A stretch of 64,000 nucleotides of DNA, from the NCBI GenBank assembly GCA_039030515.1, contig JBCCEA010000007.1, positions 32,001 to 96,000 of the forward strand, written 5' to 3'. Source of the DNA: Myxococcota bacterium. Lineage in GTDB: Bacteria; Myxococcota_A; Polyangia; Polyangiales; Houyiibacteriaceae. The notes under the pieces were generated by a model. It did no database searches, was not told the DNA's origin, and saw only the letters and a program-made list of their open reading frames with translations. Positions 1 to 64,000 of this stretch are shown piece by piece (positions within the stretch are counted from its first letter, which is position 1; the number at the start of each line of letters is the position of its first letter). The position numbers and the translations under genes were made by a program.

Positions 1-14
1 GCTCGGATTGAGCT

Positions 15-1715
15 CTACGGCTCGAGCAGTCTTCGAGCGACGACGTGCGCCTGAATTTCGTTCGCTCCTTCAAAGATCGACAGCACTCGGGCGTCTACCA
101 GCAGTCTCGACGCCAGATACTCTTCCGCGTAGCCGTTGCCGCCGTGTATTTGCACATTTGCATCAGCACACTCCCAGGCTGCTCTGGTAGCGAGGAGCTT
201 CGCCATTCCTGCCTCGAGATCACAGCGTTTCTCTTGGTCTTTCTGTCTCGCCGAGAAATAGGTCAGCTGCCTTGCTGCGTGGGTTCTTTTGACCATTCCG
301 GCAATTTTGTTTGCGACCCGAGGAAACTCCAAAATCGGACGGCCGAACTGGGTTCGTTCATTTGCATACCGAATGGCATCTACAAGAGCAGCCTGCGCCA
401 GACCGACGCCTCGGGCCGCGGTTTGGATGCGCGCGCTTTCAAATGTGCGCATCAACTGCTTGAAACCAGCGCCTTCCTCGCCTCCGAGCAGAGCAGACTG
501 CGGCACTTGAAAATCATCGAAGGAAAGCTCGTATTCTTTCATCCCTCGATACCCTAGGACTTTGATTTCAGTGCCGCTGAGGCCTGGGTCTACAAACTCA
601 GGTTCGCCTGGTTCACCAGTCCCGCGCGTTTTTTCCGCAAGGAGCATGGAGAGACCTCCGTAGCCACGATCCTCCGGATCGGTTCGTGCCATCAGCGTCA
701 TCAGATCCGCACGGACTCCGTGGGTGATCCAGGTTTTCTGTCCGAAGATTCGGTAGGTGCCATCTGGACTTTTTTCTGCTCTTGTGACGATATGCGCCAG
801 GTCTGAACCGAAGTTGGGTTCAGTAAATACCGCTGTAGGCAACACTTTGCCGGTGGCGATCGCTGGAAGCCAGTGCGACTTTTGCTCGGCGGTTCCTCCG
901 CCTAAGATCAGCTCCGCTGCGATTTCTGCTCGCGTGCCGAGGGATCCGACGCCGATGTAGCCACGAGAAAGTTCCTCGGTGACGACACACATGGCGACTT
1001 TGCCAAGGCCCAATCCCTCATACTCTTCTGGAATCGTGAGTCCGAACACACCCAGCTCGCTCATCTGGTCCAGGAGACCGAGCGGGATAAGGACGTCTTT
1101 GCGGTGAATCTCCTGAGCGATGGGGACCACTTCCCGGTCGACGAAGGTCGCAAACTGAGCGCGGATCTCTTCGAGTGTTTCGTCTTGAAGTCCGAAGCTC
1201 CCGGTAGCCTCTTCGTGAACTCTCTTGGCGATGGTGAGATTTGCCTCCGTACCGCCGAATTCCTTGATGAACAAAAGGGTGTCGTTCGAAAGCAGGGTGT
1301 CCTCTAGATCGCGCTGTCCGAGCTCAAGATCCTCAAGCGAGACATGTTCGCACGCGCCGATGTCGACTCCGCTGCGGAGCTTTCGCGCCACTTCGGCAAT
1401 GTAGGAGCGTGCGACCAGTGTTTCAAAAGGATCCTCTGCCTGGCCTGCCCAGTGGCTCATCTGCCTGCAGCTCTCTAGTTCTGTCGCCAGATAGCTGAGC
1501 GCATGTGCGGGTGCCTGCAGTTCATTGAGCGCTTTGCCGCTCACGGTCGGACGATCCGAATTTTTGGACGAGTCGCCCGCTATTAGAACACGTGCACGGA
1601 GCTTGTCTCGCGCTCGCTGGTACAGGGTTTCAATGGCTTCAACAACGGGCTGCATTGGGGTTCTCACTATCGGGTTGACGTCTCGGCCGGATTCGCATGT
1701 CGGTGAGGCGCGCAC
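15..1715 (-). CDS. mcd: acyl-CoA dehydrogenase, probably (2S)-methylsuccinyl-CoA dehydrogenase (true start may be 1667 or 1655)
   Basis: ACAD motifs (FTEPNFGSD, GQKTWIT, QIHGGNGY, IFEGANEIQ), long N-terminal extension, EELSRGYIGVGSLGTR and VLGYRGMKEYELSFD segments typical of Mcd; divergent from ecm. Confidence 0.85.
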   Translation of the reverse strand: MRASPTCESGRDVNPIVRTPMQPVVEAIETLYQRARDKLRARVLIAGDSSKNSDRPTVSGKALNELQAPAHALSYLATELESCRQMSHWAGQAEDPFETLVARSYIAEVARKLRSGVDIGACEHVSLEDLELGQRDLEDTLLSNDTLLFIKEFGGTEANLTIAKRVHEEATGSFGLQDETLEEIRAQFATFVDREVVPIAQEIHRKDVLIPLGLLDQMSELGVFGLTIPEEYEGLGLGKVAMCVVTEELSRGYIGVGSLGTRAEIAAELILGGGTAEQKSHWLPAIATGKVLPTAVFTEPNFGSDLAHIVTRAEKSPDGTYRIFGQKTWITHGVRADLMTLMARTDPEDRGYGGLSMLLAEKTRGTGEPGEPEFVDPGLSGTEIKVLGYRGMKEYELSFDDFQVPQSALLGGEEGAGFKQLMRTFESARIQTAARGVGLAQAALVDAIRYANERTQFGRPILEFPRVANKIAGMVKRTHAARQLTYFSARQKDQEKRCDLEAGMAKLLATRAAWECADANVQIHGGNGYAEEYLASRLLVDARVLSIFEGANEIQAHVVARRLLEP

Positions 1716-1942
1716 TTAGAGCGCATTATAAAGACGCGATTTGGGTCTGTGGCAAGAGCAACTGTGGGGTCAGACCGGTCGAGGTGCCAGCTTTCGGATC
1801 GCGGGCGCCAATCTGATGCGTTCAATTAATTCGGCTCGCCTGGGGCGATCGGTAGGCCTTGGTGATCGACGCCCCGAGGAGGGCGTGACTCGTTGTCCCG
1901 CTGTGCTTGGCGAGAACAGGGCTTCTGAGGTACATCGGGTTC

Positions 1943-3949
1943 ATGACACACCGTGCGCAGGAAACTCGGGATCGACCCTGGATCATGAGAACCTATGCGG
2001 GTCACAGCACCGCCAGAGCATCCAACGCACTTTACCGCACCAACCTCGAAAAAGGGCAGACGGGACTTAGCGTGGCCTTCGATTTGCCAACGCAGACGGG
2101 ATACGATCCCGATCATCCGCTTGCCCGAGGAGAGGTCGGCAAGGTCGGCGTTCCGATAACGCACCTCGGTGATATGCGTGCGCTCTTCGACTCCATCCCG
2201 CTCGAAGAGATGAATACTTCGATGACCATCAACGCGACTGCGCCATGGCTCCTCGCGATGTACATCGCGTTGGCGGAGGAGCGCGGCGTCGACCCGCGGA
2301 CGCTGCGGGGAACCACTCAGAACGACATCGTCAAGGAGTACCTATCGCGAGGGACGTATATCTTTCCCCCGCAGCATTCCATGCGGCTCATCACCGATGT
2401 GGTGATCTACACCGTGGAACACGTGCCTCGCTGGAACCCCATCAATATCTGTAGCTATCACCTGCAAGAAGCGGGTGCGACGCCTACTCAGGAACTCGCT
2501 TACGCTTTGGTGACCGCGATCGGGGTGCTCGATGCGGTGCAGGCGACCGGGCAGATCTCTGAGCCACGCTTTGAGCAGGTGTTCGGGCGCCTTTCTTTTT
2601 TTGTCAATGCCGGCATTCGCTTTGTGGAAGAGCTTTGCAAAATGCGGGCGTTCGTGGAGCTTTGGTCCCGCGTCGCCGAGCAGCGTTACGGTGTGAAAGA
2701 AGAGAAGTTCCGCAGGTTTCGTTACGGGATTCAGGTGAACTCGCTCGGACTTACCGAGCAGCAGCCAGAAAACAATATCATCCGCATCGTGCTCGAGATG
2801 CTTGCGGTGACCCTGAGCAAGGATGCCCGGGCTCGGGCAATTCAATTGCCGGCATGGAACGAAGCTCTGGGCCTGCCGAGATCCTGGGATCAGCAGTGGT
2901 CCCTTCGCGCCCAGCAGATCCTCGCGTTTGAAACCGATTTGCTCGAGTACGGAGACCTGTTTCGTGGAAGTCATGTCGTCGAAGCAAAGACCCAAGCGCT
3001 GGTGGACTCCGCTTGGGAGGAGGTAGTGCACGTACTCGACCAGGGCGGGGCCATCGAGGCAGTGGAGTCGGGGTACGTCAAGCAGCGACTGGTCGAGTCC
3101 AACGCCGTGCGGCTTCAGGCGATCGAGTCCGGGGCTCAGACGGTAGTCGGCGTCAACGCGTACACGACGTCGGAGCAGAGCCCCCTCACGGCGGATCTGA
3201 GCAGGGCGTTTCTCAGCGTGGATCCGGAAGTAGAGCGCGCTCAGATTCAGTCGGTCAACGATTGGAAAACAAAGCGCGATGCAGCGGCCGTTCGTGAAGC
3301 GCTCGGGGGGTTGAGACATGCGGCGGAGTCGGGTGAGAACATCATGCCGGCGTCTATTCAGGCGGCCCACGCGGGGGTGACCACCGGAGAGTGGGCGTTT
3401 GCTTTGCGTGAGGTGTTTGGTGAGTATCGAGCGCCGACCGGGGTGGGTAGCGCTCATGTCGCCTCGCGCGGCGCGGTGGAAGATTCCCTTCACCGGTTGC
3501 GGCGGCGGCTTGATGACGTCGAGCATCGGATCGGACGAAGACCCAAGATGCTGGTCGGAAAACCTGGCCTGGACGGTCACAGCAACGGTGCAGAACAGAT
3601 CGCGCTTCTCGCTAGAGATGTTGGATTCGAGGTCGTGTACGAGGGCATTCGAGTGACTCCAGAGCAGATCGCGGCGAGTGCGGTGGAGGAGGGCGTGCAT
3701 CTGGTGGGGCTTTCCATCCTCTCCGGTGGCCATCTTGCCGTGGTTCCTGAGATTCTCCGTCTCCTTCGCGAGGCAGGACGTCCTGACCTTCCGGTGGTGG
3801 TCGGCGGTATCATTCCCGATCGCGATGCTGCTCGGCTGCGCGAGGCTGGGGTGGCCGCGGTGTACACGCCTAAAGACTTCGCTCTTTCGTCCATCATGGA
3901 AGCCCTGGTCTCGCTGGTAGATGAAGGGCAGCAGCACAGCGCATCGTGA
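1943..3949 (+). CDS. ecm: ethylmalonyl-CoA mutase (B12-dependent, MeaA/Ecm)
   Basis: N-terminal RDRPWIMRTYAGHS...GLSVAFDLPTQTGYD; C-terminal cobalamin-binding GKPGLDGHSNG; ATG at 1943. Confidence 0.92.
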   Translation: MTHRAQETRDRPWIMRTYAGHSTARASNALYRTNLEKGQTGLSVAFDLPTQTGYDPDHPLARGEVGKVGVPITHLGDMRALFDSIPLEEMNTSMTINATAPWLLAMYIALAEERGVDPRTLRGTTQNDIVKEYLSRGTYIFPPQHSMRLITDVVIYTVEHVPRWNPINICSYHLQEAGATPTQELAYALVTAIGVLDAVQATGQISEPRFEQVFGRLSFFVNAGIRFVEELCKMRAFVELWSRVAEQRYGVKEEKFRRFRYGIQVNSLGLTEQQPENNIIRIVLEMLAVTLSKDARARAIQLPAWNEALGLPRSWDQQWSLRAQQILAFETDLLEYGDLFRGSHVVEAKTQALVDSAWEEVVHVLDQGGAIEAVESGYVKQRLVESNAVRLQAIESGAQTVVGVNAYTTSEQSPLTADLSRAFLSVDPEVERAQIQSVNDWKTKRDAAAVREALGGLRHAAESGENIMPASIQAAHAGVTTGEWAFALREVFGEYRAPTGVGSAHVASRGAVEDSLHRLRRRLDDVEHRIGRRPKMLVGKPGLDGHSNGAEQIALLARDVGFEVVYEGIRVTPEQIAASAVEEGVHLVGLSILSGGHLAVVPEILRLLREAGRPDLPVVVGGIIPDRDAARLREAGVAAVYTPKDFALSSIMEALVSLVDEGQQHSAS

Positions 3950-4968
3950 CGAGAGATCTCAAACACGTCCTCGCCGGTCTCCGAGCCCGTGATAAGGCCT
4001 CGGTCGCTCAGGTTCTCAACTGGGTCGAGGACCGACGGTTTGCGGCGCAGTCGCGTGTACAGGAGCTACTCGATCGTCTTTGTCGAGAGCACGGCGATGG
4101 GGCAGAAGATGAAGGACTCCGGATCGGTCTCACGGGACCTCCAGGCGTGGGCAAGAGCTCTCTTGTGGCACGCCTCGGCTGCGCTTATCGACAAGCCGGT
4201 CGATCGGTGGCGGTGGTCGCGATCGATCCCACCAGTGTCGTTTCTGGCGGGGCGCTTTTGGGTGATCGCGCTCGCATGGAGTTTGATCCGCGCGATCGAG
4301 ACTGCTTTATGCGCTCACTGAGCACGCGCGGTCACGCTGGAGGGCTATCCTATGCGGTTCACAGCGCGGTGCAGATCTTGGCCTCGGCTTTTGACGTCGT
4401 TTTGGTGGAAACGACAGGAGTGGGCCAAAACGAGACCGACATCATTCACATCGCCGACACCGTAGTGCTGGTGGTCCAGCCGGGCGGCGGCGACACGCTG
4501 CAGTTCCTCAAGGCGGGAGTGATGGAGATTCCGGATCTCTTCGTGGTCAATAAGGCCGATGAGACCAAGCTCGCGCAACGTGCACTCAGCGATCTCAAAT
4601 CCGCGCTGCACACTTTGGCGGCGGTAGGCTCCTTCTCAGGGGCGCCGCCTCAGGCGATCTCGACCAGTGCGCGCCATGGAGACGGGATTGAGGACTTGAT
4701 GAACGCGATCTCCGCTCATCGTGAAGGTCTCGGCGACAAAGGGCGAAGCCACCGTCGTCAGCAAGGGGACCTTGCGTGGTCTTTTTCCCTCTTCTTGAGA
4801 GATTTCGGGGTTTTTGGGATGAATCAGCTCGGTGGTCAGGAGGTGGTCAAGCGACTCCTGCATGAGGGGCTTGTTCGTGGTTCGTCCCCGCCGGCGGTTG
4901 TAGATACGCTCGGCTCCGCCTTGCTTCGAGCGATTCGAGACCCTGACTTCCAGCGCCACCGCGTATGA
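3946..4968 (+). CDS. meaB: MeaB/ArgK G-protein chaperone of B12 mutase
   Basis: GLTGPPGVGKS, DPTS..SGGALLGDRARM, ETTGVGQNE, NKAD; GTGA overlap with ecm. Confidence 0.93.
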   Translation: MTRDLKHVLAGLRARDKASVAQVLNWVEDRRFAAQSRVQELLDRLCREHGDGAEDEGLRIGLTGPPGVGKSSLVARLGCAYRQAGRSVAVVAIDPTSVVSGGALLGDRARMEFDPRDRDCFMRSLSTRGHAGGLSYAVHSAVQILASAFDVVLVETTGVGQNETDIIHIADTVVLVVQPGGGDTLQFLKAGVMEIPDLFVVNKADETKLAQRALSDLKSALHTLAAVGSFSGAPPQAISTSARHGDGIEDLMNAISAHREGLGDKGRSHRRQQGDLAWSFSLFLRDFGVFGMNQLGGQEVVKRLLHEGLVRGSSPPAVVDTLGSALLRAIRDPDFQRHRV

Positions 4969-5018
4969 AATGCCAGCGCTACCGCGTATGAAATGCCAGC
5001 GCTACCGTGTATGAAGTC
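4950..5018. repeat. 23-bp tandem repeat x3 spanning the meaB stop codon
   Basis: ccagcgccaccgcgtatgaaatg / ccagcgctaccgcgtatgaaatg / ccagcgctaccgtgtatgaagtc. Confidence 0.9.
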
Positions 5019-5030
5019 CGCCGACCGAAT

Positions 5031-7154
5031 CTAGTTTCCGTCGATCGCTGCACGGATATCGCTACGGTCTGCGTCCAGCGAAAACACGGGAGGTTGTCCG
5101 ATCGGCGCTTCAACGGTGTGCCAGCCTGGCCCGTCTAGCGCAGTTCCCGAAGGGATGTGGAACCAGGTGCCCGAGGGCAGGTACACGTCACGGGCGGTGG
5201 CTCCCTCTTCGAGTACCGGTGCGACAAGAAGTGAGGGGCCGAGGAGAAACTGATCGTCGATACCCCACGCGACTTGATCTTCTGGATACGCGAGCATCAG
5301 GTGGCGAACGATCGGAGTGGAAGTCTCGGTGGACTCCAGTGCGAGTTGATAAAGCTCATCCCGGATGACGCCATGCACCGTTGCGAAGCGCCGAAAGTGT
5401 TCGATGGTTTCCTCGTCGGAGTTCCAATCCCAGTTTGTTTCACGCCTCAAGCCTTCGTGCGTACGAAAAAACGGGGTAAACGCTGCGAGCTCGGTCCACC
5501 TCAAGAACGCTTCTTTTTCTCTCGGTCCGCCGCTGAATCCTCCGATGTCGTGGGTGACCATCGATACCCCGCTTATCCCGAGGTTGAGCATCGCGGGAAT
5601 CACCGTCGGTAGACCGTCGCTGGTGCTGAAGTCGACTTCTTGATCGCCGATCCAGACGATCTGAGCCACACCTTGCTCGTAGGCCCAGCCCGACCTCGAG
5701 AACATCACCCAGTCCCCGTCCGGGTTTGCTGCCTGAAGGGCGTCCCGAGAAAGCTCATGCCAGTCGCTCGGATATCGGTTGTGGTAGTGGTCTGCGCGTC
5801 TCCCGTCGGAAAGTACGGCATCCGGCGGCAGCCACTCGCCAAAATCAGCCATCCACCCGTCCATTCCCAGGTCGAGGGCCATCCCCTCCAGGAAACTTGA
5901 GACGTAGGCGCGACTCTCCGCGCTTGTGAGGTCCGGATGGCCGGCGGGTCCATTGGGGCTCGTGACAAGCGCCACTTCACCCTCTTCGTTTTTAGCGAGT
6001 AGCCCGCTCGCTTCCATAGCCGGGTAGTGATCTTTGTATGCCTCGACCACAAAGGGATTGGCATACCCGAGAAATCGCGTTCCCCCGGCGTGAAGCTCGG
6101 CGATCATTTCTCGAAGGTTCGGGTACAAGATCTCCTCATCGCTTACCCAGCGGTACTGCACCCCGAAGTTGCCCAGCCCAAACTTGCGCCGTCCGGACCA
6201 GTCTTGCGCCCAGAGCGCGCTGTAGGGAATCCCGGCTTCATCGAGCGCATCGGCCTCGTCGAGAACCGCTTGTCTTCCGCCTTGCACCGCGATCCAGGGT
6301 TCGAATGCCCAAAGGGGCGGGGCACTGGGGCGGCCTAGCGTGGCGCCCAGCTGATCGATCACGTCCATCGGCGTTGGACCGTGAAACACGACGAGCGAAA
6401 GGCGCTGCCCGTCTTCGACTTCAAGCTCGGTGATCTCAGGGTCTGTCTGGCACAGGTCCACTAGGGTTCGCGCGTCGGTATCGATGAGTATTCCGAAACC
6501 CCGAGCGTCGAGCCAATAAGGTACCGGGAAATAGGTTGTGTGCGGGCTGCCCACGATGAACGCTGGATCGGACGAAGAGCTGGTTCGGGTGATGCCCTGT
6601 TCTTCTACCCATAGCGGGAACGCTTCCCCACGTTGATCCGCAGAGTTGTACTGGGCGCCGAATCCAAAAAACGTGGCTTCCGGTTCGCAAACCAAGCCAA
6701 TCTCGAGGCTGTTTGCGACTTCGGAACGCTCGACGAGCCAGGTTAGACGGGTCGAATTGGCAGTGGGTCCAGCTTCGATCGAGAGGGTGCCGCGGGTGCC
6801 CTCTGCGCCTCGGAGCGGCAGCTGGAAGCTCCCGTCGGCCGTTTTTCTCACGCTCGATCCCATGCTGAGCTCGGTGTCCGCCTCGTCCGAACGACGAAAT
6901 CGATAGGAGCCCACGGCGCTGGTGACGGTTTGTTCAAACCGCCTGCTCGTCGGTACGCTTGAAGCCGAGGTTTGCAGGAGTATCCGGTCGCCCACCATAA
7001 GACTCAAAGAGCCGTCTGGATGCACGATCGCCTCGGCATCACCCACTTCAATGCGTGGTTCGGAGTCATCCCCACATGCGATCGTCAAGCTCAGTCCAGC
7101 GAGCACTAGGGTACGGGCGAGGTGGCTTGTTCGCCACAGCTGTTTTTGAAACAC
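5031..7154 (-). CDS. GH31 alpha-glycosidase, YihQ-like, predicted lipoprotein
   Basis: WAQDW, nucleophile motif GWMADFGEWLP, WIGDQ, HDIGGF, RTHEG, DQFLLG; lipobox-like LTIA-C. Confidence 0.88.
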   Translation of the reverse strand: MFQKQLWRTSHLARTLVLAGLSLTIACGDDSEPRIEVGDAEAIVHPDGSLSLMVGDRILLQTSASSVPTSRRFEQTVTSAVGSYRFRRSDEADTELSMGSSVRKTADGSFQLPLRGAEGTRGTLSIEAGPTANSTRLTWLVERSEVANSLEIGLVCEPEATFFGFGAQYNSADQRGEAFPLWVEEQGITRTSSSSDPAFIVGSPHTTYFPVPYWLDARGFGILIDTDARTLVDLCQTDPEITELEVEDGQRLSLVVFHGPTPMDVIDQLGATLGRPSAPPLWAFEPWIAVQGGRQAVLDEADALDEAGIPYSALWAQDWSGRRKFGLGNFGVQYRWVSDEEILYPNLREMIAELHAGGTRFLGYANPFVVEAYKDHYPAMEASGLLAKNEEGEVALVTSPNGPAGHPDLTSAESRAYVSSFLEGMALDLGMDGWMADFGEWLPPDAVLSDGRRADHYHNRYPSDWHELSRDALQAANPDGDWVMFSRSGWAYEQGVAQIVWIGDQEVDFSTSDGLPTVIPAMLNLGISGVSMVTHDIGGFSGGPREKEAFLRWTELAAFTPFFRTHEGLRRETNWDWNSDEETIEHFRRFATVHGVIRDELYQLALESTETSTPIVRHLMLAYPEDQVAWGIDDQFLLGPSLLVAPVLEEGATARDVYLPSGTWFHIPSGTALDGPGWHTVEAPIGQPPVFSLDADRSDIRAAIDGN

Positions 7155-7479
7155 CGATAGCCCCTAGCACGGATGATAGCAAAAGGCTCCAATCATACAT
7201 CGTAGACAGAGTTCAACTCGAGAGAAAAACAGAGGCTGGGGGGGCACAGTCTCGTTGAGGCGTGTCGTGGGGGCTCAGTAATCGGTCACGATGTGTTCAG
7301 CCGAGTTGAAGACCGAGATGAATGGTGGGAAGAATTCGCGACCCGACGCCATCGGCGCTTGGCCCCGCGAACATGCCCCTTGTGCAAACAATTCCGGGCG
7401 AGGGGCGAAGAACCCAAGTGCAAGAAGATGAAGATTTATACTTTCAATCCAATTGAGAACCCAACAAGGTGGGCGGGGC

Positions 7480-9606
7480 GTGACTGAAAAACTGGACGAA
7501 CTGAGGATACGCCTGGATCAGATCGATCGCCGCATCGTTGATTCACTGGCGGAGCGCCAGGCGGTGGTGGGGGAAGTAGCGAAGGTCAAGGTCGACGGGG
7601 CGACCGTGCTGCGCGATCCAAAGAGAGAAGAGCAGTTGCTGCGCGCGCTGTCCGAGTACGGCAAGAACGCTGGAGTCGATCGACATTTCGTAAGACGTCT
7701 GTATCGAGAAATACTCGACCACTCTTTGCGGAGTCAGCAGGTGCACCTTTCCGGAGGAGATCGGGCTTCCGAGCGGACTACGGTCGTGGTGGCCTATCAG
7801 GGCGGGGAGGGGTCCTACAGTCACCTTGCAGCGACTCGACACTTCGAAGTCCATCCAGCGAACGTCGTTTATGAGGGAAAAAAGAGTTTCGACTCTATGC
7901 TGCAGTCGGTCACCGAGGGGGAGAGTGACTTTGCGATACTGCCTATTGAAAATACGACCGCTGGTTCTATCAATGAAAGCTACGATTTACTGGCTCGAAT
8001 GAACTTGGTCATCGTCGGTGAGGAAATACAGCGTGTAGATCACTGCTTGCTGGCCATCGATGAGGTCCCCCTAAGTCATATTCGCCGAGTGTACTCGCAT
8101 CCCGTCGCGCTCGCGCAATGTGGTGGCTTTCTGAGCGCACTGAGGGAGTGTCATGTCGAAGCCTTCAACGACACCGCATTGTCGGCAGCAAAGATCAAGG
8201 AAGATCGCGACCTGTCTCAGGCTGCGATCGCCAGTGCGGAAGCTGCTCGTCTTTACGACCTAAAGATACTGCGAACCCATATCGCCGACCAAAAAGAGAA
8301 CTACACTCGAATGGTCGTTGTGTCTCGGGACCCCATCGAATTGGACCCTAGAATTCCAGCGAAGACCTCCTTGCTCTTTGCGACGCGTCACGAACACGGT
8401 GCCTTGGCCAGCTGCCTGAACATCCTGCACGAGCATGGTCTCAATATGACAAAGCTCGAGTCTCGGCCGAGACCAAATACCCCTTGGGAGTATATCTTCT
8501 ACGTGGATTTTGAAGGCAGGCTTGACGGAGTCGGCACAGGCTCAGCACTGCAGTCGCTATCCTCCGCGACTGGTTTCCTCAAGGTCCTCGGAACCTATCC
8601 GAGCCGAATTCCGAAAGAGTCCGAACCGGCAGCGATTTTCGCGCAGTCCGAGTCTCCGGAGTCGAGCTCTGCGCCGCGATCAGGGCCCGCGGCTACGCGC
8701 GCTGCGCCGGCTCGCGATGGTGGTTCCATCCGAGTCAAGGCAGGATCTCCTCGAGCTGAAGAGGGTGAGGCGCGAATCCCCGTGACCAAGCAGCCGTACC
8801 GGCTTGCCTCTCGAGTGACGCGTCTGAAAGACACTTTGATTCGATTCGGAGATGTCGAACTCGGTGGCGATGTGCCTGTGGTGATCGCGGGACCTTGCGC
8901 CGTCGAGTCCCGCGAACAGATTCAGAACTGCGCTCGAGAAGTAAAGGAACAAGGTGGCGCCATGTTGCGCGGAGGCTGCTTTAAACCGCGCACGTCCCCC
9001 TACAGCTTTCAAGGTCTAGGCTTTGAGGCACTGGATCTGCTGGAAGAAGCCGGTCGCGAATTCGGGCTGCCGATCGTCACCGAGGTACTGCACCCTGCCG
9101 ACGTGGCTCGGGTCGCCCACCAAGCGGATTTTCTCCAGATAGGCGCCCGCAATATGCAGAACTTCGCATTGCTGAAAGAAGTCGGCAGGATCGATCGACC
9201 GGTGATGCTCAAGCGTGGTCTGACCGCAACGGTGGACGAATGGTTGCAAGCAGCGGAGTACATCTTGGCTCAGGGCAATCAGAGGGTCGTTCTCTGCGAA
9301 AGAGGGATTCGGACCTTCGAACAGGCAACCCGGAACACGCTCGATCTATCGGCAGTGGTGGTCGCGAGGGAGCGCACCCATCTGCCGATCGTGGTCGATC
9401 CGAGTCACGCAGTGGGGGTCAGGCGCTGGATTCCCACTATGGCGGAGGCCTCTTTGGCGGTAGGAGCTCACGGAGTGATGCTTGAAATTCATCCGGATCC
9501 GAACTCCGCACTCAGTGATGGGCCTCAGGCGCTCACCTTTCAGGACTTCGAGTCGCTGATGAAGCGTTTGCCGTACTGCGTTCCGCCTGCGGCCAGCCTC
9601 GGTTAG
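7480..9606 (+). CDS. fused chorismate mutase / prephenate dehydratase-ACT / DAHP synthase (class I-beta)
   Basis: CM ([18 protein letters not shown]), PDT ([29 protein letters not shown]), ACT (LESRP), DAHPS ([34 protein letters not shown]); GTG at 7480. Confidence 0.92.
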
Positions 9607-9647
9607 GCCGGGTGCTGCGGCAGCCTCGGTTAGGCCGGGTGCTGCAG
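9594..9647. repeat. 27-bp tandem repeat x2 spanning the stop of the CM-PDT-DAHPS gene
   Basis: cagcctcggttaggccgggtgctgcgg / cagcctcggttaggccgggtgctgcag. Confidence 0.9.
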
Positions 9648-9667
9648 CTTGGCGCGTTTGCAACCTT

Positions 9668-12001
9668 TCAAGCTCGGTCTTTTTGATCACCCTGTGCGGC
9701 GACACTGCCGATCTTCTGTGCGTCTTCCACCCGTCCCAGAGCGCTATAGCAGCGAGCGAGCGCCGCAAGGGACGCATGCTCTCCCCGGCGGTCCCCATCG
9801 CGTCTTGCGCTGCAGAGTGCCTTTAGGCCCAGCCGGACGGCTCGGGGGTAGTCTCCCGAGCTCAAAACTACGAGAGCTTTTGCAAGATAATCTGAAGTCG
9901 CCTTCGGTGTTGCTCCCTCGCTGGTAGCGTTTGAGGCGAGTACCCTTTGGGCTGCGGCTAATTCACCGCGGGCGAGATACGACATGGCTCGAAGTCTACT
10001 TATGGCGACAAGGTTTCGTCCTTCCGCCGTGGCAACGTCCATGTGTCGGTCAAAACCGTCAAAATCCCCGCTCATCAGATAGTGCACCGCGCGATGCGGT
10101 AGCGCCCTTTTTCTGGTTTCGGCCGGTGGAGACAACCCAGTCGCGCGCTCGGCGGGCCTCTCCGAATGAACTGCGTTTGGAAACGGTCTCGGCGTGGGGG
10201 AAGGGACTTTGATCGACTGTGAGATTTGCTGCGCTGTATTTCGAGTCGTCTCGCTCGAGTCGAGTTGCACGGACGCTGCAGCCAGTCGGACGCTGCAACG
10301 CTGAAAGTCCATCTCGGCGGCAAGCTGGCTCGCGGACAAAAAATCACGAACGGACTCCTCGATGAGTCCTGCTTCAGCCAAGTAGTGACCGCGCAGCGCT
10401 TGAGCAAAGGACGCCTCGGTAGACACGTTCATTTCCGCAGCGATAAATCTGTTCAGCTCTGCGCGCCGTGCGGGCTGCAAGGCCGATCGAGAGGTCGTCC
10501 GAATCAGTTCGTGATCGGGCAGTGGGACTGTAGAGGATTGCAGAAACGCCTCGGCGCCAAGCCGCGTTACTGCGTTCATCAGTTGATTTTCGCCGATGCC
10601 GTCACGTGCCGCTACTGCAGCAACCATCGGCATGGGACTGCCTCCTGGGAGAAGGCAGATGATGTCGAGCACACGTCGAAGAATATCGTCGAGGCTATGT
10701 AGCCTTTCCTTTGTCAGCAGCTCGACGCCGACGGTGTGCTCGGTGCTGCGGGGGGTGATTCGCCATCGAAAGCCTTCTGCGTCAGGAACGAGTTCTCCCG
10801 CGGCAACCATGGCTCGCGCCGCTTCGACAACCCCAAGAGGAGTTCCGTTGCCGAGCAAAGCGATGCGCCTAGGTACATCCCCATCCTTAGGACAACTGAG
10901 CACGTGGGCTGCGATCTCCCGAGCTTCAGTCGATTTCAACTGCGGTAGCGTAATTTCAACCAGATGCTCGACCGAAAGTGCCGCTGGAGTGCGGGTGTTC
11001 TGCGGCAGGCGGGCGATGAGCGAACAGGGAATATCCCGGCTCCTCAATAGGGCACCCACGAGATTTAGGGTGCCGGGATCGATCAAAGCGCACGGGCTTA
11101 GTATGAGCCAAAGGGGCCCCTGTTCACCGAGTCTTGAAACCAACATTCGGAATGCATCGATGGCTTCGGTACGCGTTACCGCGGCTCCGCTCGCGATGCG
11201 CTTGAGTATCGGTTCGTGCGGATGTCCCAACTGCTCCAGCGCTTTATCGATCGAGGCCCCTTGCCTCAGCAGCATCATGCGCAGGCTGCCGAGAGGAGCG
11301 AGCCCTCCCGGAACATCCTCTAGAAAAAGTGCGTGTGCGGGTGGATACCGCTGCAGCATCAAGCGGATCCATTCGTCTCCTCCCGCGGCTACGTCGCCAC
11401 GGAGCAGCACTCGGGTTTCCAGTCGCTTGGAACATCGGTCTTCAACCGATGCCAGTACTGCCTGCACGCTTGAAGACACCGGTGCCGGTCTGAGGTTGGC
11501 GAGCGTGAGACGGCAATGAGCTCGGTGGGGTTGGTTTCGATCGACAGCGTGACCTTTGAGTGGAGCGGCGCCTGCGGAAACCTGGCGTTCGAATAAGAAG
11601 TGGGTGGAGGCAGCGTTTCGCGCATCGGCGTCGAGCACCAACTCTCCTGGTCTTGCCCGGTTTGCGAGCAGCTGGGCTCGGTCAAGTGCGGCTCCAAGCA
11701 GGTTTTCTTCGTCTGATAGAAGCTCTCCCCTGGCCACACCGATCGCGATCCGCAAGGGGAGGACGCCAGCCGTGGTTTCATCCGCTTGTTTTAGAATCTT
11801 TAGCGCTGCGTCGAGTGCAGGCCGAACGTCGATAGGCTCAAAGAGGGCGACAAGAGACCCGCCGAACTGCATCGCAATCGTGCCTCCGACTCGGGTGAAC
11901 GTTTCATCCACCGACTGCATCCACGCCCGGCTTCGCTCCTGAGCCTCGAAGTCGTCGCGGGATGGCGGCACAGTCCGGTGCCAAAACACGATGCACTCCA
12001 T
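9668..12001 (-). CDS. degenerate class III nucleotide cyclase-like + AAA/STAND-like + TPR protein
   Basis: GGTIAMQFGGSLVALF..LRIAIGVARGE..ARPGELV cyclase-like fold; GNGTPLGV STAND-like GxP; helical TPR-like C-terminus. Confidence 0.6.
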   Translation of the reverse strand: MECIVFWHRTVPPSRDDFEAQERSRAWMQSVDETFTRVGGTIAMQFGGSLVALFEPIDVRPALDAALKILKQADETTAGVLPLRIAIGVARGELLSDEENLLGAALDRAQLLANRARPGELVLDADARNAASTHFLFERQVSAGAAPLKGHAVDRNQPHRAHCRLTLANLRPAPVSSSVQAVLASVEDRCSKRLETRVLLRGDVAAGGDEWIRLMLQRYPPAHALFLEDVPGGLAPLGSLRMMLLRQGASIDKALEQLGHPHEPILKRIASGAAVTRTEAIDAFRMLVSRLGEQGPLWLILSPCALIDPGTLNLVGALLRSRDIPCSLIARLPQNTRTPAALSVEHLVEITLPQLKSTEAREIAAHVLSCPKDGDVPRRIALLGNGTPLGVVEAARAMVAAGELVPDAEGFRWRITPRSTEHTVGVELLTKERLHSLDDILRRVLDIICLLPGGSPMPMVAAVAARDGIGENQLMNAVTRLGAEAFLQSSTVPLPDHELIRTTSRSALQPARRAELNRFIAAEMNVSTEASFAQALRGHYLAEAGLIEESVRDFLSASQLAAEMDFQRCSVRLAAASVQLDSSETTRNTAQQISQSIKVPSPTPRPFPNAVHSERPAERATGLSPPAETRKRALPHRAVHYLMSGDFDGFDRHMDVATAEGRNLVAISRLRAMSYLARGELAAAQRVLASNATSEGATPKATSDYLAKALVVLSSGDYPRAVRLGLKALCSARRDGDRRGEHASLAALARCYSALGRVEDAQKIGSVAAQGDQKDRA

Positions 12002-12227
12002 AGCGACTTCAGACCGGGTCCGTAGTAAGATTTACGGCAGCAAAGCTCACGGCTGAACTGCATGCGGAGTCCACGGTCAGATCGAGCGGATCCACGGAGC
12101 GCCGGCGACCCTTTACGCGGGCTTCGAGCTGCTTGAGCACCCGCAGACCCTAGCAGTTTCTCGACCCCCTCGAAGGTTTGTTTGCGATTCTCGACAGCAT
12201 CACCCGTTCCATGATACCCATGCCTCC

Positions 12228-13196
12228 ATGCTTCGTGGAGCTCGGGTGCTGATCACCGGCGGTGCTGGCTTTATCGGAACCGCCCTGTGTAAGCGACTTG
12301 CCGACGACAACCAGATTCGCATTCTGGATATTCTCAGGCGCAATGCCTTGGCGCAAGCCGGGATGGACCAGCACCCTCATGTCGAGCTGCGGGTCGGAGA
12401 TGTCCTCGATGAAGAGGAGGTCCGTAGTGCCGTAGAGGACGTCGACTATGTGATCCACATGGCGTCGATAGCCGGGGTAGACACGGTACTGAAAAACCCA
12501 GTGCAGACGATGGAGATCTCACTGCTCGGAACCACCAACCTCCTCCGTGCGTCCCGTGAACAAGGAACCATTAAACGCTTCATAGACTTTTCGACCAGTG
12601 AGGTCTTCGGCTCCTACGCGTTTCGCGTTCGTGAAGCAGATGTGACGTCGCTCGGAGCTGTGGGCGAAGCCCGCTGGACCTACGCGGTCAGTAAGCTGGC
12701 TACCGAGCACCTTGCCCACAACTACTGGAAGCAACACGGATTGCCTGCATGTTCGATACGGCCTTTCAACATATTCGGGCCTGGTCAGGTCGGTGAAGGG
12801 GCGATCCATGCCTTTGTCGTCAAGGCGCTCGCTTCAGAGCCGATGTTGATTCACAACCATGGCGATCAGATTCGAGCCTGGTGCTACATCGACGATATCG
12901 TAGACAGTATTGTCCTCGCGATGACCCAAGACCAGGCGGTCGGGCAGGCGTTCAATATCGGCAATCCTCGAAGTACGGTGACGGTCTATCAGCTGGCTCG
13001 TCTGGTTCGTCATCTGGCAAAAAGTGAATCTCCAATCCAGTTCGTCGAATGGAACTCCGCCGACGTCGAGCTTCGCGTTCCCGACGTGCGCAAAGCGGAA
13101 CGTCTGCTCGGATTTCGCGCCAAGATCGATCTGGAAGAGGGTTTGTTGCGAACCATCGATTGGTATCGCAGCGCAGGACTGCCGTCTGTTCCTTGA
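12228..13196 (+). CDS. NAD-dependent epimerase/dehydratase (UDP-glucuronate decarboxylase-like SDR)
   Basis: TGGAGFIG, STSEVFG, YAVSK, RPFNIFGP. Confidence 0.9.
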   Translation: MLRGARVLITGGAGFIGTALCKRLADDNQIRILDILRRNALAQAGMDQHPHVELRVGDVLDEEEVRSAVEDVDYVIHMASIAGVDTVLKNPVQTMEISLLGTTNLLRASREQGTIKRFIDFSTSEVFGSYAFRVREADVTSLGAVGEARWTYAVSKLATEHLAHNYWKQHGLPACSIRPFNIFGPGQVGEGAIHAFVVKALASEPMLIHNHGDQIRAWCYIDDIVDSIVLAMTQDQAVGQAFNIGNPRSTVTVYQLARLVRHLAKSESPIQFVEWNSADVELRVPDVRKAERLLGFRAKIDLEEGLLRTIDWYRSAGLPSVP

Positions 13197-13243
13197 CCGA
13201 TCCGCATCGTCATAGAAGAAATGAAGACCGTGGCGAAAAAGAA

Positions 13244-14464
13244 GTGGAACCTGTGGAACCTATCGCTCCGTGTGTGATTTCCCTCGACGGCATGTACGCA
13301 GAGGACTGGTTTGAAGAGCTCGGTCATAGCTCACCCGGCTTTGACCAGCTTTGCGAGCTTATCGGCGAAAAGTTTGTTGCATTTTCTATCCTCACTGGGG
13401 TGCACGTCACGTCCCTAACCGTAGATCGTCAGCAGCCAGAAGCGTCTCGCGTCGATTTTCGCATCGGTGAGTCTCGCGACGAGCATCGGCTGTCTCTGGG
13501 CGAGTTCCGCCGACGACTTGCCGCCAGTTTGCTCTCTGATGAGGAGTTTCTGACGGAGCTGAGTGATCCTTCCGACCCAGGCCAGCTTCAGGCCTACATC
13601 GGATACCGCTACGTCCTTTTGGCTCCAGTTTTCGGGATGCATCTGCACTATCTTGTGTTCCCTGCGGGCGGAGCCGAAGCCCGGCTCGGGATGGATGTGG
13701 ATTCTGTGGACGGTGATGTCTCGCTGTCTGAGTTTCGCGAGATGATTCGAGATCAAGTTCGATCGGAGCTAGATGACAGCAGTTCAGGTAGCTCGTTCGC
13801 CATCGATCTGGATGCGATTCCCCCAGCCGAGCGTGCGGCTGCCGAGGAAGATTGGGATCGCGTGATCGATTGCTTGGGCGCGTGGCCAGGTCCACTCTCG
13901 TTGTTGCTTCGCACGTCGGATGGCCAGTCTCTTTCGGTCGATGTCCGAAGGTTGCTCGCGGGAGCTCTTGGACTTTTGGGGACGGCCTATGCCCGCACCG
14001 CGCGTTTCGATTGGGCAGAGGAAGTGATGCGCTTGGGTATTCAGTGGAGCCAAGACGATGTCGTTTCAGGCGACTTGTTTCAACGCCTGGCCGACGCCAA
14101 CGCCCGCAGTGGACGTCACGGTCAGGCGATCGGATTGTTTCGCCGCGCCCTTTCGCTCGGCGCGCCGCCCGCAGTGGTCTTGCCCGGACTCGCGCGATGC
14201 TATGCGGTGCGGGGAAAAGCTGTCGCGGCGATCGTATGTGCGGAGGAAGCCTTCGAAGCAGGGGTAGAGGATGCGGAACTCACCTCCGAGCTTTCGGCCT
14301 GGAAGGCGACACTGGGAAGCTCCTGGGACCGCTTTCGGCAGCTTGTCCCAGCAGGTGCTGCACCGGTCGGCGCGGTATCTAACGGTGCAGCGAGTGACTC
14401 CGTACTTGGTGCAGCGAGCGACTCTGTACCTCCGGACTCTGTACCTCCAACTTGCGGGACCTAG
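13244..14464 (+). CDS. hypothetical protein with C-terminal TPR repeats (start uncertain)
   Basis: long ORF, helical TPR-like segments (LGTAYART..AEEV, LADANARSGRHGQAIGLFRRAL); upstream ORF extension overlaps the epimerase so GTG 13244 chosen. Confidence 0.6.
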   Translation: MEPVEPIAPCVISLDGMYAEDWFEELGHSSPGFDQLCELIGEKFVAFSILTGVHVTSLTVDRQQPEASRVDFRIGESRDEHRLSLGEFRRRLAASLLSDEEFLTELSDPSDPGQLQAYIGYRYVLLAPVFGMHLHYLVFPAGGAEARLGMDVDSVDGDVSLSEFREMIRDQVRSELDDSSSGSSFAIDLDAIPPAERAAAEEDWDRVIDCLGAWPGPLSLLLRTSDGQSLSVDVRRLLAGALGLLGTAYARTARFDWAEEVMRLGIQWSQDDVVSGDLFQRLADANARSGRHGQAIGLFRRALSLGAPPAVVLPGLARCYAVRGKAVAAIVCAEEAFEAGVEDAELTSELSAWKATLGSSWDRFRQLVPAGAAPVGAVSNGAASDSVLGAASDSVPPDSVPPTCGT

Positions 14465-16149
14465 AGGAAGTGAGTCCGCGTCCGTTCGCCTCCTTCGTTC
14501 GTACATCTGTCGGACGACCGAGCGCGTCTGGGGGAGCACCGAGGTTTGACTTAAAGATGGACGGCGAAGGTGCGATCGCCCTGCGTCTTTCCTCTCCGGC
14601 ATCCGCTGGTTTTATCAAGGTCCTCGAGCTCGAGCTTCTCGTTCACGGGGTGAATTTTCCTTGCGATCTCAGAAGGGGCCCAAGCGAGTTTCGGAGTCAC
14701 AAGACCACCGTGCGATCTGCACGGATAGAACTTCCGCTTGCTGCGCTCTGTGTTTCTCCGGTCGTCGAGGTGCAGTGGGAGTCGGAAGCACTTCATCTGG
14801 CGCTTGAAGACGAGGAGGGTCTCTTTGGCGTTCAGCTCGAGGTCCTCTCTGACTCTAAGGGGATACGATTTGTTCCAAAGGGGTATCGATGGCTTGGGAC
14901 CGACGTCCAGAATCCCCTCGCACGTTTGGAGGCTGCACAGCAGGTTCAGCTGCGTGAAGGTCCAGGTCTGCCTTTGTGCTTTGAGCCGGTGACCCAAGAT
15001 TTTGTACTCGACGCGCCTGCTCAGCTGGCACTTACCGAGCTGATGGTGATGCACGGATGGCGACGACCTCAGTTGTCCGCTGCTTCTTTTGCCTATTCGT
15101 GTAGCGATGGAGTTGTGCGTCTGACCATCTCAGAACTACCCGAGGATCGGCCAGAGAACTCCAGGGAAGGCTCTCCGCATGGCCGGAATGCAGCGCTATC
15201 GATCGGAGAACGTCAGGGTCAAGGAACACTGATTAAGACGTATCAACGGTTGCGTGCGGCGCTACTTACCGGCGATCGACCCTCGGCCATTTCGGAGGTC
15301 CACATCCTACTCGAGACCGAGCCTTTGGCGGAACTGGTCATTTCTGCCGTACGTCAGGTCAACGAGGGTGTGGCTCCTGCTCCGGCGGTCAGAGCCTCTC
15401 TGCTGCAAAGGGCCGTAGCGCGTAAGCCAAAGGACGCGGAGTTGATCCTGGATTGGTCGCGCTCGCTTGTCTCGTCGTCCCCAGCTCATGAAGCGGTAGA
15501 ACCCGTGTTGCGTTTGTTGAAGTGGACGACGCTCCCCGTGCAGACTCAGGCAGAGATCCTCATCAACATCGGAAAAACGCTCCTCAACGCATCGAACTAT
15601 GATCTGGCGGCCCGTGTGATCGAGGAAGCGCTTCAGCTATCGCCGGATCAGCCCGAGTGTTGGGTTGCCCTCGGTGAGCTTGAAGCCCGCAGGTCGAATC
15701 ACGAGCGGGCCGCAGATCACTTTCATCGTGCGCACGGCATCTACGCCTCAAGAGACGCGGCTCCTCTGGCTGCAGAGTGCTTGATTCATGCGGCCGAATG
15801 TCTTCGCTCTGGCGGAGCACTGATCGAGGCCTTGGAATTCGCTCATCGTGCGACTGCGACCCATCCGACCTTCTGGGCCGTTCAGACCTTGATAGGGCTT
15901 TGCCGACTCAGCAGCAATGTTGCGTTCGAGATGAAGGCCTTGGGCCTTCTCCTCAAGCTGCCGAAAACCCCAGACGTGTCAAGAGAGTGCTGCATCGGTG
16001 CTGCATCTGCAATCGAGTCCGGCGATCTGCAGCTTGCGCGCGTGCTCGTCGAACACGCGGTCGCGACTTCCGTGAATCGCGCGCAGCTTTGCGAGTTGCG
16101 CAGCCAGATTTCCTCACTCGAGATGAACACTTCGGAATCAGGCAGTTAG
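14452..16149 (+). CDS. TPR-repeat hypothetical protein
   Basis: 565-aa ORF; TPR-like EEALQLSPDQPECWVALGELE. Confidence 0.6.
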   Translation: MRDLEEVSPRPFASFVRTSVGRPSASGGAPRFDLKMDGEGAIALRLSSPASAGFIKVLELELLVHGVNFPCDLRRGPSEFRSHKTTVRSARIELPLAALCVSPVVEVQWESEALHLALEDEEGLFGVQLEVLSDSKGIRFVPKGYRWLGTDVQNPLARLEAAQQVQLREGPGLPLCFEPVTQDFVLDAPAQLALTELMVMHGWRRPQLSAASFAYSCSDGVVRLTISELPEDRPENSREGSPHGRNAALSIGERQGQGTLIKTYQRLRAALLTGDRPSAISEVHILLETEPLAELVISAVRQVNEGVAPAPAVRASLLQRAVARKPKDAELILDWSRSLVSSSPAHEAVEPVLRLLKWTTLPVQTQAEILINIGKTLLNASNYDLAARVIEEALQLSPDQPECWVALGELEARRSNHERAADHFHRAHGIYASRDAAPLAAECLIHAAECLRSGGALIEALEFAHRATATHPTFWAVQTLIGLCRLSSNVAFEMKALGLLLKLPKTPDVSRECCIGAASAIESGDLQLARVLVEHAVATSVNRAQLCELRSQISSLEMNTSESGS

Positions 16150-16266
16150 CGTTCCGACGAGCTCATCGAGCACGCTCTAGGCGCCGCTCGACAACGCCCG
16201 ATGTTCTGACTTCTAAGCGGCTCTTAAGGGTTGTGTCGGCTTCCTCGGTTCCGTTAGATTTTTACG

Positions 16267-19107
16267 ATGAATCGCGGTCTTAGGGTTGTTCGTTCTTGGT
16301 GGTTCGCGGCGTCGTTTCTCGGTCCCCTGTGGATTCAGTCGGGTTGCGACGATTCGAGTGATGGTACGCAGTTCAGCGCGCTTATCGAAGATCTTCCTGA
16401 AGCGCTCCTATCCGTGCACGGCACCAGCGCAAGCGATGTATGGGCGGTCGGGGCTGACCGGGGAAACGGTCCTCGGGTACTACACTTTGACGGTACGCAA
16501 TGGTCCTCCTTCGACACGAACTCTGGCGCAGGTGGCATCTGGTGGGTGCACGCGCTCCGAACGGACCTGGTCTATTTCGGGGGCGAGGGCGGTCTGATAC
16601 TGCGATACGACGGCAGCTCTTTTGAGGTCATGGACACCCCAGCGGTTTCGACGCACACGGTTTACGGCATCTGGGCTCGAACTGAAGACGAGCTTTACGC
16701 GGTAGGGAGTCTCGCCGGAGGGCGCGACGGGTTTCTTTGGCGTTACCGGGGCAGTGAGTGGACCGAAGTTCGCCTCCCCAGCACCCTGCCCAAGGACAGC
16801 AGAGGATCGATCCCGGGATTCTTCAAGGTCTGGGGAACAGACGATACGCTGTATATTGTCGGCTCCTCGGGTTTGGTGCTCCGTTTGGTGGAGGATTCGT
16901 TCACGGTCGTCGAAAGCGGCGAGACCGGCACGCTATTTACGGTGCACGGTGGGGCTGAAGGATTCGTTGCCGTTGGAGGCGGCGTAAGCGGTGCGATCTT
17001 CGATATCGACGATGCGACCCTATCCTCGCAGCTGTCTGGAGCGGTGCCTCTACTGCAGGGGGTGTGGCTCGACGACGAAGGCGGAGGTTGGGCGAGCGGC
17101 GCCTCCGGTTCGATGTACCGCAGGAATCCAAGCGGCATCTGGATTGAGGAGGCCCGTGCGATCCCCCTTTCGGTGGAGTCTCTGCACGCAGTTTGGGTCG
17201 ACCCCGATGGAGGCGTCTGGTCGGTCGGAGGCAATGTGTTGTCCACCGACTTAGACCATGGCGTACTGATTCATCGAGGTCCGGTGACCGCGCAATTTCG
17301 ACTCGAGCCAGACGCTTTGGATGGCGGAGTCGATGCCGGTGACGAGGTCGTGTGTCCCGCCGAAGATGTGGATCCAAAACCCAGCGGTTCGATCGCCCGG
17401 CGATGGAATGAGGCCGTGATGGGAGCGATTCGACGTTCGATACCTCGTCCCACCGTTCACGCCCGGAATCTACTCCATATATCGATCGCGCTTTACGATG
17501 CTTTTGGCGCGTATGATGCAGATGTGACGCCTTATCTCGTAACGGAAGAGCGCGTCGGGACCAAAGCAGAGCAGGCGAATGCAATGAGCTATGCAGCCTA
17601 CCGAGTTGCAGTGCAAAGATATGCCCAAGAAGCCGGGGGAGATGTCTCTGTTGCGTGCTTTGCTGCACTGATGGCGCAACTCGGACTCGATCCGAATGAG
17701 GAGACAACCGAAGGCAACGGTCCTGCGGCGGTTGGAAATCGTATCGCTGGTGAAGTCCTCGCGACCTATGCGAACGACGGTTCATTTCAGGAGCGCGACT
17801 ACCAACCGAAACAAGCCTACGCAGCCCTCAATCCCTCACTCATCGTGGACCTTGCCGGCACCGGAGCAGACGACCCAGAGCGGTGGCAACCATTGAATCT
17901 ATCGGTGGCGGTGACCCAGAACGGCATTGTCGAGGAGGCGGGTGTGCAGAGATACATTGGTCCTCATTGGGGTCTTGTCACTCCCTTTGCGCTTCAGCGT
18001 GAGCAGCCGGAAACCAGCTATTTTGACCTCGGTGCCGGTCCGCTTTTTGATGAGACGACCGTTGCAGAAGCGGTCGAGCTCGTTCGCCTGTCCTCGCTTC
18101 TCGACCCTAGGTTACCGCAGACGATCAATCTCTCTCCCCGCGTGTTCGGCAACAACAGTCTGGGAACCAACGACGGGACGGGCCACGGCAACAACCCGGT
18201 TACCGGCGAAGCTTATGCGGACAATCTCGTGTCGCTTGCGGACTTTGGGAGGCTGATCTCTGAAATCTGGGCAGATGGCCCGAACTCGGAGACCCCCCCA
18301 GGGCATTGGAATGTCATCGCCAATCAGGTGTTCGACAGTCCGGACTTTTCTTTTCAGCTGTTTGGATCTGGACCTGCTCTTGACCGACTTGAATGGGACG
18401 TGAAGCTGTATCTCGTGCTCAACGGAGCACTTCACGATGCTGCGATCGCCGCGTGGGAGGCCAAGCGAACCTACGAGAGCTCGAGGCCGATCACGCTTAT
18501 TCGCTACATGGCGGAACGTGGTCAACGCAGCGATCCATCGGGGCAGAGCTACCATGCTGAGGGGATTCCGCTTGTGGACGGACTCATCGAGCTCATTACG
18601 GAAGAGAGCGCTGCTCCCGGTGGGCGTCACGAGCACCTATCCCCTTACATCGGACAAATCGCTTTGCGGAGTTGGCGAGGTGAACCTCGCGATCGAGACA
18701 ACGTGGCGAGTGGAGTCGCCTGGATCCGCGGAGCTGAATGGTTGCCGTACCAGCGTCGTACGTTCGTCTCGCCTGCGTTTCCCGGTTATGTGTCGGGGCA
18801 CAGCACCTTCAGTCGCGCAGCCGCTCGAGTCCTAGCGGAAGTGACCGGCAGCCCGTACTTTCCATCTGGCTACTATGAAATACCGCTGGCTCCCGGGTAT
18901 TTGGTCTTTGAAGCTGGACCGACGACCGAGGTGGGCTTGACCTACGCCTCGTACTACGACGCTGCCGATCAGGCAGGCCTTTCTCGATTGTATGGCGGTA
19001 TTCATATCGAAGCGGACGATCTGGATGGAAGGATCATCGGCGATGAGGTGGGTAGGCTCGCGGTCGAAGAAGCGAGGCCTTATCTGCTGGATCTACTGGG
19101 CGAATAA
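16267..19107 (+). CDS. vanadium-dependent haloperoxidase / PAP2-family lipoprotein with N-terminal beta-propeller-like repeats
   Basis: AWEAKRTYESSRP (KxxxxxxRP), PAFPGYVSGHSTF, SRLYGGIH; N-terminal VHGTSASDVWAVG-type repeats; lipobox-like QSG-C. Confidence 0.85.
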   Translation: MNRGLRVVRSWWFAASFLGPLWIQSGCDDSSDGTQFSALIEDLPEALLSVHGTSASDVWAVGADRGNGPRVLHFDGTQWSSFDTNSGAGGIWWVHALRTDLVYFGGEGGLILRYDGSSFEVMDTPAVSTHTVYGIWARTEDELYAVGSLAGGRDGFLWRYRGSEWTEVRLPSTLPKDSRGSIPGFFKVWGTDDTLYIVGSSGLVLRLVEDSFTVVESGETGTLFTVHGGAEGFVAVGGGVSGAIFDIDDATLSSQLSGAVPLLQGVWLDDEGGGWASGASGSMYRRNPSGIWIEEARAIPLSVESLHAVWVDPDGGVWSVGGNVLSTDLDHGVLIHRGPVTAQFRLEPDALDGGVDAGDEVVCPAEDVDPKPSGSIARRWNEAVMGAIRRSIPRPTVHARNLLHISIALYDAFGAYDADVTPYLVTEERVGTKAEQANAMSYAAYRVAVQRYAQEAGGDVSVACFAALMAQLGLDPNEETTEGNGPAAVGNRIAGEVLATYANDGSFQERDYQPKQAYAALNPSLIVDLAGTGADDPERWQPLNLSVAVTQNGIVEEAGVQRYIGPHWGLVTPFALQREQPETSYFDLGAGPLFDETTVAEAVELVRLSSLLDPRLPQTINLSPRVFGNNSLGTNDGTGHGNNPVTGEAYADNLVSLADFGRLISEIWADGPNSETPPGHWNVIANQVFDSPDFSFQLFGSGPALDRLEWDVKLYLVLNGALHDAAIAAWEAKRTYESSRPITLIRYMAERGQRSDPSGQSYHAEGIPLVDGLIELITEESAAPGGRHEHLSPYIGQIALRSWRGEPRDRDNVASGVAWIRGAEWLPYQRRTFVSPAFPGYVSGHSTFSRAAARVLAEVTGSPYFPSGYYEIPLAPGYLVFEAGPTTEVGLTYASYYDAADQAGLSRLYGGIHIEADDLDGRIIGDEVGRLAVEEARPYLLDLLGE

Positions 19108-19155
19108 GTTCCGGGATAGCGCATCGGATGGATCCAGGCGGCCCTTGTCGCGGCG

Positions 19156-20037
19156 GTGGCTTCAAAAACTCCAGGGTCCCGTCGTTCGGACGTTGAGGTG
19201 CAAACACAAGCGATACAAACGGAGCTTCAGGCACAGACCAGCCTGGACCGGAGTTTTCCATCGATCGTGTGTCGTCTCGGAGAACGAAACTTTGCACTTT
19301 CCGCCGGCTTGGTGGAGTCGATGGTTCAGCTGCCTTCGGTGACTCGCGTTCCGAATACCCCCTCCTACATCCGGGGGGTGATGAATCTTCGAGGTCGGAT
19401 TCTCCGCGTCGTCGACCTCAGGCTCTGTCTTTCTCTTCCAACGCTTGAAGAGGAAGCCTCTGCATTTGAACAGCTGATGGACGACCGACTGGCGGATCAC
19501 CACAGCTGGCTTGGCGAGCTGGAGGCGTCGGTGCGAGAAAAACGTCCCTTCACGATGGAGGCCGATCCAGAGCGCTCCAAGCTTGGCAGGTTTCTCAGCT
19601 CGTTTCGCACCGATGATGTGCTGATGCGTACGTTGCTCACCCGTTTTGACCGCCCACATCGCGCGATTCATTCGATCGCTAGTCGCGTCGGCACCCTTGT
19701 GTCCGGCAAAAAGTACGAGGAGGCCGAACGACTGGTCCGTCTCACCCGGGGAGGGGAGCTCGCCCAAATTACGCACCTCTTCTCGGTGACCAAAGACGCC
19801 TATCGTCGATCGAGAAGAGAAATAGCTCTGGTGCTTTTCGATGGTCGAGTTCGAAGCGCTGCGGTGGTCGATCAGGTCTTGTCGGTGGAACACCTTGAAC
19901 CGCTGGACAGCGATCATGATGACTGTTCAGAGATGCCGAGCGTGGGAAACTCGGAGCATATTTTGGGCATCATGAAGCGACCTCGCACCGAGGAACTCGT
20001 GATGCTGCTCCTTCCGAGTATCGTGTTCGATGTCTAG
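19156..20037 (+). CDS. cheW: CheW adaptor with inserted CZB (chemoreceptor zinc-binding) domain
   Basis: TRVPNTPSYIRGVMNLRGRILRVVDLR ... VVDQV; insert DHHSWL..DPERSKLGRF..PHRAIH. Confidence 0.85.
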   Translation: MASKTPGSRRSDVEVQTQAIQTELQAQTSLDRSFPSIVCRLGERNFALSAGLVESMVQLPSVTRVPNTPSYIRGVMNLRGRILRVVDLRLCLSLPTLEEEASAFEQLMDDRLADHHSWLGELEASVREKRPFTMEADPERSKLGRFLSSFRTDDVLMRTLLTRFDRPHRAIHSIASRVGTLVSGKKYEEAERLVRLTRGGELAQITHLFSVTKDAYRRSRREIALVLFDGRVRSAAVVDQVLSVEHLEPLDSDHDDCSEMPSVGNSEHILGIMKRPRTEELVMLLLPSIVFDV

Positions 20038-20467
20038 TGATCTTCCAAAGCTCAGTCCGAAAGAGGAGCAGGCGTTTCTAGACGCCCTCGTCGCTTCCGA
20101 TCGAATCACACAAGAATCAGCAGATCGGGTGCGCCGATTGCAGACCAAGGGGCAGCATCAATTCGGTCGGGTGGCGATGCGGATGAAACTTCTCACGCCG
20201 CGACAAATTTCAGATGCTCTGGCCTACCAGTCGGAGTACCCGACGCTTCGTATCGGTGAATGCGCGCGTTCCCGGGGATTTCTCCGGAAGGTCGACATCG
20301 AGGCCGTGCTCGCTGAGCAGCAACAGTCGCGGCAGAGCCTGCTGACGCTCCTCATCGAAGACTTTGTGCTGGCAGGTAGCGAGGTTGAGCGCGAGGTGAA
20401 CCTCTTTTTGGAGGCACAAGAGCGCCTCGATGAGGAGAATCCGCCTCCTGATCAAGAAGCGGTGTAG
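20030..20467 (+). CDS. small protein with tandem MshEN/GspE-N-like motifs
   Basis: QFGRVAMRMKLLTPRQISDALAYQ and RIGECARSRGFLRKVDIEAVLAEQ resemble RLGxxLxxxGLIxxxxLxxxLxxQ. Confidence 0.55.
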   Translation: MSSDLPKLSPKEEQAFLDALVASDRITQESADRVRRLQTKGQHQFGRVAMRMKLLTPRQISDALAYQSEYPTLRIGECARSRGFLRKVDIEAVLAEQQQSRQSLLTLLIEDFVLAGSEVEREVNLFLEAQERLDEENPPPDQEAV

Positions 20468-20524
20468 CGTCGTACAGGTTTAAGTCCGACTGGGGCTACA
20501 TTCGCAGTCGGATAGACCGTTTAC

Positions 20525-22678
20525 ATGGGAAATGATTCCCGCAGACCATCGCCCGAATCGTCTGAGGCACTGCATATGAGCCCAGAAGAGGAGGAGATAG
20601 AGCCGATCTCCGAGATCGTGGTCTCCGAGGAGCCGGAGATGCTCTCCGAGTGCGTAGACGAATCGCTCGAGCACCTGGCCAATGCTGAGAATGCGATTTT
20701 GGAATTAGAGCAAGAGCCGACAAACGAACATCTCGTCAATACCGTTTTTCGTTCGTTTCACACCGTAAAGGGTATCGCAGGCTTTTTGGAACTCGTTCCC
20801 GTCACTCGGATTGCCCATCGGTCCGAGTCTATACTGGCGCTCGTTCGTTCCGGGGAACACAAGTTCGGCGGTGCTGACGGGACTGCCTTGCTCGACGCCG
20901 TCGACTTTCTGCGTCGCACGCTCGAGTCTGTTCGCGATGCGGCGGTAGAAGACGGCAGTGACGTACGCGTAGCGATCGATCCAGAATGGGTGGCTCTTTA
21001 TTACCGACTGGAGGTGGAAGACCACTCAGACGTCGAGACTCAGCCAGACGAAGTTGCGCTGGAGATTCCACCTGCCGTCGTCGAGCCGCCTGCCTCGAGT
21101 GAGCCGACGTCGCCCGAGCCGCCTGCATCCGCCGAATCGAGTGCGGTCGAATCGCCTGCTTCGAGTGAGCCGACGCCGCCCGAGCCGCCTGCATCCGCCG
21201 AGTCGAGTGCGGTCGAATCGCCCGTTCCAGCTGAGCTGCCCGCAGCCGAACCGATGTCGCCCGAGCCACCTGCCTCGGCTGAGTCAACCTCAGTCGAGGT
21301 TGCTGAGAAGGCTTCGCAGAGTGTCACAAAGGAGGAAGAGACTCCCAAAGCGCCTGAGGAACCGAAGTCTGAAACCCAAACGCACTCGAAGAAAGGCGCG
21401 GACACCCAACAGGTTTCGTCTACGCGCCAGTCCAATTCTGCAAAGACGGCAGCGAAGAAATCGACGGGTTCCGCCGCGAAGCGCGAGGCTTTTGTTCGAG
21501 TGCGCACAGATCGTCTCGATCAGCTTCTCGACACGGTAGGTGAGCTGGTGATCGCGCAGACGATGGTGCTGGAGCAGGGACGAGGCAGTTCGCGCTCGAA
21601 TGCGGGCCTCGTCGAACAGATCGTCATGGCAGGTAAGATCGTACGGGAGCTTCAGGACCTGACCATGTCTCTTCGGATGGTACCGATGTCCTCCACCTTT
21701 CAGCGCATGAGTCGGGTCATCCGGGACGTGGCGTCCAAGCAGGCCAAGCGCGTTCAGATGCAGACCACTGGAGACGATACCGAGATCGACCGCACCCTTG
21801 TCGACCTGCTCGCGGAGCCGCTGATCCACATGATACGGAACTCGGTGGACCACGGGATTGAAACTCCGGAGCATCGGGTTCGTCTCGGCAAGAATCCCAC
21901 GGGCACCATTCATCTCAGCGCGGCGTCCGAGGCAGGGCGCATCGTGATTCGCATTTCCGATGACGGTAAGGGTTTAGACCGGCAGCGCATCCTTGAGAAA
22001 GCCACCGAACGCGGACTGATAGAGCCGTCTGCCACCCTGCCTGACTCCGAAGTGTTCAAGCTGATCTTCGAACCTGGATTTTCCACGGCCAGTCAGGTCA
22101 CCGATGTGTCCGGCCGCGGAGTGGGTATGGACGTGGTGCGCAAAAACGTCGAAGCGCTTCGTGGTTGGATAGGGGTTGCGTCGGAGCAAGGTCGAGGCAC
22201 TACGATCACGATCAAGCTTCCTCTCACCCTTGCGATTACGGACGGGATGGTCGTACGGGTCGGAGAAGAGCGTTACATTCTGCCGACACTGAATATCGTG
22301 ATGAGTTTTCGTCCGACACGGTCGATGTTGGTCGCCGCCCCGGGCAGAGGTGAGTTCGCCATGTTGCGCGGAGAGCCCTTGCCGCTGATTCGCCTGTACC
22401 GAGTGTTCGAAGTCGAAGGCGCCGTCGAAGATCCTTCTGATGCATTGATCGTAGTTATGCAGGACGGTGACGTTCGCTACGCGCTACTCGTCGACGAAGT
22501 GATCGGTCAGCAACAGGTCGTGACCAAGGGTTTGGAGCTTGGTCGTAGCCGCTCCATGGGGCTTGGCGGAGCCGCGATCCTCGGAGACGGACGTGTTGGA
22601 CTCATCGTAGACACGGCTGGTCTAGCGCAGCAGGCACGTCGAGAAGTGCAGGGCGCTCGCCGAGCGAGGGTTGCATGA
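20525..22678 (+). CDS. cheA: chemotaxis histidine kinase CheA
   Basis: Hpt FRSFHTVKG, P3 RLDQLLDTVGELVI, HATPase HMIRNSVDHG, DDGKG, PGFSTA..SGRGVGMDVV, C-terminal CheW domain. Confidence 0.96.
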   Translation: MGNDSRRPSPESSEALHMSPEEEEIEPISEIVVSEEPEMLSECVDESLEHLANAENAILELEQEPTNEHLVNTVFRSFHTVKGIAGFLELVPVTRIAHRSESILALVRSGEHKFGGADGTALLDAVDFLRRTLESVRDAAVEDGSDVRVAIDPEWVALYYRLEVEDHSDVETQPDEVALEIPPAVVEPPASSEPTSPEPPASAESSAVESPASSEPTPPEPPASAESSAVESPVPAELPAAEPMSPEPPASAESTSVEVAEKASQSVTKEEETPKAPEEPKSETQTHSKKGADTQQVSSTRQSNSAKTAAKKSTGSAAKREAFVRVRTDRLDQLLDTVGELVIAQTMVLEQGRGSSRSNAGLVEQIVMAGKIVRELQDLTMSLRMVPMSSTFQRMSRVIRDVASKQAKRVQMQTTGDDTEIDRTLVDLLAEPLIHMIRNSVDHGIETPEHRVRLGKNPTGTIHLSAASEAGRIVIRISDDGKGLDRQRILEKATERGLIEPSATLPDSEVFKLIFEPGFSTASQVTDVSGRGVGMDVVRKNVEALRGWIGVASEQGRGTTITIKLPLTLAITDGMVVRVGEERYILPTLNIVMSFRPTRSMLVAAPGRGEFAMLRGEPLPLIRLYRVFEVEGAVEDPSDALIVVMQDGDVRYALLVDEVIGQQQVVTKGLELGRSRSMGLGGAAILGDGRVGLIVDTAGLAQQARREVQGARRARVA
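21080..21223. repeat. 66-bp tandem repeat (x2 plus partial) encoding the P/S/E-rich CheA linker
   Basis: units start at 21080, 21146, 21212; VEPPASSEPTSPEPPASAESSA / VESPASSEPTPPEPPASAESSA. Confidence 0.85.
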
Positions 22679-22804
22679 ACCTGATTGTACAAAGGTCGGT
22701 GTGGCGCACATCGGTGCGGCGTTTGATGGCGGTGTGTACGCCAGCCCATCTTTTGTTGGTGCGTATCCGCTTTTCCGAGGGGACGAGCAAGGGGGGAGTC
22801 GGTT

Positions 22805-25360
22805 GTGTCTGATACCGCTGAGTCTGAGAAGCTGCTGGTTTTGAAGAGCCCATCCACATGGATTGGTCTCTCCACTAAAGTGGTTTTGCTTCTGGTTGGA
22901 TTTGCGGCCGTTCCGTTGGTTCTCGTATCGATCCTCACGCTGCGATCTCTCGGTGCTCTCGAGGACGACGCGACCGATAGGTACCAAGGACTTGCGGCGA
23001 ACGTCGGAGAGAAAATCGACAGAAACCTCATCGAACGATACGGAGACGTGCAGGCCTTCGGTTTGAACGGGGTGGTCCAAGATCGCGAGAACTGGTACCG
23101 GAGGGACTCCCCTATCGTCAACGCGATGAACCACTACGTGGCGACCTACGGCAACTACTACCTGACGATTTTGGTCGACCTTCAGGGCAAGGTCATCGCC
23201 GTGAACGACAAAGACGAGACCGGTCGTGCGATCGACTCAAGCTTCATTTACGGGGTGAACTACGCCAACTCCGATTGGTTCCGCGCCCTACAAGAAGAGG
23301 AGTTTACCAGGACTACCCGATACACTGCACCAGGCAACGACGTTTCCGACGGTACGTTCATCGAAGACGTACACGAAGACTCCACCGTTCGGCGGACCTA
23401 CCCTGAGGAAACTGGATTGGCCTTAGGCTTCAGCGCGCCCGTTCGAGACGCGAGCGGGAATATCGTTGCCTACTGGAGCAATCGAGCGCGCTTTTCGATA
23501 GTGGAGGAGATCCTAAGCAGTAGCTACACGGAACAAACACGTGCGGGAGTGACAGACCTGCGATTGAAAGTCGTGACGAGCTCGGGAGACCTTCTGGTGC
23601 TCATCGACCTGCAGGACGGCGAGCCCACCCTTCGGCACGGTCAGGGCGTCCAGAATCTGAACACCTTGGGCTATGGAGATCAGGCGGAAGCCATCACTTC
23701 AGGCGAGGCGGGGCATTTCCGATTTCGCGGTCCGAAGGGAGATCACGTGATCGGCTATGCGCCCTTGGTCGGAGCGCTGGGGTATCCCGGAACCGAATGG
23801 GTCGTGCTCGCTGAGGTGCCCGCGGAGATCGCCGCTGCTGCGGCGATCGACGTGCAGTACATTTTGATCTGGACAACAGTGGGCACCCTTGTCGTTGTCT
23901 CGCTGCTCGGCTTTTTCTTGGGTCGTCTGGCGGTTCGCCCCATTTTGGAAATGAAGCAGGTCGCGCGCGCGATGGCGGTGGGTCGCTTCGATCAGCGAAT
24001 CGGTTGGCGTAGTCGCGACGAACTCGGTGAGTTGGCAAGGTCCGTGGATGGTCTCGCCTCCTATCTCAGAGACGTCAATGATGCCGTTCGGCATGTGGCA
24101 GAAGGGGAGCTGGATTTCGACTATGAGCTTCGCGACGCCGAAAACGACGAGCTCGGACAGAACGTGCTGCGGATGCGGGAGTCACTCCATCGATTGGTGG
24201 GCCGCTCTCACGACATCATCCATGGGGTAGAGTCTGGCGATCTCGGAGTTCGAGCCGACACCGAAGACTTGGATGGCGTCTACGGGGAGATCGTCAGCGG
24301 TCTCAACAAGACCGTCGTTGCGTTTAGCGTGCCGCTGGAGGAGGTTGTTCAGCGCCTTAGAGCAGTCGCTGCACGGCAGCTCAATCTGCGTATGTCGGGC
24401 AGCTACTGCGGAGAATTTCGCGCGATGGCGGAAGCGTTCAATCAAGCAGCAAACAATCTGGACGATGCTCTGTCGCAGGTGGCTATGGCTACCGATCAGG
24501 TTTCTACCGCGGCAAACGAGATTACGGTCGGCAATCAGCAGATGGCAGAAGCCGCTTCGAGCAGCGCCGGATCGCTGGATCGAGTAACGCGGTCCCTTGA
24601 GGGAATCACGACTATGGGCACCGAGAATGCAAAGCGCTCTGAGGAAGCTCGTGACATGGCTGATGCAATGAGCGCCGCGGTCTCAACCGGGACCGAGTCG
24701 ATGGGTCGTCTTTCCTCCGCGATCGAGGAGATTCGTCAGTCAGCTGAGGAGACGGCGAAGATCATTCGCACGATCGACGACATCGCATTTCAAACCAACC
24801 TTTTGGCGCTCAATGCTGCGGTCGAAGCGGCACGCGCGGGGGAGGCGGGCAAAGGTTTTGCGGTCGTTGCAGAAGAAGTGCGAAGTCTTGCTCGAAGATC
24901 AGCGGAAGCTGCCCAGAATACGGCGCAGCTGATCGAGTCTTCTCTTGAAAAGACCAAAATGGGCGTCGCCGCAAATGATGAGGTTTTGCGCAGTCTAAAT
25001 GACATCAACGATCGCGTTTCCGGGGTGACCGACGTGATGAGCCAAATAAGCAGTGCATCCAGGCAGCAGGCGGAGGCCGTCGGCAAGATCAACGAGTCGG
25101 TGAGCGAAATGTCGGATTCGACGCAGCAGAGCGCCGCCACGACCGAACAGTCTGCGAGCGCTGCGGTGGAGCTTGCGGGTCAGGCCGACAGTCTCAAACG
25201 CATGGTTTCTGATTTCCAGCTGAGCGGAGAAGACACCTCATTTGATTTGGGCTTCGCCGCTGCTCCGGTTTCGCCGAGTTTTGGAGCCTCTGATCCGAAC
25301 CAGCTGATTCCTCTCGATGATGGTGACTCCGGGCACGAATCGGTTCTTTCCCAATTTTAG
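22805..25360 (+). CDS. methyl-accepting chemotaxis protein (2 TM, Cache-like sensor, multiple HAMP)
   Basis: [34 protein letters not shown]; two TM helices; tail IPLDD..VLSQF. Confidence 0.95.
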
Positions 25361-25423
25361 CGTCGTGCGATGGGTCTCGGTACGGCTCATCGAGCCGCCG
25401 AGATCTTTGTCGAGGAGGTGTCC

Positions 25424-26473
25424 GTGGCAAAGAAGACTCGGGTGTTGATCGTGGACGATTCGGCTTCGATTCAGAAGCTATTGGCCCGTTTGTTGTCCTC
25501 TGCAGAGGATATCGAAGTCGTCGGCTTCGCAAATGATCCCTATGAAGCTCGAGAAAAAATGGTCGAGCTCAGACCTGATGTGCTCAGTTTGGATATCGAG
25601 ATGCCCCGGATGGACGGTTTGACTTTTCTCAGTAAGGTGATGGCGCACCGCCCGATGCCGGTCGTGATCGTGAGCAGCGTAGCAGGGCCGCAGACAGAAG
25701 CCTCACTCAGAGCTCTGGAGCTCGGTGCAGTCGAGATTATGGATAAGCGAACTGCCCGACGACCGATGCAGTATGCCAATGCGATCCGCCGTGCGAGTGT
25801 GGCTCGGGTTACCGAGCTCGTGAGACGGCGCAAGAATTCCTCTGCGGAGCTTATCGCAGTCGCGGGACCCACAGATCTGTCCGCGGATCTCATCGCGATC
25901 GGAGCGTCTACTGGAGGTCCAGCCGCGCTCTCCAAACTCTTCGCTCGTTTTCCCGCAAGGCTTCCGCCTATCGTAGTGGTGCAGCATATCCCCGGACCCT
26001 TTACAAAGCCGCTTGCGGAGCGTTTGTCCAATCGCAGCCGGGTGTCCGTTGCTGAAAGCGAGGAGGGAGTCGAACTAACCCCCGGAACGGCCTGGATCGC
26101 GAAGGGGACTCATCACCTGACCGTAGAAAAACGCGATGGCAAGCTCTACATGCGCCACAACCAGGATGATCCGGTGAACTTTCATCGACCCAGCGTCAAC
26201 GTGCTCTTTCAGAGTCTGGTGATGAGGGACATTCGCTGCGTTGCCGTTTTGTTGACCGGCATGGGCGACGATGGAGCGACGGGGCTACTGGCGCTTCGAC
26301 AGGCTGGACAGATCACGCTTGCGCAGGACAAGGAGACCTCGTTGATTCACGGAATGCCTGGTGCTGCAGAACGACTGGGCGCAGCGATGCAGTCGGTTCC
26401 TCTGCCCAGTATGGCCAAGGTGATCGTCAAAGCGGTTTCAGCGTGTGGGCGGGTAGAGCGAGCTCAGGTGTGA
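25424..26473 (+). CDS. cheB: chemotaxis methylesterase CheB (REC + esterase)
   Basis: IVDDS, LDIEMPRMDG, IGASTGG, VQHI, LTGMGDDG; RBS gaggagg before GTG 25424. Confidence 0.95.
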   Translation: MAKKTRVLIVDDSASIQKLLARLLSSAEDIEVVGFANDPYEAREKMVELRPDVLSLDIEMPRMDGLTFLSKVMAHRPMPVVIVSSVAGPQTEASLRALELGAVEIMDKRTARRPMQYANAIRRASVARVTELVRRRKNSSAELIAVAGPTDLSADLIAIGASTGGPAALSKLFARFPARLPPIVVVQHIPGPFTKPLAERLSNRSRVSVAESEEGVELTPGTAWIAKGTHHLTVEKRDGKLYMRHNQDDPVNFHRPSVNVLFQSLVMRDIRCVAVLLTGMGDDGATGLLALRQAGQITLAQDKETSLIHGMPGAAERLGAAMQSVPLPSMAKVIVKAVSACGRVERAQV

Positions 26474-27357
26474 GTGGTTTGATTCACGATGGCTCCCGGG
26501 AGTCCTCGGCGACTGAGATGAGCTCTGCTCAGTTCAAAACCGTGGCGCAACTCGCCTATCGCGTCGCAGGATTGAGTCTCTCAGGCAACAAGCGCGGCAT
26601 CGTGTCTTCCCGATTGAAAGTTCGGATGCGCACGCTGGATTGCGATTCATTTGAGGACTACCTCCAGAGGGTCGATAAGTCGCATGACGAACTCGAAGCA
26701 CTTATCGATGTCCTCACGACAAATGAGACACGGTTTTATAGAGAAATGCGCCACTTTGAATTTCTCAGACGAAGTGTATGGCCTTATCTGAAAACACCCG
26801 TTCGAGTTTGGAGCGCAGCATGTTCCACGGGAGAAGAGGCGTTTACGACCGCCATCGAAATCTCCCAAAACTGTACTCCGGACGCTGCTCGCGGTGCACG
26901 AGTGCTTGCGACTGATGTGGCTCCGAGTGTTCTCGAGGTGGGCAAGAAGGGAGTGTATTCTCGTGACCGTCTCGTCGCCGTACCGGACAACCTTAGGGAT
27001 AGGTATTTTCAGGCCGAAGGCAGCGATAAGGCGACGTTCAAGGCCCGCCGACGTCTGCGCTCGATGGTGTCTTTTGCCAAGCTAAATCTCATGGAAGGTT
27101 GGCCGATGAAAGGTTTTTTCTCGGTCATATTCCTAAGGAACGTATTGATTTATTTTGATGAGCAGACGCGTAACTGGCTGACGACGCGACTTGCGCAATA
27201 CCTCGTAAAAGGCGGAGTGTTGATTATTAGTCACACCGAGTCTCTCGATCGAGTACCCGCCAACATGCGGATTCTGCAGCCCTCTATCTACCAACGTACT
27301 GAGGTCTCGGAACGAGGACGTATGCCCGCGCGTCCGAGTCCAGCAGAGACTCGTTGA
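26470..27357 (+). CDS. cheR: chemotaxis methyltransferase CheR
   Basis: TTNETRFYRE, RVWSAACSTGEE, RNVLIYFD; GTGA overlap with cheB. Confidence 0.95.
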   Translation: MSGLIHDGSRESSATEMSSAQFKTVAQLAYRVAGLSLSGNKRGIVSSRLKVRMRTLDCDSFEDYLQRVDKSHDELEALIDVLTTNETRFYREMRHFEFLRRSVWPYLKTPVRVWSAACSTGEEAFTTAIEISQNCTPDAARGARVLATDVAPSVLEVGKKGVYSRDRLVAVPDNLRDRYFQAEGSDKATFKARRRLRSMVSFAKLNLMEGWPMKGFFSVIFLRNVLIYFDEQTRNWLTTRLAQYLVKGGVLIISHTESLDRVPANMRILQPSIYQRTEVSERGRMPARPSPAETR

Positions 27358-27465
27358 GTCTCGGATATCGTACAGATGGACGTAGGCCGTTGTCCGGCAA
27401 GAAACGTGCCGGGTTGGGCGTAGACGTTTGGAGTGGCCTGAAAGGCGAGTCTGCTACATAACCAT

Positions 27466-29676
27466 TTGATACGTGGAATTATGTTCGAACAAAGGGAAAG
27501 ACAGCTGACTCCATTTCAGGAGCGGCGTTTTCTCTCTGCCCGAGCGAATCACAGCGCCGAGGCGAACTCAAGCAGACGCGTCATCGTTCTCTTTTCAGCG
27601 ACGCTCGTCAGCTATCTGGTATGGGCCTGCGGGGGGCTCGACCGCTCCATGTGCATCGCACAAGAGGGCGGGAGCACAGAGCTGCAGGAATCTACTCGAC
27701 CGCGGGGGCTCTCACTGCTTTCGGAGCCGATTCCCAGGACAGACGGGGCCGGGGAAACCCCGGTGGGATCGCGTCGGGGATGGCTAGATAGTGAAGGTTA
27801 TCAGCTAGTTTCAGTCGATGAAGCGGTCGTACCCACTTCGATCGTTGCGCCAGGGTCGACCTTGGACACGCCGGTGAATCTCAGGTCGGTGGACACCGAT
27901 CGGCGAATGCCCGCATGGCGCTGGCAGCAGTTGCTGGCGTCTCCTCGTATCGGAGGTCGTCTCACCACCGTAGAGGTCGATCGATCCGATCCTGCTCGAA
28001 TTTTTGTCGGGACGGAAGAAGGCACCATTCTGAAGAGCACGGACGGCGGGATATCCTGGAGGGAGCTTGAAATAAGCCCGCGTTTGCGACTTCGACGAGC
28101 TCAAGAGAAATTGAATATCGACATGGGGTTCGACGAGGGCACCTGGTTCATCATCGAGCCCTACAAAGCGGACGATTTTGCGACCCTAGCACGTCTTTAT
28201 CCCAACGCGTTCTTCGCCGTAGATTCCGATACTTTGGTGCTCTTTGACTGGTTCATGCCGCTTCACCACCACGACTACGTTTGGCTGATACCGCTAGGAC
28301 TTCGTTACGGTCCGCAAGAGACTTTGCTTGAATCTGTGCTTGACGGCGCACAAGAGCTCAACTCGGTACGCTTTATCGCGCTTTGTCCTGACGCCGCGTT
28401 TCCGGTTCTTGTCGCAACGAAGCATGAGCTGTTTGGCTCCTATGACGACGGGCTTACCTTCGTCCCCGTTTTTCAGAAGCCCAACACCCAAATGCGTCAA
28501 ATCGTTTGCTCCCGTACCGACAGTAGCAAGCTGATTTTGGTTACCACTCAAGGGGTCTTTCTCTCGAACGATGGAGGCATCACCTTCAATGAGGACCCGG
28601 TCAGTCAACCTGGTCGCCCCGCGTCGGCTGCGGTTTATCGCCCTGACGGCACCAAACTGGTAGCAGAAGGAGCGCGCCTCTACGTTCGTGACGATGCACT
28701 TATTCCAGTTTATCCCGATTTTAACAATGCAGGGACACTGCCTTGGGATCCAATCCTTTGGGTCGAGTCGTCCAACGATCAAATCTGGCTGGGTACGGAA
28801 GACGGGCTTAGAGCCTCTTTTGACGACGGGGTGAGCTGGTCGAATGTAGGTCGTCTAACGTTTTCTAGGCACCAAATCACTCAGGTAGCCATGGGTCAGA
28901 CCGAGGACGGCTCCCCGCGGGTTGCGTTGATCGCTGCAGAATGTAGCCCTGCGGCAGCTGCTGGCGGTACCGGATGTCGAGAGACGAGCGTGTGGGCTAG
29001 TGACGACGGCGGTGAGAGTTGGTTTCCGTTCTTCATGGGGATGACCCGACGAACCATCCAGCGCATCGCATCTGCCCCAGGAGCTCCGGGGCGCTGGTGG
29101 GTGGTAAGCTCCGGAGAACTTTGGACCACTCAGGCGCCCGTTCAGGAAGAGGCTTTGTCGGATGAACGTGCTGCAGAGTGGGCCCGACAACGCCTTCGGG
29201 AGGTTCCACCGCTGGCACTGACAGTGGACGATGCGTTGCGCAATGTTCGACTCGATGAAGAACAGATCCACGGCGTCGGCCTTCAAGACCGGCGCAGGAC
29301 GCTTCCTCTACGCCTTATGTGGTACTTCCGGCACGACCGAACGGATACGAACTCTGAGGAAATACGTTATCCAACTCGCTTGTCGCGCACATTCGGCAAT
29401 TACGATCAGCGCCACTGGTTCTTTTACTTCGTGTTCCGTTGGTGGTTCGGCAACGGGATAGTTTCACCGTTGGAACTGCATCCCACGCGAACCAATATGT
29501 ATCGACTGCGTCAACAAATATCGTTTGCTGTCGAGGATGCCTGGCACGAGAGATTGGTCCATCTGCGTCGAGTTGCTCTGGGGATGTCCGATCCGCTCCA
29601 GGTCGCAATTCTACGAGAGCGTATAGACTCGCTCGACGCAATCTTAGAGACTTGGGCTCCGCCTTCCTCTCGTTGA
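27466..29676 (+). CDS. BNR/Asp-box repeat (beta-propeller) exported protein
   Basis: Asp-boxes STDGGISW, SYDDGLTF, SNDGGITF, SFDDGVSW, SDDGGESW. Confidence 0.75.
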   Translation: MIRGIMFEQRERQLTPFQERRFLSARANHSAEANSSRRVIVLFSATLVSYLVWACGGLDRSMCIAQEGGSTELQESTRPRGLSLLSEPIPRTDGAGETPVGSRRGWLDSEGYQLVSVDEAVVPTSIVAPGSTLDTPVNLRSVDTDRRMPAWRWQQLLASPRIGGRLTTVEVDRSDPARIFVGTEEGTILKSTDGGISWRELEISPRLRLRRAQEKLNIDMGFDEGTWFIIEPYKADDFATLARLYPNAFFAVDSDTLVLFDWFMPLHHHDYVWLIPLGLRYGPQETLLESVLDGAQELNSVRFIALCPDAAFPVLVATKHELFGSYDDGLTFVPVFQKPNTQMRQIVCSRTDSSKLILVTTQGVFLSNDGGITFNEDPVSQPGRPASAAVYRPDGTKLVAEGARLYVRDDALIPVYPDFNNAGTLPWDPILWVESSNDQIWLGTEDGLRASFDDGVSWSNVGRLTFSRHQITQVAMGQTEDGSPRVALIAAECSPAAAAGGTGCRETSVWASDDGGESWFPFFMGMTRRTIQRIASAPGAPGRWWVVSSGELWTTQAPVQEEALSDERAAEWARQRLREVPPLALTVDDALRNVRLDEEQIHGVGLQDRRRTLPLRLMWYFRHDRTDTNSEEIRYPTRLSRTFGNYDQRHWFFYFVFRWWFGNGIVSPLELHPTRTNMYRLRQQISFAVEDAWHERLVHLRRVALGMSDPLQVAILRERIDSLDAILETWAPPSSR

Positions 29677-29833
29677 ACTTAGCGATTCGGAACCCTTCGA
29701 TCGTTTGGGGTTGGCGCTCCGAGTGCGGAAGGTTCAGAGATCTTTTTGGGCCTTGGGTGCGCCCCTGGCTCAACGATCCGGCGTCCACGCTATTGGTTTG
29801 ACCTGCTCGCTCGACTCTCGTAGACCGTCGCCG

Positions 29834-30835
29834 GTGAGCGACAGGTTGAACATCGCCTACTTCGTTCATGGTCGGGGGCGAGGGCATGCCGTTCGAGCGC
29901 AATCGGTTCTCGCAGCGCTTGAGCAAAAAGGTTATCGACTCTCGGTATTTGGAGGCGGGCACGCTACGGGTGTTCTCGGTGGTCGAACTGACTTTCGGGT
30001 GGTGCAGCCATGTCTTCCCGGGTGGGATTGGCTGCCCTCGCTAAGTCAGCGACTTATTCAAGATTTGGGTGAACTACGTAAGATACGTCCTGCTCTGGTG
30101 ATCAGCGATGCGGACATGCCCTCCATACACGCGGCAGCGATATTGGGTATCCCAAGCATCGGACTAGGCCACGGCATCGTTTTTTCCCAAACCAAACTTC
30201 CTAAGGGACTCCCTCGATGGGGGCGGATTCGTGAGTCATTGAACGCAGGAAGCTCGTCTTGGTTGTGCAAACGACTGATTGCGGTACATTTTGCGCCTCT
30301 TGTGCCGATTGATGCGAGCCGTGTGGATGTGGCGAGGCCAGAGCTTAAGGCTCTTACCGAGCAAGACGCTATCGACGAGGGATTCATACTCACCTATTTC
30401 CGTGACGAAAACGGTTATAAAGTCTTAGAACAACTTAAGCGTTTTGGAAGGCGCGTCGTCTACTTCGGTCACGCGGAGGTGCCTCCAGGCGTAGAGCGCC
30501 ATGAGCCCGACGCGCCGCAATTCGCCGATCACCTTCGTCGATGTCACGCTGTGGTCGGCTCTGCAGGAAACCATCTTCCAGCCGAATGTGCCCTTGCGGG
30601 CAAGCCGATGCTCGCGCTCTACAGCAAGGGCGACTTAGAACAGCAAATGAATGCACACTTAGCGCAAGAAGCTGGAATCGCGATGGCCGAGCATTTGGAT
30701 CGGGTTGATCGAGCGAAGCTTGAAGAATTTTTTGAAACGAAGCTTCCCACCCCTAATGCTGTTCATGCGTTGTTGGAGATGCGGCCCGTAAGCGATGCAG
30801 TACTTGAGACTGTCGCCGAGATTCTTGCAGCGTAG
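29834..30835 (+). CDS. GT-B glycosyltransferase (MJ1255/Glyco_trans_1_3-like)
   Basis: IAYFVHGRGRGHAVR, LVISD, SAG..LPAE, EQQMNA. Confidence 0.8.
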   Translation: MSDRLNIAYFVHGRGRGHAVRAQSVLAALEQKGYRLSVFGGGHATGVLGGRTDFRVVQPCLPGWDWLPSLSQRLIQDLGELRKIRPALVISDADMPSIHAAAILGIPSIGLGHGIVFSQTKLPKGLPRWGRIRESLNAGSSSWLCKRLIAVHFAPLVPIDASRVDVARPELKALTEQDAIDEGFILTYFRDENGYKVLEQLKRFGRRVVYFGHAEVPPGVERHEPDAPQFADHLRRCHAVVGSAGNHLPAECALAGKPMLALYSKGDLEQQMNAHLAQEAGIAMAEHLDRVDRAKLEEFFETKLPTPNAVHALLEMRPVSDAVLETVAEILAA

Positions 30836-30868
30836 GGTGTATATGTTTGGTTTTTTGAATGTATCAAG

Positions 30869-31831
30869 ATGATATCTCGTCAGGTATTCATCGGAGGATG
30901 TGGGCGCAGCGGAACGACGCTGCTTGGTTCCATGCTCGGAGCGCATACAAGCATGGTAGCCACGCCAGAGAGTCATTTTAAGTCTGAGTTGGGCCTTTTG
31001 GCTTCAGGAGAAGATGTTCAGGAAGACCTAGGTAGCCAGTGGAGTCGAATCCGTATCCATTGGCGATTTCGAATCTGGGATTTTGATCCCGGCTTGCCCC
31101 CTCGTCCTATGCAAGCGCCGGAGCTTCTCCTTTGGTTGGTAGAGCGATATGCCGCGAGTGTTGGTCAACCGAGCGCGACCGTGTGGGTGGATCACACTCC
31201 CGAGAACCTACTTAACTGGGACGCGCTTTTCGATGCCTTTCCTAATGCACTTGGGATCCACTTGGTCCGGGATGGAAGGGCCGTTGCAGCCTCTGTCCGG
31301 CCGCTGCGGTGGGGACCGAAGACGATGATGGGATGTGCAAATTGGTGGAAGAAGCGAGCACAGGCTGGCCTTCAGGCCGAGCAGCAGTACGATGACCGTC
31401 TGATTCGGGTTCGTTTTGAAGACCTTGTCGACTCACCTGAGAAGAGTTTGGAGCGGCTTACCGACTTTCTGGGAGTTCCCTACCAGCCCGAGATGAAGCC
31501 GGGGGACGGTTTTGAAAAACCAGCATACACGCTGGCGCAGCATCGCTTAGTCGGTAGTTTGCCTCAGAAATCTCGAAGCCAAGCCTGGAAGCAGACGCTT
31601 GGCTCGAGAGACATCGAGATCTTTGAAGCGGAATGCGGACCCCTACTGGAGTCCCTTGGATATCCTTTATGCACTGAGAGCCCGCGACCGCTTTGTGGGT
31701 TTGCAAGGGCGGGATCTCACACTTTAGAAAAGATATACCAGTGGATCTTATTGCCGCTGCACCGCATTCCTACGCGAGGTCCCTACGTGCTTTCAGGTCT
31801 CCAGCAGCGCCTCCGCGATTGGCTTCCTTAG
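30869..31831 (+). CDS. PAPS-dependent sulfotransferase
   Basis: IGGCGRSGTTLL (5'-PSB), HLVRDGRAVAAS (3'-PB), RFEDLV. Confidence 0.9.
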   Translation: MISRQVFIGGCGRSGTTLLGSMLGAHTSMVATPESHFKSELGLLASGEDVQEDLGSQWSRIRIHWRFRIWDFDPGLPPRPMQAPELLLWLVERYAASVGQPSATVWVDHTPENLLNWDALFDAFPNALGIHLVRDGRAVAASVRPLRWGPKTMMGCANWWKKRAQAGLQAEQQYDDRLIRVRFEDLVDSPEKSLERLTDFLGVPYQPEMKPGDGFEKPAYTLAQHRLVGSLPQKSRSQAWKQTLGSRDIEIFEAECGPLLESLGYPLCTESPRPLCGFARAGSHTLEKIYQWILLPLHRIPTRGPYVLSGLQQRLRDWLP

Positions 31832-31921
31832 CTTTGGGGTGACGAATCCAAGATCATCATCTCATCGTTCGTTGGAGGAGCTTGCCGGAATAACGCTTGC
31901 CATCGATCTACCGAAGACCGC

Positions 31922-33973
31922 TTGAATCGCCGGTACGCGGACCTCCAGTTTGTTTCGGCGTCACTACCCTTACTTAGCAGGGCAGAACGCTGGCCAGCCC
32001 TTTCGAATGTACTTTTGCCAGCGCTTGTCGTGAGCGCCGCGTACCTCAGGCCCGCAGACGGCATCCTATGGCTCGCTATGGGTACTGCTTTTCTCTTGAT
32101 TCGTTGGCGATCTCGGCAAGCTCTGCCGGCACTGGTTGTCGGTTTTGGTTTGGCAATTCTTTGCGACTTAGCGTTCAGATTCTACAGTCTTAGGTGGCTA
32201 AACTCATCTCTTCCGCATCAGCAGTGGGACGCAAACGTGCTTCTCTCCGCAGGGGAGCCGTTTTCTTTTTCGCCTCATCGTATTCTTTATGCATTTGTGG
32301 GACTACTCTTTAGCCCCGCTCGCGGCTTGTTGTTCTTCGCCCCGGTCGCACTACGCATACCTTTTTGCTTAGGCTCAGCGCGAAACTCCAAAAGCTGCTG
32401 ACTCGAATCTCTTTTCAGCTACTTTGGCGACAGGGCTTCTGGCTCAACTGCTGCTGGTGTGTTCTTTCTTCAAGTGGTGGGGCGGCATAGCTTTGGGCCC
32501 AAGGCTTCTCTCTCTGAGTGTCCGGGTAGCGGTATTCATCGTCGGTCGAAACGTCCTCGCGAGTTCGATGAGGTTTGCTGCTGGATGCGCCGCGCTCTGT
32601 ACCGTTTGCGTAGGTTTGCTTGGCTTGTTCCGTCATGATCCGCGCAACTATGAGCTTCTGACGCTGCTCGATAAACACCCTGAACGCGCCTTTGATCTTT
32701 CGACACATCCGATCGCTGTGATGCTCACCATGCCGCCTCAAGACAAGCCGCTTCGCTCGATTCCGGATGCGACGTATACATTCTGTTCAGACGTTGCAAA
32801 GCTTTCCGTTTCTTCCGCCCGCGGCACACATAGCGGCGTGCCTGAAACCTCTGTAGTGCCGCCCAATGTGTTGCTTTTTGTACTCGATACCGTGAGACGT
32901 GATCACGTTTCCATTTGCCCGAAGACTCACTCGTCTCTTCGTTCCTCGGGAGCAGACCTGACGCCACATCTCACTCAGCTTGCAGCGCGGGGAACCACCT
33001 ATTGCGGGATGGTCACGCCGGGTAGCTGGACTCTGCCGACGCACGCTTCGATCTTTACCGGACTTCTCCCCACCGAACATCATGCGGATTTTCGCCCTCC
33101 GGCGCAGGCATCTGCGTCGGTTCGTGGTCTCTCGATCTCGGCAATGGATACGAGCGTGTCCACACTCGCTGAACTGTTTCTTCAAGCTGGCTACAGCACA
33201 GCTATCGTTTCAGGCAACCCAGTTCTTACGGAAGCTACGGGCGTACTGAGAGCTTTTGAGCGGCGCCTGATCGCTCGCAATTTGCACGCAGGATCGGATG
33301 CGACTTCGGCGCCGAAGCTTCGTGCCCTTGTCGAATCTCAGGTTGCCACGAACAAACCATTGTTTCTGTTCGTGAATATTATCATCGCCCATGGACCATT
33401 TGAGCCGGCTCCCGAGGGCAATCACTTTGTTGCATCGACACAGAACACAATCGGCCTGATCACACAATCGGTCTGATCAAGGGTGGCCCAGAAGGGCTTT
33501 TTGGTCGTTTCGTCCGTGGCGAGACGCCGGAGCCTCACCGAATCCGTTTTCTGCAAGAGCTCCGCAATGATTATGCATGTGGAGTGCATGTTGCAGATAG
33601 TGATTTGGGAGCGAGTATGCAGTACCTGTCTGAAGCAGGGTGGCTATCACGATCTACAGTGATCTCGGTTATGAGCGACCACGGTGAAATTCTCAATGAA
33701 GATGGACTGCTCGATCATGGTCGTTCGGTCATTGCAGCCAATATCGATGTGTTCGGGTTGGTTGTGTCCCCGAAGTATCCGCCAGGCGTGCTTTCAAACA
33801 GTCCGGTCCAGAGCCAAGATCTCTTCTCCACATTGGAGGCGTCCGATGAAGTCGAATCTCTGCTGCAAGAAGCTCGATCACTCATGCAGGCAGCAAGGGG
33901 AACGCTTGGGTCCGCGGTGCAGCTCTCCCCAGCAGAACAAGAGGCGCTGCGAGCCCTGGGCTACCTGAGATAG
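31922..33973 (+). pseudogene. fragmented membrane protein-sulfatase fusion (three ORFs: 31922-32401, 32424-33476, 33584-33973)
   Basis: membrane motifs GLLFSPARGLLFFAP and WWGG..GPR split across frames; sulfatase NVLLFVLDTVRRD, WTLPTHASIFTG, SDHGE..DHG split by a 17-bp duplication. Confidence 0.75.
33445..33478. repeat. 17-bp tandem duplication causing a frameshift
   Basis: acacaatcggcctgatc / acacaatcggtctgatc. Confidence 0.9.
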
Positions 33974-34082
33974 CGATCGGCTGAAGCACGCGCGCTGGAC
34001 TCACGGCTCCGCATGACTGGTTGTGGGTACGAATGGTTGTGGGTCCCGTACGAGCGGTTGCCTCAGGGGCTCGAACATAGCT

Positions 34083-34649
34083 TTAGGACTCTAACGCTAT
34101 ATCTTCAGAAGCAGTGCATTCTGAATCCTCGGAGTCTGGCCCTGAGTCGAACAGGTTTGCGACTTCTTCGGGTCGGGCGTCTACAGGGCCGGTGGTCCAC
34201 ATTGGGGCCGCATCCACGTCTTCTGCCTCCATCAACCGCACCATCCGCTGCATCACCCAATCGATCATCGCTTGCTCGCCTTCAGGCAGACGGCCGAGGC
34301 GGTCCGAAAAACGCTCGTGCAGCGGCGAAGGCGCAAGCGCGACCAGCTCCCGGCCCCGCTCGGTGACCGATACGTGGATACGCCGCTTGTCTTCGTTGCT
34401 TCGTACCCGCTCTACGAGCCTCCGTCGTTCAAGACGCACCAGAATCCCCGTCACTGTCCCCTGACTCAAAGAGACCGCCTTCGCGAGGCCGGACGGGGTG
34501 GTGTATTGCTGACGCACGATTTCTCGCAGGCACACCAGCTGAGGACCGGTGAGTTCGTGTTGTTTGGCGAGCCTTTTGCTCTGCAGGTCGATCGCCCGCG
34601 ACATTCGCCGCAGAGACCGAAGGATTGATTCCTCATATCGAGTGGACAC
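34083..34649 (-). CDS. MarR-family regulator (EctR-like)
   Basis: ILRSLRRMSRAIDLQSKRL..LTGPQLVCL, LSQGTVTGILVRLE, DKRR. Confidence 0.85.
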   Translation of the reverse strand: MSTRYEESILRSLRRMSRAIDLQSKRLAKQHELTGPQLVCLREIVRQQYTTPSGLAKAVSLSQGTVTGILVRLERRRLVERVRSNEDKRRIHVSVTERGRELVALAPSPLHERFSDRLGRLPEGEQAMIDWVMQRMVRLMEAEDVDAAPMWTTGPVDARPEEVANLFDSGPDSEDSECTASEDIALES

Positions 34650-34773
34650 ACGCCGACCCTAGCAGCTTCACGCGAAGAAAACGCTTGCGGCTCATCTATT
34701 GGGTTCGGTCGCTGGATTCGCGATTTGTGCTGGCGTCGCTCAGCCTTCGTTGATACTACTCCGCAGCCTATTC

Positions 34774-34792
34774 GAAAACGAAAATCAATATC
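34774..34792. promoter_or_regulatory. Fur box upstream of imelysin operon
   Basis: GAAAACGAAAATCAATATC matches 15/19 of GATAATGATAATCATTATC; flanked by tattcga..tcgaata. Confidence 0.75.
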
Positions 34793-34890
34793 GAATACAG
34801 GCGAGCCCTCTCCAGATCGCAAATCCATCTGGGCGGGCCGTGAACCGATGACCGTGCTGTTTGCGTTCGAATGACAGAGGGGTATGTATC

Positions 34891-36087
34891 ATGTTTGATT
34901 TTTTCACCAAGGATCGTCCAGCAAGCGTCATGATGCTCGTGCTCGGCGCGATCTATTCGGTTGGCTGCAGTGATGATTCTTCCTCAGATGAATCGTCGGC
35001 GGCCACCCGAGCTGCAATGGTCGAGACCTACGCAGAAATCGTACTCGCCAGCTACGAAGACTCGTTGACAGAGGCGACGGCAATGGACGCCGCGCTGCTG
35101 GCCATGACCGAAACGCCGACCGCTGCGACACAGCAGGCCGCCCAGACAGCCTGGCTGGCTTCAAGGGAGCCCTACCTGCAGACCGAAACCTATCGCTTCT
35201 ATGACGGGCCCATCGACAACGCGAAGGATGGACCCGAGGGGCTCATCAATGCATGGCCTCTCGATGAAGCATACATCGACTACGTGGTCGGCGATCTGAC
35301 TGCTGGAATCGTCAACGATTCGATGGTGACCATCGACGCCGCGACCTTAGAGTCCCTCAACGAAGAAGGCGGCGAAGAAAACATCGCGACCGGATATCAC
35401 GCCATCGAGTTCTTGCTTTGGGGACAAGACCTCAGCGAAACCGGCCCGGGCGCTCGGCCATTTTCAGATTACGTGTCAGGCGAGGGCAGCACCGCCGAAA
35501 ACCAAGACCGGCGAGCACTCTATCTCATGACCGTGTCGGATATGCTTCTCGACCATCTTCAGTTTCTCGTCGATGCCTGGGACCCAGCGGATGCTTCGGC
35601 CTACCGGGCCGAGTTTGAAAGCGCGGAGAGCACCGAGGCGCTACGTCGCATACTCACCGGCATGATCGTTCTCAGCGGGTTCGAAACCGGGGGAGAACGT
35701 CTTCAGACCGCCCTCGACACCGGTGACCAGGAAGATGAGCACTCCTGCTTCAGCGACAACACCCACCGCGACATGATTCAGGACATCCAGGGCGTGCTCA
35801 ACGTCTGGCAGGGCTCCTACGCCCGCCTCGACGGCACGACGATTTCGGGCACTGGCGTCGCGGACGTCGTGCGCGAAGTCGACTCCGATTTAGCTCAAGA
35901 GCTCGACGACCAAATCCAGGAAAGTCTCGACCTAGCCAACGCTTTGGTACCTCCTTTCGATCAGGAGCTGGTGACCAAAGATGGCCAAGCGCGAATCCAA
36001 GCTCTGATCGCCGCGCTCCGGGCGCAGGAGAACCTACTGGAAGAGGTCTTCCAGATGTTCGAGCTTTCGATTCCCGTGGTGGAGTAG
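34891..36087 (+). CDS. imelysin-family iron-regulated lipoprotein (IrpA/LruB-like)
   Basis: NAWPLDEAYIDYV, GYHAIEFLLWGQD (GxHxxE), EDEHSCFSDNT; lipobox-like SVG-C; RBS gagggg. Confidence 0.9.
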   Translation: MFDFFTKDRPASVMMLVLGAIYSVGCSDDSSSDESSAATRAAMVETYAEIVLASYEDSLTEATAMDAALLAMTETPTAATQQAAQTAWLASREPYLQTETYRFYDGPIDNAKDGPEGLINAWPLDEAYIDYVVGDLTAGIVNDSMVTIDAATLESLNEEGGEENIATGYHAIEFLLWGQDLSETGPGARPFSDYVSGEGSTAENQDRRALYLMTVSDMLLDHLQFLVDAWDPADASAYRAEFESAESTEALRRILTGMIVLSGFETGGERLQTALDTGDQEDEHSCFSDNTHRDMIQDIQGVLNVWQGSYARLDGTTISGTGVADVVREVDSDLAQELDDQIQESLDLANALVPPFDQELVTKDGQARIQALIAALRAQENLLEEVFQMFELSIPVVE

Positions 36088-36109
36088 GGAGCGCGAACGA
36101 AAGGCACCT

Positions 36110-37714
36110 ATGACGGACTGCACCGACATAGCAAAAAGGGACGCTTGGCATCCGAAGTTACTCGTCCCGCCGTCCTTTGCCCCGGGGTCGTTCGCCCTCG
36201 GGTGCGTGCGGCGGCACCGCATCGGTGCTGAGCTTTGGGTGCACCTCGTCGACCATCCGTATGTGGCTCGAGCCTGCGCGACACGGCTCGCGCTCGCTAT
36301 CCTTCCGCTGCTTGTGCTCTCCGCCTGCAGCTCGAGCGGAAGAGCTGCAGGTTCTTTTGAGCCTGGAGAAGAGCTGCCGGGAGGAGAAACCACCAACACC
36401 CTACTGCTCGGTGAAAACGCCTTCATCAGGCCCGCGTCCAACATCGCCGAAGAAAACGAGCCGCTCTTTTTTTCTGGCAACAGTTTCTTCAATCAGCCTT
36501 GGGTGCAGGCGCCTGCGAGCACCGAAAGTCGAGACGGGCTCGGGCCGCTTTTCAACGCGCGCTCCTGCGCTGCATGCCATTTTCGCGACGGGAGAGGGCG
36601 CCCTCCTTTGGAGCCAGAAGAGCCCTTTCTCGGACTGCTTTTGAGGCTGAGTATTGACGGTCAGTCTGAGCACGATGTCGATCAGCCTGAGCGCGATGTC
36701 GATGCTCTCGGTCATGGGCAGCCGATTGCGGAGCCATCCTACGGCCTACAGCTCCAACCTTTCTCCGTTGCAGATGTTCCTGCGGAAGCTAGGCCCGAAG
36801 TCCACTACCAGGAGATTCACGGAACGTACGCCGATGGCGAACCCTATACGCTGCTCGACCCCACATACACGATATCCGACCTTTCCTACGGCCCCATGCA
36901 TGAAGATCTGCGTCTCTCTCCCCGCGTTGCGCCGGCGGTAGTGGGCCTCGGCCTGCTCGAGGCCATCGACCAGGTAGCGCTACTCGAACTAGAAGATTCC
37001 GAAGATGTGGATGGAGACGGCATTTCCGGTCGCGCCAACTGGGTCTGGGATGTGGTCCAGCAGACATGGTCGCTAGGCCGGTTCGGTTGGAAGGCAGAGC
37101 AGCCAACGGTGCGGCAACAGTCAGCCGCAGCGTTCTCAGGCGACATAGGCATTACCACCACCCTCTTCCCGGCCGAGGGATGCACTGAAGCGCAGCCCGA
37201 GTGCGACTCGGCCCTTTCGGGAGGGGCGCCTGAACTATCCGATCGTCTGTTGCTTCGCGTAGAGGTCTACACCCGCTTGCTTGCAGTTCCCATGCGGATT
37301 CGAGCAAACGATCCGGAAGTGCTGCGAGGAAAGCAGCTTTTTCACGATGCCCAATGCGCTTCCTGTCACGTGCCGAGCTACGTAACGGGAGCAGACTCTG
37401 ATCTTGCAGAGGTGCAAAACCAGCGAATCTGGCCCTACACCGACCTTTTATTGCACGATATGGGAGAAGGGCTTTCCGACCATCGGTCGAGCTTTGCCGC
37501 GAGCGGGAGCGAATGGCGCACGCCGCCTCTGTGGGGGCTTGGATATATCGAGGTGGTGAACGACCACAATCGCCTGCTTCACGATGGAAGAGCGCGCGGC
37601 GTGTCGGAGGCGATTCTCTGGCACGGTGGTGAGGCGCAAGGGTCTAAAGAGTTTTTCGAGTCTATGCCGGCAGAAGACCGCGAAGCGCTCGTGGCCTTCA
37701 TCAACTCGCTGTGA
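36110..37714 (+). CDS. di-heme oxidoreductase (DHOR/DUF1111 family) lipoprotein; start probably near 36263
   Basis: DGLGPLFNARSCAACH, GRFGWKA, CASCH, PYTDLLLHDMG, WRTPPLWG, LLHDGRAR. Confidence 0.9.
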   Translation: MTDCTDIAKRDAWHPKLLVPPSFAPGSFALGCVRRHRIGAELWVHLVDHPYVARACATRLALAILPLLVLSACSSSGRAAGSFEPGEELPGGETTNTLLLGENAFIRPASNIAEENEPLFFSGNSFFNQPWVQAPASTESRDGLGPLFNARSCAACHFRDGRGRPPLEPEEPFLGLLLRLSIDGQSEHDVDQPERDVDALGHGQPIAEPSYGLQLQPFSVADVPAEARPEVHYQEIHGTYADGEPYTLLDPTYTISDLSYGPMHEDLRLSPRVAPAVVGLGLLEAIDQVALLELEDSEDVDGDGISGRANWVWDVVQQTWSLGRFGWKAEQPTVRQQSAAAFSGDIGITTTLFPAEGCTEAQPECDSALSGGAPELSDRLLLRVEVYTRLLAVPMRIRANDPEVLRGKQLFHDAQCASCHVPSYVTGADSDLAEVQNQRIWPYTDLLLHDMGEGLSDHRSSFAASGSEWRTPPLWGLGYIEVVNDHNRLLHDGRARGVSEAILWHGGEAQGSKEFFESMPAEDREALVAFINSL

Positions 37715-37724
37715 TGGAATCCAA

Positions 37725-38936
37725 ATGAAGCATGTATTCTTTTCATATCTTATGATTCTTTCCGCACTTGGCTGTAGCGACAGCGGGTCGATCGATTCGC
37801 GACAAGAGCTGCTACAGTACTGGGGCACACAGGTGGTCTTGCCCGGCTACCAAGAGTTCGAGACCCAGGCTGCGGCCCTTCAGACTGCTGCCGAGGGCTT
37901 TTGCGCTGAACCCTCCTCGGCGCGTCTCGACGGCCTGCACGCAGCATGGATCGCGGCTCGGCAACCGTGGAAGGAGATGGAGGTCTTTGCCTTTGGCCCC
38001 TATCTCAACGAGCCACTTCGCCTAGGTCCCAAAGTGGACTTTTGGCCCGTGCGCGTAGGGGATATCGAAGACGTTCTCGAAGATACGGACGAGATCAACG
38101 CGGCGGTTCTTGGAGCCTCAAGAAAGGGGTTTGCCGTGATCGAGTACCTTATCTTTGCCGAGACGAGCGGTTCCGGTCTCGATCTTTTGGTTTCGAAAGC
38201 AGACGCACCGAAAGCAGACGCACCGAAAGCAGACGCACCGAAAGAAGACCGTGCAGCCGCCGAGCGCGCTTGTCGGTACTTGGTGTCGCTCGCCTCCGAC
38301 CTTTCGCTTCAGGCCACGCGGATGCACGAAGCCTGGGATCCTGATGGAGGCAACTATCTCGCAGAGCTCACCGAAGCCGGCAGCAGCAGCACTGCGTTCC
38401 CCTCACTCCAGCGCGCCCTGAGCGAAGTGGTTAATCGAATGAGTTTTACTGTGGAGAACATCCGACTCGACAAACTAGGTGGCCCTCTCGGCGTGACCAC
38501 CGGGGGATCTCCGCAGCCAGACAGAGCAGAGTCGCAATTTTCTGGGCGCTCTCTCGACGACATTCGGGACAACCTGCGTGGCGTCGAGCGGCTGTATTTC
38601 GGTGAGATCGAGTCCACCGAAGGTCCGGATTTGACGGGCGACGCCGGAGTCAGCGGAAATTCCGGCTCGACCGAGGCATTTCAGACGGCTCTCTCCTTAG
38701 AGCGTTACGCACTCGACAAAGGGCATTCTTTCAGCGCTCCGATACGCAAGGCCCTTCAAGCGTCCCTTACCGCCCTAGATTCGATCGAGATGCCGCTCAC
38801 TTCTGCAGTCACAGAGCAGCCCGAAAGGGTGAGCGAAGCGATGGGTCATCTCGCTACCCTGCAGACCGTGATTCAAGTAGACCTCATCGGTGCGCTCTCC
38901 CTCACGCCGGTCTTCAACGATACGGACGGGGACTAA
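37725..38936 (+). CDS. second imelysin-like lipoprotein
   Basis: FGP..VDFWP, KGFAVIEYLIF (His of GxHxxE absent), C-terminal FNDTDGD; lipobox-like ALG-C. Confidence 0.85.
   Translation: MKHVFFSYLMILSALGCSDSGSIDSRQELLQYWGTQVVLPGYQEFETQAAALQTAAEGFCAEPSSARLDGLHAAWIAARQPWKEMEVFAFGPYLNEPLRLGPKVDFWPVRVGDIEDVLEDTDEINAAVLGASRKGFAVIEYLIFAETSGSGLDLLVSKADAPKADAPKADAPKEDRAAAERACRYLVSLASDLSLQATRMHEAWDPDGGNYLAELTEAGSSSTAFPSLQRALSEVVNRMSFTVENIRLDKLGGPLGVTTGGSPQPDRAESQFSGRSLDDIRDNLRGVERLYFGEIESTEGPDLTGDAGVSGNSGSTEAFQTALSLERYALDKGHSFSAPIRKALQASLTALDSIEMPLTSAVTEQPERVSEAMGHLATLQTVIQVDLIGALSLTPVFNDTDGD
38196..38240. repeat. 15-bp tandem repeat x3 (KADAP) in-frame
   Basis: aaagcagacgcaccg x3. Confidence 0.92.
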
Positions 38937-38986
38937 AGCTCCATCGCTGCCGTACATCAGAAGATATTGCCATTTCCCGGACGTAT

Positions 38987-40576
38987 GTGATGAAGGTTCA
39001 AGCGGTAGGGAGGCAAAAAGAAGCAAATCGAGTCGGTGCTTGGCGACTGTCCACCACGCTGCGCTCTTGGCTTGCGACCTCCTCCGATCCATCAGGCTTG
39101 GCCGCGTTCCGAATCTTGTTCGGCGCGATCATGACCGCGGCGACTTTGCGATTCTGGCTTAAAGGTTGGATCCACGATCTCTACGTGGCCCCGACCTACC
39201 ACTTCACCTATCTCGGTTTCGACTGGGTTCGTCCCTGGCCGGAGCCCCTGATGTACCTTCACTTCCTGGTCATGGGCTTTGCGGCGTTCACGCTCATGCT
39301 CGGTGCCGCGACCCGACTTAGCGCTGCGGTATTCTTTGTGGGCTTTACCTACGTTGAGCTGCTCGAAAAAGCGGCCTACTTAAACCACTACTATTTGGTG
39401 AGCCTGCTTGCGCTTCTCCTGGTGTTTGTGCCGACGAGCGAAGTGGCTTCCTTAGAGTCCTGGTGGCGCTCCAGGAGGCGCCATCGAGTTCCTGACCAAG
39501 TGTTCCCGCGCAGAGGGATTCACGAAGCGCACTGTCGGGCGGAAGCCAGTCCACGCTTCACCACCCGGCGGTGGGGCTACGCGTTGCTGAGAAGCCAGGT
39601 TGCGATGGTTTATCTCTTCGCAGGCTTTGCAAAGTTAAATCACGATTGGCTTTTTGACGCGGAGCCCCTTGCGACTTGGCTTTCTGCACATACCGATCTT
39701 CCGCTGGTCGGTCCCTTCATGGAAAGTGTGTATACCGCCTACGCGATGAGCTGGGCAGGAGCGATATACGACCTCAGCATCGTCTTCCTTCTCTCTTGGA
39801 GCCGAACCCGGTATTGGGCGTATGGCGTGAGTATCGTATTTCACTGTCTGGTGTGGTGGCTGTTTCCCATCGGAGTATTTTCATGGGTGATGCTAGCCTC
39901 GGCTACCCTCTTTTTTGATCCCAGCTGGCCGCGGCGTGTGCTCGAGTCGTTGCAGCATCGTCTCCGTGCGCATCGGCTCCGTGCACTGAAGCCCAGTGCA
40001 CTGCATCGTAGCGATCCGGATGGTTCGGCGCTTGTATTAGAGCCTTTGGAGAAACAGCATTTTGCTCCGGAGAAGACTCGGGCTTTGGGGGTCGGTGCTA
40101 CGCTTGCGATCGGTGTGTATCTGCTGCTTCAGGTATTGATACCGATGCGATTTGCGTTTTTCCCCGGCAACGTGCTCTGGACCGAGCAGGGCTTTCGTTT
40201 CGCTTGGCGGGTGATGCTCATCGAAAAAACCGGCCAGTTGGAGTACGTGGTTCACGCAGATTCCAAACGGTACCGGATCGCTCCAAGACGCGAGCTTTCT
40301 GCGCAACAAGCCCGAATGGTCGCGACCCAGCCGGATATGATCCATCAGTATGCACTTCGCCTAGCGCAGAGATACCGTGAGGCAGGAGCGTCTGACGTTC
40401 GGGTGTATGCGCACTCTTGGGCCTCTCTGAACGGCCGCCCTCATCAACGACTGGTCGATCCCAGCGTCGATCTCGCCTCGTATCCGCGGAGCTTTGGTGC
40501 CGCCGCGTGGCTCGGTGCCACCCCCTGGATCGTCCCGCTGAAGGAGCCCCGGCTTGGCTCGTTGCCCACGATGTAG
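38987..40576 (+). CDS. HTTM-domain protein, vitamin K-dependent gamma-glutamyl carboxylase homolog
   Basis: LAAFRILFG, YLNHYY, YLFAGFAKLNHDWL, FPIGVF, FRFAWRVML, QPDMIHQYA, SLNGRPHQRLVDPSVDL. Confidence 0.88.
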   Translation: MMKVQAVGRQKEANRVGAWRLSTTLRSWLATSSDPSGLAAFRILFGAIMTAATLRFWLKGWIHDLYVAPTYHFTYLGFDWVRPWPEPLMYLHFLVMGFAAFTLMLGAATRLSAAVFFVGFTYVELLEKAAYLNHYYLVSLLALLLVFVPTSEVASLESWWRSRRRHRVPDQVFPRRGIHEAHCRAEASPRFTTRRWGYALLRSQVAMVYLFAGFAKLNHDWLFDAEPLATWLSAHTDLPLVGPFMESVYTAYAMSWAGAIYDLSIVFLLSWSRTRYWAYGVSIVFHCLVWWLFPIGVFSWVMLASATLFFDPSWPRRVLESLQHRLRAHRLRALKPSALHRSDPDGSALVLEPLEKQHFAPEKTRALGVGATLAIGVYLLLQVLIPMRFAFFPGNVLWTEQGFRFAWRVMLIEKTGQLEYVVHADSKRYRIAPRRELSAQQARMVATQPDMIHQYALRLAQRYREAGASDVRVYAHSWASLNGRPHQRLVDPSVDLASYPRSFGAAAWLGATPWIVPLKEPRLGSLPTM

Positions 40577-40659
40577 TCCCTGTTGGTTCCTTGCCGACGA
40601 CGTAATCCCTGAACCCTTAGTAAGGCTGCGGCACATGCAAAGGTTCGAACGCTGTTTGG

Positions 40660-41697
40660 TCAGCGCAGAATACGTGCGATCCATGCGTCCATCTCCTGCC
40701 ATCGCATGTGGAGCCAGCGTTCCAGTTCGGGGCCTACAGGCACGTCCGCCAACGGAAAGGTTCTGAGACGCAGGGTGATGCGGCGCCCAAAAGCAGCTGA
40801 AGTAAGCAGATCACGGGCCCCCGTAAGTCCTTCAAGACCGGTGTGCTCGAAGAGAACGACAGCGGCGGACGGCGCTTGCCGAAGGGTGCTTGTCACGGCC
40901 TCTATACCGCGCGCTCGGGGCACCAGTGTATGCTGCAGCGTTTCCGCGACCGGGAGTCGAGGATCATCACTACGCCTCAGCGCAGCGATGTGGCGGTTTC
41001 GGCGTTCAGGGGTGAAGCGGGTGCCCTCCGGGTACAATACGATCGCGTCCATCTGGGTTACGTCCTGACCCAGTGCCGCGATGCGCTTGGCTTCGAGCTC
41101 CGGGTGTTTGCCGCCCCGGGTTACAAACGCATTGGGAAGACGCTGACCCACCAGATCCAGACAGGGGTCCCAAAGCAAGGCCCGTTTCATCACGTAGCGA
41201 GGTTGGTAGCCGATTCTGCCGAGAAGCACAGCGGGCAGCAATGTGTCGATGATGCTCGCGTGGCGTGAGAGGATCAGCAGAGGTCCTTGCGCAAGCGAGT
41301 CGGGGCCATCGAACTCGAGTTCCCAGCAAAGTAGGTAGCTCAACGTCTTGAACAGAGCGGCAGCCCACCAGCGCTGAAGGCGATAATGGGCGTCTTGATA
41401 GCGGCTGTCGCGCAGCAGCCGCAGCATCCCCAGAAAACCTAAGACAAGCGCTGTTGTGATACCGGCTATTTCGATCCACAAGAATGCGGAGCATAGAAGA
41501 AGCGCGCGCAGACCGCTGGCTCGTCCTGACCGCGCGTCCAAAAACAGCACCAAGGGGAGTGCCGCTGGCCAGAGCACTGTGACGACCAGGGTGGTCGTGA
41601 AGACCACCGAGATCGATGTGATGCGTCGACTCCAGCGCCGCCAAAAAGACTCGTCGCTCCTCCAGCTAAATCGCTCGTCCTCAGGCGGGTAGTTCAC
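40660..41697 (-). CDS. lysophospholipid (1-acyl-sn-glycerol-3-phosphate) acyltransferase family
   Basis: RHASIID (HxxxxD), YPEGTR. Confidence 0.85.
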   Translation of the reverse strand: MNYPPEDERFSWRSDESFWRRWSRRITSISVVFTTTLVVTVLWPAALPLVLFLDARSGRASGLRALLLCSAFLWIEIAGITTALVLGFLGMLRLLRDSRYQDAHYRLQRWWAAALFKTLSYLLCWELEFDGPDSLAQGPLLILSRHASIIDTLLPAVLLGRIGYQPRYVMKRALLWDPCLDLVGQRLPNAFVTRGGKHPELEAKRIAALGQDVTQMDAIVLYPEGTRFTPERRNRHIAALRRSDDPRLPVAETLQHTLVPRARGIEAVTSTLRQAPSAAVVLFEHTGLEGLTGARDLLTSAAFGRRITLRLRTFPLADVPVGPELERWLHMRWQEMDAWIARILR

Positions 41698-41788
41698 GAG
41701 AAATTGGATCGACGATGGTGGATTCCCGGCCCGTCCCTGGAGTGGTCAGTCGTCACCAGGTGACAAGCAAGAGTCCTGTAACTAAGGG

Positions 41789-41818
41789 AAAAACCCGTCA
41801 GGAACGACGGGTTTTTTT
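41789..41818. terminator. bidirectional Rho-independent terminator downstream of tRNA pair
   Basis: aaaaacccgtc-aggaac-gacgggttttttt hairpin with T-tracts on both strands. Confidence 0.85.
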
Positions 41819-41821
41819 CGG

Positions 41822-41897
41822 TGGCGTCCCCAGAGGGGTTTGAACCCTCGTTACCGGCGTGAAAGGCCGGGGTCCTGGGCCACTAGACGATGGGGAC
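41822..41897 (-). tRNA. tRNA-Glu (TTC)
   Basis: revcomp GTCCCCATCGTCTAGTGGCCCAGGACCCCGGCCTTTCACGCCGGTAACGAGGGTTCAAACCCCTCTGGGGACGCCA; cloverleaf with encoded CCA. Confidence 0.95.
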
Positions 41898-41924
41898 TAA
41901 ATTTCAGATTCCGAGTCGGTTGGG

Positions 41925-41997
41925 TGGGCCGTGCAGGGTTCGAACCTGCGACCGTTGGGTTAAAAGCCCACTGCTCTACCAACTGAGCTAACGGCCC
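41925..41997 (-). tRNA. tRNA-Lys (TTT)
   Basis: revcomp GGGCCGTTAGCTCAGTTGGTAGAGCAGTGGGCTTTTAACCCAACGGTCGCAGGTTCGAACCCTGCACGGCCCA. Confidence 0.95.
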
Positions 41998-42016
41998 GGA
42001 ACCGCTTGGAATGCGC

Positions 42017-42045
42017 TTGATAACGCCGCCCTGACTGTCGGTCAA
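42017..42045 (-). promoter_or_regulatory. putative sigma70-type promoter of tRNA operon
   Basis: TTGACC-17 nt-TATCAA on minus strand about 20 nt upstream of tRNA-Lys. Confidence 0.45.
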
Positions 42046-42177
42046 GCGAATGCGATCGATTCTTTTAACCGACCACGAGGGTGGCTTGCGGATCTGCGCC
42101 AAGTTGGCGATCGCACTTGCTGTTCTTGGTACGATTCATGCTTGTGGTTCTCGTGCTGGTGACAATTTAGGTACGTT

Positions 42178-42642
42178 ATGGCGCATTGTGGACATATAGG
42201 CGGATATACAGATTGGATGCTCGTGGCCGAGCGCGGAGCCGTGTGGCAGTCGTCCGAGGCCAGTGAAAGGCTCCCGAAAGAACCCGGGGCCTACTGCGTG
42301 CAGGGAGAGGGCGAGTCCTCAGCGGAGTTTGCATCTCGGGTTCGTCAGCGCCTAGCGTATGTCGACCGTTCACACCCACCCCTTGCCAACTTACTCATCT
42401 TGGGTGGCGAGGATCGCGAGCCGGCTGTTTGGGCCGCTCGAGCGAGTATGATTCAAGCGTTTGTCTCTACCCGGGAGGGGCGCGGTTCGTCAGAGGTGTT
42501 GCTGGCGCCCCATCCAAGCGACAGGCACTCGATGCGGGCCATCGCCAACTCGGTTTGCGAGTCGGTGCGAGGCACGGGCGTTGATGTTCGTGCTCTGGAT
42601 ACTGTGGGCTCGTGGAACACCGCAGCGATGCAGCCTGCTTGA
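42178..42642 (+). CDS. hypothetical protein
   Basis: 154-aa ORF filling the gap between tRNAs and dnaE. Confidence 0.5.
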   Translation: MAHCGHIGGYTDWMLVAERGAVWQSSEASERLPKEPGAYCVQGEGESSAEFASRVRQRLAYVDRSHPPLANLLILGGEDREPAVWAARASMIQAFVSTREGRGSSEVLLAPHPSDRHSMRAIANSVCESVRGTGVDVRALDTVGSWNTAAMQPA

Positions 42643-42653
42643 AAAGCAGACCT

Positions 42654-45600
42654 CTAGCGAAGCTCGCACACCTTTTCTCCGAAGAGCTGCTCAAGCTCAG
42701 AAATCAGCGTGTCGGTCGGCGCTACCTGAAGCGGAATCGCACGCAGTTCCACGCTCCATCGATTCCTGCTCGCGAGACTCATCGAAACCCGGCAGGATCC
42801 CGGATGCTCTGAGAGCATGTGGCGAAGCGACTCCAGCTTCTCTGTCGAGATGCGCTCGATGTCCATGCGCAGATGAATCTGCCTGACCTTTTCCTGGATC
42901 GCGTCGGAAAGCAGCTGAGCACCGGTAAGGATCAGTTTGGTTTCTTGAGGAGCATCCGAGTCTGCGTTGCGGTCGCGCTCGTGCCTTACTGTGCCCGAAA
43001 CAACTACGGGTTGACTGGAGTTGAGTACGCGCCAGTTGTCCGGATTCCCTAACGCTTTAGAGAACACCTTCACTTCTACTCGATCCTGAGCGTCTTCCAG
43101 AAAGAAGAACGCCATTTTTCCCATCTTTGTGTTGCGTTCACGAAATCCTTCGACAAGGCCCCCGACGGTCAGCCTGGTGCCCTCGCTTTGATGCCGAAGA
43201 TTGTCGATCGTGCTCTCACAAAATCGACTGAGCTCAGCCGTATATCGATCCAAAGGGTGACCTGAAACGTAAAATCCGAGTGTTGATTTTTCTCGGGCAA
43301 GTTGATCGCGACTGTCCCAGTTTGCCATCGACGGAAAGCGAAGCCCTGTGTGAGAACGGCTGTTTTCCGCTGGAGCGGGTTCGAGTAGACCGAAGAGATT
43401 GGTTTGACCACTCGAACGCTCGTTGCTGATCTTTTTCCCGCGCTCGATAGCAGCTTCAATAGCGGCGAAGGCTTGCGCTCGGGTCACCTCTAGCGGTTCA
43501 TGAACTGAATCGAAGGCGCCGGACTGAACCAGAGCTTCTACTACGCCTTTGTTCACGCGGCGAAGATCTACGCGTGCACAGAACTCGAAGAGGTCGGAGA
43601 AGGGTTGTTTGTTCCCTTCGTAGGTACGAGCCTCAAACACCGCTTCGAGCGCAGCTTCCCCCACACCCTTAAGTGCGCCCAGTCCAAAGCGGATTTTGGG
43701 TGATCGAGGGTCTCTTAGTTTGCCTTTGAGACAAACTGGCTGTGTCGCCCGTTTACGTGGTTCCCCGTCGAGTGAATCTGAGTAGACGACAGAAAAATTG
43801 ATCTCAGATTCATTCACATCAGGTGGAAGTACAGTGATCCCCATCGAACGTGCTTCCGCAACGGTGCGGACTACTTTTTCGCTCTTGTCTCTGTCGGCAG
43901 TGAGCGTTGCACATTGGAATTCGACCGGATAGTGTGTCTTGAGATAGGCTGTTTGATAGGTAATCAGTGCGTATGCAGCAGAGTGCGATTTGTTAAAACC
44001 GTAGCCTGCGAAATAGGCCATCAAATCGAATACGTGTACGGCGTCTGCTTCCGAGTGACCGTTTTTTAGCGCGCCCTCTACGAAGATGGCTTTCTGTTTG
44101 GCCATCTCCTCGGCTTTTTTCTTTCCCATCGCGCGACGCAGAAGATCTGCGCCCCCAAGGGTGTAGCCGGCCATGTCCCGCGCGATCTGCATCACTTGCT
44201 CCTGGTACACGATCACGCCTCGGGTGGGCTCCAGGATGTGTTCGATGGAGGGGTGGGGATACTCTACTTTTTGCCTGCCATGACGTCGCTCGACAAAGTC
44301 TTTGTCCATTCCGGCGCCCATGGGGCCAGGTCTGTAGAGTGCGACTGCTGCGACGATATCTTCGAAACAGTCTGGCTTAAGCTGTTTGAAAAGGCTCTGC
44401 ATACCACTTGATTCCAACTGGAATACATTTGTGGTTTCCCCAGACTGCAAGAGGGCGAACGTCGCCGGGTCATCGGTCGGTAGCGTGTCCAGCTCGAATG
44501 GATCTCCGTCGCGACCGGGACGACGCCGAATCAACTCGACAGCGATGTCCAGAACCGTGAGGGTCTTTAGGCCGAGAAAGTCAAACTTAACCAGGCCTGC
44601 AGATTCGACGTCGTCCTTGTGGAACTGCGTCACATAGGTGCCTGCCTCTGGGCAGAAGACGGGGACATGATCCCAGATGGGGCCTTCGCTGATGACCACT
44701 CCGGCTGCATGCATACCTGCATGGCGAGTGACATTTTCTAAGGCTTGCGCGGTATCGATGAGCTCCTTGACCGCGTGGTCCTCATCGTAAACCGCCCGAA
44801 GTCGCTGTTCCTGCGCTAGGGCTTTTTCTATCGGGACGCTTTTGCCCTGTATCGGTTCAGGAATCATGGTCGCAATACGTCCTGCGTCTCCGGGGCTCAT
44901 CCCCATGACCCGACCGACATCGCGTACCACACTGCGACTCTTAAGCTGATGGAAGGTCGCTATCTGACCGACGGACTGGTGTCCGTATGTCTCTCGTACG
45001 TAGTCGATGACAAGATCTCGCTTTTCCATACAAAAGTCGACGTCGAAGTCGGGCATCGATACCCGCTCCGGGTTGAGGAACCGTTCGAAGAGCAGACCGT
45101 GCGGAATTGGATCGAGGTTGGTGATGCGAAGTGCCCAAGCCACGAGAGAGCCAGCTCCGGAGCCTCGCCCTGGACCGACCGGAACTCCATTGTGTTTGCC
45201 CCAGTTGATGAAGTCCTGGACGATCAGAAAATACCCGGGAAAGCCCATATTCGCGATGACGCGGAGCTCGAGCTCCAGTCGCTCGAAGTAGGCCTTGGGT
45301 TCAAAACGGAAGTCGATCCGGCGAAGTTCCTCAAAACGCGTTTCAAGGCCGGCTCGAGCAATCTGGCTGAGGTACTGTGCTTCAGTGAGGCCTTGAGGGA
45401 CGGGAAAACGCGGCAGTTTCGGCTTACTGAAAGGAGAGACCTGACCGGCACAGCGCTCGGCGATTTGAAGTGTCGCTTGGATCGACTCTGGAACATGCCG
45501 AAAGAGATGTGTCATTTCTCCGGCCGATTTGAGGTGCATCTCCGATGACCCGTGGTGGATGGCCTGAACCTCTGCGAGCCTTTGGCCGCTCCCGATGCAC

Positions 45601-46262
45601 TGAAGCACGACCTGGGCGTGGGACTGCTCTTTGGCGACGAAATGACAGTCGTTAGTGGCGACGATGGGAAGCTCAAGTTCCCGGGCCAGCTCCACGAGAA
45701 CTTGGTTGAGCGGTCCGTTTTCTGGGAAGCCGTGGTCTTGGAGTTCGATGAAGAAAGAACCCTTTTCAAAAGCACCGGCAAGCTGGGCCATCGCTTCTCG
45801 TCCAGCTCCCGTGCCTCGCATGAGTATCGTTTGTGCGAGCCATCCACCCATGCATGCAGAGAGCCCGATGAGACCCTCGCTGTGCCGCCTGAGGAGCTCG
45901 AAGTCGATACGAGGAACACCAGCGTGTAGCCCTTCAACCCAGCCAAGGCTCACGAGTCGCACCAGGTTTTGATAGCCTTGCTGGTTCTCGGCGAGCAGGA
46001 GCACGTGGTGTACATCCCTTGCGCTGGGGTCTTTTCTATCGCCGGCGGTGATGTTGAGTTCCGCGCCGACGATAGGCTTCACATCGCTACCGCTTAGCAG
46101 TTGATGAAACTGCACGGTGCCGAACATGTTGTTCGTATCGGTGAGGGCACAGGCACGCATGCCCAACTCCTGGATCCGGGTTGCCAGAGGTTTGAGCCTG
46201 CTCGCGGCCTCGAGTAGGGAGTACTCAGAATGAACGTGTAGGTGTACGAACTCGTTCGCCAT
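42654..46262 (-). CDS. dnaE: DNA polymerase III alpha subunit
   Basis: FVHLHVHSEYSLL PHP domain, GPGRGSGAGS, MPDFDVDF, KFDFLGL, YGFNKSH, OB fold. Confidence 0.98.
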   Translation of the reverse strand: MANEFVHLHVHSEYSLLEAASRLKPLATRIQELGMRACALTDTNNMFGTVQFHQLLSGSDVKPIVGAELNITAGDRKDPSARDVHHVLLLAENQQGYQNLVRLVSLGWVEGLHAGVPRIDFELLRRHSEGLIGLSACMGGWLAQTILMRGTGAGREAMAQLAGAFEKGSFFIELQDHGFPENGPLNQVLVELARELELPIVATNDCHFVAKEQSHAQVVLQCIGSGQRLAEVQAIHHGSSEMHLKSAGEMTHLFRHVPESIQATLQIAERCAGQVSPFSKPKLPRFPVPQGLTEAQYLSQIARAGLETRFEELRRIDFRFEPKAYFERLELELRVIANMGFPGYFLIVQDFINWGKHNGVPVGPGRGSGAGSLVAWALRITNLDPIPHGLLFERFLNPERVSMPDFDVDFCMEKRDLVIDYVRETYGHQSVGQIATFHQLKSRSVVRDVGRVMGMSPGDAGRIATMIPEPIQGKSVPIEKALAQEQRLRAVYDEDHAVKELIDTAQALENVTRHAGMHAAGVVISEGPIWDHVPVFCPEAGTYVTQFHKDDVESAGLVKFDFLGLKTLTVLDIAVELIRRRPGRDGDPFELDTLPTDDPATFALLQSGETTNVFQLESSGMQSLFKQLKPDCFEDIVAAVALYRPGPMGAGMDKDFVERRHGRQKVEYPHPSIEHILEPTRGVIVYQEQVMQIARDMAGYTLGGADLLRRAMGKKKAEEMAKQKAIFVEGALKNGHSEADAVHVFDLMAYFAGYGFNKSHSAAYALITYQTAYLKTHYPVEFQCATLTADRDKSEKVVRTVAEARSMGITVLPPDVNESEINFSVVYSDSLDGEPRKRATQPVCLKGKLRDPRSPKIRFGLGALKGVGEAALEAVFEARTYEGNKQPFSDLFEFCARVDLRRVNKGVVEALVQSGAFDSVHEPLEVTRAQAFAAIEAAIERGKKISNERSSGQTNLFGLLEPAPAENSRSHTGLRFPSMANWDSRDQLAREKSTLGFYVSGHPLDRYTAELSRFCESTIDNLRHQSEGTRLTVGGLVEGFRERNTKMGKMAFFFLEDAQDRVEVKVFSKALGNPDNWRVLNSSQPVVVSGTVRHERDRNADSDAPQETKLILTGAQLLSDAIQEKVRQIHLRMDIERISTEKLESLRHMLSEHPGSCRVSMSLASRNRWSVELRAIPLQVAPTDTLISELEQLFGEKVCELR

Positions 46263-46513
46263 GGCGCGAAGACCATAGCAGTCTCAGCAAGAGGAACGCA
46301 GCTTCAAGACGATTCCATCCGCGTGCAGCCACATCGTTTGAATAGTGAGTGAGGAGTTCAGCCGCGTAGCCGCTGCTGTCTGCGCAGTAGATCGCTCGCG
46401 AGGGCGCGGATCGCTCAGGATTCGGCGTCAAGTTCCGGCATTCCGTTGCACGTTCCCCGTCCATCGTGCTACGAGCCTGCGCTTGAGGCGGCAGAGCGCT
46501 GTCCGGAGCAGAT

Positions 46514-46867
46514 ATGAAGAAGTCACCGATTCAGGTCACCAAGGAGCGTTTTGGTGGCAAAGCCGAACTAGTAAAGTCCATCAAAGAACTAGCCACTGAA
46601 GATCTGTGGATCGATCGGGTGAACGGGGACAAGGGCCTAGAGCGCGTATCCAATCGAAAGCTCCAGCACCTTCACGATGTACTTACCAAGGTCAAGGCGC
46701 AGTTTGGCACCCGAACAGGGCTTGTCGACGCCATCGTTGCCTTAGAACAACGTACCAAAGACTCCGACTACCGACAGAGATTCCTTGAGTGGTCCACTCC
46801 CAAACTCTGGGACTACTTCTGCTCGAAGCAAAAGACCTCAAAACAGTCCGCCGCCAAAGCGTCCTAG
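46514..46867 (+). CDS. small basic hypothetical protein
   Basis: 117-aa Lys-rich ORF, RBS-like ggag upstream. Confidence 0.65.
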   Translation: MKKSPIQVTKERFGGKAELVKSIKELATEDLWIDRVNGDKGLERVSNRKLQHLHDVLTKVKAQFGTRTGLVDAIVALEQRTKDSDYRQRFLEWSTPKLWDYFCSKQKTSKQSAAKAS

Positions 46868-46967
46868 ACCCTGCAGGACTGAGCGTCTGGGGGACCGATC
46901 GCGCCCCACTGCACTCCTCAAGACTTTGTTGCACACAGGCAAGGGCTGCACACCCTTAGTGCAGGTT

Positions 46968-48068
46968 TCACTGGGTCGTTTCGAGTCCAGAGATCCACAA
47001 AAAGAGGTTTGTGCGTCCGTCGGCATCGACGATTTCTGAGCCGAGAGGAGGCATCTGATCCTCTCCGCGGATCCCGGTCCGTAAGTACAGCGTACTGATA
47101 TCGGGTCTCCTCGGCACAATGCGTTGGTTCGCCTCGATGCTGCCGTCTACGAGGGTTCGCCATTCGCTGTCGACCTCGATGGCGGTGAGATAGGCTGGCG
47201 CTTGCTGCTCCGTAGCCAAGCCGACCGGTACCCAAAGCCGTAGACCCTCTGGAGCGCTTTCGTCCGCGCTGTGGCAGTGCCCACAGTTGGCGTGCAAATA
47301 GCCCAGAGCTTGTTGCGTATGTTCCATGCCTGGAATCGCGGCAAGTTCAGTAGGTATGTCGTGTGAGAGCATTCCGAGATCACGAAGGTCCTGCAGCGTC
47401 GTTTCGCTTCGGTCGTGATTCAACTGAACCGCTCCAAACCCGAGCACCATATCCCTTGGCCCGTATTCGGAGTGACACTCAACGCACTGAGCGAGTGACG
47501 GGATGTCGTGGGGTGTACCGAGGGCGTTCTCCTCACCGCCGAAAGGAACTTCGTTTGCTTCAGACGGGCCGTCCCAACGATAGGTCCGAAAGTCCCAGTG
47601 ATTGACCCCAGTGCCCGAAGTTGTTTTCTCGAAATAGCGTGTCTCGACTCGGGCGCCTTGATAGGAGAAGGTTTTCCAAATCCGGGTGCCGACCGGAAAG
47701 ACCCAATGATCTGCTTCTCTAGTATCGATTTGTGAGCCCTCGGGAAAAGAAATGAACCGCTCTTTTCCGGTACCGTCACTCCAAAGCCAGAAACGCGGGC
47801 TGTAGGCCAGAATCGACGGATTGAGGACGGAGCAGTCGGCGTCGATATACAGGTCTGGAGGACCGTTACAGAAGTCGCCCGCGGCATCCTCGGACGACGA
47901 ATCCACATTGGGTTCCTGCGCATCGGCCACGTCCGCATCGAAGGTTGTGACCGCTCCATCTGCGGATATTTCGCGGCTAGGGCCCGTCGAATCCGAGCAG
48001 GAACTCGCGAGCACAACCCAGACAACGACGAATCGACGTCTCCCCACGCTCTCTAGGAATAAGGTCAT
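46968..48068 (-). CDS. di-heme c-type cytochrome lipoprotein (SO2930-like)
   Basis: LWSDG..KER, FPVGT..WKTF..VETR, CVECH, YLHANCGHCH, QMPPLG; lipobox-like LASS-C. Confidence 0.8.
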   Translation of the reverse strand: MTLFLESVGRRRFVVVWVVLASSCSDSTGPSREISADGAVTTFDADVADAQEPNVDSSSEDAAGDFCNGPPDLYIDADCSVLNPSILAYSPRFWLWSDGTGKERFISFPEGSQIDTREADHWVFPVGTRIWKTFSYQGARVETRYFEKTTSGTGVNHWDFRTYRWDGPSEANEVPFGGEENALGTPHDIPSLAQCVECHSEYGPRDMVLGFGAVQLNHDRSETTLQDLRDLGMLSHDIPTELAAIPGMEHTQQALGYLHANCGHCHSADESAPEGLRLWVPVGLATEQQAPAYLTAIEVDSEWRTLVDGSIEANQRIVPRRPDISTLYLRTGIRGEDQMPPLGSEIVDADGRTNLFLWISGLETTQ

Positions 48069-48167
48069 TTACCGTGCTCGTCCACTGTTGAATCGTGTAC
48101 TCTGAGAGAAAAGAACCGTTCACACTGTATACAGGTGTTGGGTTCCTTTGCTTCTTGGGACGGGGAA

Positions 48168-49058
48168 ATGAAGTCGATCTCAGTAGTTACGCTGTCGGTC
48201 GCTGCGGTACTGCCTTGGCAGTCCGCACGGGCACAGGAGGAACAGCCACGAACCCCGAGCGCGGCCGAGCAAACCCCCGCCGCCGAGGGTGCGGGACAAG
48301 GCCCGATCACCGTCGATCATCGGCAACACGACTCGCGATATGATTCTCAACTCGATCAGGCCGCTCGACTGACGTTTCTCGCGGGACGGGAAGCTTTTGT
48401 TCAGGGTGATTACGCTACGGCGCTGGATCGATTTCGCCAGGCATACGACCTCAGCCCGCGTCCTATGCTTCTTTTGAATATCGCCTCCTGTTTGGATCGG
48501 CTCCGTCGAGACGAAGAGACGGTCGCTGCGCTCCGTCAGTATCTAGCGTCCGAAGATGCGCAGCATGCGCCCAACCTGGCTGAGGTACAGGCGCGTATCG
48601 AGGTGCTGGAAGAGGCCATTGCTGCGCGCCGACGCGAAGAAGCGATGAATGAGGAGCTGTCTTTGGCCGCCGCTGTTGTGCCGCTGCCCGAGCAGGAGCC
48701 AGAGCAGGGCGGACTGAACCCGATAGTGTTCTATTCGGTTGCGGGTGCGGCGCTTGCATCAGGAGCCGTCTTGATTTGGTCGGGAATCGATGCGTCTAGC
48801 CGCAACGACGACTACGAGTCGTATGCTGCAGACCTGAGTAATACCGACAGTGCCCGTGCACGTTCTCTATATAACGACGTTGAGGATGCCGAGCGGCGCA
48901 CCAATATTTTAATAGGCGTCACCGCGGGACTCGGCGTGGCCGCTGGAGCGCTCGCTTTCTTTACTCGATGGGGCTCCCGCGAAACTCGTCCGGATACGGA
49001 TGCCGCCGTGGCGGTGACTGCCGAAGGGTTCGTCATTCGAGCAGGTCGCCGTTTTTAG
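48168..49058 (+). CDS. exported TPR protein with hydrophobic C-terminal region (myxobacterial TPR/PEGA-associated type)
   Basis: signal peptide ending ARA-Q; GDYATALDRFRQAYDLSPRPMLLLNIASCLDRL; C-terminal Gly/Ala-rich helices and terminal F. Confidence 0.75.
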   Translation: MKSISVVTLSVAAVLPWQSARAQEEQPRTPSAAEQTPAAEGAGQGPITVDHRQHDSRYDSQLDQAARLTFLAGREAFVQGDYATALDRFRQAYDLSPRPMLLLNIASCLDRLRRDEETVAALRQYLASEDAQHAPNLAEVQARIEVLEEAIAARRREEAMNEELSLAAAVVPLPEQEPEQGGLNPIVFYSVAGAALASGAVLIWSGIDASSRNDDYESYAADLSNTDSARARSLYNDVEDAERRTNILIGVTAGLGVAAGALAFFTRWGSRETRPDTDAAVAVTAEGFVIRAGRRF

Positions 49059-49067
49059 CCGGAAGGG

Positions 49068-50225
49068 ATGAACATGCTGATGAACAATGTGCGACATCGA
49101 CCTCCGGCGTATGCTCTGCTGCTTCTTTGTGCCGGATGTAGTCTCGCCAACGAGAGTTTGCTGGAGCGTTTCGAGGGAAGCTCAATCGATGCGGGGCCTG
49201 AGGACGCGCAACCGGTAACGAGCCAGGACTCCGGCGCCGCGGATGCGTCAGAAGGAGACGCGTCCGGATTCGATGCTGGACCTGCTCCAGCGGACCGTTG
49301 CGAAGACAACGGGGACACCTTGGTTCTCACCGACACCACTGAGGATCTGGTGATCGACACCCGCAACAATGTGAGCACGATATCGAGTCTCCCATCCTGC
49401 GGTCTGCAGGTGCCGGGTAGCGATGCGTTCGTTGCTGTCGACGTAGAGCCGGGCACCTACTGGCATTTTCATTTGCAAACCGATCCCACAGCCGCCAGCG
49501 ATAGCCGAGAGCGAGACCCAACGCTTTATCTATTGCGTGACGGGTGCAATGTGACTCAATGTCAGGCAGCGACAGTTGCGGACTATTGCGGCTCTACCAG
49601 CGACGAGGAGCACTTCGGCTTCGAGTTCCCACAGGCTGGAAGATGGTTTATCGGCATCGATGATCGCATCAGCGGAGGTGGGGTTTACCTCCTCGACGCG
49701 GTGCGCCCGGTCTGCGGTGACGGTCGTGTCGATCATGGAGAGGCCTGCGACGATGCGGTCGAAGATGGACCTGCATGTGAATCGTGTCGTCTGGTTCTCA
49801 ATGAGGACGACCGGTTTGCGACGGGCTTCAACTTTAATCTGCAGGAAGCGCACCTGGTGGAGCCATCGGCAATCGATGGGACGCCCAGCGTTGGTTTGAC
49901 CATCGGTGGACTGCTCGGTGGTTTGGCCGATTGTTCCTACCCGGCCTACTACGCGATTGCGGTAGAAGACGGGCGACCGAACCTTCGAGTCGAGTATCTG
50001 ATGCAGGGCGTCGACGCATGCGATGCAGATGGTGAGGCTCAGGACGTGACCATGGTTCTCGAAACTCTGGGTGGCGGGCAGCCGGACGCGAACATCACCT
50101 CAGGGGCTTGCCCAACGGTCCAAGCGCGATTGAGCGAAGGCTTATACTTCATAAGCATTGTCGATGATCGCGAGGATCGGAGTCGTGTTGTTCGCTACGA
50201 AGTCCGTTTCACCCTGAGTCCCTGA
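49068..50225 (+). CDS. Cys-rich lipoprotein with PPC-like beta domains and one myxobacterial disulfide (DUF4215-like) repeat
   Basis: lipobox LCAG-C; DPTLYLL, GRWFIGID; CGDGRVDHGEACDD. Confidence 0.7.
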   Translation: MNMLMNNVRHRPPAYALLLLCAGCSLANESLLERFEGSSIDAGPEDAQPVTSQDSGAADASEGDASGFDAGPAPADRCEDNGDTLVLTDTTEDLVIDTRNNVSTISSLPSCGLQVPGSDAFVAVDVEPGTYWHFHLQTDPTAASDSRERDPTLYLLRDGCNVTQCQAATVADYCGSTSDEEHFGFEFPQAGRWFIGIDDRISGGGVYLLDAVRPVCGDGRVDHGEACDDAVEDGPACESCRLVLNEDDRFATGFNFNLQEAHLVEPSAIDGTPSVGLTIGGLLGGLADCSYPAYYAIAVEDGRPNLRVEYLMQGVDACDADGEAQDVTMVLETLGGGQPDANITSGACPTVQARLSEGLYFISIVDDREDRSRVVRYEVRFTLSP

Positions 50226-50245
50226 CGGGCAGAGAGACCATCGCC

Positions 50246-52744
50246 ATGCTGCTCCTCATTCAGAGAACCAGTGGCTTGCTGCGCAGATCGGCAGGGAGCC
50301 TTTTATTCTTGGTGGTACTTTCGGTTCCGTATTCGACTCGAGCACACGAATTTTATACATCTAGAGTGCCAAATGCGGCAACTGCACTCTCATCCGATGG
50401 CTCGACCAAGCCTTGCATTACCTGCCACGACAACGTGGATGGTGGTGCAGGATGTACCTCGTCCGGAGGCGCGAGGCCGTGCCTCAACCCTTTTGGGGTA
50501 CAGTTTCGTGATGCAAGCTTTCTCTGGAGCAACGCGCTTTCGCAGCTTGACGCCGATGGGGACGGGTTTACCAACGGGCAAGAGCTGCAAGATGCGGAAG
50601 GGAACTGGATACCCGGTGACCATAGTCCCGGTGTAACGAACTACGTCACTCGGCCCGGCTTTGACGACTCCACTCCGGGGCAGATCGATGCGGATGGTGA
50701 TGGCTTTTGCTGGTTTGGGGAAGACCTAGACGGCAGCGGAAGCTGCGATGGCGTCACTGAAAACACCGGAGCGCTCGACTGCGACGACGGCGACGACAGC
50801 GTGAATAGCGGGGCGGTTGAGCTGTGCAGCAATGTGATCGACGACGACTGCAACGGGCTTACCACCCTTGAGGATCCTGCTTGCGAAGACGTGGTGGACC
50901 GGGATGGAGACGGCTTTTGCGTGCTCGGTCGAGACCTCAATGGTGACCGAGACTGTATCGACGGCAGCGGTGAGCAGACCTCAGACATCGATTGTGACGA
51001 TACGCGAATTACCGTGTTTCCGGGAAATCGAGAGAACTGTACTGATGGACAGGACAACGACTGTAACGGACTAATTGACGTAGCGGATACGCAATGCCGC
51101 AGCGATGTGGATGAGGACTCCGACGGGTTTTGTCCGTTGGGGGTTGACTTGAATGGCGATGGTGACTGCCTCGACGCTGGAGAACTCGACGATAGCGTTT
51201 TTTCGGATGGTTTCGATTGTGATGATCAGAATGCCGCTGCAAATCCAGATCAGACAGAAATCTGCGATGACTCGATCGACAATGACTGCGATGGAGATGC
51301 AAATTTTATCGACTCTGAATGCCAAGGTTTTTTCGATGCGGATGGAGATGGATTTTGTGTTTCCGGGATAGATCGCAACGGAGACGGTGACTGCATCGAT
51401 GAGCTCGAGGGGCTTGCCGACGGGGAACTCGGTGACTGCAACGATCTCGATCCACTCGTGGCACCCGGACGAGGTGAGGATGGAGACGCTTGCCGAGATT
51501 CGATCGACAACGACTGTGACGGCAGCATCAGTCTCGCGGATAGCGACTGTGCGGGGTATCTCGACACAGACGGTGATCGCTACTGCCTCGTTGGGTTCGA
51601 CGCAAACCTCGACGGTGACTGCGCCGACATCGATGAGGAAGGTGGCACTTTAGTAGACTGCGACGACTCACTGGCCTCCATATCCCCGGTCGCGGTTGAG
51701 ATTTGTACCGATGGACTCGACAACGACTGTGATGGAAGCACCGATGCAGCAGATCCGGGGGATCCCGATCCTGAGTCGGGGACGTTCCTAAATAGCTGCA
51801 CCGATTTTGCCGATCTCGATCGCGACGGTTACTGCGTTCAGGGTCGAGATCTTAACGCCGATTTCGATTGCGCAGACGAGGGAGAACTGGATGCGGCCGA
51901 AGGTCTGAGCGACAGCTTCCCTCTCGACCCAACGATAGGCCCGGGAGCCTTCGAACACTGTGGCGATGGGGTCGACAACGATCTCGATGGACTTGTCGAT
52001 CTCGAGAGCCCCTCATGTTCTCGGGACAGCGACGCCGACGGAGATGGGTTTTGCAGTATCGGACGCGACCTCAACGGCGACGGAGATTGCCTGGACAGCA
52101 GTGAAGACCCCTCGATGGACGAACTGCGCTTCGGAGATTTCGATTGCGACGATCGAGATGCCGAGGTCTATCCCGCAAACGACGCAGCCGGTCTCGAGAA
52201 TTGTTTTGATTTTGTGGACAACGACTGCGACACGCGCGTGGATCTCGACGACGCCGAGTGTAAGCGTTTCTTCGATGCAGATGGTGACGGATTCTGCCCC
52301 ACCGGAGTGGACGACAACGGAGATGGCGACTGCTTGGATGTTGCCGAGGATCGTTTTGGAGAAGACTGCTCCGACAATCCGCTCCTAGAGCCGCTGGCCG
52401 CTTCTATCAACATTCGTGCAAGAGAGATTTGCGACGACCTTATCGACAACGATTGCGACGGCGCTACCGATCTCGAGGACACCCAGTGCGACTGCATGAC
52501 GTTTTGTGATGATGGCGATCCGTGCACCATCGATGGCTGCAATGAAGCCAAGACTCTGTGCGCGTATCGTCCGGATCCCGCTTGCTTTGATGCCGGTGCG
52601 CCGCCTGTGCTTGATGGAGACGGCGGCACACCGGCTCGCTCCGCAGGTGGTGGATGTTATGTCGGGGGTAGCCCACGTCACACCCTCCTGATTTGGATCG
52701 TCGGATGTCTGGGCTGGCTCATCCTTCGCCGGAGGCGTCCATGA
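50246..52744 (+). CDS. surface protein: CxxCH/temptin-like head + 8 MopE-like Asp/Cys repeats + MYXO-CTERM-like anchor
   Basis: signal peptide; CITCH..LNPFG..DADGDGFTNGQEL; repeated DxDGDGFC..DCDD..EIC..DNDCDG; GGGC-hydrophobic-RRRR tail. Confidence 0.85.
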   Translation: MLLLIQRTSGLLRRSAGSLLFLVVLSVPYSTRAHEFYTSRVPNAATALSSDGSTKPCITCHDNVDGGAGCTSSGGARPCLNPFGVQFRDASFLWSNALSQLDADGDGFTNGQELQDAEGNWIPGDHSPGVTNYVTRPGFDDSTPGQIDADGDGFCWFGEDLDGSGSCDGVTENTGALDCDDGDDSVNSGAVELCSNVIDDDCNGLTTLEDPACEDVVDRDGDGFCVLGRDLNGDRDCIDGSGEQTSDIDCDDTRITVFPGNRENCTDGQDNDCNGLIDVADTQCRSDVDEDSDGFCPLGVDLNGDGDCLDAGELDDSVFSDGFDCDDQNAAANPDQTEICDDSIDNDCDGDANFIDSECQGFFDADGDGFCVSGIDRNGDGDCIDELEGLADGELGDCNDLDPLVAPGRGEDGDACRDSIDNDCDGSISLADSDCAGYLDTDGDRYCLVGFDANLDGDCADIDEEGGTLVDCDDSLASISPVAVEICTDGLDNDCDGSTDAADPGDPDPESGTFLNSCTDFADLDRDGYCVQGRDLNADFDCADEGELDAAEGLSDSFPLDPTIGPGAFEHCGDGVDNDLDGLVDLESPSCSRDSDADGDGFCSIGRDLNGDGDCLDSSEDPSMDELRFGDFDCDDRDAEVYPANDAAGLENCFDFVDNDCDTRVDLDDAECKRFFDADGDGFCPTGVDDNGDGDCLDVAEDRFGEDCSDNPLLEPLAASINIRAREICDDLIDNDCDGATDLEDTQCDCMTFCDDGDPCTIDGCNEAKTLCAYRPDPACFDAGAPPVLDGDGGTPARSAGGGCYVGGSPRHTLLIWIVGCLGWLILRRRRP

Positions 52745-55700
52745 TGCAGCCATGGATGCGTCTCGCTTTGGGGCTTTTGTTGCTGTTTGGCTGGGCTCCT
52801 TCCGCTCAGGCCTATCCCTACTACGGACACTACGGCTCGGGATCCAACCCGCCAGGCACCACAGATTTTGGAGTTGGAGCTCATTCGTCTGGATGCGAGA
52901 TGTGCCACACCAACACGGGAGGAGGTCTCTCGTGCGCTGGTGGCTTTTTCCCCTGTCTCAATCCCTTTGGCCTAGCCTATTTTTCGAATGGTGGCTGGAC
53001 CACCTCATTTGGGAATGCAGATTCCGATGCTGACGGTCAGTCCAATCTCTCCGAGGTGAACAATACATCTCGTCAGCCTGGATTTCCTCGCCAGGCGAGC
53101 TCCTGCGATCTCTCGGACTGCGCTTCCACGCTTTCTGATGACTGCTCGGGTGGCGGCACCGGGTTCAACATCACCTGTAATCGCATCCAGTATGCTTCAG
53201 GCAGGTACAGCTACACCTATAGCTTCTCGTGCGATAATGCAGGTTACGATAGTGACTTTGCGTCAGACGAGAGCAGCTGGCTTTGCTCTGATATCAACGA
53301 GTGCTCGACGTCGAATCCTTGCGGTGAAGACAATACTTTCAGCAACAATGCTTGTTCGAACACTGCAGGAAGCTGGAGCTGTGACTGCAATGCTGGCTAT
53401 ACAGAATTTGGATCCGTAGCGGCGCGAACCAACGGCTGCAGTAGTAACAACGAGTGCAGTACGGGGGATCCTTGTAGCGTCTCTGGGCTGGGTAACAATA
53501 TATGCACGGAACTGACGGGTTCCTACGATTGCTCTTGCGACTCGGGCTACAACCGAACCGGATCGATTACCGGTGTCAATCGGAAATGCCTCGATATCGA
53601 TGAATGCTCCGCGAACAATTACTGCGGTGAAGACTATTCTGATAGCGATACGAGCTGCGTGAATCAAACGGGAGGATTTTCCTGTGAGTGCGGCGTCAAT
53701 GAAGGGTTTACCGCTGCCGGTTCAGGCAACCTCGGTCAGAGGTGTAACGATATCAACGAATGCAACGAAGAAAACCACTGTCGCGAAGATGACTTCTCGA
53801 GCGTCAACAGCTGCAGCAACACCAGCGGCGGCTACCGATGCTCCTGCGGAGCGGGTTTTCAGCTTAGCGGTAGTGCCCCTCGAAGCCAGACTTGCCAGGA
53901 TATCGACGAGTGCGCGCAGAACAGCGGTCTTTGCGGTCGAACCGGAACCTTTGGTAGCGGCGCGAATGTCTGCACCAACGTGGATGGCGGTTATAGTTGC
54001 AGCTGCATTGCAGGATTTACCCACCAAAACAGCGGCGCTCCCGCGACAAATCGTAATCAAGACTGCATCCCCATCGATGAGTGCGTGAGTACTTCCGTAT
54101 GTGGACAAAATCTTGGCCCTGGTGGAACCAACACCTGCACCAACTTAGTTCAGGGGTACAGCTGCAGTTGTCAGTCACCACAGTTTTCAGCCACAGGTAG
54201 CGGCAGCTTTGATGGAGACTGCGTCGACGTAAACGAGTGCACCGACGGAGGCCCTTCTGACAACACATGTCATCAAGAGGACGGGTGGGGTAGCTGTACA
54301 AACTATACCGGTAGCGGTAGTGCCATCGGATACGGTTGCACATGTGGAGCAGGTTTTACGCGCATTAATGCTGGAACGACCTCCGAGGACTGCGCAGACA
54401 TCAACGAATGTACCGACGAGTCTGGAGCCGATACGAGCTGCAACGCGCATTTAGGTTATGGTTCGTGCAATAATACGACAGGTGGATACAGCTGTACGTG
54501 TGCCGATGGCTACGAGAGTTTTCTCGATGGAGGCGACCCAAGCTGTCGTAACGTCGATGAATGTAGCGACGAAGCTGGCGCGGATACGAGCTGTAACGCG
54601 CATTTGGGATTTGGGACCTGTACCGATACCGATGGTGGGTTTACGTGCAGCTGCGATACCGCAAACGGATACGCGTTTGATGCAGGCGCTCAGACCTGTG
54701 TGTTGGAAAACGAGTGTACAAATCCGGCCAACAACAACTGCGATGTGAATGCAACGTGCACGGATACGCCTACTGGATTTACGTGTTCATGCGATCAAGG
54801 TTGGACGGGTAGCGGCACAAGCTGCTCTAACGTCGATGAGTGTGCCGTAGCCACGCAGTGCGGTCAGAATCTCGGCGGCGGCGGGATCAATACCTGCATC
54901 GATACTAGCGGCGGGTTCACGTGTGTCTGCGGCCCTGGTTTTTCGGCTCAAGGCTCTGGCTTTACCGCGACCTGTGTGAATCAGAACGAATGCAGCGATA
55001 CGCCAGGCATTTGCGGGGCAGGCTCCTGTACTGATCTTGAGGGCTCTTACTCCTGCAATTGTCCCGAGGGATACTCATTTTCAGGCGGCACGTGCCAAAA
55101 TATCGATGAATGCGGCAATTCCAGCACGTGCGGTCAAGACCTCGGTGCGCCAGGCACCAACACCTGTACCGATCTGACTCCTGGGTACAGTTGCGTTTGC
55201 GACTCCAGCGGATACGACCTGAGCGGCTCTGGCTTCTCTGCTGCCTGCATCGACCGTGATGAATGTGCACAGACCAATCCGTGCAGCGTAGGATCATGCG
55301 ACAACTCAGTCGGCGGGTACTCCTGCAATTGCCCCTCTGGATATATCTTCCAAAATGGAACCTGCGAGGACGTGGACGAATGTGTGTTGTCGCCCTGCGG
55401 CTCTAACGCGACGGGCTGCAACAATATCGGCGGCAGCTATGAATGTGCTTGTGCCACCGGATACGCCGCCCCAGCTGCGGGAGGTAGCTGCGCGGATATC
55501 GATGAGTGCGTGGTGAGCGCGCCGTGTGGTTCGAACTCTTCTTCGTGCAGCAATCGTGACGGTACATACTCTTGCGCGTGCAGTGCGGGTTACTCCGCTC
55601 CCTCTCAAGGAGGCACGTGTGCCAACATCAATGAGTGTGCCGAGACTCCTGATATCTGCGGAGTGGGTAGCTGCGAAGATGATGAGGGCAGCTACAGCTG

Positions 55701-57288
55701 CAGCTGTCCTGAGGGATACAGTGCGCCGGTAACAGCAGGTACCTGTGAGAACGTCGATGAATGCACCGAGACCCCTGGAGTCTGCGGCAGCAATGCAAGC
55801 CGCTGCAGCGACTCCGAAGGCAGTTACGTCTGTGAGTGCGAAAGCGGTTATGAAGCGCCGGCCAGTGGCGGCAGCTGCATCAATATCGACGAATGCAGCA
55901 TCGGTACACCATGCGATCCAGGTAACTGCAGCGATCTTGAAGGAACCTACAGCTGCAGCTGCCCCGAGGGCTTTGCGGTGGCTTCGGGTACATCGGGTCC
56001 TTTCTGCGTCGATATCGACGAGTGTCTGGGAGATCCCTGCGGTCCCGGGACATGTTTTGAGACAGGCGTTGGCGGTGATTCACGTGGCTTTGGAGATTAT
56101 TTCTGCGTGTGTAACGCAGGATATGTGGAGAGCGCAGAGTTGAACGGTGTCTGTCAAAATGTCGATGAATGCCTCACTCCCGAGGTAAGCCTGTGCCCTA
56201 GCAACTCGACCTGCACGGATACGGACGGGCGTTGGGAGTGTCCTTGCGATATCGGTTTCGAATACGATGTGTCCGGGACGATCTGCATCAACGTCGACGA
56301 GTGCGCCTTAGGGCTCGATGATTGCGCTCCGGTTACGGCTACCTGCTCGGACCTCACGCCGGTTCAGGCAGACCCAAGAAGATGGGAGTGCAGCTGCAAC
56401 GTCGGGTATCAGGGATCTGGAGTGACCTGCGTCGACATAGATGAATGCGCGATCGGAACGCCGTGCGGCGAAAATGAGCTCTGCGTCAATCGCTTAAGTG
56501 GAGAGCAGCCCGATTGTCGGTGCCGGCCGGGGTACACCCGCAATGAGGAGTCGCTTCTGTGTGAACTTAGCTGCGGTGATGGAACGCTGGGACAGACCGA
56601 GGTTTGCGACGACGGAAACAGCGAGCCGGGTGACGGCTGTAGCGATGCATGTCTCATCGAGCCGGGTTACGTCTGCCTGACCCCGGGTGCTTCCTGCCTG
56701 CAGACTTGCGGAGACGGCGTCCTTCAGACTCACGAAGAATGTGACGACGGAGACGAGAACTCCGATACGGCCGCCGATGCCTGCCGTCTCAGTGGATGTG
56801 TGTTCGCGCGTTGTGGAGATGGGGTGATCGATACCGGTGAGGCCTGCGACGATGGTGATATGGAGACCGTCGAAGGCATGGCGATCAACTCAGACCGTGA
56901 TCCAGATGCCTGTCGCACCGATTGCTCCCTACCAAGATGTGGAGATGGCGTGGTCGATACCGGTGAGCTTTGCGATCCGGGGATCCTCGAAGATGAGGCC
57001 TGCACGAGTGAGGTCGCCTGCGGATTTGCGGTGCAGGAACCGCCGCCCGATGCATCTGCTGTAGCATTGGATGCGTCAAGCCCAGACGCGGGTTCATCGA
57101 CGCCCGCCTCTTCGGGAGGAGGCTGCGCGCTTGGAGGCCGGCCCCAATCGTCCATGCCTCGAACTTCTTTGCTGTGGCTGGTCCTTTGGACGCTCACCTG
57201 CTTGCGGCGCGCTAGAAAGTCAGCAGGCCGAAGTACCAGTCGACGAGCGGCGTTCCGAAGAACAGATACTCAAGAGCGGCAAGGCTGA
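52741..57288 (+). CDS. giant surface protein: CxxCH/temptin-like head + 23 calcium-binding EGF-like domains + 4 DUF4215-like repeats + MYXO-CTERM-like anchor
   Basis: signal ending AQA-Y; CEMCH..LNPFG..DSDADG; 23 x (D/N)x(D/N)EC..C..Cx(D/N)xxGx(Y/F)xCxCxxG(Y/F)..C; CGDG..E.CDDG; GGGC..LLWLVLWTLTCLRR; ATGA overlap with upstream gene. Confidence 0.9.
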   Translation: MMQPWMRLALGLLLLFGWAPSAQAYPYYGHYGSGSNPPGTTDFGVGAHSSGCEMCHTNTGGGLSCAGGFFPCLNPFGLAYFSNGGWTTSFGNADSDADGQSNLSEVNNTSRQPGFPRQASSCDLSDCASTLSDDCSGGGTGFNITCNRIQYASGRYSYTYSFSCDNAGYDSDFASDESSWLCSDINECSTSNPCGEDNTFSNNACSNTAGSWSCDCNAGYTEFGSVAARTNGCSSNNECSTGDPCSVSGLGNNICTELTGSYDCSCDSGYNRTGSITGVNRKCLDIDECSANNYCGEDYSDSDTSCVNQTGGFSCECGVNEGFTAAGSGNLGQRCNDINECNEENHCREDDFSSVNSCSNTSGGYRCSCGAGFQLSGSAPRSQTCQDIDECAQNSGLCGRTGTFGSGANVCTNVDGGYSCSCIAGFTHQNSGAPATNRNQDCIPIDECVSTSVCGQNLGPGGTNTCTNLVQGYSCSCQSPQFSATGSGSFDGDCVDVNECTDGGPSDNTCHQEDGWGSCTNYTGSGSAIGYGCTCGAGFTRINAGTTSEDCADINECTDESGADTSCNAHLGYGSCNNTTGGYSCTCADGYESFLDGGDPSCRNVDECSDEAGADTSCNAHLGFGTCTDTDGGFTCSCDTANGYAFDAGAQTCVLENECTNPANNNCDVNATCTDTPTGFTCSCDQGWTGSGTSCSNVDECAVATQCGQNLGGGGINTCIDTSGGFTCVCGPGFSAQGSGFTATCVNQNECSDTPGICGAGSCTDLEGSYSCNCPEGYSFSGGTCQNIDECGNSSTCGQDLGAPGTNTCTDLTPGYSCVCDSSGYDLSGSGFSAACIDRDECAQTNPCSVGSCDNSVGGYSCNCPSGYIFQNGTCEDVDECVLSPCGSNATGCNNIGGSYECACATGYAAPAAGGSCADIDECVVSAPCGSNSSSCSNRDGTYSCACSAGYSAPSQGGTCANINECAETPDICGVGSCEDDEGSYSCSCPEGYSAPVTAGTCENVDECTETPGVCGSNASRCSDSEGSYVCECESGYEAPASGGSCINIDECSIGTPCDPGNCSDLEGTYSCSCPEGFAVASGTSGPFCVDIDECLGDPCGPGTCFETGVGGDSRGFGDYFCVCNAGYVESAELNGVCQNVDECLTPEVSLCPSNSTCTDTDGRWECPCDIGFEYDVSGTICINVDECALGLDDCAPVTATCSDLTPVQADPRRWECSCNVGYQGSGVTCVDIDECAIGTPCGENELCVNRLSGEQPDCRCRPGYTRNEESLLCELSCGDGTLGQTEVCDDGNSEPGDGCSDACLIEPGYVCLTPGASCLQTCGDGVLQTHEECDDGDENSDTAADACRLSGCVFARCGDGVIDTGEACDDGDMETVEGMAINSDRDPDACRTDCSLPRCGDGVVDTGELCDPGILEDEACTSEVACGFAVQEPPPDASAVALDASSPDAGSSTPASSGGGCALGGRPQSSMPRTSLLWLVLWTLTCLRRARKSAGRSTSRRAAFRRTDTQERQG

Positions 57289-58192
57289 GGAAGGGACCGA
57301 ACTTGATTTTGAGCCGACCGAACTCAGCAGGTCGGCTCTCCTCCAGAGGATCCTCTGAGCTGTAGTCGTTTCCGGCTGAACTGTTCTCCGCTTCAGTCAG
57401 CGTCTCTTTTTGCGCCTCGGACTCCGGCATAACGCCGGTGGTCTCCGCCGATTCGGATTCGCCTTGGAGCACGCCTAGCTTGCCCGCTGCGCCGAGCAGC
57501 ACTGTCGCGACAACGCCCTGCATGGACCCGATAGCGAGGGTGAAAAGCACGCCTTCCCATCCTAGGAATGCGCCGATCATCATGAGGAGTTTCGCATCTC
57601 CTTCCCCCATGCCGCGCCTGCCGGTCGCGAGTTCATACGCCCAGACAAAGGGAACTTGGATGATGAGAAAGCCGACTCCCGCGCCCACCGCAGCAGCTTC
57701 CGCGCCGGGCATGTGCCGGACGGTGGCGGTGACGAGTCCGAGGGCACAGCCGGGCAAGCTGATCTCGTCGGGGATGATCATGTGCTCGAGATCGGTAAAG
57801 GTGGCGATGAGCAAGGCTCCCGCAAACGAGAACCAAAGTCCGGTTTGCAAAAGCCCGTCTGAGGCTGGAGTGAACTGAGGCGCTCGAACAAAAAACACCT
57901 CCGCCACCGCCAAGCACAAGAGGCCGGCGAGGACCTCGACAAAAACGTAGCGAGGTGAAATCCGTGCGCTGCAGCAGGCGGCTCGGCCGCGCAGCACACA
58001 CCAGCTCACGATCGGGATGTTCTGCCAAGGGGGGATCTGCACGCCGCAGCTGGGGCAACGACTCGAGGGGAAGACTACCGACTCCTCGAATGGAAGCCGG
58101 TGAATCGCGACGTTGAAAAAGCTTCCCCACAGGCTACCGAATAAAAAGGCAAGCAAACGTACGGCGAAGGGTGTCAGATCTGAGGTGGACAC
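57212..58192 (-). CDS. pilD: prepilin peptidase / N-methyltransferase
   Basis: GSFFNVAIHRLP, SRCPSC, NIPIVSW..LRGR, TDLEHMIIPD, GMGEGDAKL, FGPFL; GTG 58192. Confidence 0.93.
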   Translation of the reverse strand: MSTSDLTPFAVRLLAFLFGSLWGSFFNVAIHRLPFEESVVFPSSRCPSCGVQIPPWQNIPIVSWCVLRGRAACCSARISPRYVFVEVLAGLLCLAVAEVFFVRAPQFTPASDGLLQTGLWFSFAGALLIATFTDLEHMIIPDEISLPGCALGLVTATVRHMPGAEAAAVGAGVGFLIIQVPFVWAYELATGRRGMGEGDAKLLMMIGAFLGWEGVLFTLAIGSMQGVVATVLLGAAGKLGVLQGESESAETTGVMPESEAQKETLTEAENSSAGNDYSSEDPLEESRPAEFGRLKIKFGPFLSLAALEYLFFGTPLVDWYFGLLTF

Positions 58193-58286
58193 GCGGCGGC
58201 ATCGTAGTCGCTTCATCAAGCTGAGGAAAGGTTTGCTAGCGGTATCCGGATGTGCGCGACGCTTGGATCCGCATACACTCAGACGG

Positions 58287-59417
58287 GTGACGGATGGCCA
58301 CTCGATCGTAAGCAGCACAGCGCCTCGGAGTGCGCTCCGGGACGCGAGGCGGATCGTCGTCAAGATCGGAAGTCGATCCCTAGTCGAAGCGGAGGGTCGA
58401 TTTGCTCTTCTCTCAAAGCAGCTTCAGGCGATGCGAGATCGAGGGTGCATGGTGGTACTCGTTTCGTCGGGCGCGATCGCGCTCGGGATCGACCGCCTCG
58501 AGCTCTTGGAGCGTCCAGGGTCTATCGCCGGACTGCAGGCGGTCGCCGCGGTCGGTCAAACCGAACTGATGCGTCGCTGGGAGCATGCATTGGCCGAATG
58601 TGGGATGGCGAGTGCACAGGTTCTTCTCACCCATGCGGATTTATCCGATCGGGATCGCTACCTTCACGTGCGCTCTGCGATCGATGCGATGCTCGATCTT
58701 CAGGCGCTGCCGATCATCAACGAGAACGATACGGTCGGCTTTGAAGAGATTCGCTTTGGAGACAACGATCAGCTTGCTGCGATGGTGGCCACCCTCGTCG
58801 GCGCGGACCTCCTGCTCTTGCTCACCCACACCGAGGGGCTCCTCGATGCCGAGAACCGATGTATCCCGCTAGTGCAGGATATCGAACAGGCGCGAACAGC
58901 GATCCGTCCTGAAAAGAGTACGCAAGGCAGTGGAGGGATGGCGAGCAAAGTCGATGCTGCGGTCCGTGCGACCCGACGCGGCGTGCCCGTCGTAGTCGCT
59001 TCTGCTTCAGAGCGGGAGGTGCTTACCCGCATTGTGGACGGAGATCGTCTCGGAACTTTATTTTTGCCGGTCGGTGCTCCGATGGCGAGCCGGAAGCACT
59101 GGATCGCCTACACCCTCCGCTCCAAAGGACAACTGTTTTTAGACGCGGGCGCGATACGGGCGGTCGTCCATGAAAAGAGAAGCCTGCTTCCCGCAGGTGT
59201 GGTCGCGGTGCGTGGAGACTTTGAGCCCGGCGATGCGGTCGATCTCTGCACGATGGAGGGCATCGAAGTCGCAAAAGGACTGGTTCGTTACGAAGTGGGA
59301 GACGTAGCCCGGCTTGCCGGGGCGCATTCTCGAGATATCGAAGAGCGAACGGGAAGATTTGGCGGAGAGGCGCTGGTTCATCGCAACGATATGGTGGTAC
59401 TCGATGCATATGGATGA
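58287..59417 (+). CDS. proB: glutamate 5-kinase (start uncertain)
   Basis: RIVVKIGS, VSSGAI, INENDT, FGDNDQL, GSGGMASK, PUA domain. Confidence 0.95.
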   Translation: MTDGHSIVSSTAPRSALRDARRIVVKIGSRSLVEAEGRFALLSKQLQAMRDRGCMVVLVSSGAIALGIDRLELLERPGSIAGLQAVAAVGQTELMRRWEHALAECGMASAQVLLTHADLSDRDRYLHVRSAIDAMLDLQALPIINENDTVGFEEIRFGDNDQLAAMVATLVGADLLLLLTHTEGLLDAENRCIPLVQDIEQARTAIRPEKSTQGSGGMASKVDAAVRATRRGVPVVVASASEREVLTRIVDGDRLGTLFLPVGAPMASRKHWIAYTLRSKGQLFLDAGAIRAVVHEKRSLLPAGVVAVRGDFEPGDAVDLCTMEGIEVAKGLVRYEVGDVARLAGAHSRDIEERTGRFGGEALVHRNDMVVLDAYG

Positions 59418-60675
59418 GGAAGTCTATCGGACCGTTCGGGTTCTGGCAGAACGCGCAAGGCCGGCTGCTCGAACATTGGGTCATGTCGATACCGCAAAGA
59501 AAAATGCCCTGCTGCGAGCCGTGGCCGAAGCGCTCCGAGGTGAGGCTCAGGACGAAGTGCTCTCGGCCAACGCTGTCGACGTGGAGGCGGCTCGCGGCAG
59601 CGGTCTTACCTCGGCGATGATCGAGCGACTTGTGCTCGACCGCACACGACTGCTGCAGGTGGCGGATGGGTTGGATGACCTTGCGAAACTACCCGATCCG
59701 GTCGGGGAAATCGTGCAGATGCGTATGCTCGAAAGCGGCCTTCAGGCGGGTCGAATGCGGGTCCCCTTGGGGGTGATCGCCATGATTTACGAATCAAGAC
59801 CCAACGTCACCGCCGATGCGGCTGCCCTGTGCCTCAAAAGCGGCAACGCGGTGATCCTGCGCGGTGGGAGCGAGGCTTTTCGCAGCAATCAAGCGATCGC
59901 AGGGGTTTTTCGCCGGGCGCTCGATGTCGCGGGCATGCCCACGCACGCGGTTCAGCTTGTGCCGACAACGCAGCGTGAGGCTACAAAGGCCTTGATCGGC
60001 TTGACCGGTCTCATCGATCTGGTGATCCCGCGGGGTGGCGAGCCTTTAATCCGTTTCGTCACTGAACATGCCACCGTACCCGTCATTCAGCACTTCAAGG
60101 GCGTGTGCCATCTGTACGTCGATGGAGACGCCGACTTCGATATGGCTGAGAAAATCGCACTCAACGCGAAATGTCAGCGTCCTGGAGTATGCAATGCGAT
60201 GGAGACGCTGCTGATCGACCGAGCGTGCGCCGCATCCTTTTTACCTCAAATCCTCTCAAGGCTCGCGGAGCACAAGGTGGAGGTTCGAGGCGACTCGGGA
60301 GTCTGCGCTCTTGCTCCGGAGACGCAACAGGCATCCGAAAAAGATTGGGATACCGAGTACCTCGACCTCACCCTTTCGATTTCCATCGTGGAGGGAATCG
60401 ATGGAGCGCTCTCCCATATCGACAAGCATGGATCGCATCACACCGAAGCGATCGTGACCTCGAGCTATGCCAAGGCTCGCAGGTTTGTTCGAGAGGTAGA
60501 CGCAAGCTGCGTGTTTGTGAACGCATCCACTCGATTCAACGACGGATCTCAGTTAGGTCTTGGCGCTGAAATCGGCATCAGTACCTCAAAGATGCACGCC
60601 TACGGGCCCATGGGTCTGTCGGAACTGTGCACCCTGAAGTGGATCGGGTACGGTGAGGGACACATACGCAATTAG
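59410..60675 (+). CDS. proA: gamma-glutamyl phosphate reductase
   Basis: RVPLGVI..IYESRPNVT, VIPRGG, CNAMET, NASTRFNDG..GAEIGIST..HAYGP. Confidence 0.96.
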   Translation: MDEEVYRTVRVLAERARPAARTLGHVDTAKKNALLRAVAEALRGEAQDEVLSANAVDVEAARGSGLTSAMIERLVLDRTRLLQVADGLDDLAKLPDPVGEIVQMRMLESGLQAGRMRVPLGVIAMIYESRPNVTADAAALCLKSGNAVILRGGSEAFRSNQAIAGVFRRALDVAGMPTHAVQLVPTTQREATKALIGLTGLIDLVIPRGGEPLIRFVTEHATVPVIQHFKGVCHLYVDGDADFDMAEKIALNAKCQRPGVCNAMETLLIDRACAASFLPQILSRLAEHKVEVRGDSGVCALAPETQQASEKDWDTEYLDLTLSISIVEGIDGALSHIDKHGSHHTEAIVTSSYAKARRFVREVDASCVFVNASTRFNDGSQLGLGAEIGISTSKMHAYGPMGLSELCTLKWIGYGEGHIRN

Positions 60676-61102
60676 GAGGAATCGTTTGGGAGCAAAGACC
60701 GGTCACGCGCAGGTTCAGTCAATCGAAGGTGAGACAAGCGAACTCGGACGGCAGCTGGCCCTCGCGATCGTCTCAGCGGGTTTGGAAAAAAAAGCCCTAC
60801 AGACCGAGGTCATCGACGTTCGCGGCAAGATCGACTACGCGGACTACGTTGTCGTTATGAGTGGACGCAGCGAGAGGCAGGTCTCTTCGATCGCAAAGGA
60901 GATCCAAAGGCGTGTTCGTACTGAGCTGGGTCAAAGATGCGTCGGGATAGAGGGTTTGCCTCGTGGTGAGTGGGTGCTGATGGATTTCTCTGACGTGATC
61001 GTGCACGTCTTTCACGAGGACACGCGCGGATACTACGATCTCGAGTCTCTTTGGATCGATGCGGCGCGTATTGCCCCTGTTGAGATGGAGACCGTGTGTT
61101 GA
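60653..61102 (+). CDS. rsfS: ribosome silencing factor (start uncertain)
   Basis: EKKA..IDV..ADY, EG...WVLMDFSDVIVHVF..RGYYDLESLW. Confidence 0.92.
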   Translation: MRDTYAIRRNRLGAKTGHAQVQSIEGETSELGRQLALAIVSAGLEKKALQTEVIDVRGKIDYADYVVVMSGRSERQVSSIAKEIQRRVRTELGQRCVGIEGLPRGEWVLMDFSDVIVHVFHEDTRGYYDLESLWIDAARIAPVEMETVC

Positions 61103-61179
61103 GCCCGAGCCGCACTATGAGCACGCGCGCTGTCCGCCGCTTGGTCGAACGAGCGCCCCAATAAAGCGGAGACGAATCC

Positions 61180-61620
61180 GTGCAGGTCCGTATCGTCGCG
61201 GTAGGCAAGATTCGCAAAGGTGGTTTGCGTGAAGTGCTCGACGACTACTTCAGTCGCATCAAACGTTATGTGCGTTTCGAAGAGATCGAGCTCCGCGATG
61301 ATCGGCCCAGCGTGCTTCTCGAGCGACTTAAACGGGAGTTCGACCCGCGCACCCGGGTGGTCGCGATGGAAGTCCAGGGTCGAACCATGACCAGCGGAGA
61401 CCTTGCGGACTACCTCGGCGGTGGAGAGCACGCCGGTGTTCAACGTCTGACCTGCCTTATCGGCGGTGCGTACGGCTTGCCGTCCGTGCTTTCTGAGCAG
61501 GCCGATCTCCAGCTCTCACTGTCTCGGATGACCTTGCCGCACCGCCTCGCGCGTCTCGTGCTGGCAGAGCAGCTCTACCGCGCCTACACGATCCTCCGTT
61601 GCGAGCCCTACGCGCACTGA
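61180..61620 (+). CDS. rlmH: 23S rRNA pseudouridine-1915 N3-methyltransferase
   Basis: IVAVGK, IGGAYG, SLSRMTLPHRLARLVLAEQLYRA..PY. Confidence 0.95.
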   Translation: MQVRIVAVGKIRKGGLREVLDDYFSRIKRYVRFEEIELRDDRPSVLLERLKREFDPRTRVVAMEVQGRTMTSGDLADYLGGGEHAGVQRLTCLIGGAYGLPSVLSEQADLQLSLSRMTLPHRLARLVLAEQLYRAYTILRCEPYAH

Positions 61621-61711
61621 TCGACTTGGTAGGCAGTCTGACGCACCCGATGGTTCAGCTGAGGGTACCGTCGGCCGGCAAGCTTCGCGTGCCCCACAAG
61701 GCGCTCCGTGG

Positions 61712-62350
61712 TCAGGGCGTGCGGCACAATGCGATGCGGCATACCCTGAGGGCGCCGGCGGCATAGAGCGCTCGCTCCGCATCGTTTAAGGTGGCCCCCG
61801 TAGTGATGACGTCGTCGACCAGCAAGATCGAGGCTGAGGGTCGATGGCCGCGAAACAGACCACTTCGTGCTCGGCGATCCAAACCGCTGCCGCCGGCTTG
61901 TGGAGGCAGGTCGCACGTGCGTTTCAGGGCATGCCATTCGATGGGAACGGCAAGTCGTTTCGCGATAGGACGGGCGAGGAGGGCGCTCTGATTGTAGCCC
62001 CGTTTGCGTAGTTTTCGGGGGTGAAGCGGGATGGGAACGACTGCATCGATGGTGCCGCCGAAGCGATCGCATGCGAGTGTCGTCATCGCCCTTGCGAGCG
62101 GAACCGATAGGTCGCTCCTACCGCCATACTTAAACCTGCGAACTGCGTCGGCAGCGGGCCCCAGATAGCGAAAGACGGCGGGTCCCAACGTTTCTCTCTC
62201 TACGAGTGGTGCGCAGGCGTCACAAAACACGGAGCCGGATCGCTTGGGCTCGAATACGACCGAGTCGCAGGCCACGCATGTGGCCGGAGCGATCAAGGAG
62301 AGCATGCTTTCGAAGGCTTGTGTGCAGCCATTCAGGGTAAACTTGGTCAT
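61712..62350 (-). CDS. comF: ComF family phosphoribosyltransferase
   Basis: CVAC..CDAC zinc ribbon, VPIPLH..RGYNQS, LLVDDVITTGAT. Confidence 0.9.
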   Translation of the reverse strand: MTKFTLNGCTQAFESMLSLIAPATCVACDSVVFEPKRSGSVFCDACAPLVERETLGPAVFRYLGPAADAVRRFKYGGRSDLSVPLARAMTTLACDRFGGTIDAVVPIPLHPRKLRKRGYNQSALLARPIAKRLAVPIEWHALKRTCDLPPQAGGSGLDRRARSGLFRGHRPSASILLVDDVITTGATLNDAERALYAAGALRVCRIALCRTP

Positions 62351-62489
62351 ACTCGATACTTCGGATTCGACCGGGGTACGTATGCGATTCATCTGAGACT
62401 TAACGCACAGAGTCGCTCGTTTGCTTCCTCCTTGGCACTGCTGGAGTTCCCGTGGCACGCTCCGCCGCTCGGAGAAATCGATCCTTTTC

Positions 62490-62981
62490 ATGGGGAAGAA
62501 AAAGAATAAGGAGACACCCGGAGAAGTCCTCGTCTGCCGAAATCCGAAGGCGGTAAAAAGCTACGACTTTGAAGAACGATATGAGGCAGGGCTCGTCTTG
62601 TCGGGCTCAGAGGTCAAAAGCATGCGCGAGCGGAGGGCGGATCTGGAGGGCGCCTACGCCTCCGTGCACGGTGACGAGGTATTCCTGCACAAAATGCACG
62701 TGGCGCCCTATCTCCATGCCGGTGCCTTTGGTCACGAGCCTCGACGCACTCGAAAGCTGCTGCTGCATCGACATGAGATCGAGCGTATTCGCGGACGCCT
62801 GGTTCAAAAAGGGTATGCTCTGGTGCCGTTGCAAGTTTATTTCAAGAAGGGTTTTGCAAAGGTGCAGGTGGGCCTCGGCAAAGGACGCACGAAGGGGGAC
62901 CAGCGTCATGAGCTCCGCAAGCAGCTCGATTTGAAAGAGGCTCGCGCTGCGGTACGCAAGATTCACGAGCGCGATCAATAG
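62490..62981 (+). CDS. smpB: SsrA-binding protein
   Basis: NPKA..Y, EAGLVLSGSEVKSMR, RTRKLLLHRHEI, LVPL. Confidence 0.96.
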   Translation: MGKKKNKETPGEVLVCRNPKAVKSYDFEERYEAGLVLSGSEVKSMRERRADLEGAYASVHGDEVFLHKMHVAPYLHAGAFGHEPRRTRKLLLHRHEIERIRGRLVQKGYALVPLQVYFKKGFAKVQVGLGKGRTKGDQRHELRKQLDLKEARAAVRKIHERDQ

Positions 62982-63037
62982 GTCACGACCCTGCAGTCGC
63001 ATGCAGTTTGTGCCGTGATTCGCGTGCAGGGGCGACG

Positions 63038-63298
63038 ATGATTCAGGTTAGGGTAGGCGAATTGGCCGGAACGCTGGAGACGCTTGAGGGCGAGGTCGTT
63101 ACTTTGCGTCTCGACGGATCGGTAGCGCCTGGTGCTCCAAAGACCATGATCGCGCTGCTTGAGGACGGTGCGCTGGAGCTTCAGGGTAAGTGCGTGGGAG
63201 GTCGACGTCACGGAGAGGGAGTCTTCGTCGTTCAATTTCGGCTCACGAATCTTCGACGTCAGGTTCGAAAAACGCTCTCAGATGCTCTGAAGATCTAG
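63038..63298 (+). CDS. small PilZ-like beta-barrel hypothetical protein
   Basis: beta-strand pattern ending FVVQFRLTNLRR..R typical of PilZ C-termini; no RxxxR. Confidence 0.45.
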   Translation: MIQVRVGELAGTLETLEGEVVTLRLDGSVAPGAPKTMIALLEDGALELQGKCVGGRRHGEGVFVVQFRLTNLRRQVRKTLSDALKI

Positions 63299-63475
63299 TC
63301 AACCTCGCTTGCGGACACCGGCCGGCCTGCTGTGCGTCGCATGCGGCTCTCTACGGACCGGCTGCGGAGATGCCTCTGCCATCCTTATTTCTGGGGCGGA
63401 GTAAAGGGTTGTACTTCTAGGCTAATGTCTGCATATTTATAGGGACAGTAGAATGCTACTCCGGGGGGCGTGGTC

Positions 63476-63781
63476 ATGGCAGAGTCGGTAGTGTTTCGAC
63501 GGGTACTTGAAGAACTAAGTACGTTTGTCACCCGCCCAAAAGCTGAGGCGATCTTAAACGATTGTTTGGAAGAACACGGCATGATCGCCCGCAAGTTTGA
63601 CGGATACGACGTGCGCATGATTCTCCTGGAATCACTGCCTCGTCGTCTGGGAGTGCTCGTCGATTCGCAATCGATGCCCGCCGTGGTGCGGAGCCTAGAG
63701 TTCGCCTTAGTGGATATCCACAACCCAAAGCAGGCGCGTCGGCGACGGGCGAGTAAGAAATCCTTCCCCCGGGTTATCTGA
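63476..63781 (+). CDS. hypothetical protein
   Basis: about 101-aa helical ORF with purine-rich RBS-like ggggg upstream. Confidence 0.55.
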   Translation: MAESVVFRRVLEELSTFVTRPKAEAILNDCLEEHGMIARKFDGYDVRMILLESLPRRLGVLVDSQSMPAVVRSLEFALVDIHNPKQARRRRASKKSFPRVI

Positions 63782-64000
63782 ACTACCGAATCATTTCGCT
63801 GAACGCGCCGGAAGCGAAGGCGTACTTAAAGTACGTTGAGCTTTGAGCATGGGAGGCAAGCGGCTGTTTGGGCCGACTCAGCGACCACCCCCCAGCGGGT
63901 CTAGGTTGGTTCAAACAGCCAGCGCCCCCGACCAGCGCGTCTCGATGGGTTTGAACGCCCAGCGCCCCGCACGCGCAGACGTGAAGGAGTAGTTTTGCTA

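Follow-up and report, generated by a model that had tools for sequence, protein, structure and literature searches.

A conserved myxobacterial gene cassette for stalked proteins with putative heme-binding Temptin-like heads

Myxobacteria decorate their surface mainly by means of MYXO-CTERM proteins, and to our knowledge the heads of those studied so far are of recognition and adhesion types only. TraA of Myxococcus xanthus, the prototype MYXO-CTERM receptor, has a PA14-like head, and its partner TraB is of the OmpA type. According to the published account, TraA comprises a signal peptide, a distal head, a Cys-rich stalk and a tail with a Cys motif, a helix and an Arg cluster, which is processed by the myxosortase MrtX, and the protein is displayed on the surface (PMC11980579); the dedicated partner gene adjoins it (PMC3325183). 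Lipid-anchored and surface-exposed c-type hemoproteins are represented by the MtrC/OmcA-type cytochromes, which act as multiheme wires and receive their electrons through a porin-cytochrome conduit. In Methylococcus capsulatus, the surface-associated copper-binding protein MopE is accompanied by a co-regulated surface diheme cytochrome.

The five-gene cassette analysed here resembles each of these systems in part. Like TraA, its two large proteins P0004 and P0005 combine a signal peptide, a predicted distal head, a Cys-rich stalk and a tail of similar composition. Unlike TraA, they have no PA14 match in the Pfam scan and carry a CxxCH/EF-hand Temptin-like domain as the head; two paralogous heads are mounted on differing stalks, and in place of a TraB-type partner there are three others, namely a diheme cytochrome, a membrane protein with TPR and a lipoprotein of beta-sandwich type. 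The proposed lipid anchoring and surface exposure recall MtrC/OmcA, but each stalk protein has one heme motif and a heme-free stalk, and no gene for a porin-cytochrome or other outer-membrane electron conduit is found among the five. As in the MopE system, an extracytoplasmic MopE-motif protein has a diheme c-type cytochrome, likewise extracytoplasmic, encoded next to it, but only the short PF11617 motif is in common, the cytochrome family differs, and there is no recognisable copper site. The preliminary description of this DNA knew of no earlier account of the arrangement. For the head-stalk-tail design this no longer stands, as TraA is a characterised analogue (PMC11980579), whereas we found no paper on the bacterial head.

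Layout and conservation of the cassette

All five open reading frames were found in the window, by which we mean the whole 64,000-nucleotide stretch of DNA analysed, and their translations were read. The gene for P0001, a lipoprotein-type c-type cytochrome of 366 aa with a diheme motif, occupies positions 46968–48068 on the minus strand. A spacer of 99 bp (48069–48167, read from the sequence) separates it from a divergent string of four plus-strand genes, which encode the exported TPR protein P0002 (ATG at 48168 to 49058, with an alternative GTG start at 48135), the lipoprotein P0003 (49068–50225, 385 aa), the head A stalk protein P0004 (50246–52744, 832 aa) and the head B stalk protein P0005 (52741–57288, 1515 aa). 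Direct reading shows that the last two genes overlap as ATGA; the remaining gaps in the string are 9 and 20 bp. The preliminary description had reported four tight, co-oriented genes with this overlap and a divergent cytochrome gene about 100 bp away, and both the coordinates and the spacer agree with the sequence. It was also right about the two large proteins, both of which have a signal-peptide-like N-terminus, a single CxxCH and an end made of GGGC, a helix and an Arg-rich stretch, and which share a homologous domain at the N-terminus (BLASTP, E = 1e-10 with 31% over 91 residues). The promoter and terminator scan with the sigma-70 consensus, which is uninformative for this phylum, gave no site in the spacer. 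The host is a marine myxobacterium, and the four sequencing runs for the region are all DNA from one marine metagenome study.

Of 41 related Polyangiales genomes, the window's own included, 13 have the cytochrome, lipoprotein and head genes together on a single contig, no more than about 6 kb apart; these 13 span 11 genera and two families. Twelve of these are among the 25 genomes of the window's family (10 genera), and one is among the 16 from other families of the order. The TPR gene was confirmed in all complete loci examined (L014–L018 and L126), and also in L127, in the contig-cut L021 and in the metagenome loci L042 and L043. At least 6 of the 13 genomes have a second head gene next to the first, and in two representative clusters heads A and B are fused in a single frame around an internal MYXO-CTERM. 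The cassette is sharply bounded, and the genes flanking it differ between genomes. Because these 13 genomes share the gene order and have unrelated flanks, the arrangement is far beyond chance, and the five genes are a conserved unit. Conserved co-occurrence, whose absence the preliminary description had named beforehand as refuting it, was found. An extended synteny with DNA polymerase III alpha, prepilin peptidase, HTTM and DHOR proteins was considered and rejected, these being absent near the cassette in all loci examined.

The partners of the heads are not head-specific. Genome G032 has a cytochrome orthologue but lacks the module, in L127 the cytochrome, TPR and lipoprotein genes are followed by one for an FG-GAP protein in place of the head, and in G010, G030 and G039 lipoprotein paralogues are present and no head was found. 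Among 80 metagenome loci with a head, only four, the closest ones, have cytochrome, TPR or lipoprotein genes.

The Temptin-like head domain

Rather than an unknown domain, the head is the existing Pfam family Temptin_C (PF24784). Head A (residues ~34–142, nt 50345–50671) contains CITCH at nt 50414–50428 (from residue 57) and the EF-hand loop DADGDGFTNGQE, and it aligns with positions 3–97 of the 98 in the model at 51.5 bits for the whole protein and 56 bits for the head alone, above the cut-off of 27. Head B (nt ~52813–53070, with CEMCH at nt 52894–52908, from residue 52) is shorter and is best called Temptin-like, as it reaches 22.2 bits, below the same cut-off, over positions 40–75 only. In the head, D73, D75, D77, G78 and E84 fall on EF-hand positions 1, 3, 5, 6 and 12 and form a canonical calcium loop. 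PF24784 is named after temptin, a water-borne pheromone of molluscs, and appears in UniRef as "Temptin Cys/Cys disulfide domain". The Temptin-like domain family comprises more than a thousand sequence clusters. In the literature searched, we found no bacterial or heme role for Temptin_C, and the temptin papers listed there deal only with mollusc or other animal biology.

The head CxxCH noted in the preliminary description is conserved throughout a large family: of the 145 representatives whose sequence extends over the motif, 116 have it, each of 11 orthologous heads has one, and its His is invariant in an alignment of 71 heads. A CxxCH in an exported polypeptide, one criterion for a c-type cytochrome, occurs once in P0004, once in P0005 and twice in P0001, and the host genome (G000) contains three cytochrome c assembly genes scoring above the PF01578 cut-off. 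Elsewhere, in L077, the head is part of a fusion protein that has cytochrome c7/c3 Pfam matches and a total of ten CxxCH motifs, one in the head and nine outside it, and in 25 scanned loci the head adjoins Rieske or Rieske/cytochrome b genes four times and CcmF once. From these sequence features, the heads likely bind heme.

A conserved Met or second His that could be the sixth ligand is lacking in the head. Downstream of CxxCH, no Met or His reaches a frequency of 30% in the alignment rows, so the heme is predicted to be five-coordinate or to be closed by the free N-terminal amine, as it is in cytochrome f. All 66 of 66 rows have A, S, G or C directly ahead of the mature N-terminus, and the distance from the mature end to an invariant Pro is exactly eight residues in 65 of 71. 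The invariant His, a Trp and the DxDxDG..E loop are common to eukaryotic temptin and the P0004 head, whereas at the place of the bacterial CxxCH the eukaryotic forms read G-V-G-H or a similar sequence. All heads that lack the Cys pair and have a source on record are eukaryotic (diatom, molluscs and protist transcripts), and some of the eukaryotic ones are fused to ferric reductases. Since these relatives keep the His and not the Cys pair, the role of the His could be unrelated to covalent heme.

The structure model of head A has a pLDDT of 92 and contains no cofactor. Compared with the PDB, it gave no match at E ≤ 0.001 in Foldseek and none at Z ≥ 2 among 48,161 chains in VIA-align, and a profile search of PDB sequences with the head matched only T9SS/FlgD-like tails of the aligned homologues.

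Stalks, tails and envelope partners

By their profile matches, the stalks are built from known repeats: the MopE motif in one, and calcium-binding EGF together with myxobacterial Cys repeats in the other. The stalk of P0004 consists of eight acidic disulfide repeats with 20% Asp, 58 Cys and the MopE motif; it matches PF11617 (Cu-binding_MopE) above cut-off at 130.2 bits in 8 stretches, and the orthologues are 806–888 aa long. In P0005, EGF_CA (PF07645) is matched above cut-off at 278.7 bits in 16 stretches, 20 sites fit the calcium-binding start consensus of cbEGF ([DN]x[DN][EQ]C), and four CGDG Cys-rich repeats (DUF4215) are present.

Both proteins end in a tripartite tail of Cys motif, hydrophobic helix and Arg-rich end, which is GGGC..LLIWIVGCLGWLIL-RRRRP in P0004 (nt 52646–52741) and GGGC..LLWLVLWTLTCL-RRARK in P0005 (nt 57109–57285), the latter continuing with about 29 extra basic residues beyond the tail helix. 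The preliminary description likened these tails to MYXO-CTERM. The homologues agree, with 8 of 9 passing the MYXO-CTERM model TIGR03901, and the genome encodes a myxosortase core protein (NF040914, 111.8 bits against a cut-off of 100, at G000:C23), but the window's own two tails fall below the model. TIGR03901 (cut-off 20 bits) gave no match to them at E ≤ 10, none to full P0004 and P0005 at E ≤ 0.01 and none in a six-frame search of the genome at E ≤ 0.1. In the preprint by its authors, the model is described as short and lineage-sensitive (10.1101/2023.06.07.544157). MrtX-dependent cleavage and surface display are reported for TraA and MXAN_4924 (PMC11980579).

The cytochrome P0001 has a lipobox-like sequence ending in LASSC and CxxCH motifs at residues 195–199 (nt 47472–47486) and 262–266 (nt 47271–47285). 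In seven orthologues, both motifs, H187, H218, H259 and M339 (in QMPP) are invariant. It had been called SO2930-like, and the alignment indeed spans positions 21–312 of the 314 in TIGR03806, two CxxCH included. With 121.6 bits, however, P0001 stays below the cut-off of 313.3 and is a distant relative of the SO2930 family, not a member. This family is itself without characterised function, SO2930 being no more than a listed entry in the one paper found. Its description includes an adjacent parallel beta-helix partner; none of the five cassette proteins matches a beta-helix family in the Pfam scan. The profile scans gave no peroxidase or MauG-type family match for P0001, and only a weak match to the MtrC/MtrF domain II/IV model (17 bits, cut-off 30). 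Structural neighbours in the Atlas include fusions of the P0001 module to PQQ sugar dehydrogenases, which, like the invariant CxxCH pair and the QMPP Met, speak for an electron carrier. Neither P0001 nor P0003 has sequence relatives in the PDB.

P0002 combines a signal peptide, TPR, an acidic or coiled linker and two Gly/Ala-rich hydrophobic helices (residues 197–215 and 258–276 of the 307-aa form), and its C-terminus ...G.(R/T/S)F is conserved in eleven orthologue frames aligned by eye. P0003 is composed of a PPC-like beta-sandwich, one myxobacterial Cys-rich repeat (CGDG..HGE.CD) and a second beta-sandwich. Its AF2 model (pLDDT 75.7) best matches the tandem collagen-binding domains of ColG (E = 1.7e-9) and CUB-EGF-CUB modules in the PDB; only 8 relatives were returned by a word-indexed protein search. 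Paralogues of the two proteins are encoded together in 6 of 7 other loci, with a Ser/Thr kinase gene between them in at least four (L119, L121, L122 and L125). P0002 seemed similar to the Ser/Thr kinase ORF itself, but this reading was dropped, as the frame that produced the match is a separate upstream gene.

Proposed role and rival explanations

We tentatively propose, at somewhat short of an even chance, that this conserved cassette encodes Sec-exported stalk proteins with one c-type heme on a Temptin-like EF-hand-loop head and a lipid anchor of the MYXO-CTERM type, likely located at the cell surface with the head distal on a stalk stabilised by calcium and disulfides. As far as its sequences indicate, the cassette likely forms a cell-surface redox device. 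P0004 and P0005 would be exported as shown for TraA, their tails would be cut and lipidated by myxosortase, and heme would be attached covalently to the CxxCH of the head. The heads may then carry out extracytoplasmic one-electron chemistry, be it metal or oxidant reduction or redox sensing, with the divergently encoded diheme lipoprotein supplying or removing electrons and the TPR membrane protein and the double-beta-sandwich lipoprotein acting as an envelope scaffold or binding pair. The preliminary description further suggested that the head might be held at two different distances from the surface and might serve prey sensing or extracellular electron transfer. No electron path to the cell is evident from a single heme on a long heme-free stalk, and the cassette raises the question of how a lone distal heme gets its electrons. 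If the proposal is true, a likely heme domain on long stalks beside its own cytochrome adds redox chemistry to the myxobacterial surface.

Alternatively, the cassette could serve adhesion or recognition in the manner of TraA, which we consider unlikely. The head would then bind a protein or another ligand in a calcium-dependent way, as thought for temptin, and any heme or CxxC disulfide would have no more than a structural part. This binder would be held out by the two stalks towards other cells, prey or matrix, with the lipoprotein as a co-receptor. The likeness of design to TraA (PMC11980579), the canonical EF-hand loop, the absence of the Cys pair from eukaryotic members, the resemblance of P0003 to collagen-binding and CUB modules, the adhesion-type EGF_CA repeats and the replacement of the head by an FG-GAP protein in one relative all fit such a role. 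It nevertheless leaves the conserved divergent cytochrome of the 13 genomes without a function, and the fusion partners and neighbours of the head elsewhere are electron-transfer proteins. Moreover, a CxxCH that is kept while its middle residues are free to vary is expected for heme attachment, not for a structural disulfide.

In a second alternative, which seems improbable, the TPR membrane protein and the lipoprotein would be the signal-receiving pair of an envelope sensor, fed by heme heads that sense redox, gas or metal. The kinase genes between the paralogues of this pair are in line with sensing, as is the P0003 cluster of H133, H135, E181 and H182, invariant in 25 sequences with paralogues included, but the cassette itself has no kinase or other transducer. 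Capture of copper or iron at the surface by acidic repeats or the head His, with the cytochrome reducing the metal or maturing the site, is suggested by analogy with MopE, by the eight PF11617 motifs of P0004, by the name "MopE-related protein" of an NCBI homologue and by the ferric reductase fusions of Cys-less heads, yet it is very improbable given that PF11617 is a short Cys/Asp motif and not the copper site of MopE, that P0001 matches the SO2930 model and no peroxidase or MauG-type family, and that the cassette has no metal transporter.

Returning to the redox reading, a broader version is possible, although we regard it as doubtful. The bacterial Temptin-like domain might represent small monoheme c-type cytochromes with a calcium loop, a class so far unrecognised and with a fold absent from the PDB. 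Sandaracinaceae-type myxobacteria would carry it on rigid stalks of two kinds as a lipid-anchored redox head at the cell surface, and a dedicated diheme cytochrome and an envelope pair would serve it. The temptin pheromones of animals and the outer domains of certain ferric reductases of eukaryotes might then descend from it, having lost the heme-attachment cysteines. The head family is large, uncharacterised in bacteria and without a solved structure, and it links to animal temptin and eukaryotic ferric reductases; heme on the bacterial head would, if true, be its first biochemical function. Because the head is small and its fold is predicted with high confidence, heme binding should be easy to test. 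A tree of 26 heads, which leaves out the window's head B as below the extraction threshold, is mostly unresolved, its one supported group being made up of the EGF-type heads of G012, G024 and G037.

A conserved five-gene cassette

All five open reading frames of the preliminary description were recovered from the window sequence and its translations exactly where they had been placed, at 46968..57288. The cytochrome P0001, a lipoprotein-type protein of 366 aa with two CxxCH motifs, is encoded on the minus strand and separated by a 99 bp intergenic spacer from four plus-strand genes, which encode in order the TPR protein P0002, the 385-aa lipoprotein P0003, and the stalk proteins P0004 (832 aa, head A) and P0005 (1515 aa, head B), with spacings of 9 and 20 bp between the first three and an overlap (ATGA) of the last two genes, the first stalk gene following P0003 at 20 bp. 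The source MAG comprises 4.08 Mb in 75 contigs and is 85% complete; the window DNA is present in four runs, all from one marine metagenome study, and relatives with the same genes carry the MAG labels Polyangiales, Sandaracinaceae or Sandaracinus. A prepilin peptidase (A24) frame at window 57212-58363 (minus strand) runs towards the head-B gene and, as called, shares about 76 bp with its 3' end; this frame is not conserved beside the cassette in the other fetched loci.

The five genes form a conserved unit. The head family, the cytochrome and an alignment of the lipoprotein served as queries against 40 relatives and the window's own genome. In 13 of the 41 genomes, a stretch of about 6 kb on a single contig contains all three genes with their relative order and orientation kept, a positive outcome of the co-occurrence test set in the preliminary description. 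Twelve of these genomes are in the window's family (the window's own, G000, together with G003, G004, G005, G007, G011, G012, G013, G014, G017, G019 and G024) and the thirteenth, G037, is in another family of the order, giving 11 genera in total. The TPR gene is also present at the fetched loci L014-L018, L021, L126 and L127, where none of the flanking genes of the window, which include DNA polymerase III alpha and the prepilin peptidase, was found. Among metagenome loci retrieved by the head, the partner genes occur at 4 of 80, and these hold the four closest heads. Exceptions are G015, whose contig ends after TPR-lipoprotein-head; G016, in which the cytochrome-TPR-lipoprotein trio is followed by an FG-GAP repeat protein of 692 aa in place of the head (L127, contig G016:C141, 5800-7875, minus strand); and G032, which has the cytochrome orthologue alone. 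Surplus head-A-type copies without partners were found at L022-L024. One in-frame stop (TGA or TAG) falls inside the six-frame match of four cytochrome orthologues (G011, G007, G017 and G037; L126:17365-18321), which may reflect N-terminal alignment overrun, faulty assembly or gene disruption.

At least 6 of the 13 genomes have an EGF-type second head gene after the first; the count is a minimum, given that the second head of the window itself scores at the borderline of the model. The head-A protein keeps its length (806-888 aa), whereas head-B proteins vary from 752 to 2034 aa, a pattern that would agree with the display of heads at two distances envisaged in the preliminary description. In each of two representative clusters, a single reading frame encodes both units, A and B, joined by an internal MYXO-CTERM.

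The cassette is real and conserved, and its parts are all of known kinds: the head is a Pfam domain, and neither the repeats nor the sorting signal is new. No description of the combination of head, stalks, sorting signal and partner set was found in the literature searched. A by-product with broader implications is a large, uncharacterised bacterial branch of the temptin family that is probably heme-binding.

The head and its family

The head is no unknown domain; Pfam and NCBIfam scans place it in an existing family, Temptin_C (PF24784), named after the mollusc pheromone temptin, since P0004 matches the model with 51.5 bits (cut-off 27) and the N-terminus of P0005, which at 22.2 bits falls under the cut-off, is homologous to the P0004 head (E 1e-10). 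The temptin literature found is on animals only, mostly molluscs. Searches for TIGR03806 (the SO2930 family), HNE_0200, 'GEGP motif' and PF24784 returned nothing, and SO2930 was found as a list entry in one paper.

Searched in full with HMMER, 1.84 billion representatives yielded 1320 clusters at E<=1e-3, the best 150 of which were examined. Among the 145 of these that cover the motif column, CxxCH is present in 116, and the domain lies within the first 80 residues in 142. In the other 29 representatives, (P/A)GVGH mostly takes the place of CxxCH, and the His is retained; sources on record for such heads are two molluscs ('temptin-like'), protist transcriptomes and one diatom, and one entry is a 'predicted ferric reductase'. 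In a 71-row alignment, the motif His, one Gly, one Trp, D73, D75, D77 and E84 are invariant, and the Asp, Gly and Glu positions correspond to positions 1, 3, 5, 6 and 12 of an EF-hand loop.

Bacterial architectures include proteins of about 220 aa that join the head to a T9SS tail, many of them from low-GC contigs, and fusions of the head to Ig/PKD repeats. At L077:2497-6060 (plus strand), a protein of 1188 aa combines an N-terminal Temptin-like head (CAACH) with several Ig domains and nine more CxxCH motifs, with cytochrome c7/c3 matches. Neighbours were scanned at 25 metagenome loci, of 29 that are at least 6 kb long: a Rieske gene or Rieske/cytochrome b pair adjoins the head gene in four (L065, L072, L089 and L117) and CcmF in one (L051), the remaining loci having unrelated neighbours. 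On one contig, a head without the Cys pair is fused to a ferric-reductase-type membrane and NAD-binding protein. Forms without the CxxC pair score 109-119 bits against the Pfam model, versus 38-77 for CxxCH forms. These scores, together with the eukaryotic and ferric-reductase-fused forms lacking the Cys pair, suggest a heme-type bacterial domain as the origin of animal temptin. Such family domains, without the pair and with the His kept, are recorded at L106:2895-5516 and L106:5721-6275 (both plus strand) and occur in the proteins P0081, P0056, P0095 and P0100.

The AlphaFold model of the head is of high confidence (pLDDT 92) yet contains scarce regular secondary structure, and it found no match in the PDB by Foldseek or an exhaustive VIA-align search. 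No conserved Met or second His lies downstream of the head CxxCH. In 66/66 rows, the residue preceding the mature N-terminus is one of A, S, G and C, and exactly eight residues separate it from an invariant Pro in 65 of 71 rows. In cytochrome f, the heme site is completed by the free N-terminus; by analogy, we infer that the free N-terminus of the head could complete its predicted heme site.

A proposed redox function and its alternatives

The anatomy of the cassette is secure. An extracytoplasmic redox function appears the best supported reading because the heme motif is conserved in the head, a dedicated diheme cytochrome gene lies beside the heads in 11 genera, and the head has electron-transfer fusions and neighbours elsewhere. 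Its weak points are that neither the heme-free stalk nor the outer membrane offers electrons a path, that the head has no conserved sixth ligand, and that the partners are not exclusive to the head. P0001, with 121.6 bits against the SO2930-family model (cut-off 313.3), is by this score a distant relative of that family. Both CxxCH motifs, three other His and the QMPP Met are invariant in its orthologues (n=7), and the module recurs among its atlas structural neighbours in fusions with PQQ sugar dehydrogenases, which would fit an electron carrier. Genome G000 encodes three cytochrome c assembly proteins, as well as a myxosortase core protein above its cut-off.

The tails had been likened to MYXO-CTERM signals. 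The tripartite layout of Cys motif, helix and basic end holds for both P0004 and P0005, and 8 of 9 homologues pass the TIGR03901 model, but the window's own two tails miss it; the tails of orthologues read ...GGCGCRV...LLLRRRRR. MrtX cleavage and surface display have been shown experimentally for TraA and MXAN_4924 (PMC11980579). By analogy, the window stalk proteins would be cleaved by an MrtX-type myxosortase and displayed on the surface, and a TraA-like role in adhesion or recognition may be considered.

A sensor role may also be considered, since paralogues of the TPR/lipoprotein pair are kinase-linked at other loci. P0002 has a weak TPR match, and its orthologues all have a signal peptide and a TPR, along with a pair of Gly/Ala-rich hydrophobic helices and the C-terminal ending ...G.xF. 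Of 7 other loci, 6 have paralogues of the TPR protein and the lipoprotein side by side, indicating that the pair is a module of its own recruited by the cassette. A membrane Ser/Thr kinase gene lies between them in at least four of those loci (L119, L121, L122 and L125); L120 and L124 belong to the same group of loci. TPR-kinase-lipoprotein is a separate, apparently undescribed three-gene module of Polyangiales, and a FeoB gene lies near it in two loci.

P0003, which matches PPC weakly, is a rare protein, for which a word-indexed protein search gave 8 relatives. Its model (pLDDT 75.7) places a small Cys-rich module between two beta-sandwiches, with the ColG tandem collagen-binding domains and CUB-EGF-CUB as best PDB matches, and the invariance of H133, H135, E181 and H182 in 25 sequences suggests a metal or ligand site. 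A relative at L038, on a record labelled as a MAG of the actinobacterial order Jiangellales, contains stop codons in the match; it could be a pseudogene, or the contig could have been binned wrongly.

Metal capture, finally, may be proposed by analogy with MopE: the head of P0004 is followed by eight 'Cu-binding_MopE' motifs, in a protein with 58 Cys and 20% Asp. P0005 contains 16 calcium-binding EGF stretches and DUF4215, with 168 Cys, 20 cbEGF-type [DN]x[DN][EQ]C starts and four CGDG repeats. At window 38987-40576 (plus strand), about 12 kb upstream of the P0005 gene, lies a bacterial homologue of vitamin K-dependent gamma-carboxylase (HTTM domain 245 bits, lumenal domain 145 bits), which does not accompany the cassette in relatives. 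Adjoining genes for imelysin (Peptidase_M75) and a di-haem oxidoreductase (DHOR) occupy window 34861-37714 (plus strand).

What the first reader, a model, noticed from the sequence alone, without database searches (positions are those of the whole stretch)
53290..56562. 23 tandem eukaryote-type calcium-binding EGF domains (fibrillin/Notch-like array) in a bacterial gene
Seen: I count 23 consecutive six-Cys units beginning (D/N)x(D/N)EC. Most carry Cx(D/N)xxxx(Y/F/W)xCxC, e.g. DVDECVLSPCGSNATGCNNIGGSYECACATGY. The units have diverged at DNA level but show sub-families (units 8/9 ADTSCNAHLG; 6/11/13 CGQ(N/D)LG; 12/17 TP.ICG.GSC), which points to internal expansion. The gene is intronless, has a bacterial signal and anchor, and is coupled to a bacterial operon. 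Known: cbEGF arrays form rigid Ca2+-dependent rods in metazoan matrix proteins, and this motif is the Asp/Asn beta-hydroxylation consensus. EGF-like domains do occur in myxobacteria, but an array this long capped by a CxxCH domain is unusual. About 69 disulfides would be needed in the array alone.
Basis: partly seen in the sequence, partly recalled or inferred. Interest (0 to 1): 0.8.

Follow-up and report, generated by a model that had tools for sequence, protein, structure and literature searches.

The report
Myxobacterial surface stalk of 23 cbEGFs
A marine myxobacterium-type genome encodes an intact secreted protein whose long stalk is built of 23 calcium-binding EGF domains like those of animal fibrillin and Notch, but such arrays prove to be common in this bacterial phylum, so it is a good example of an unstudied family, not a one-off.

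Summary
Window 52741-57288 (+) is one open gene of 1515 aa. Residues 184-1274 (53290-56562) are exactly 23 six-Cys units (138 Cys) joined by one-residue linkers. All 23 hit Pfam EGF_CA, 15 above the curated cut-off. 20 carry the N-terminal Ca2+ motif and 18 the Cx(D/N)xxxx(F/Y/W)xCxC motif.

The gene is bacterial. It has a Sec signal, a GGAGG site and an ATGA overlap with the upstream gene. Contigs from other samples bridge both gene ends.

The claim that it is unusual does not hold:
- EGF_CA occurs in 123 of 301 sampled genomes of the phylum.
- Relatives carry 27 and 21 contiguous units.
- Another genus has a colinear 23-unit homologue at 42% identity.
- The same architecture recurs in several Myxococcota records, often in a conserved locus.

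That architecture is a Temptin_C-type CxxCH/EF-loop N-domain, a cbEGF array, four myxobacterial Cys-rich repeats and a Cys/TM/Arg tail.

Best reading: a cell-surface protein, sorted like TraA, whose Ca2+-stiffened cbEGF rod holds the N-terminal module far from the cell. No AspH-type hydroxylase gene was found. The function of the tip is open, and covalent haem binding is possible.

The parts
52731..52735 (+). GGAGG ribosome-binding site, 5 nt before the ATG
   Evidence: Read directly.
52741..57288 (+). Coding sequence of the 1515-aa protein (stop included). The ATG overlaps the TGA of the upstream gene (ATGA).
   Evidence: An identical 1515-aa protein, P0002, is in the protein collection.
52741..52812 (+). 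Sec signal peptide MMQPW...APSAQA, with cleavage predicted before YPYY
   Evidence: Inference from the sequence and from the aligned homologues, which all have A-x-A followed by [YF]P.
52813..53115 (+). N-terminal Temptin_C-type module: CEMCH at 52894-52908, and the EF-hand-like loop DSDADGQSNLSE at 53020-53055
   Evidence: Pfam Temptin_C scores 22-24 bits, below the cut-off of 27. 31 of the 35 aligned sequences (this one included) hit Temptin_C. C, C, H, D, D, D, G, N and E are invariant in 35 of 35. A profile of the alignment hits haem sites of reaction-centre cytochromes and the calmodulin loop.
53116..53289 (+). Cys-containing segment of unknown fold between the N-module and the array
   Evidence: No Pfam hit. 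Low confidence in the model.
53290..56562 (+). 23 tandem cbEGF units with one-residue linkers; unit 10 (54703-54825) is closer to plain EGF/EGF_3
56563..57027 (+). Four myxobacterial Cys-rich acidic repeats (TIGR02232 / DUF4215), the repeat type named after Myxococcus cysteine-rich repeats
   Evidence: TIGR02232 scores 71.7 bits with 4 stretches. DUF4215 has 4 stretches. CG[DN]G starts lie at residues 1278, 1323, 1358 and 1400.
57028..57114 (+). Pro/Ser/Ala/Asp-rich low-complexity linker
   Evidence: Read directly.
57115..57219 (+). MYXO-CTERM-like tripartite tail: GGGCALGG, a 13-residue hydrophobic stretch, then RRARK
   Evidence: Pattern read directly. The TIGR03901 HMM does not hit it. Homologues end in GCGC/GGGC...RRRR tails.
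57220..57288 (+). 22-residue basic extension (plus the stop codon) beyond the Arg cluster. Most of it (57220-57288 against 57212-57288) overlaps the 3' end of the convergent prepilin-peptidase ORF.
50246..52744 (+). Upstream paralogous-design gene: the same N-module (Temptin_C 51.5 bits), 8 MopE-type metal-binding repeats and a GGGCYVGG...RRRRP tail
46968..50225 (.). Conserved locus partners: SO2930-family dihaem cytochrome c (46968-48068, minus strand), TPR protein (48135-49058, plus strand) and a PPC-like 385-aa protein (49068-50225, plus strand)

Best explanation
The gene encodes a cell-envelope surface protein of a marine Myxococcota-type bacterium.

Proposed route:
- It is exported by Sec and oxidised in the periplasm to about 69 disulfides in the array.
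- It is held in the inner membrane by its C-terminal hydrophobic helix.
[quoted passage not shown] This route has been shown for TraA in Myxococcus xanthus.

On the surface the four Cys-rich repeats and the 23 cbEGF domains form a Ca2+-stiffened rod. If each domain adds about 3 nm, the rod is about 60-70 nm long; that per-domain figure is recalled from fibrillin work and comes from no call. The rod holds the small N-terminal CxxCH/EF-loop (Temptin_C-type) module away from the cell, where it binds a ligand, surface or metal cofactor. The cbEGF array is therefore a spacer or stalk, not a signalling or matrix-fibre unit.

Shown here: domain identities, architecture, conservation, synteny, and the presence of the sorting machinery genes.
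Inferred: surface location, Ca2+ binding, rod shape and the role of the tip.
For: Domain identities:
- cbEGF. Sequence matches to solved cbEGF pairs of fibrillin-1 (1lmj 6.6e-13, 1emn), Notch-1 and NELL2.
- The one-residue linkers and intact Ca2+ motifs in 16-20 of 23 units are the features of rigid cbEGF pairs. That link is established knowledge, not tested here.
- TIGR02232 repeats score 71.7 bits.

Sorting route:
- The tail has a Cys-containing Gly motif, a hydrophobic stretch and RRARK.
- The homologues' tails are GCGC/GGGC...RRRR, and one homologue is named a MYXO-CTERM protein by its source.
- The own genome has a myxosortase core (111.8 bits, cut-off 100), a GspD secretin (512 bits, cut-off 351) and four DsbA-like Thioredoxin_4 domains.
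- The TraA/MrtX/T2SS route comes from PMC11980579 (abstract and passages read).

Stalk-plus-tip modularity:
- The upstream gene has the same tip on a MopE-repeat stalk.
- P0084 has a similar cbEGF + Cys-rich-repeat + tail C-terminal half but a different N-terminal region.

Conservation:
- A 23-unit homologue in another genus is colinear, with 42% identity over 1360 columns.
- The summed unit-to-unit score on the diagonal is 2445 against 1674 +/- 102 for shuffled pairings; 0 of 2000 shuffles reach it.

Not a chimera: contigs of other samples bridge both gene junctions.
Against: - The curated MYXO-CTERM model TIGR03901 does not hit the tail even at E <= 10. It finds only 2 sites in the whole genome, so either the model is insensitive in this lineage or the tail is something else.
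- The hydrophobic stretch is only 13 residues, and 22 extra residues follow the Arg cluster.
- No DsbB or VKOR gene was found in the 85%-complete genome, so the oxidant for the many disulfides is not identified.
- The N-module scores below Pfam's cut-off. Its model is only moderately confident (pLDDT 64.7) and matched no solved fold, so what the tip does is unknown.
- Positional unit correspondence with the 23-unit homologue is clean only in the C-terminal half. The diagonal is best for 7 of 23 units and in the top three for 12 of 23.
Confidence: 0.65

Rival explanations
1. The N-terminal module is a covalent haem c domain. The conserved locus (dihaem cytochrome c, TPR protein, PPC-like protein, MopE-stalk protein, cbEGF-stalk protein) would then be a cell-surface redox, haem or metal-handling system, with the cbEGF rod as its spacer.
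For: - CxxCH is invariant in 35 of 35 aligned sequences from bacteria and archaea.
- The profile's best solved-structure matches are haem-binding sites of reaction-centre multihaem cytochromes (8ydm_C 5.4e-5, 5yq7_C 5.9e-5).
- The neighbour's N-module weakly hits a dihaem family (NF041762, 25 bits, cut-off 300).
- An SO2930-family dihaem cytochrome c lies in the locus here and in L027, L028, L037, L043 and L057.
- Cytochrome c assembly genes are present.
Against: - Per-site scores to the cytochromes are weak (best stretch 15 bits).
- No conserved distal Met or His is evident in the invariant columns.
- No fold match.
- A single haem at the end of a rod tens of nm long cannot relay electrons to the cell.
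- The animal temptins that give the family its name are described as secreted pheromone-type proteins in the paper titles I saw (listing only).
Confidence: 0.2
2. The protein is released and self-assembles into fibrillin-like extracellular microfibrils (a matrix protein), rather than being an anchored stalk.
For: Long cbEGF arrays are the backbone of fibrillin. The top full-length hits are fibrillins at about 30% identity. The tail fails the MYXO-CTERM model. TraA without its tail is released by the T2SS (PMC11980579 passages).
Against: No TB (PF00683) or hybrid domains, and no other fibrillin-specific domain, in the Pfam scan. The similarity to fibrillin is confined to the repeated EGF units. 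The tail's design, and the canonical tails of the homologues, point to anchoring.
Confidence: 0.08
3. The array is eukaryotic DNA, from contamination, a chimeric contig or a recent transfer from an animal.
For: The best-scoring full-length hits are animal fibrillins and Notch-like proteins.
Against: - G+C is 0.56-0.60 across the gene, as in its flanks.
- The gene has a bacterial signal, an RBS and a start/stop overlap.
- A 21.9-kb contig covers 48000-60000 without a difference. Contigs from other samples of the same study bridge 52065-52791 and 55768-58075.
- 22 of 23 units score higher to a unit of another bacterial protein than to any unit of the 5 eukaryotic proteins sampled.
- The family is spread over 96 of 209 sampled genera of the phylum.
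Confidence: 0.02

Closest known systems
TraA of Myxococcus xanthus (MYXO-CTERM cell-surface receptor; PMC11980579, PMC3325183)
   Same: Design: Sec signal, a distal N-terminal functional domain, a disulfide-rich stalk and a C-terminal Cys/TM/Arg sorting tail. That TraA's stalk uses the TIGR02232/DUF4215 repeat type is recalled, not from a call. Myxosortase and T2SS genes are present in this genome.
   Different: The stalk here is mostly 23 cbEGF domains. The tip is a Temptin_C-type CxxCH module, whereas TraA's tip, as I recall it, is a PA14-like variable domain. The tail does not reach the TIGR03901 model.
CglD of M. xanthus (integrin-like gliding adhesin; preprint 10.1101/2023.10.19.562135, passages read)
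   Same: A myxobacterial surface protein with EGF-like repeats in a Cys-rich stalk and with Ca2+-binding motifs.
   Different: CglD is an N-terminal lipoprotein with a VWA domain. Its EGF likeness is structural, and it has no tandem array of 23 cbEGFs.
Animal cbEGF arrays (fibrillin-1, Notch, LTBP, NELL)
   Same: The same domain family, the same one-residue linkage, and the same Ca2+ and Asp/Asn-aromatic consensus.
   Different: No TB, hybrid, LNR or other partner domains. Bacterial signal and sorting tail. No AspH-type hydroxylase gene found. The units are nearer to other bacterial units than to eukaryotic ones.
Other Myxococcota cbEGF proteins in public data (P0060, P0080, P0085, P0109, L025, L028, L029, L037, L043; also P0067, P0091, P0101 and G037:C5)
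   Same: The first group has the same full architecture, with 30-42% identity over long colinear stretches for the three checked by BLASTP (L025, L029, P0060), and often the same locus.
   Different: Unit numbers found by my parser differ (10 to 23; 27 in G037). P0091 and P0101 combine cbEGF arrays with RCC1 repeats, and P0101 also has an S8 protease.
Temptin (Pfam PF24784 Temptin_C), a mollusc secreted protein
   Same: The N-module aligns to profile positions 39-75.
   Different: It scores below the cut-off here. The prokaryotic members carry an invariant CxxCH and sit at the N-terminus of surface-anchored proteins. Their function is unknown.

Membership tests
cbEGF (Pfam EGF_CA, PF07645) | Six Cys with the EGF spacing, including CxC (C4-x-C5) | tested here: met
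   23 of 23 units; 138 Cys in 53290-56562.
cbEGF (Pfam EGF_CA, PF07645) | Profile score at or above the curated cut-off | tested here: met
   Whole protein 278 bits (cut-off 27), 16 stretches. Single units: 15 of 23 at >= 27 bits and 23 of 23 at E <= 0.15.
cbEGF (Pfam EGF_CA, PF07645) | Ca2+ ligand consensus (D/N)x(D/N)(E/Q) before C1, and Cx(D/N)xxxx(F/Y)xC | tested here: met
   20 of 23 and 18 of 23 units; both in 16 of 23.
cbEGF (Pfam EGF_CA, PF07645) | Ca2+ actually bound; Asp/Asn beta-hydroxylated | not testable with these tools
   There is only indirect evidence. PF05118 was not found in the 85%-complete genome and does not go with EGF arrays in 41 genomes.
Fibrillin / LTBP | TB (8-Cys, PF00683) and hybrid domains interspersed in the array | tested here: not met
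   Absent from the Pfam result for the whole protein.
MYXO-CTERM sorting signal (TIGR03901) | Match to the curated HMM | tested here: not met
   No hit for the last 75 or the last 241 residues at E <= 10. Only 2 sites in the whole genome at E <= 0.01.
MYXO-CTERM sorting signal (TIGR03901) | Tripartite design at the extreme C-terminus: a short motif with an invariant Cys, a hydrophobic helix and an Arg cluster | tested here: inconclusive
   GGGCALGG, a 13-residue hydrophobic stretch and RRARK are present, but 22 further residues follow. Homologues have canonical tails.
MYXO-CTERM sorting signal (TIGR03901) | Cognate myxosortase and T2SS in the genome | tested here: met
   NF040914 scores 111.8 bits, cut-off 100. 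GspD scores 512 bits, cut-off 351.
Myxobacterial Cys-rich acidic repeat (TIGR02232 / DUF4215) | Profile score above the cut-off, in repeated copies | tested here: met
   71.7 bits (cut-off 20.8), 4 stretches. DUF4215 scores 57 bits, 4 stretches.
Temptin_C (PF24784) | Profile score at or above 27 bits | tested here: inconclusive
   22.3-24 bits here. The neighbour gene scores 51.5 bits. 31 of 35 aligned sequences hit at E <= 0.01.
c-type cytochrome domain | CxxCH with covalent haem, and a cytochrome fold | tested here: inconclusive
   CxxCH is invariant in 35 of 35. There are weak profile hits to haem sites and no fold match. Haem attachment is not testable here.

The most novel reading that the evidence does not exclude
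The CxxCH/EF-loop module at the N-terminus carries a covalently bound haem (and Ca2+). The conserved Myxococcota locus, made of a dihaem cytochrome c, a TPR protein, a PPC-like protein and two stalk proteins with the same tip (one on MopE repeats, one on 23 cbEGFs), would then be a so far undescribed cell-surface apparatus. It would display a haem or metal centre tens of nanometres from the cell on Ca2+-rigid rods, for sensing, capture or redox chemistry on particles or prey. The same tip module serves surface-anchored proteins in other phyla, including archaea.
Probability: 0.12. Interest if true: 0.8.

Novelty: new variant of a known kind. Interest (0 to 1): 0.45.

Why it matters
It shows that long, regular cbEGF arrays are not an animal speciality. 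They are a routine building block of secreted proteins in Myxococcota, found in 123 of 301 sampled genomes. Here they are conserved in length and unit order between genera and tied to the phylum's own surface-sorting system.

This gives matrix biologists a bacterial, intron-free, probably unhydroxylated and unglycosylated cbEGF rod for folding and mechanics studies. It gives myxobacterial biologists a conserved five-gene locus with two 'same tip, different stalk' proteins and a dihaem cytochrome, whose function is unknown.

It also bears on where EGF modules arose, although my data cannot give the direction of transfer.

Tried and rejected
- Folding the N-module. With 6 sequences the model was useless (pLDDT 49). 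With 35 sequences it was moderate (64.7). Foldseek against the PDB gave nothing (best E 7.5), and VIA-align against 48,161 chains gave no Z >= 2. The fold stays unknown; this is not evidence of a new fold.
- NCBIfam on the whole protein gave 0 families at E <= 0.01. The repeats appeared only when the C-terminal part was scanned alone.
- Expression. No RNA holder was listed, so nothing can be said about expression.
- Literature. Four searches found nothing relevant: 'calcium-binding EGF' + myxobacteria (0 papers); EGF_CA + Myxococc (0); EGF-like domain + horizontal gene transfer + bacteria + eukaryote-like (0); EGF / myxobacteria / fibrillin (no listed paper holds 'myxobacteria'). 'EGF-like' + Myxococc gave 7 papers, of which only the CglD preprint is relevant. 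'temptin' + bacteria was swamped by 'tempting'. 'temptin' as a whole word gave mollusc papers only among the 15 listed (listing only).
- Earlier notes of this scan: nothing near this place.
- Strict one-to-one unit orthology with the 23-unit homologue is rejected as too strong. The diagonal is best for only 7 of 23 units.
- No complex prediction was run, because no binding claim is made.
- I did not build a unit phylogeny. Forty-residue units with six fixed Cys would not resolve it, so I used nearest-neighbour scores instead.

Full report
WHAT IS THERE

Window 52693-57288 (+) is a single open frame. The likely start is the ATG at 52741. It is preceded by GGAGG at 52731-52735 and overlaps the TGA of the upstream gene as ATGA. 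This gives a 1515-aa protein that is also present, letter for letter, in the public protein collection (P0002).

A Cys-anchored parse finds 23 units between 53290 and 56562:
- 138 Cys, six per unit.
- Every unit has the C4-x-C5 doublet.
- Exactly one residue lies between one unit's C6 and the next unit's first residue.
- 20 of 23 begin [DN]x[DN][EQ]C. The others begin SNNEC, PIDEC and LENEC.
- 18 of 23 carry Cx[DN]xxxx[FYW]xCxC, and 16 of 23 carry both motifs.

Pfam gives EGF_CA at 1.7e-84 for the whole protein. Scanned singly, all 23 units hit EGF_CA at E <= 0.15, 17 at E <= 0.001 and 15 at or above the 27-bit cut-off. Units 6, 7, 9, 13, 20 and 22 are the weak ones. Residues 854-1290 match solved cbEGF pairs of fibrillin-1 (1lmj, 1emn), Notch-1 and NELL2 by sequence.

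THE REST OF THE PROTEIN

From N- to C-terminus:
- A Sec signal ending AQA, then YPYY.
- A module of about 100 residues with CEMCH and the loop DSDADGQSNLSE. It hits Pfam Temptin_C just below the cut-off (22-24 bits against 27).
- A 58-residue Cys-containing segment with no family.
- The cbEGF array.
- Four TIGR02232/DUF4215 Cys-rich acidic repeats (71.7 bits).
- A Pro/Ser/Ala linker.
- A tail made of GGGCALGG, a 13-residue hydrophobic stretch and RRARK, followed by 22 more basic residues. These extra residues lie where the frame runs into the 3' end of the convergent prepilin-peptidase ORF.

The curated MYXO-CTERM model does not hit this tail. It also finds only two sites in the whole genome. 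Yet the genome encodes a myxosortase core above its cut-off and a GspD secretin.

IS IT BACTERIAL AND CORRECTLY ASSEMBLED?

G+C is even across the gene and its flanks. The neighbours are dnaE, a prepilin peptidase, proB and proA.

The stretch is held by four marine-metagenome runs of one study. One run, possibly the source, has a 21.9-kb contig covering 48000-60000 with no difference. In other samples a contig bridges 52065-52791, the upstream-gene/EGF-gene junction. Another bridges 55768-58075, from the array through the stop into the peptidase gene. A chimeric contig or eukaryotic contamination is therefore not supported.

HOW COMMON IS IT?

All 16 EGF_CA matches in this 85%-complete, 4.08-Mb genome lie in this one gene. 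The domain is nevertheless common in the lineage:
- 24 of 41 genomes (this one and 40 relatives) have it, with up to 94 matches per genome.
- 123 of 301 evenly drawn genomes of the phylum (96 of 209 genera) have it, against 0 of 14 control genomes.
- Single frames in relatives hold 27 and 21 contiguous units (G037:C5), 23 (G019:C707) and 36 units in several runs (G026:C451).
- In the protein collection, Myxococcales-labelled proteins carry 20-28 units by my parser (P0067, P0091, P0101).

The whole architecture (Temptin_C-type N-module, cbEGF array, DUF4215 repeats, Cys/TM/Arg tail) recurs in P0060, P0080, P0085, P0109, L025, L028, L029, L037 and L043. Nor could I find any publication describing these arrays. 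The nearest is the CglD preprint, which notes EGF-like repeats in a Cys-rich stalk.

AGE OF THE ARRAY

The paralogous units are old:
- Best within-protein identity is 68% at protein level.
- Identity is 55-68% at DNA level for six pairs.
- There are no unit-scale tandem DNA repeats.

The 23-unit frame of G019, same family but another genus, aligns colinearly at 42% identity over 1360 columns. The summed diagonal unit score is 2445 against 1674 +/- 102 for shuffled pairings, and 0 of 2000 shuffles reach it. The pattern of long and short units matches from unit 10 on. However, the diagonal is the single best match for only 7 of 23 units and is in the top three for 12. The array as a whole predates the split of these genera, with some unit turnover in its N-terminal half.

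For 22 of 23 units the best match in another bacterial protein outscores the best match in the five eukaryotic proteins sampled. That sample is small and was chosen from the top hits. The result argues against recent transfer from animals but cannot give the direction of any ancient transfer.

SURROUNDINGS

The upstream gene (50246-52744) has the same N-module (Temptin_C 51.5 bits), eight MopE-type repeats and a GGGCYVGG...RRRRP tail. It is the same tip on a different stalk. In two metagenomic ORFs the two genes are read as one frame (P0085, P0109).

The order here is dihaem cytochrome c of the SO2930 family (minus strand), TPR protein, PPC-like 385-aa protein, MopE-stalk protein, cbEGF-stalk protein. 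Elsewhere:
- L028 and L043 repeat this order.
- L037 and L057 have the same genes with the cytochrome and an OmpA-like gene between the two stalk genes.
- L025 has the MopE-to-EGF pair.
- L027 has the locus without the EGF gene.

THE N-MODULE

In an alignment of 35 sequences from Myxococcota, Chloroflexota, Nitrospirota, Hydrogenedentes and Methanosarcinales-type archaea, the residues C, C, H (CxxCH) and D, D, D, G, N, E (an EF-hand-like loop) are invariant. 31 of the 35 hit Temptin_C.

A profile of the alignment finds 5700 cluster representatives at E <= 0.001 among 1.84 billion, mostly with the module at the N-terminus. Some of these hits are DxDxDG-repeat proteins that match the loop part only. 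Against solved structures, by sequence, it hits haem sites of reaction-centre multihaem cytochromes (about 5e-5) and the calmodulin Ca2+ loop (2e-4 to 5e-3).

The archaeal members end in PGF...-type hydrophobic tails and the myxobacterial ones in Cys/Arg tails. The module is therefore a widespread cap of surface-anchored proteins. Its fold could not be matched. Haem binding is possible but unproven.

HYDROXYLATION AND DISULFIDES

PF05118 (Asp/Arg hydroxylase) was not found in this genome (completeness 85%). Across the 41 genomes it is present in 9: 4 of 24 with EGF arrays and 5 of 17 without. The genomes richest in EGF_CA (G037, G026, G010) lack it. The 'hydroxylation consensus' is therefore best read as the structural Ca2+-ligand and packing motif.

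DsbB and VKOR were not found. Four DsbA-like Thioredoxin_4 domains were found, three of them in one 681-aa frame.

MECHANISM PROPOSED

By analogy with TraA (PMC11980579, abstract and passages), the steps would be:
- Sec export.
- Oxidative folding.
- Retention by the C-terminal helix.
- Lipidation at the Cys and cleavage by myxosortase.
- T2SS transfer to the outer surface.

The Cys-rich repeats and 23 cbEGFs would then form a Ca2+-saturated rod in sea water, with the Temptin_C-type module at its distal end. The domain identities, architecture, conservation and the presence of the machinery genes are shown here. Location, Ca2+ binding, rigidity and tip function are inferred. I put this at 0.65.

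VERDICT

This is a real, well-formed and ancient bacterial cbEGF array. It belongs to a recurrent but undescribed Myxococcota family set in a conserved locus. It is a new variant of the known MYXO-CTERM 'tip-on-Cys-rich-stalk' kind of surface protein. It is not a unique eukaryote-like intrusion.

Noticed in passing
window 46968-57288: Conserved locus: SO2930-family dihaem cytochrome c (minus strand), TPR protein, PPC-like 385-aa protein, MopE-repeat stalk protein, cbEGF stalk protein. The same set occurs in L028 and L043. L037 and L057 have it in rearranged order, and L027 has it without the EGF gene.
   Followed up: partly
window 50246-52744: The upstream 832-aa protein has the same CxxCH/EF-loop N-module (Temptin_C 51.5 bits), eight MopE-type metal-binding repeats and a Cys/TM/RRRR tail. 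In the metagenomic ORFs P0085 and P0109 it is read in one frame with the cbEGF protein (1853 and 1846 aa).
   Followed up: partly
L034, L038, L046, L047, L050, L053, L055 (archaeal MAG records): The same small CxxCH + DSDGDG module sits at the N-terminus of short proteins (166-302 aa) from Methanosarcinales-type archaea. These end in PGF/E-type hydrophobic tails with basic ends, suggesting archaeosortase-type anchoring of the same cap.
   Followed up: no
G000:C21:23893-25716: One 681-aa open frame holds three tandem DsbA-like Thioredoxin_4 domains (about 82 bits each). No DsbB or VKOR was found in the 85%-complete genome.
   Followed up: no
window 57212-57288: The last 25 codons and the stop of the cbEGF gene overlap the 3' end of the convergent prepilin-peptidase (A24) ORF. 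The unusual basic extension behind the Arg cluster lies in this overlap.
   Followed up: no
L022 (G037:C5:152000-164000): Two neighbouring frames on one strand have 27 and 21 contiguous cbEGF units, the first ending in a GCGC...RRRR tail. This genome has 94 EGF_CA matches and no PF05118 match.
   Followed up: partly
P0091, P0101, L021 (G026:C451): Very large Myxococcales-labelled proteins combine 26-36 cbEGF units with RCC1 repeats, and P0101 also has an S8 protease domain. This is a different use of the same array.
   Followed up: no
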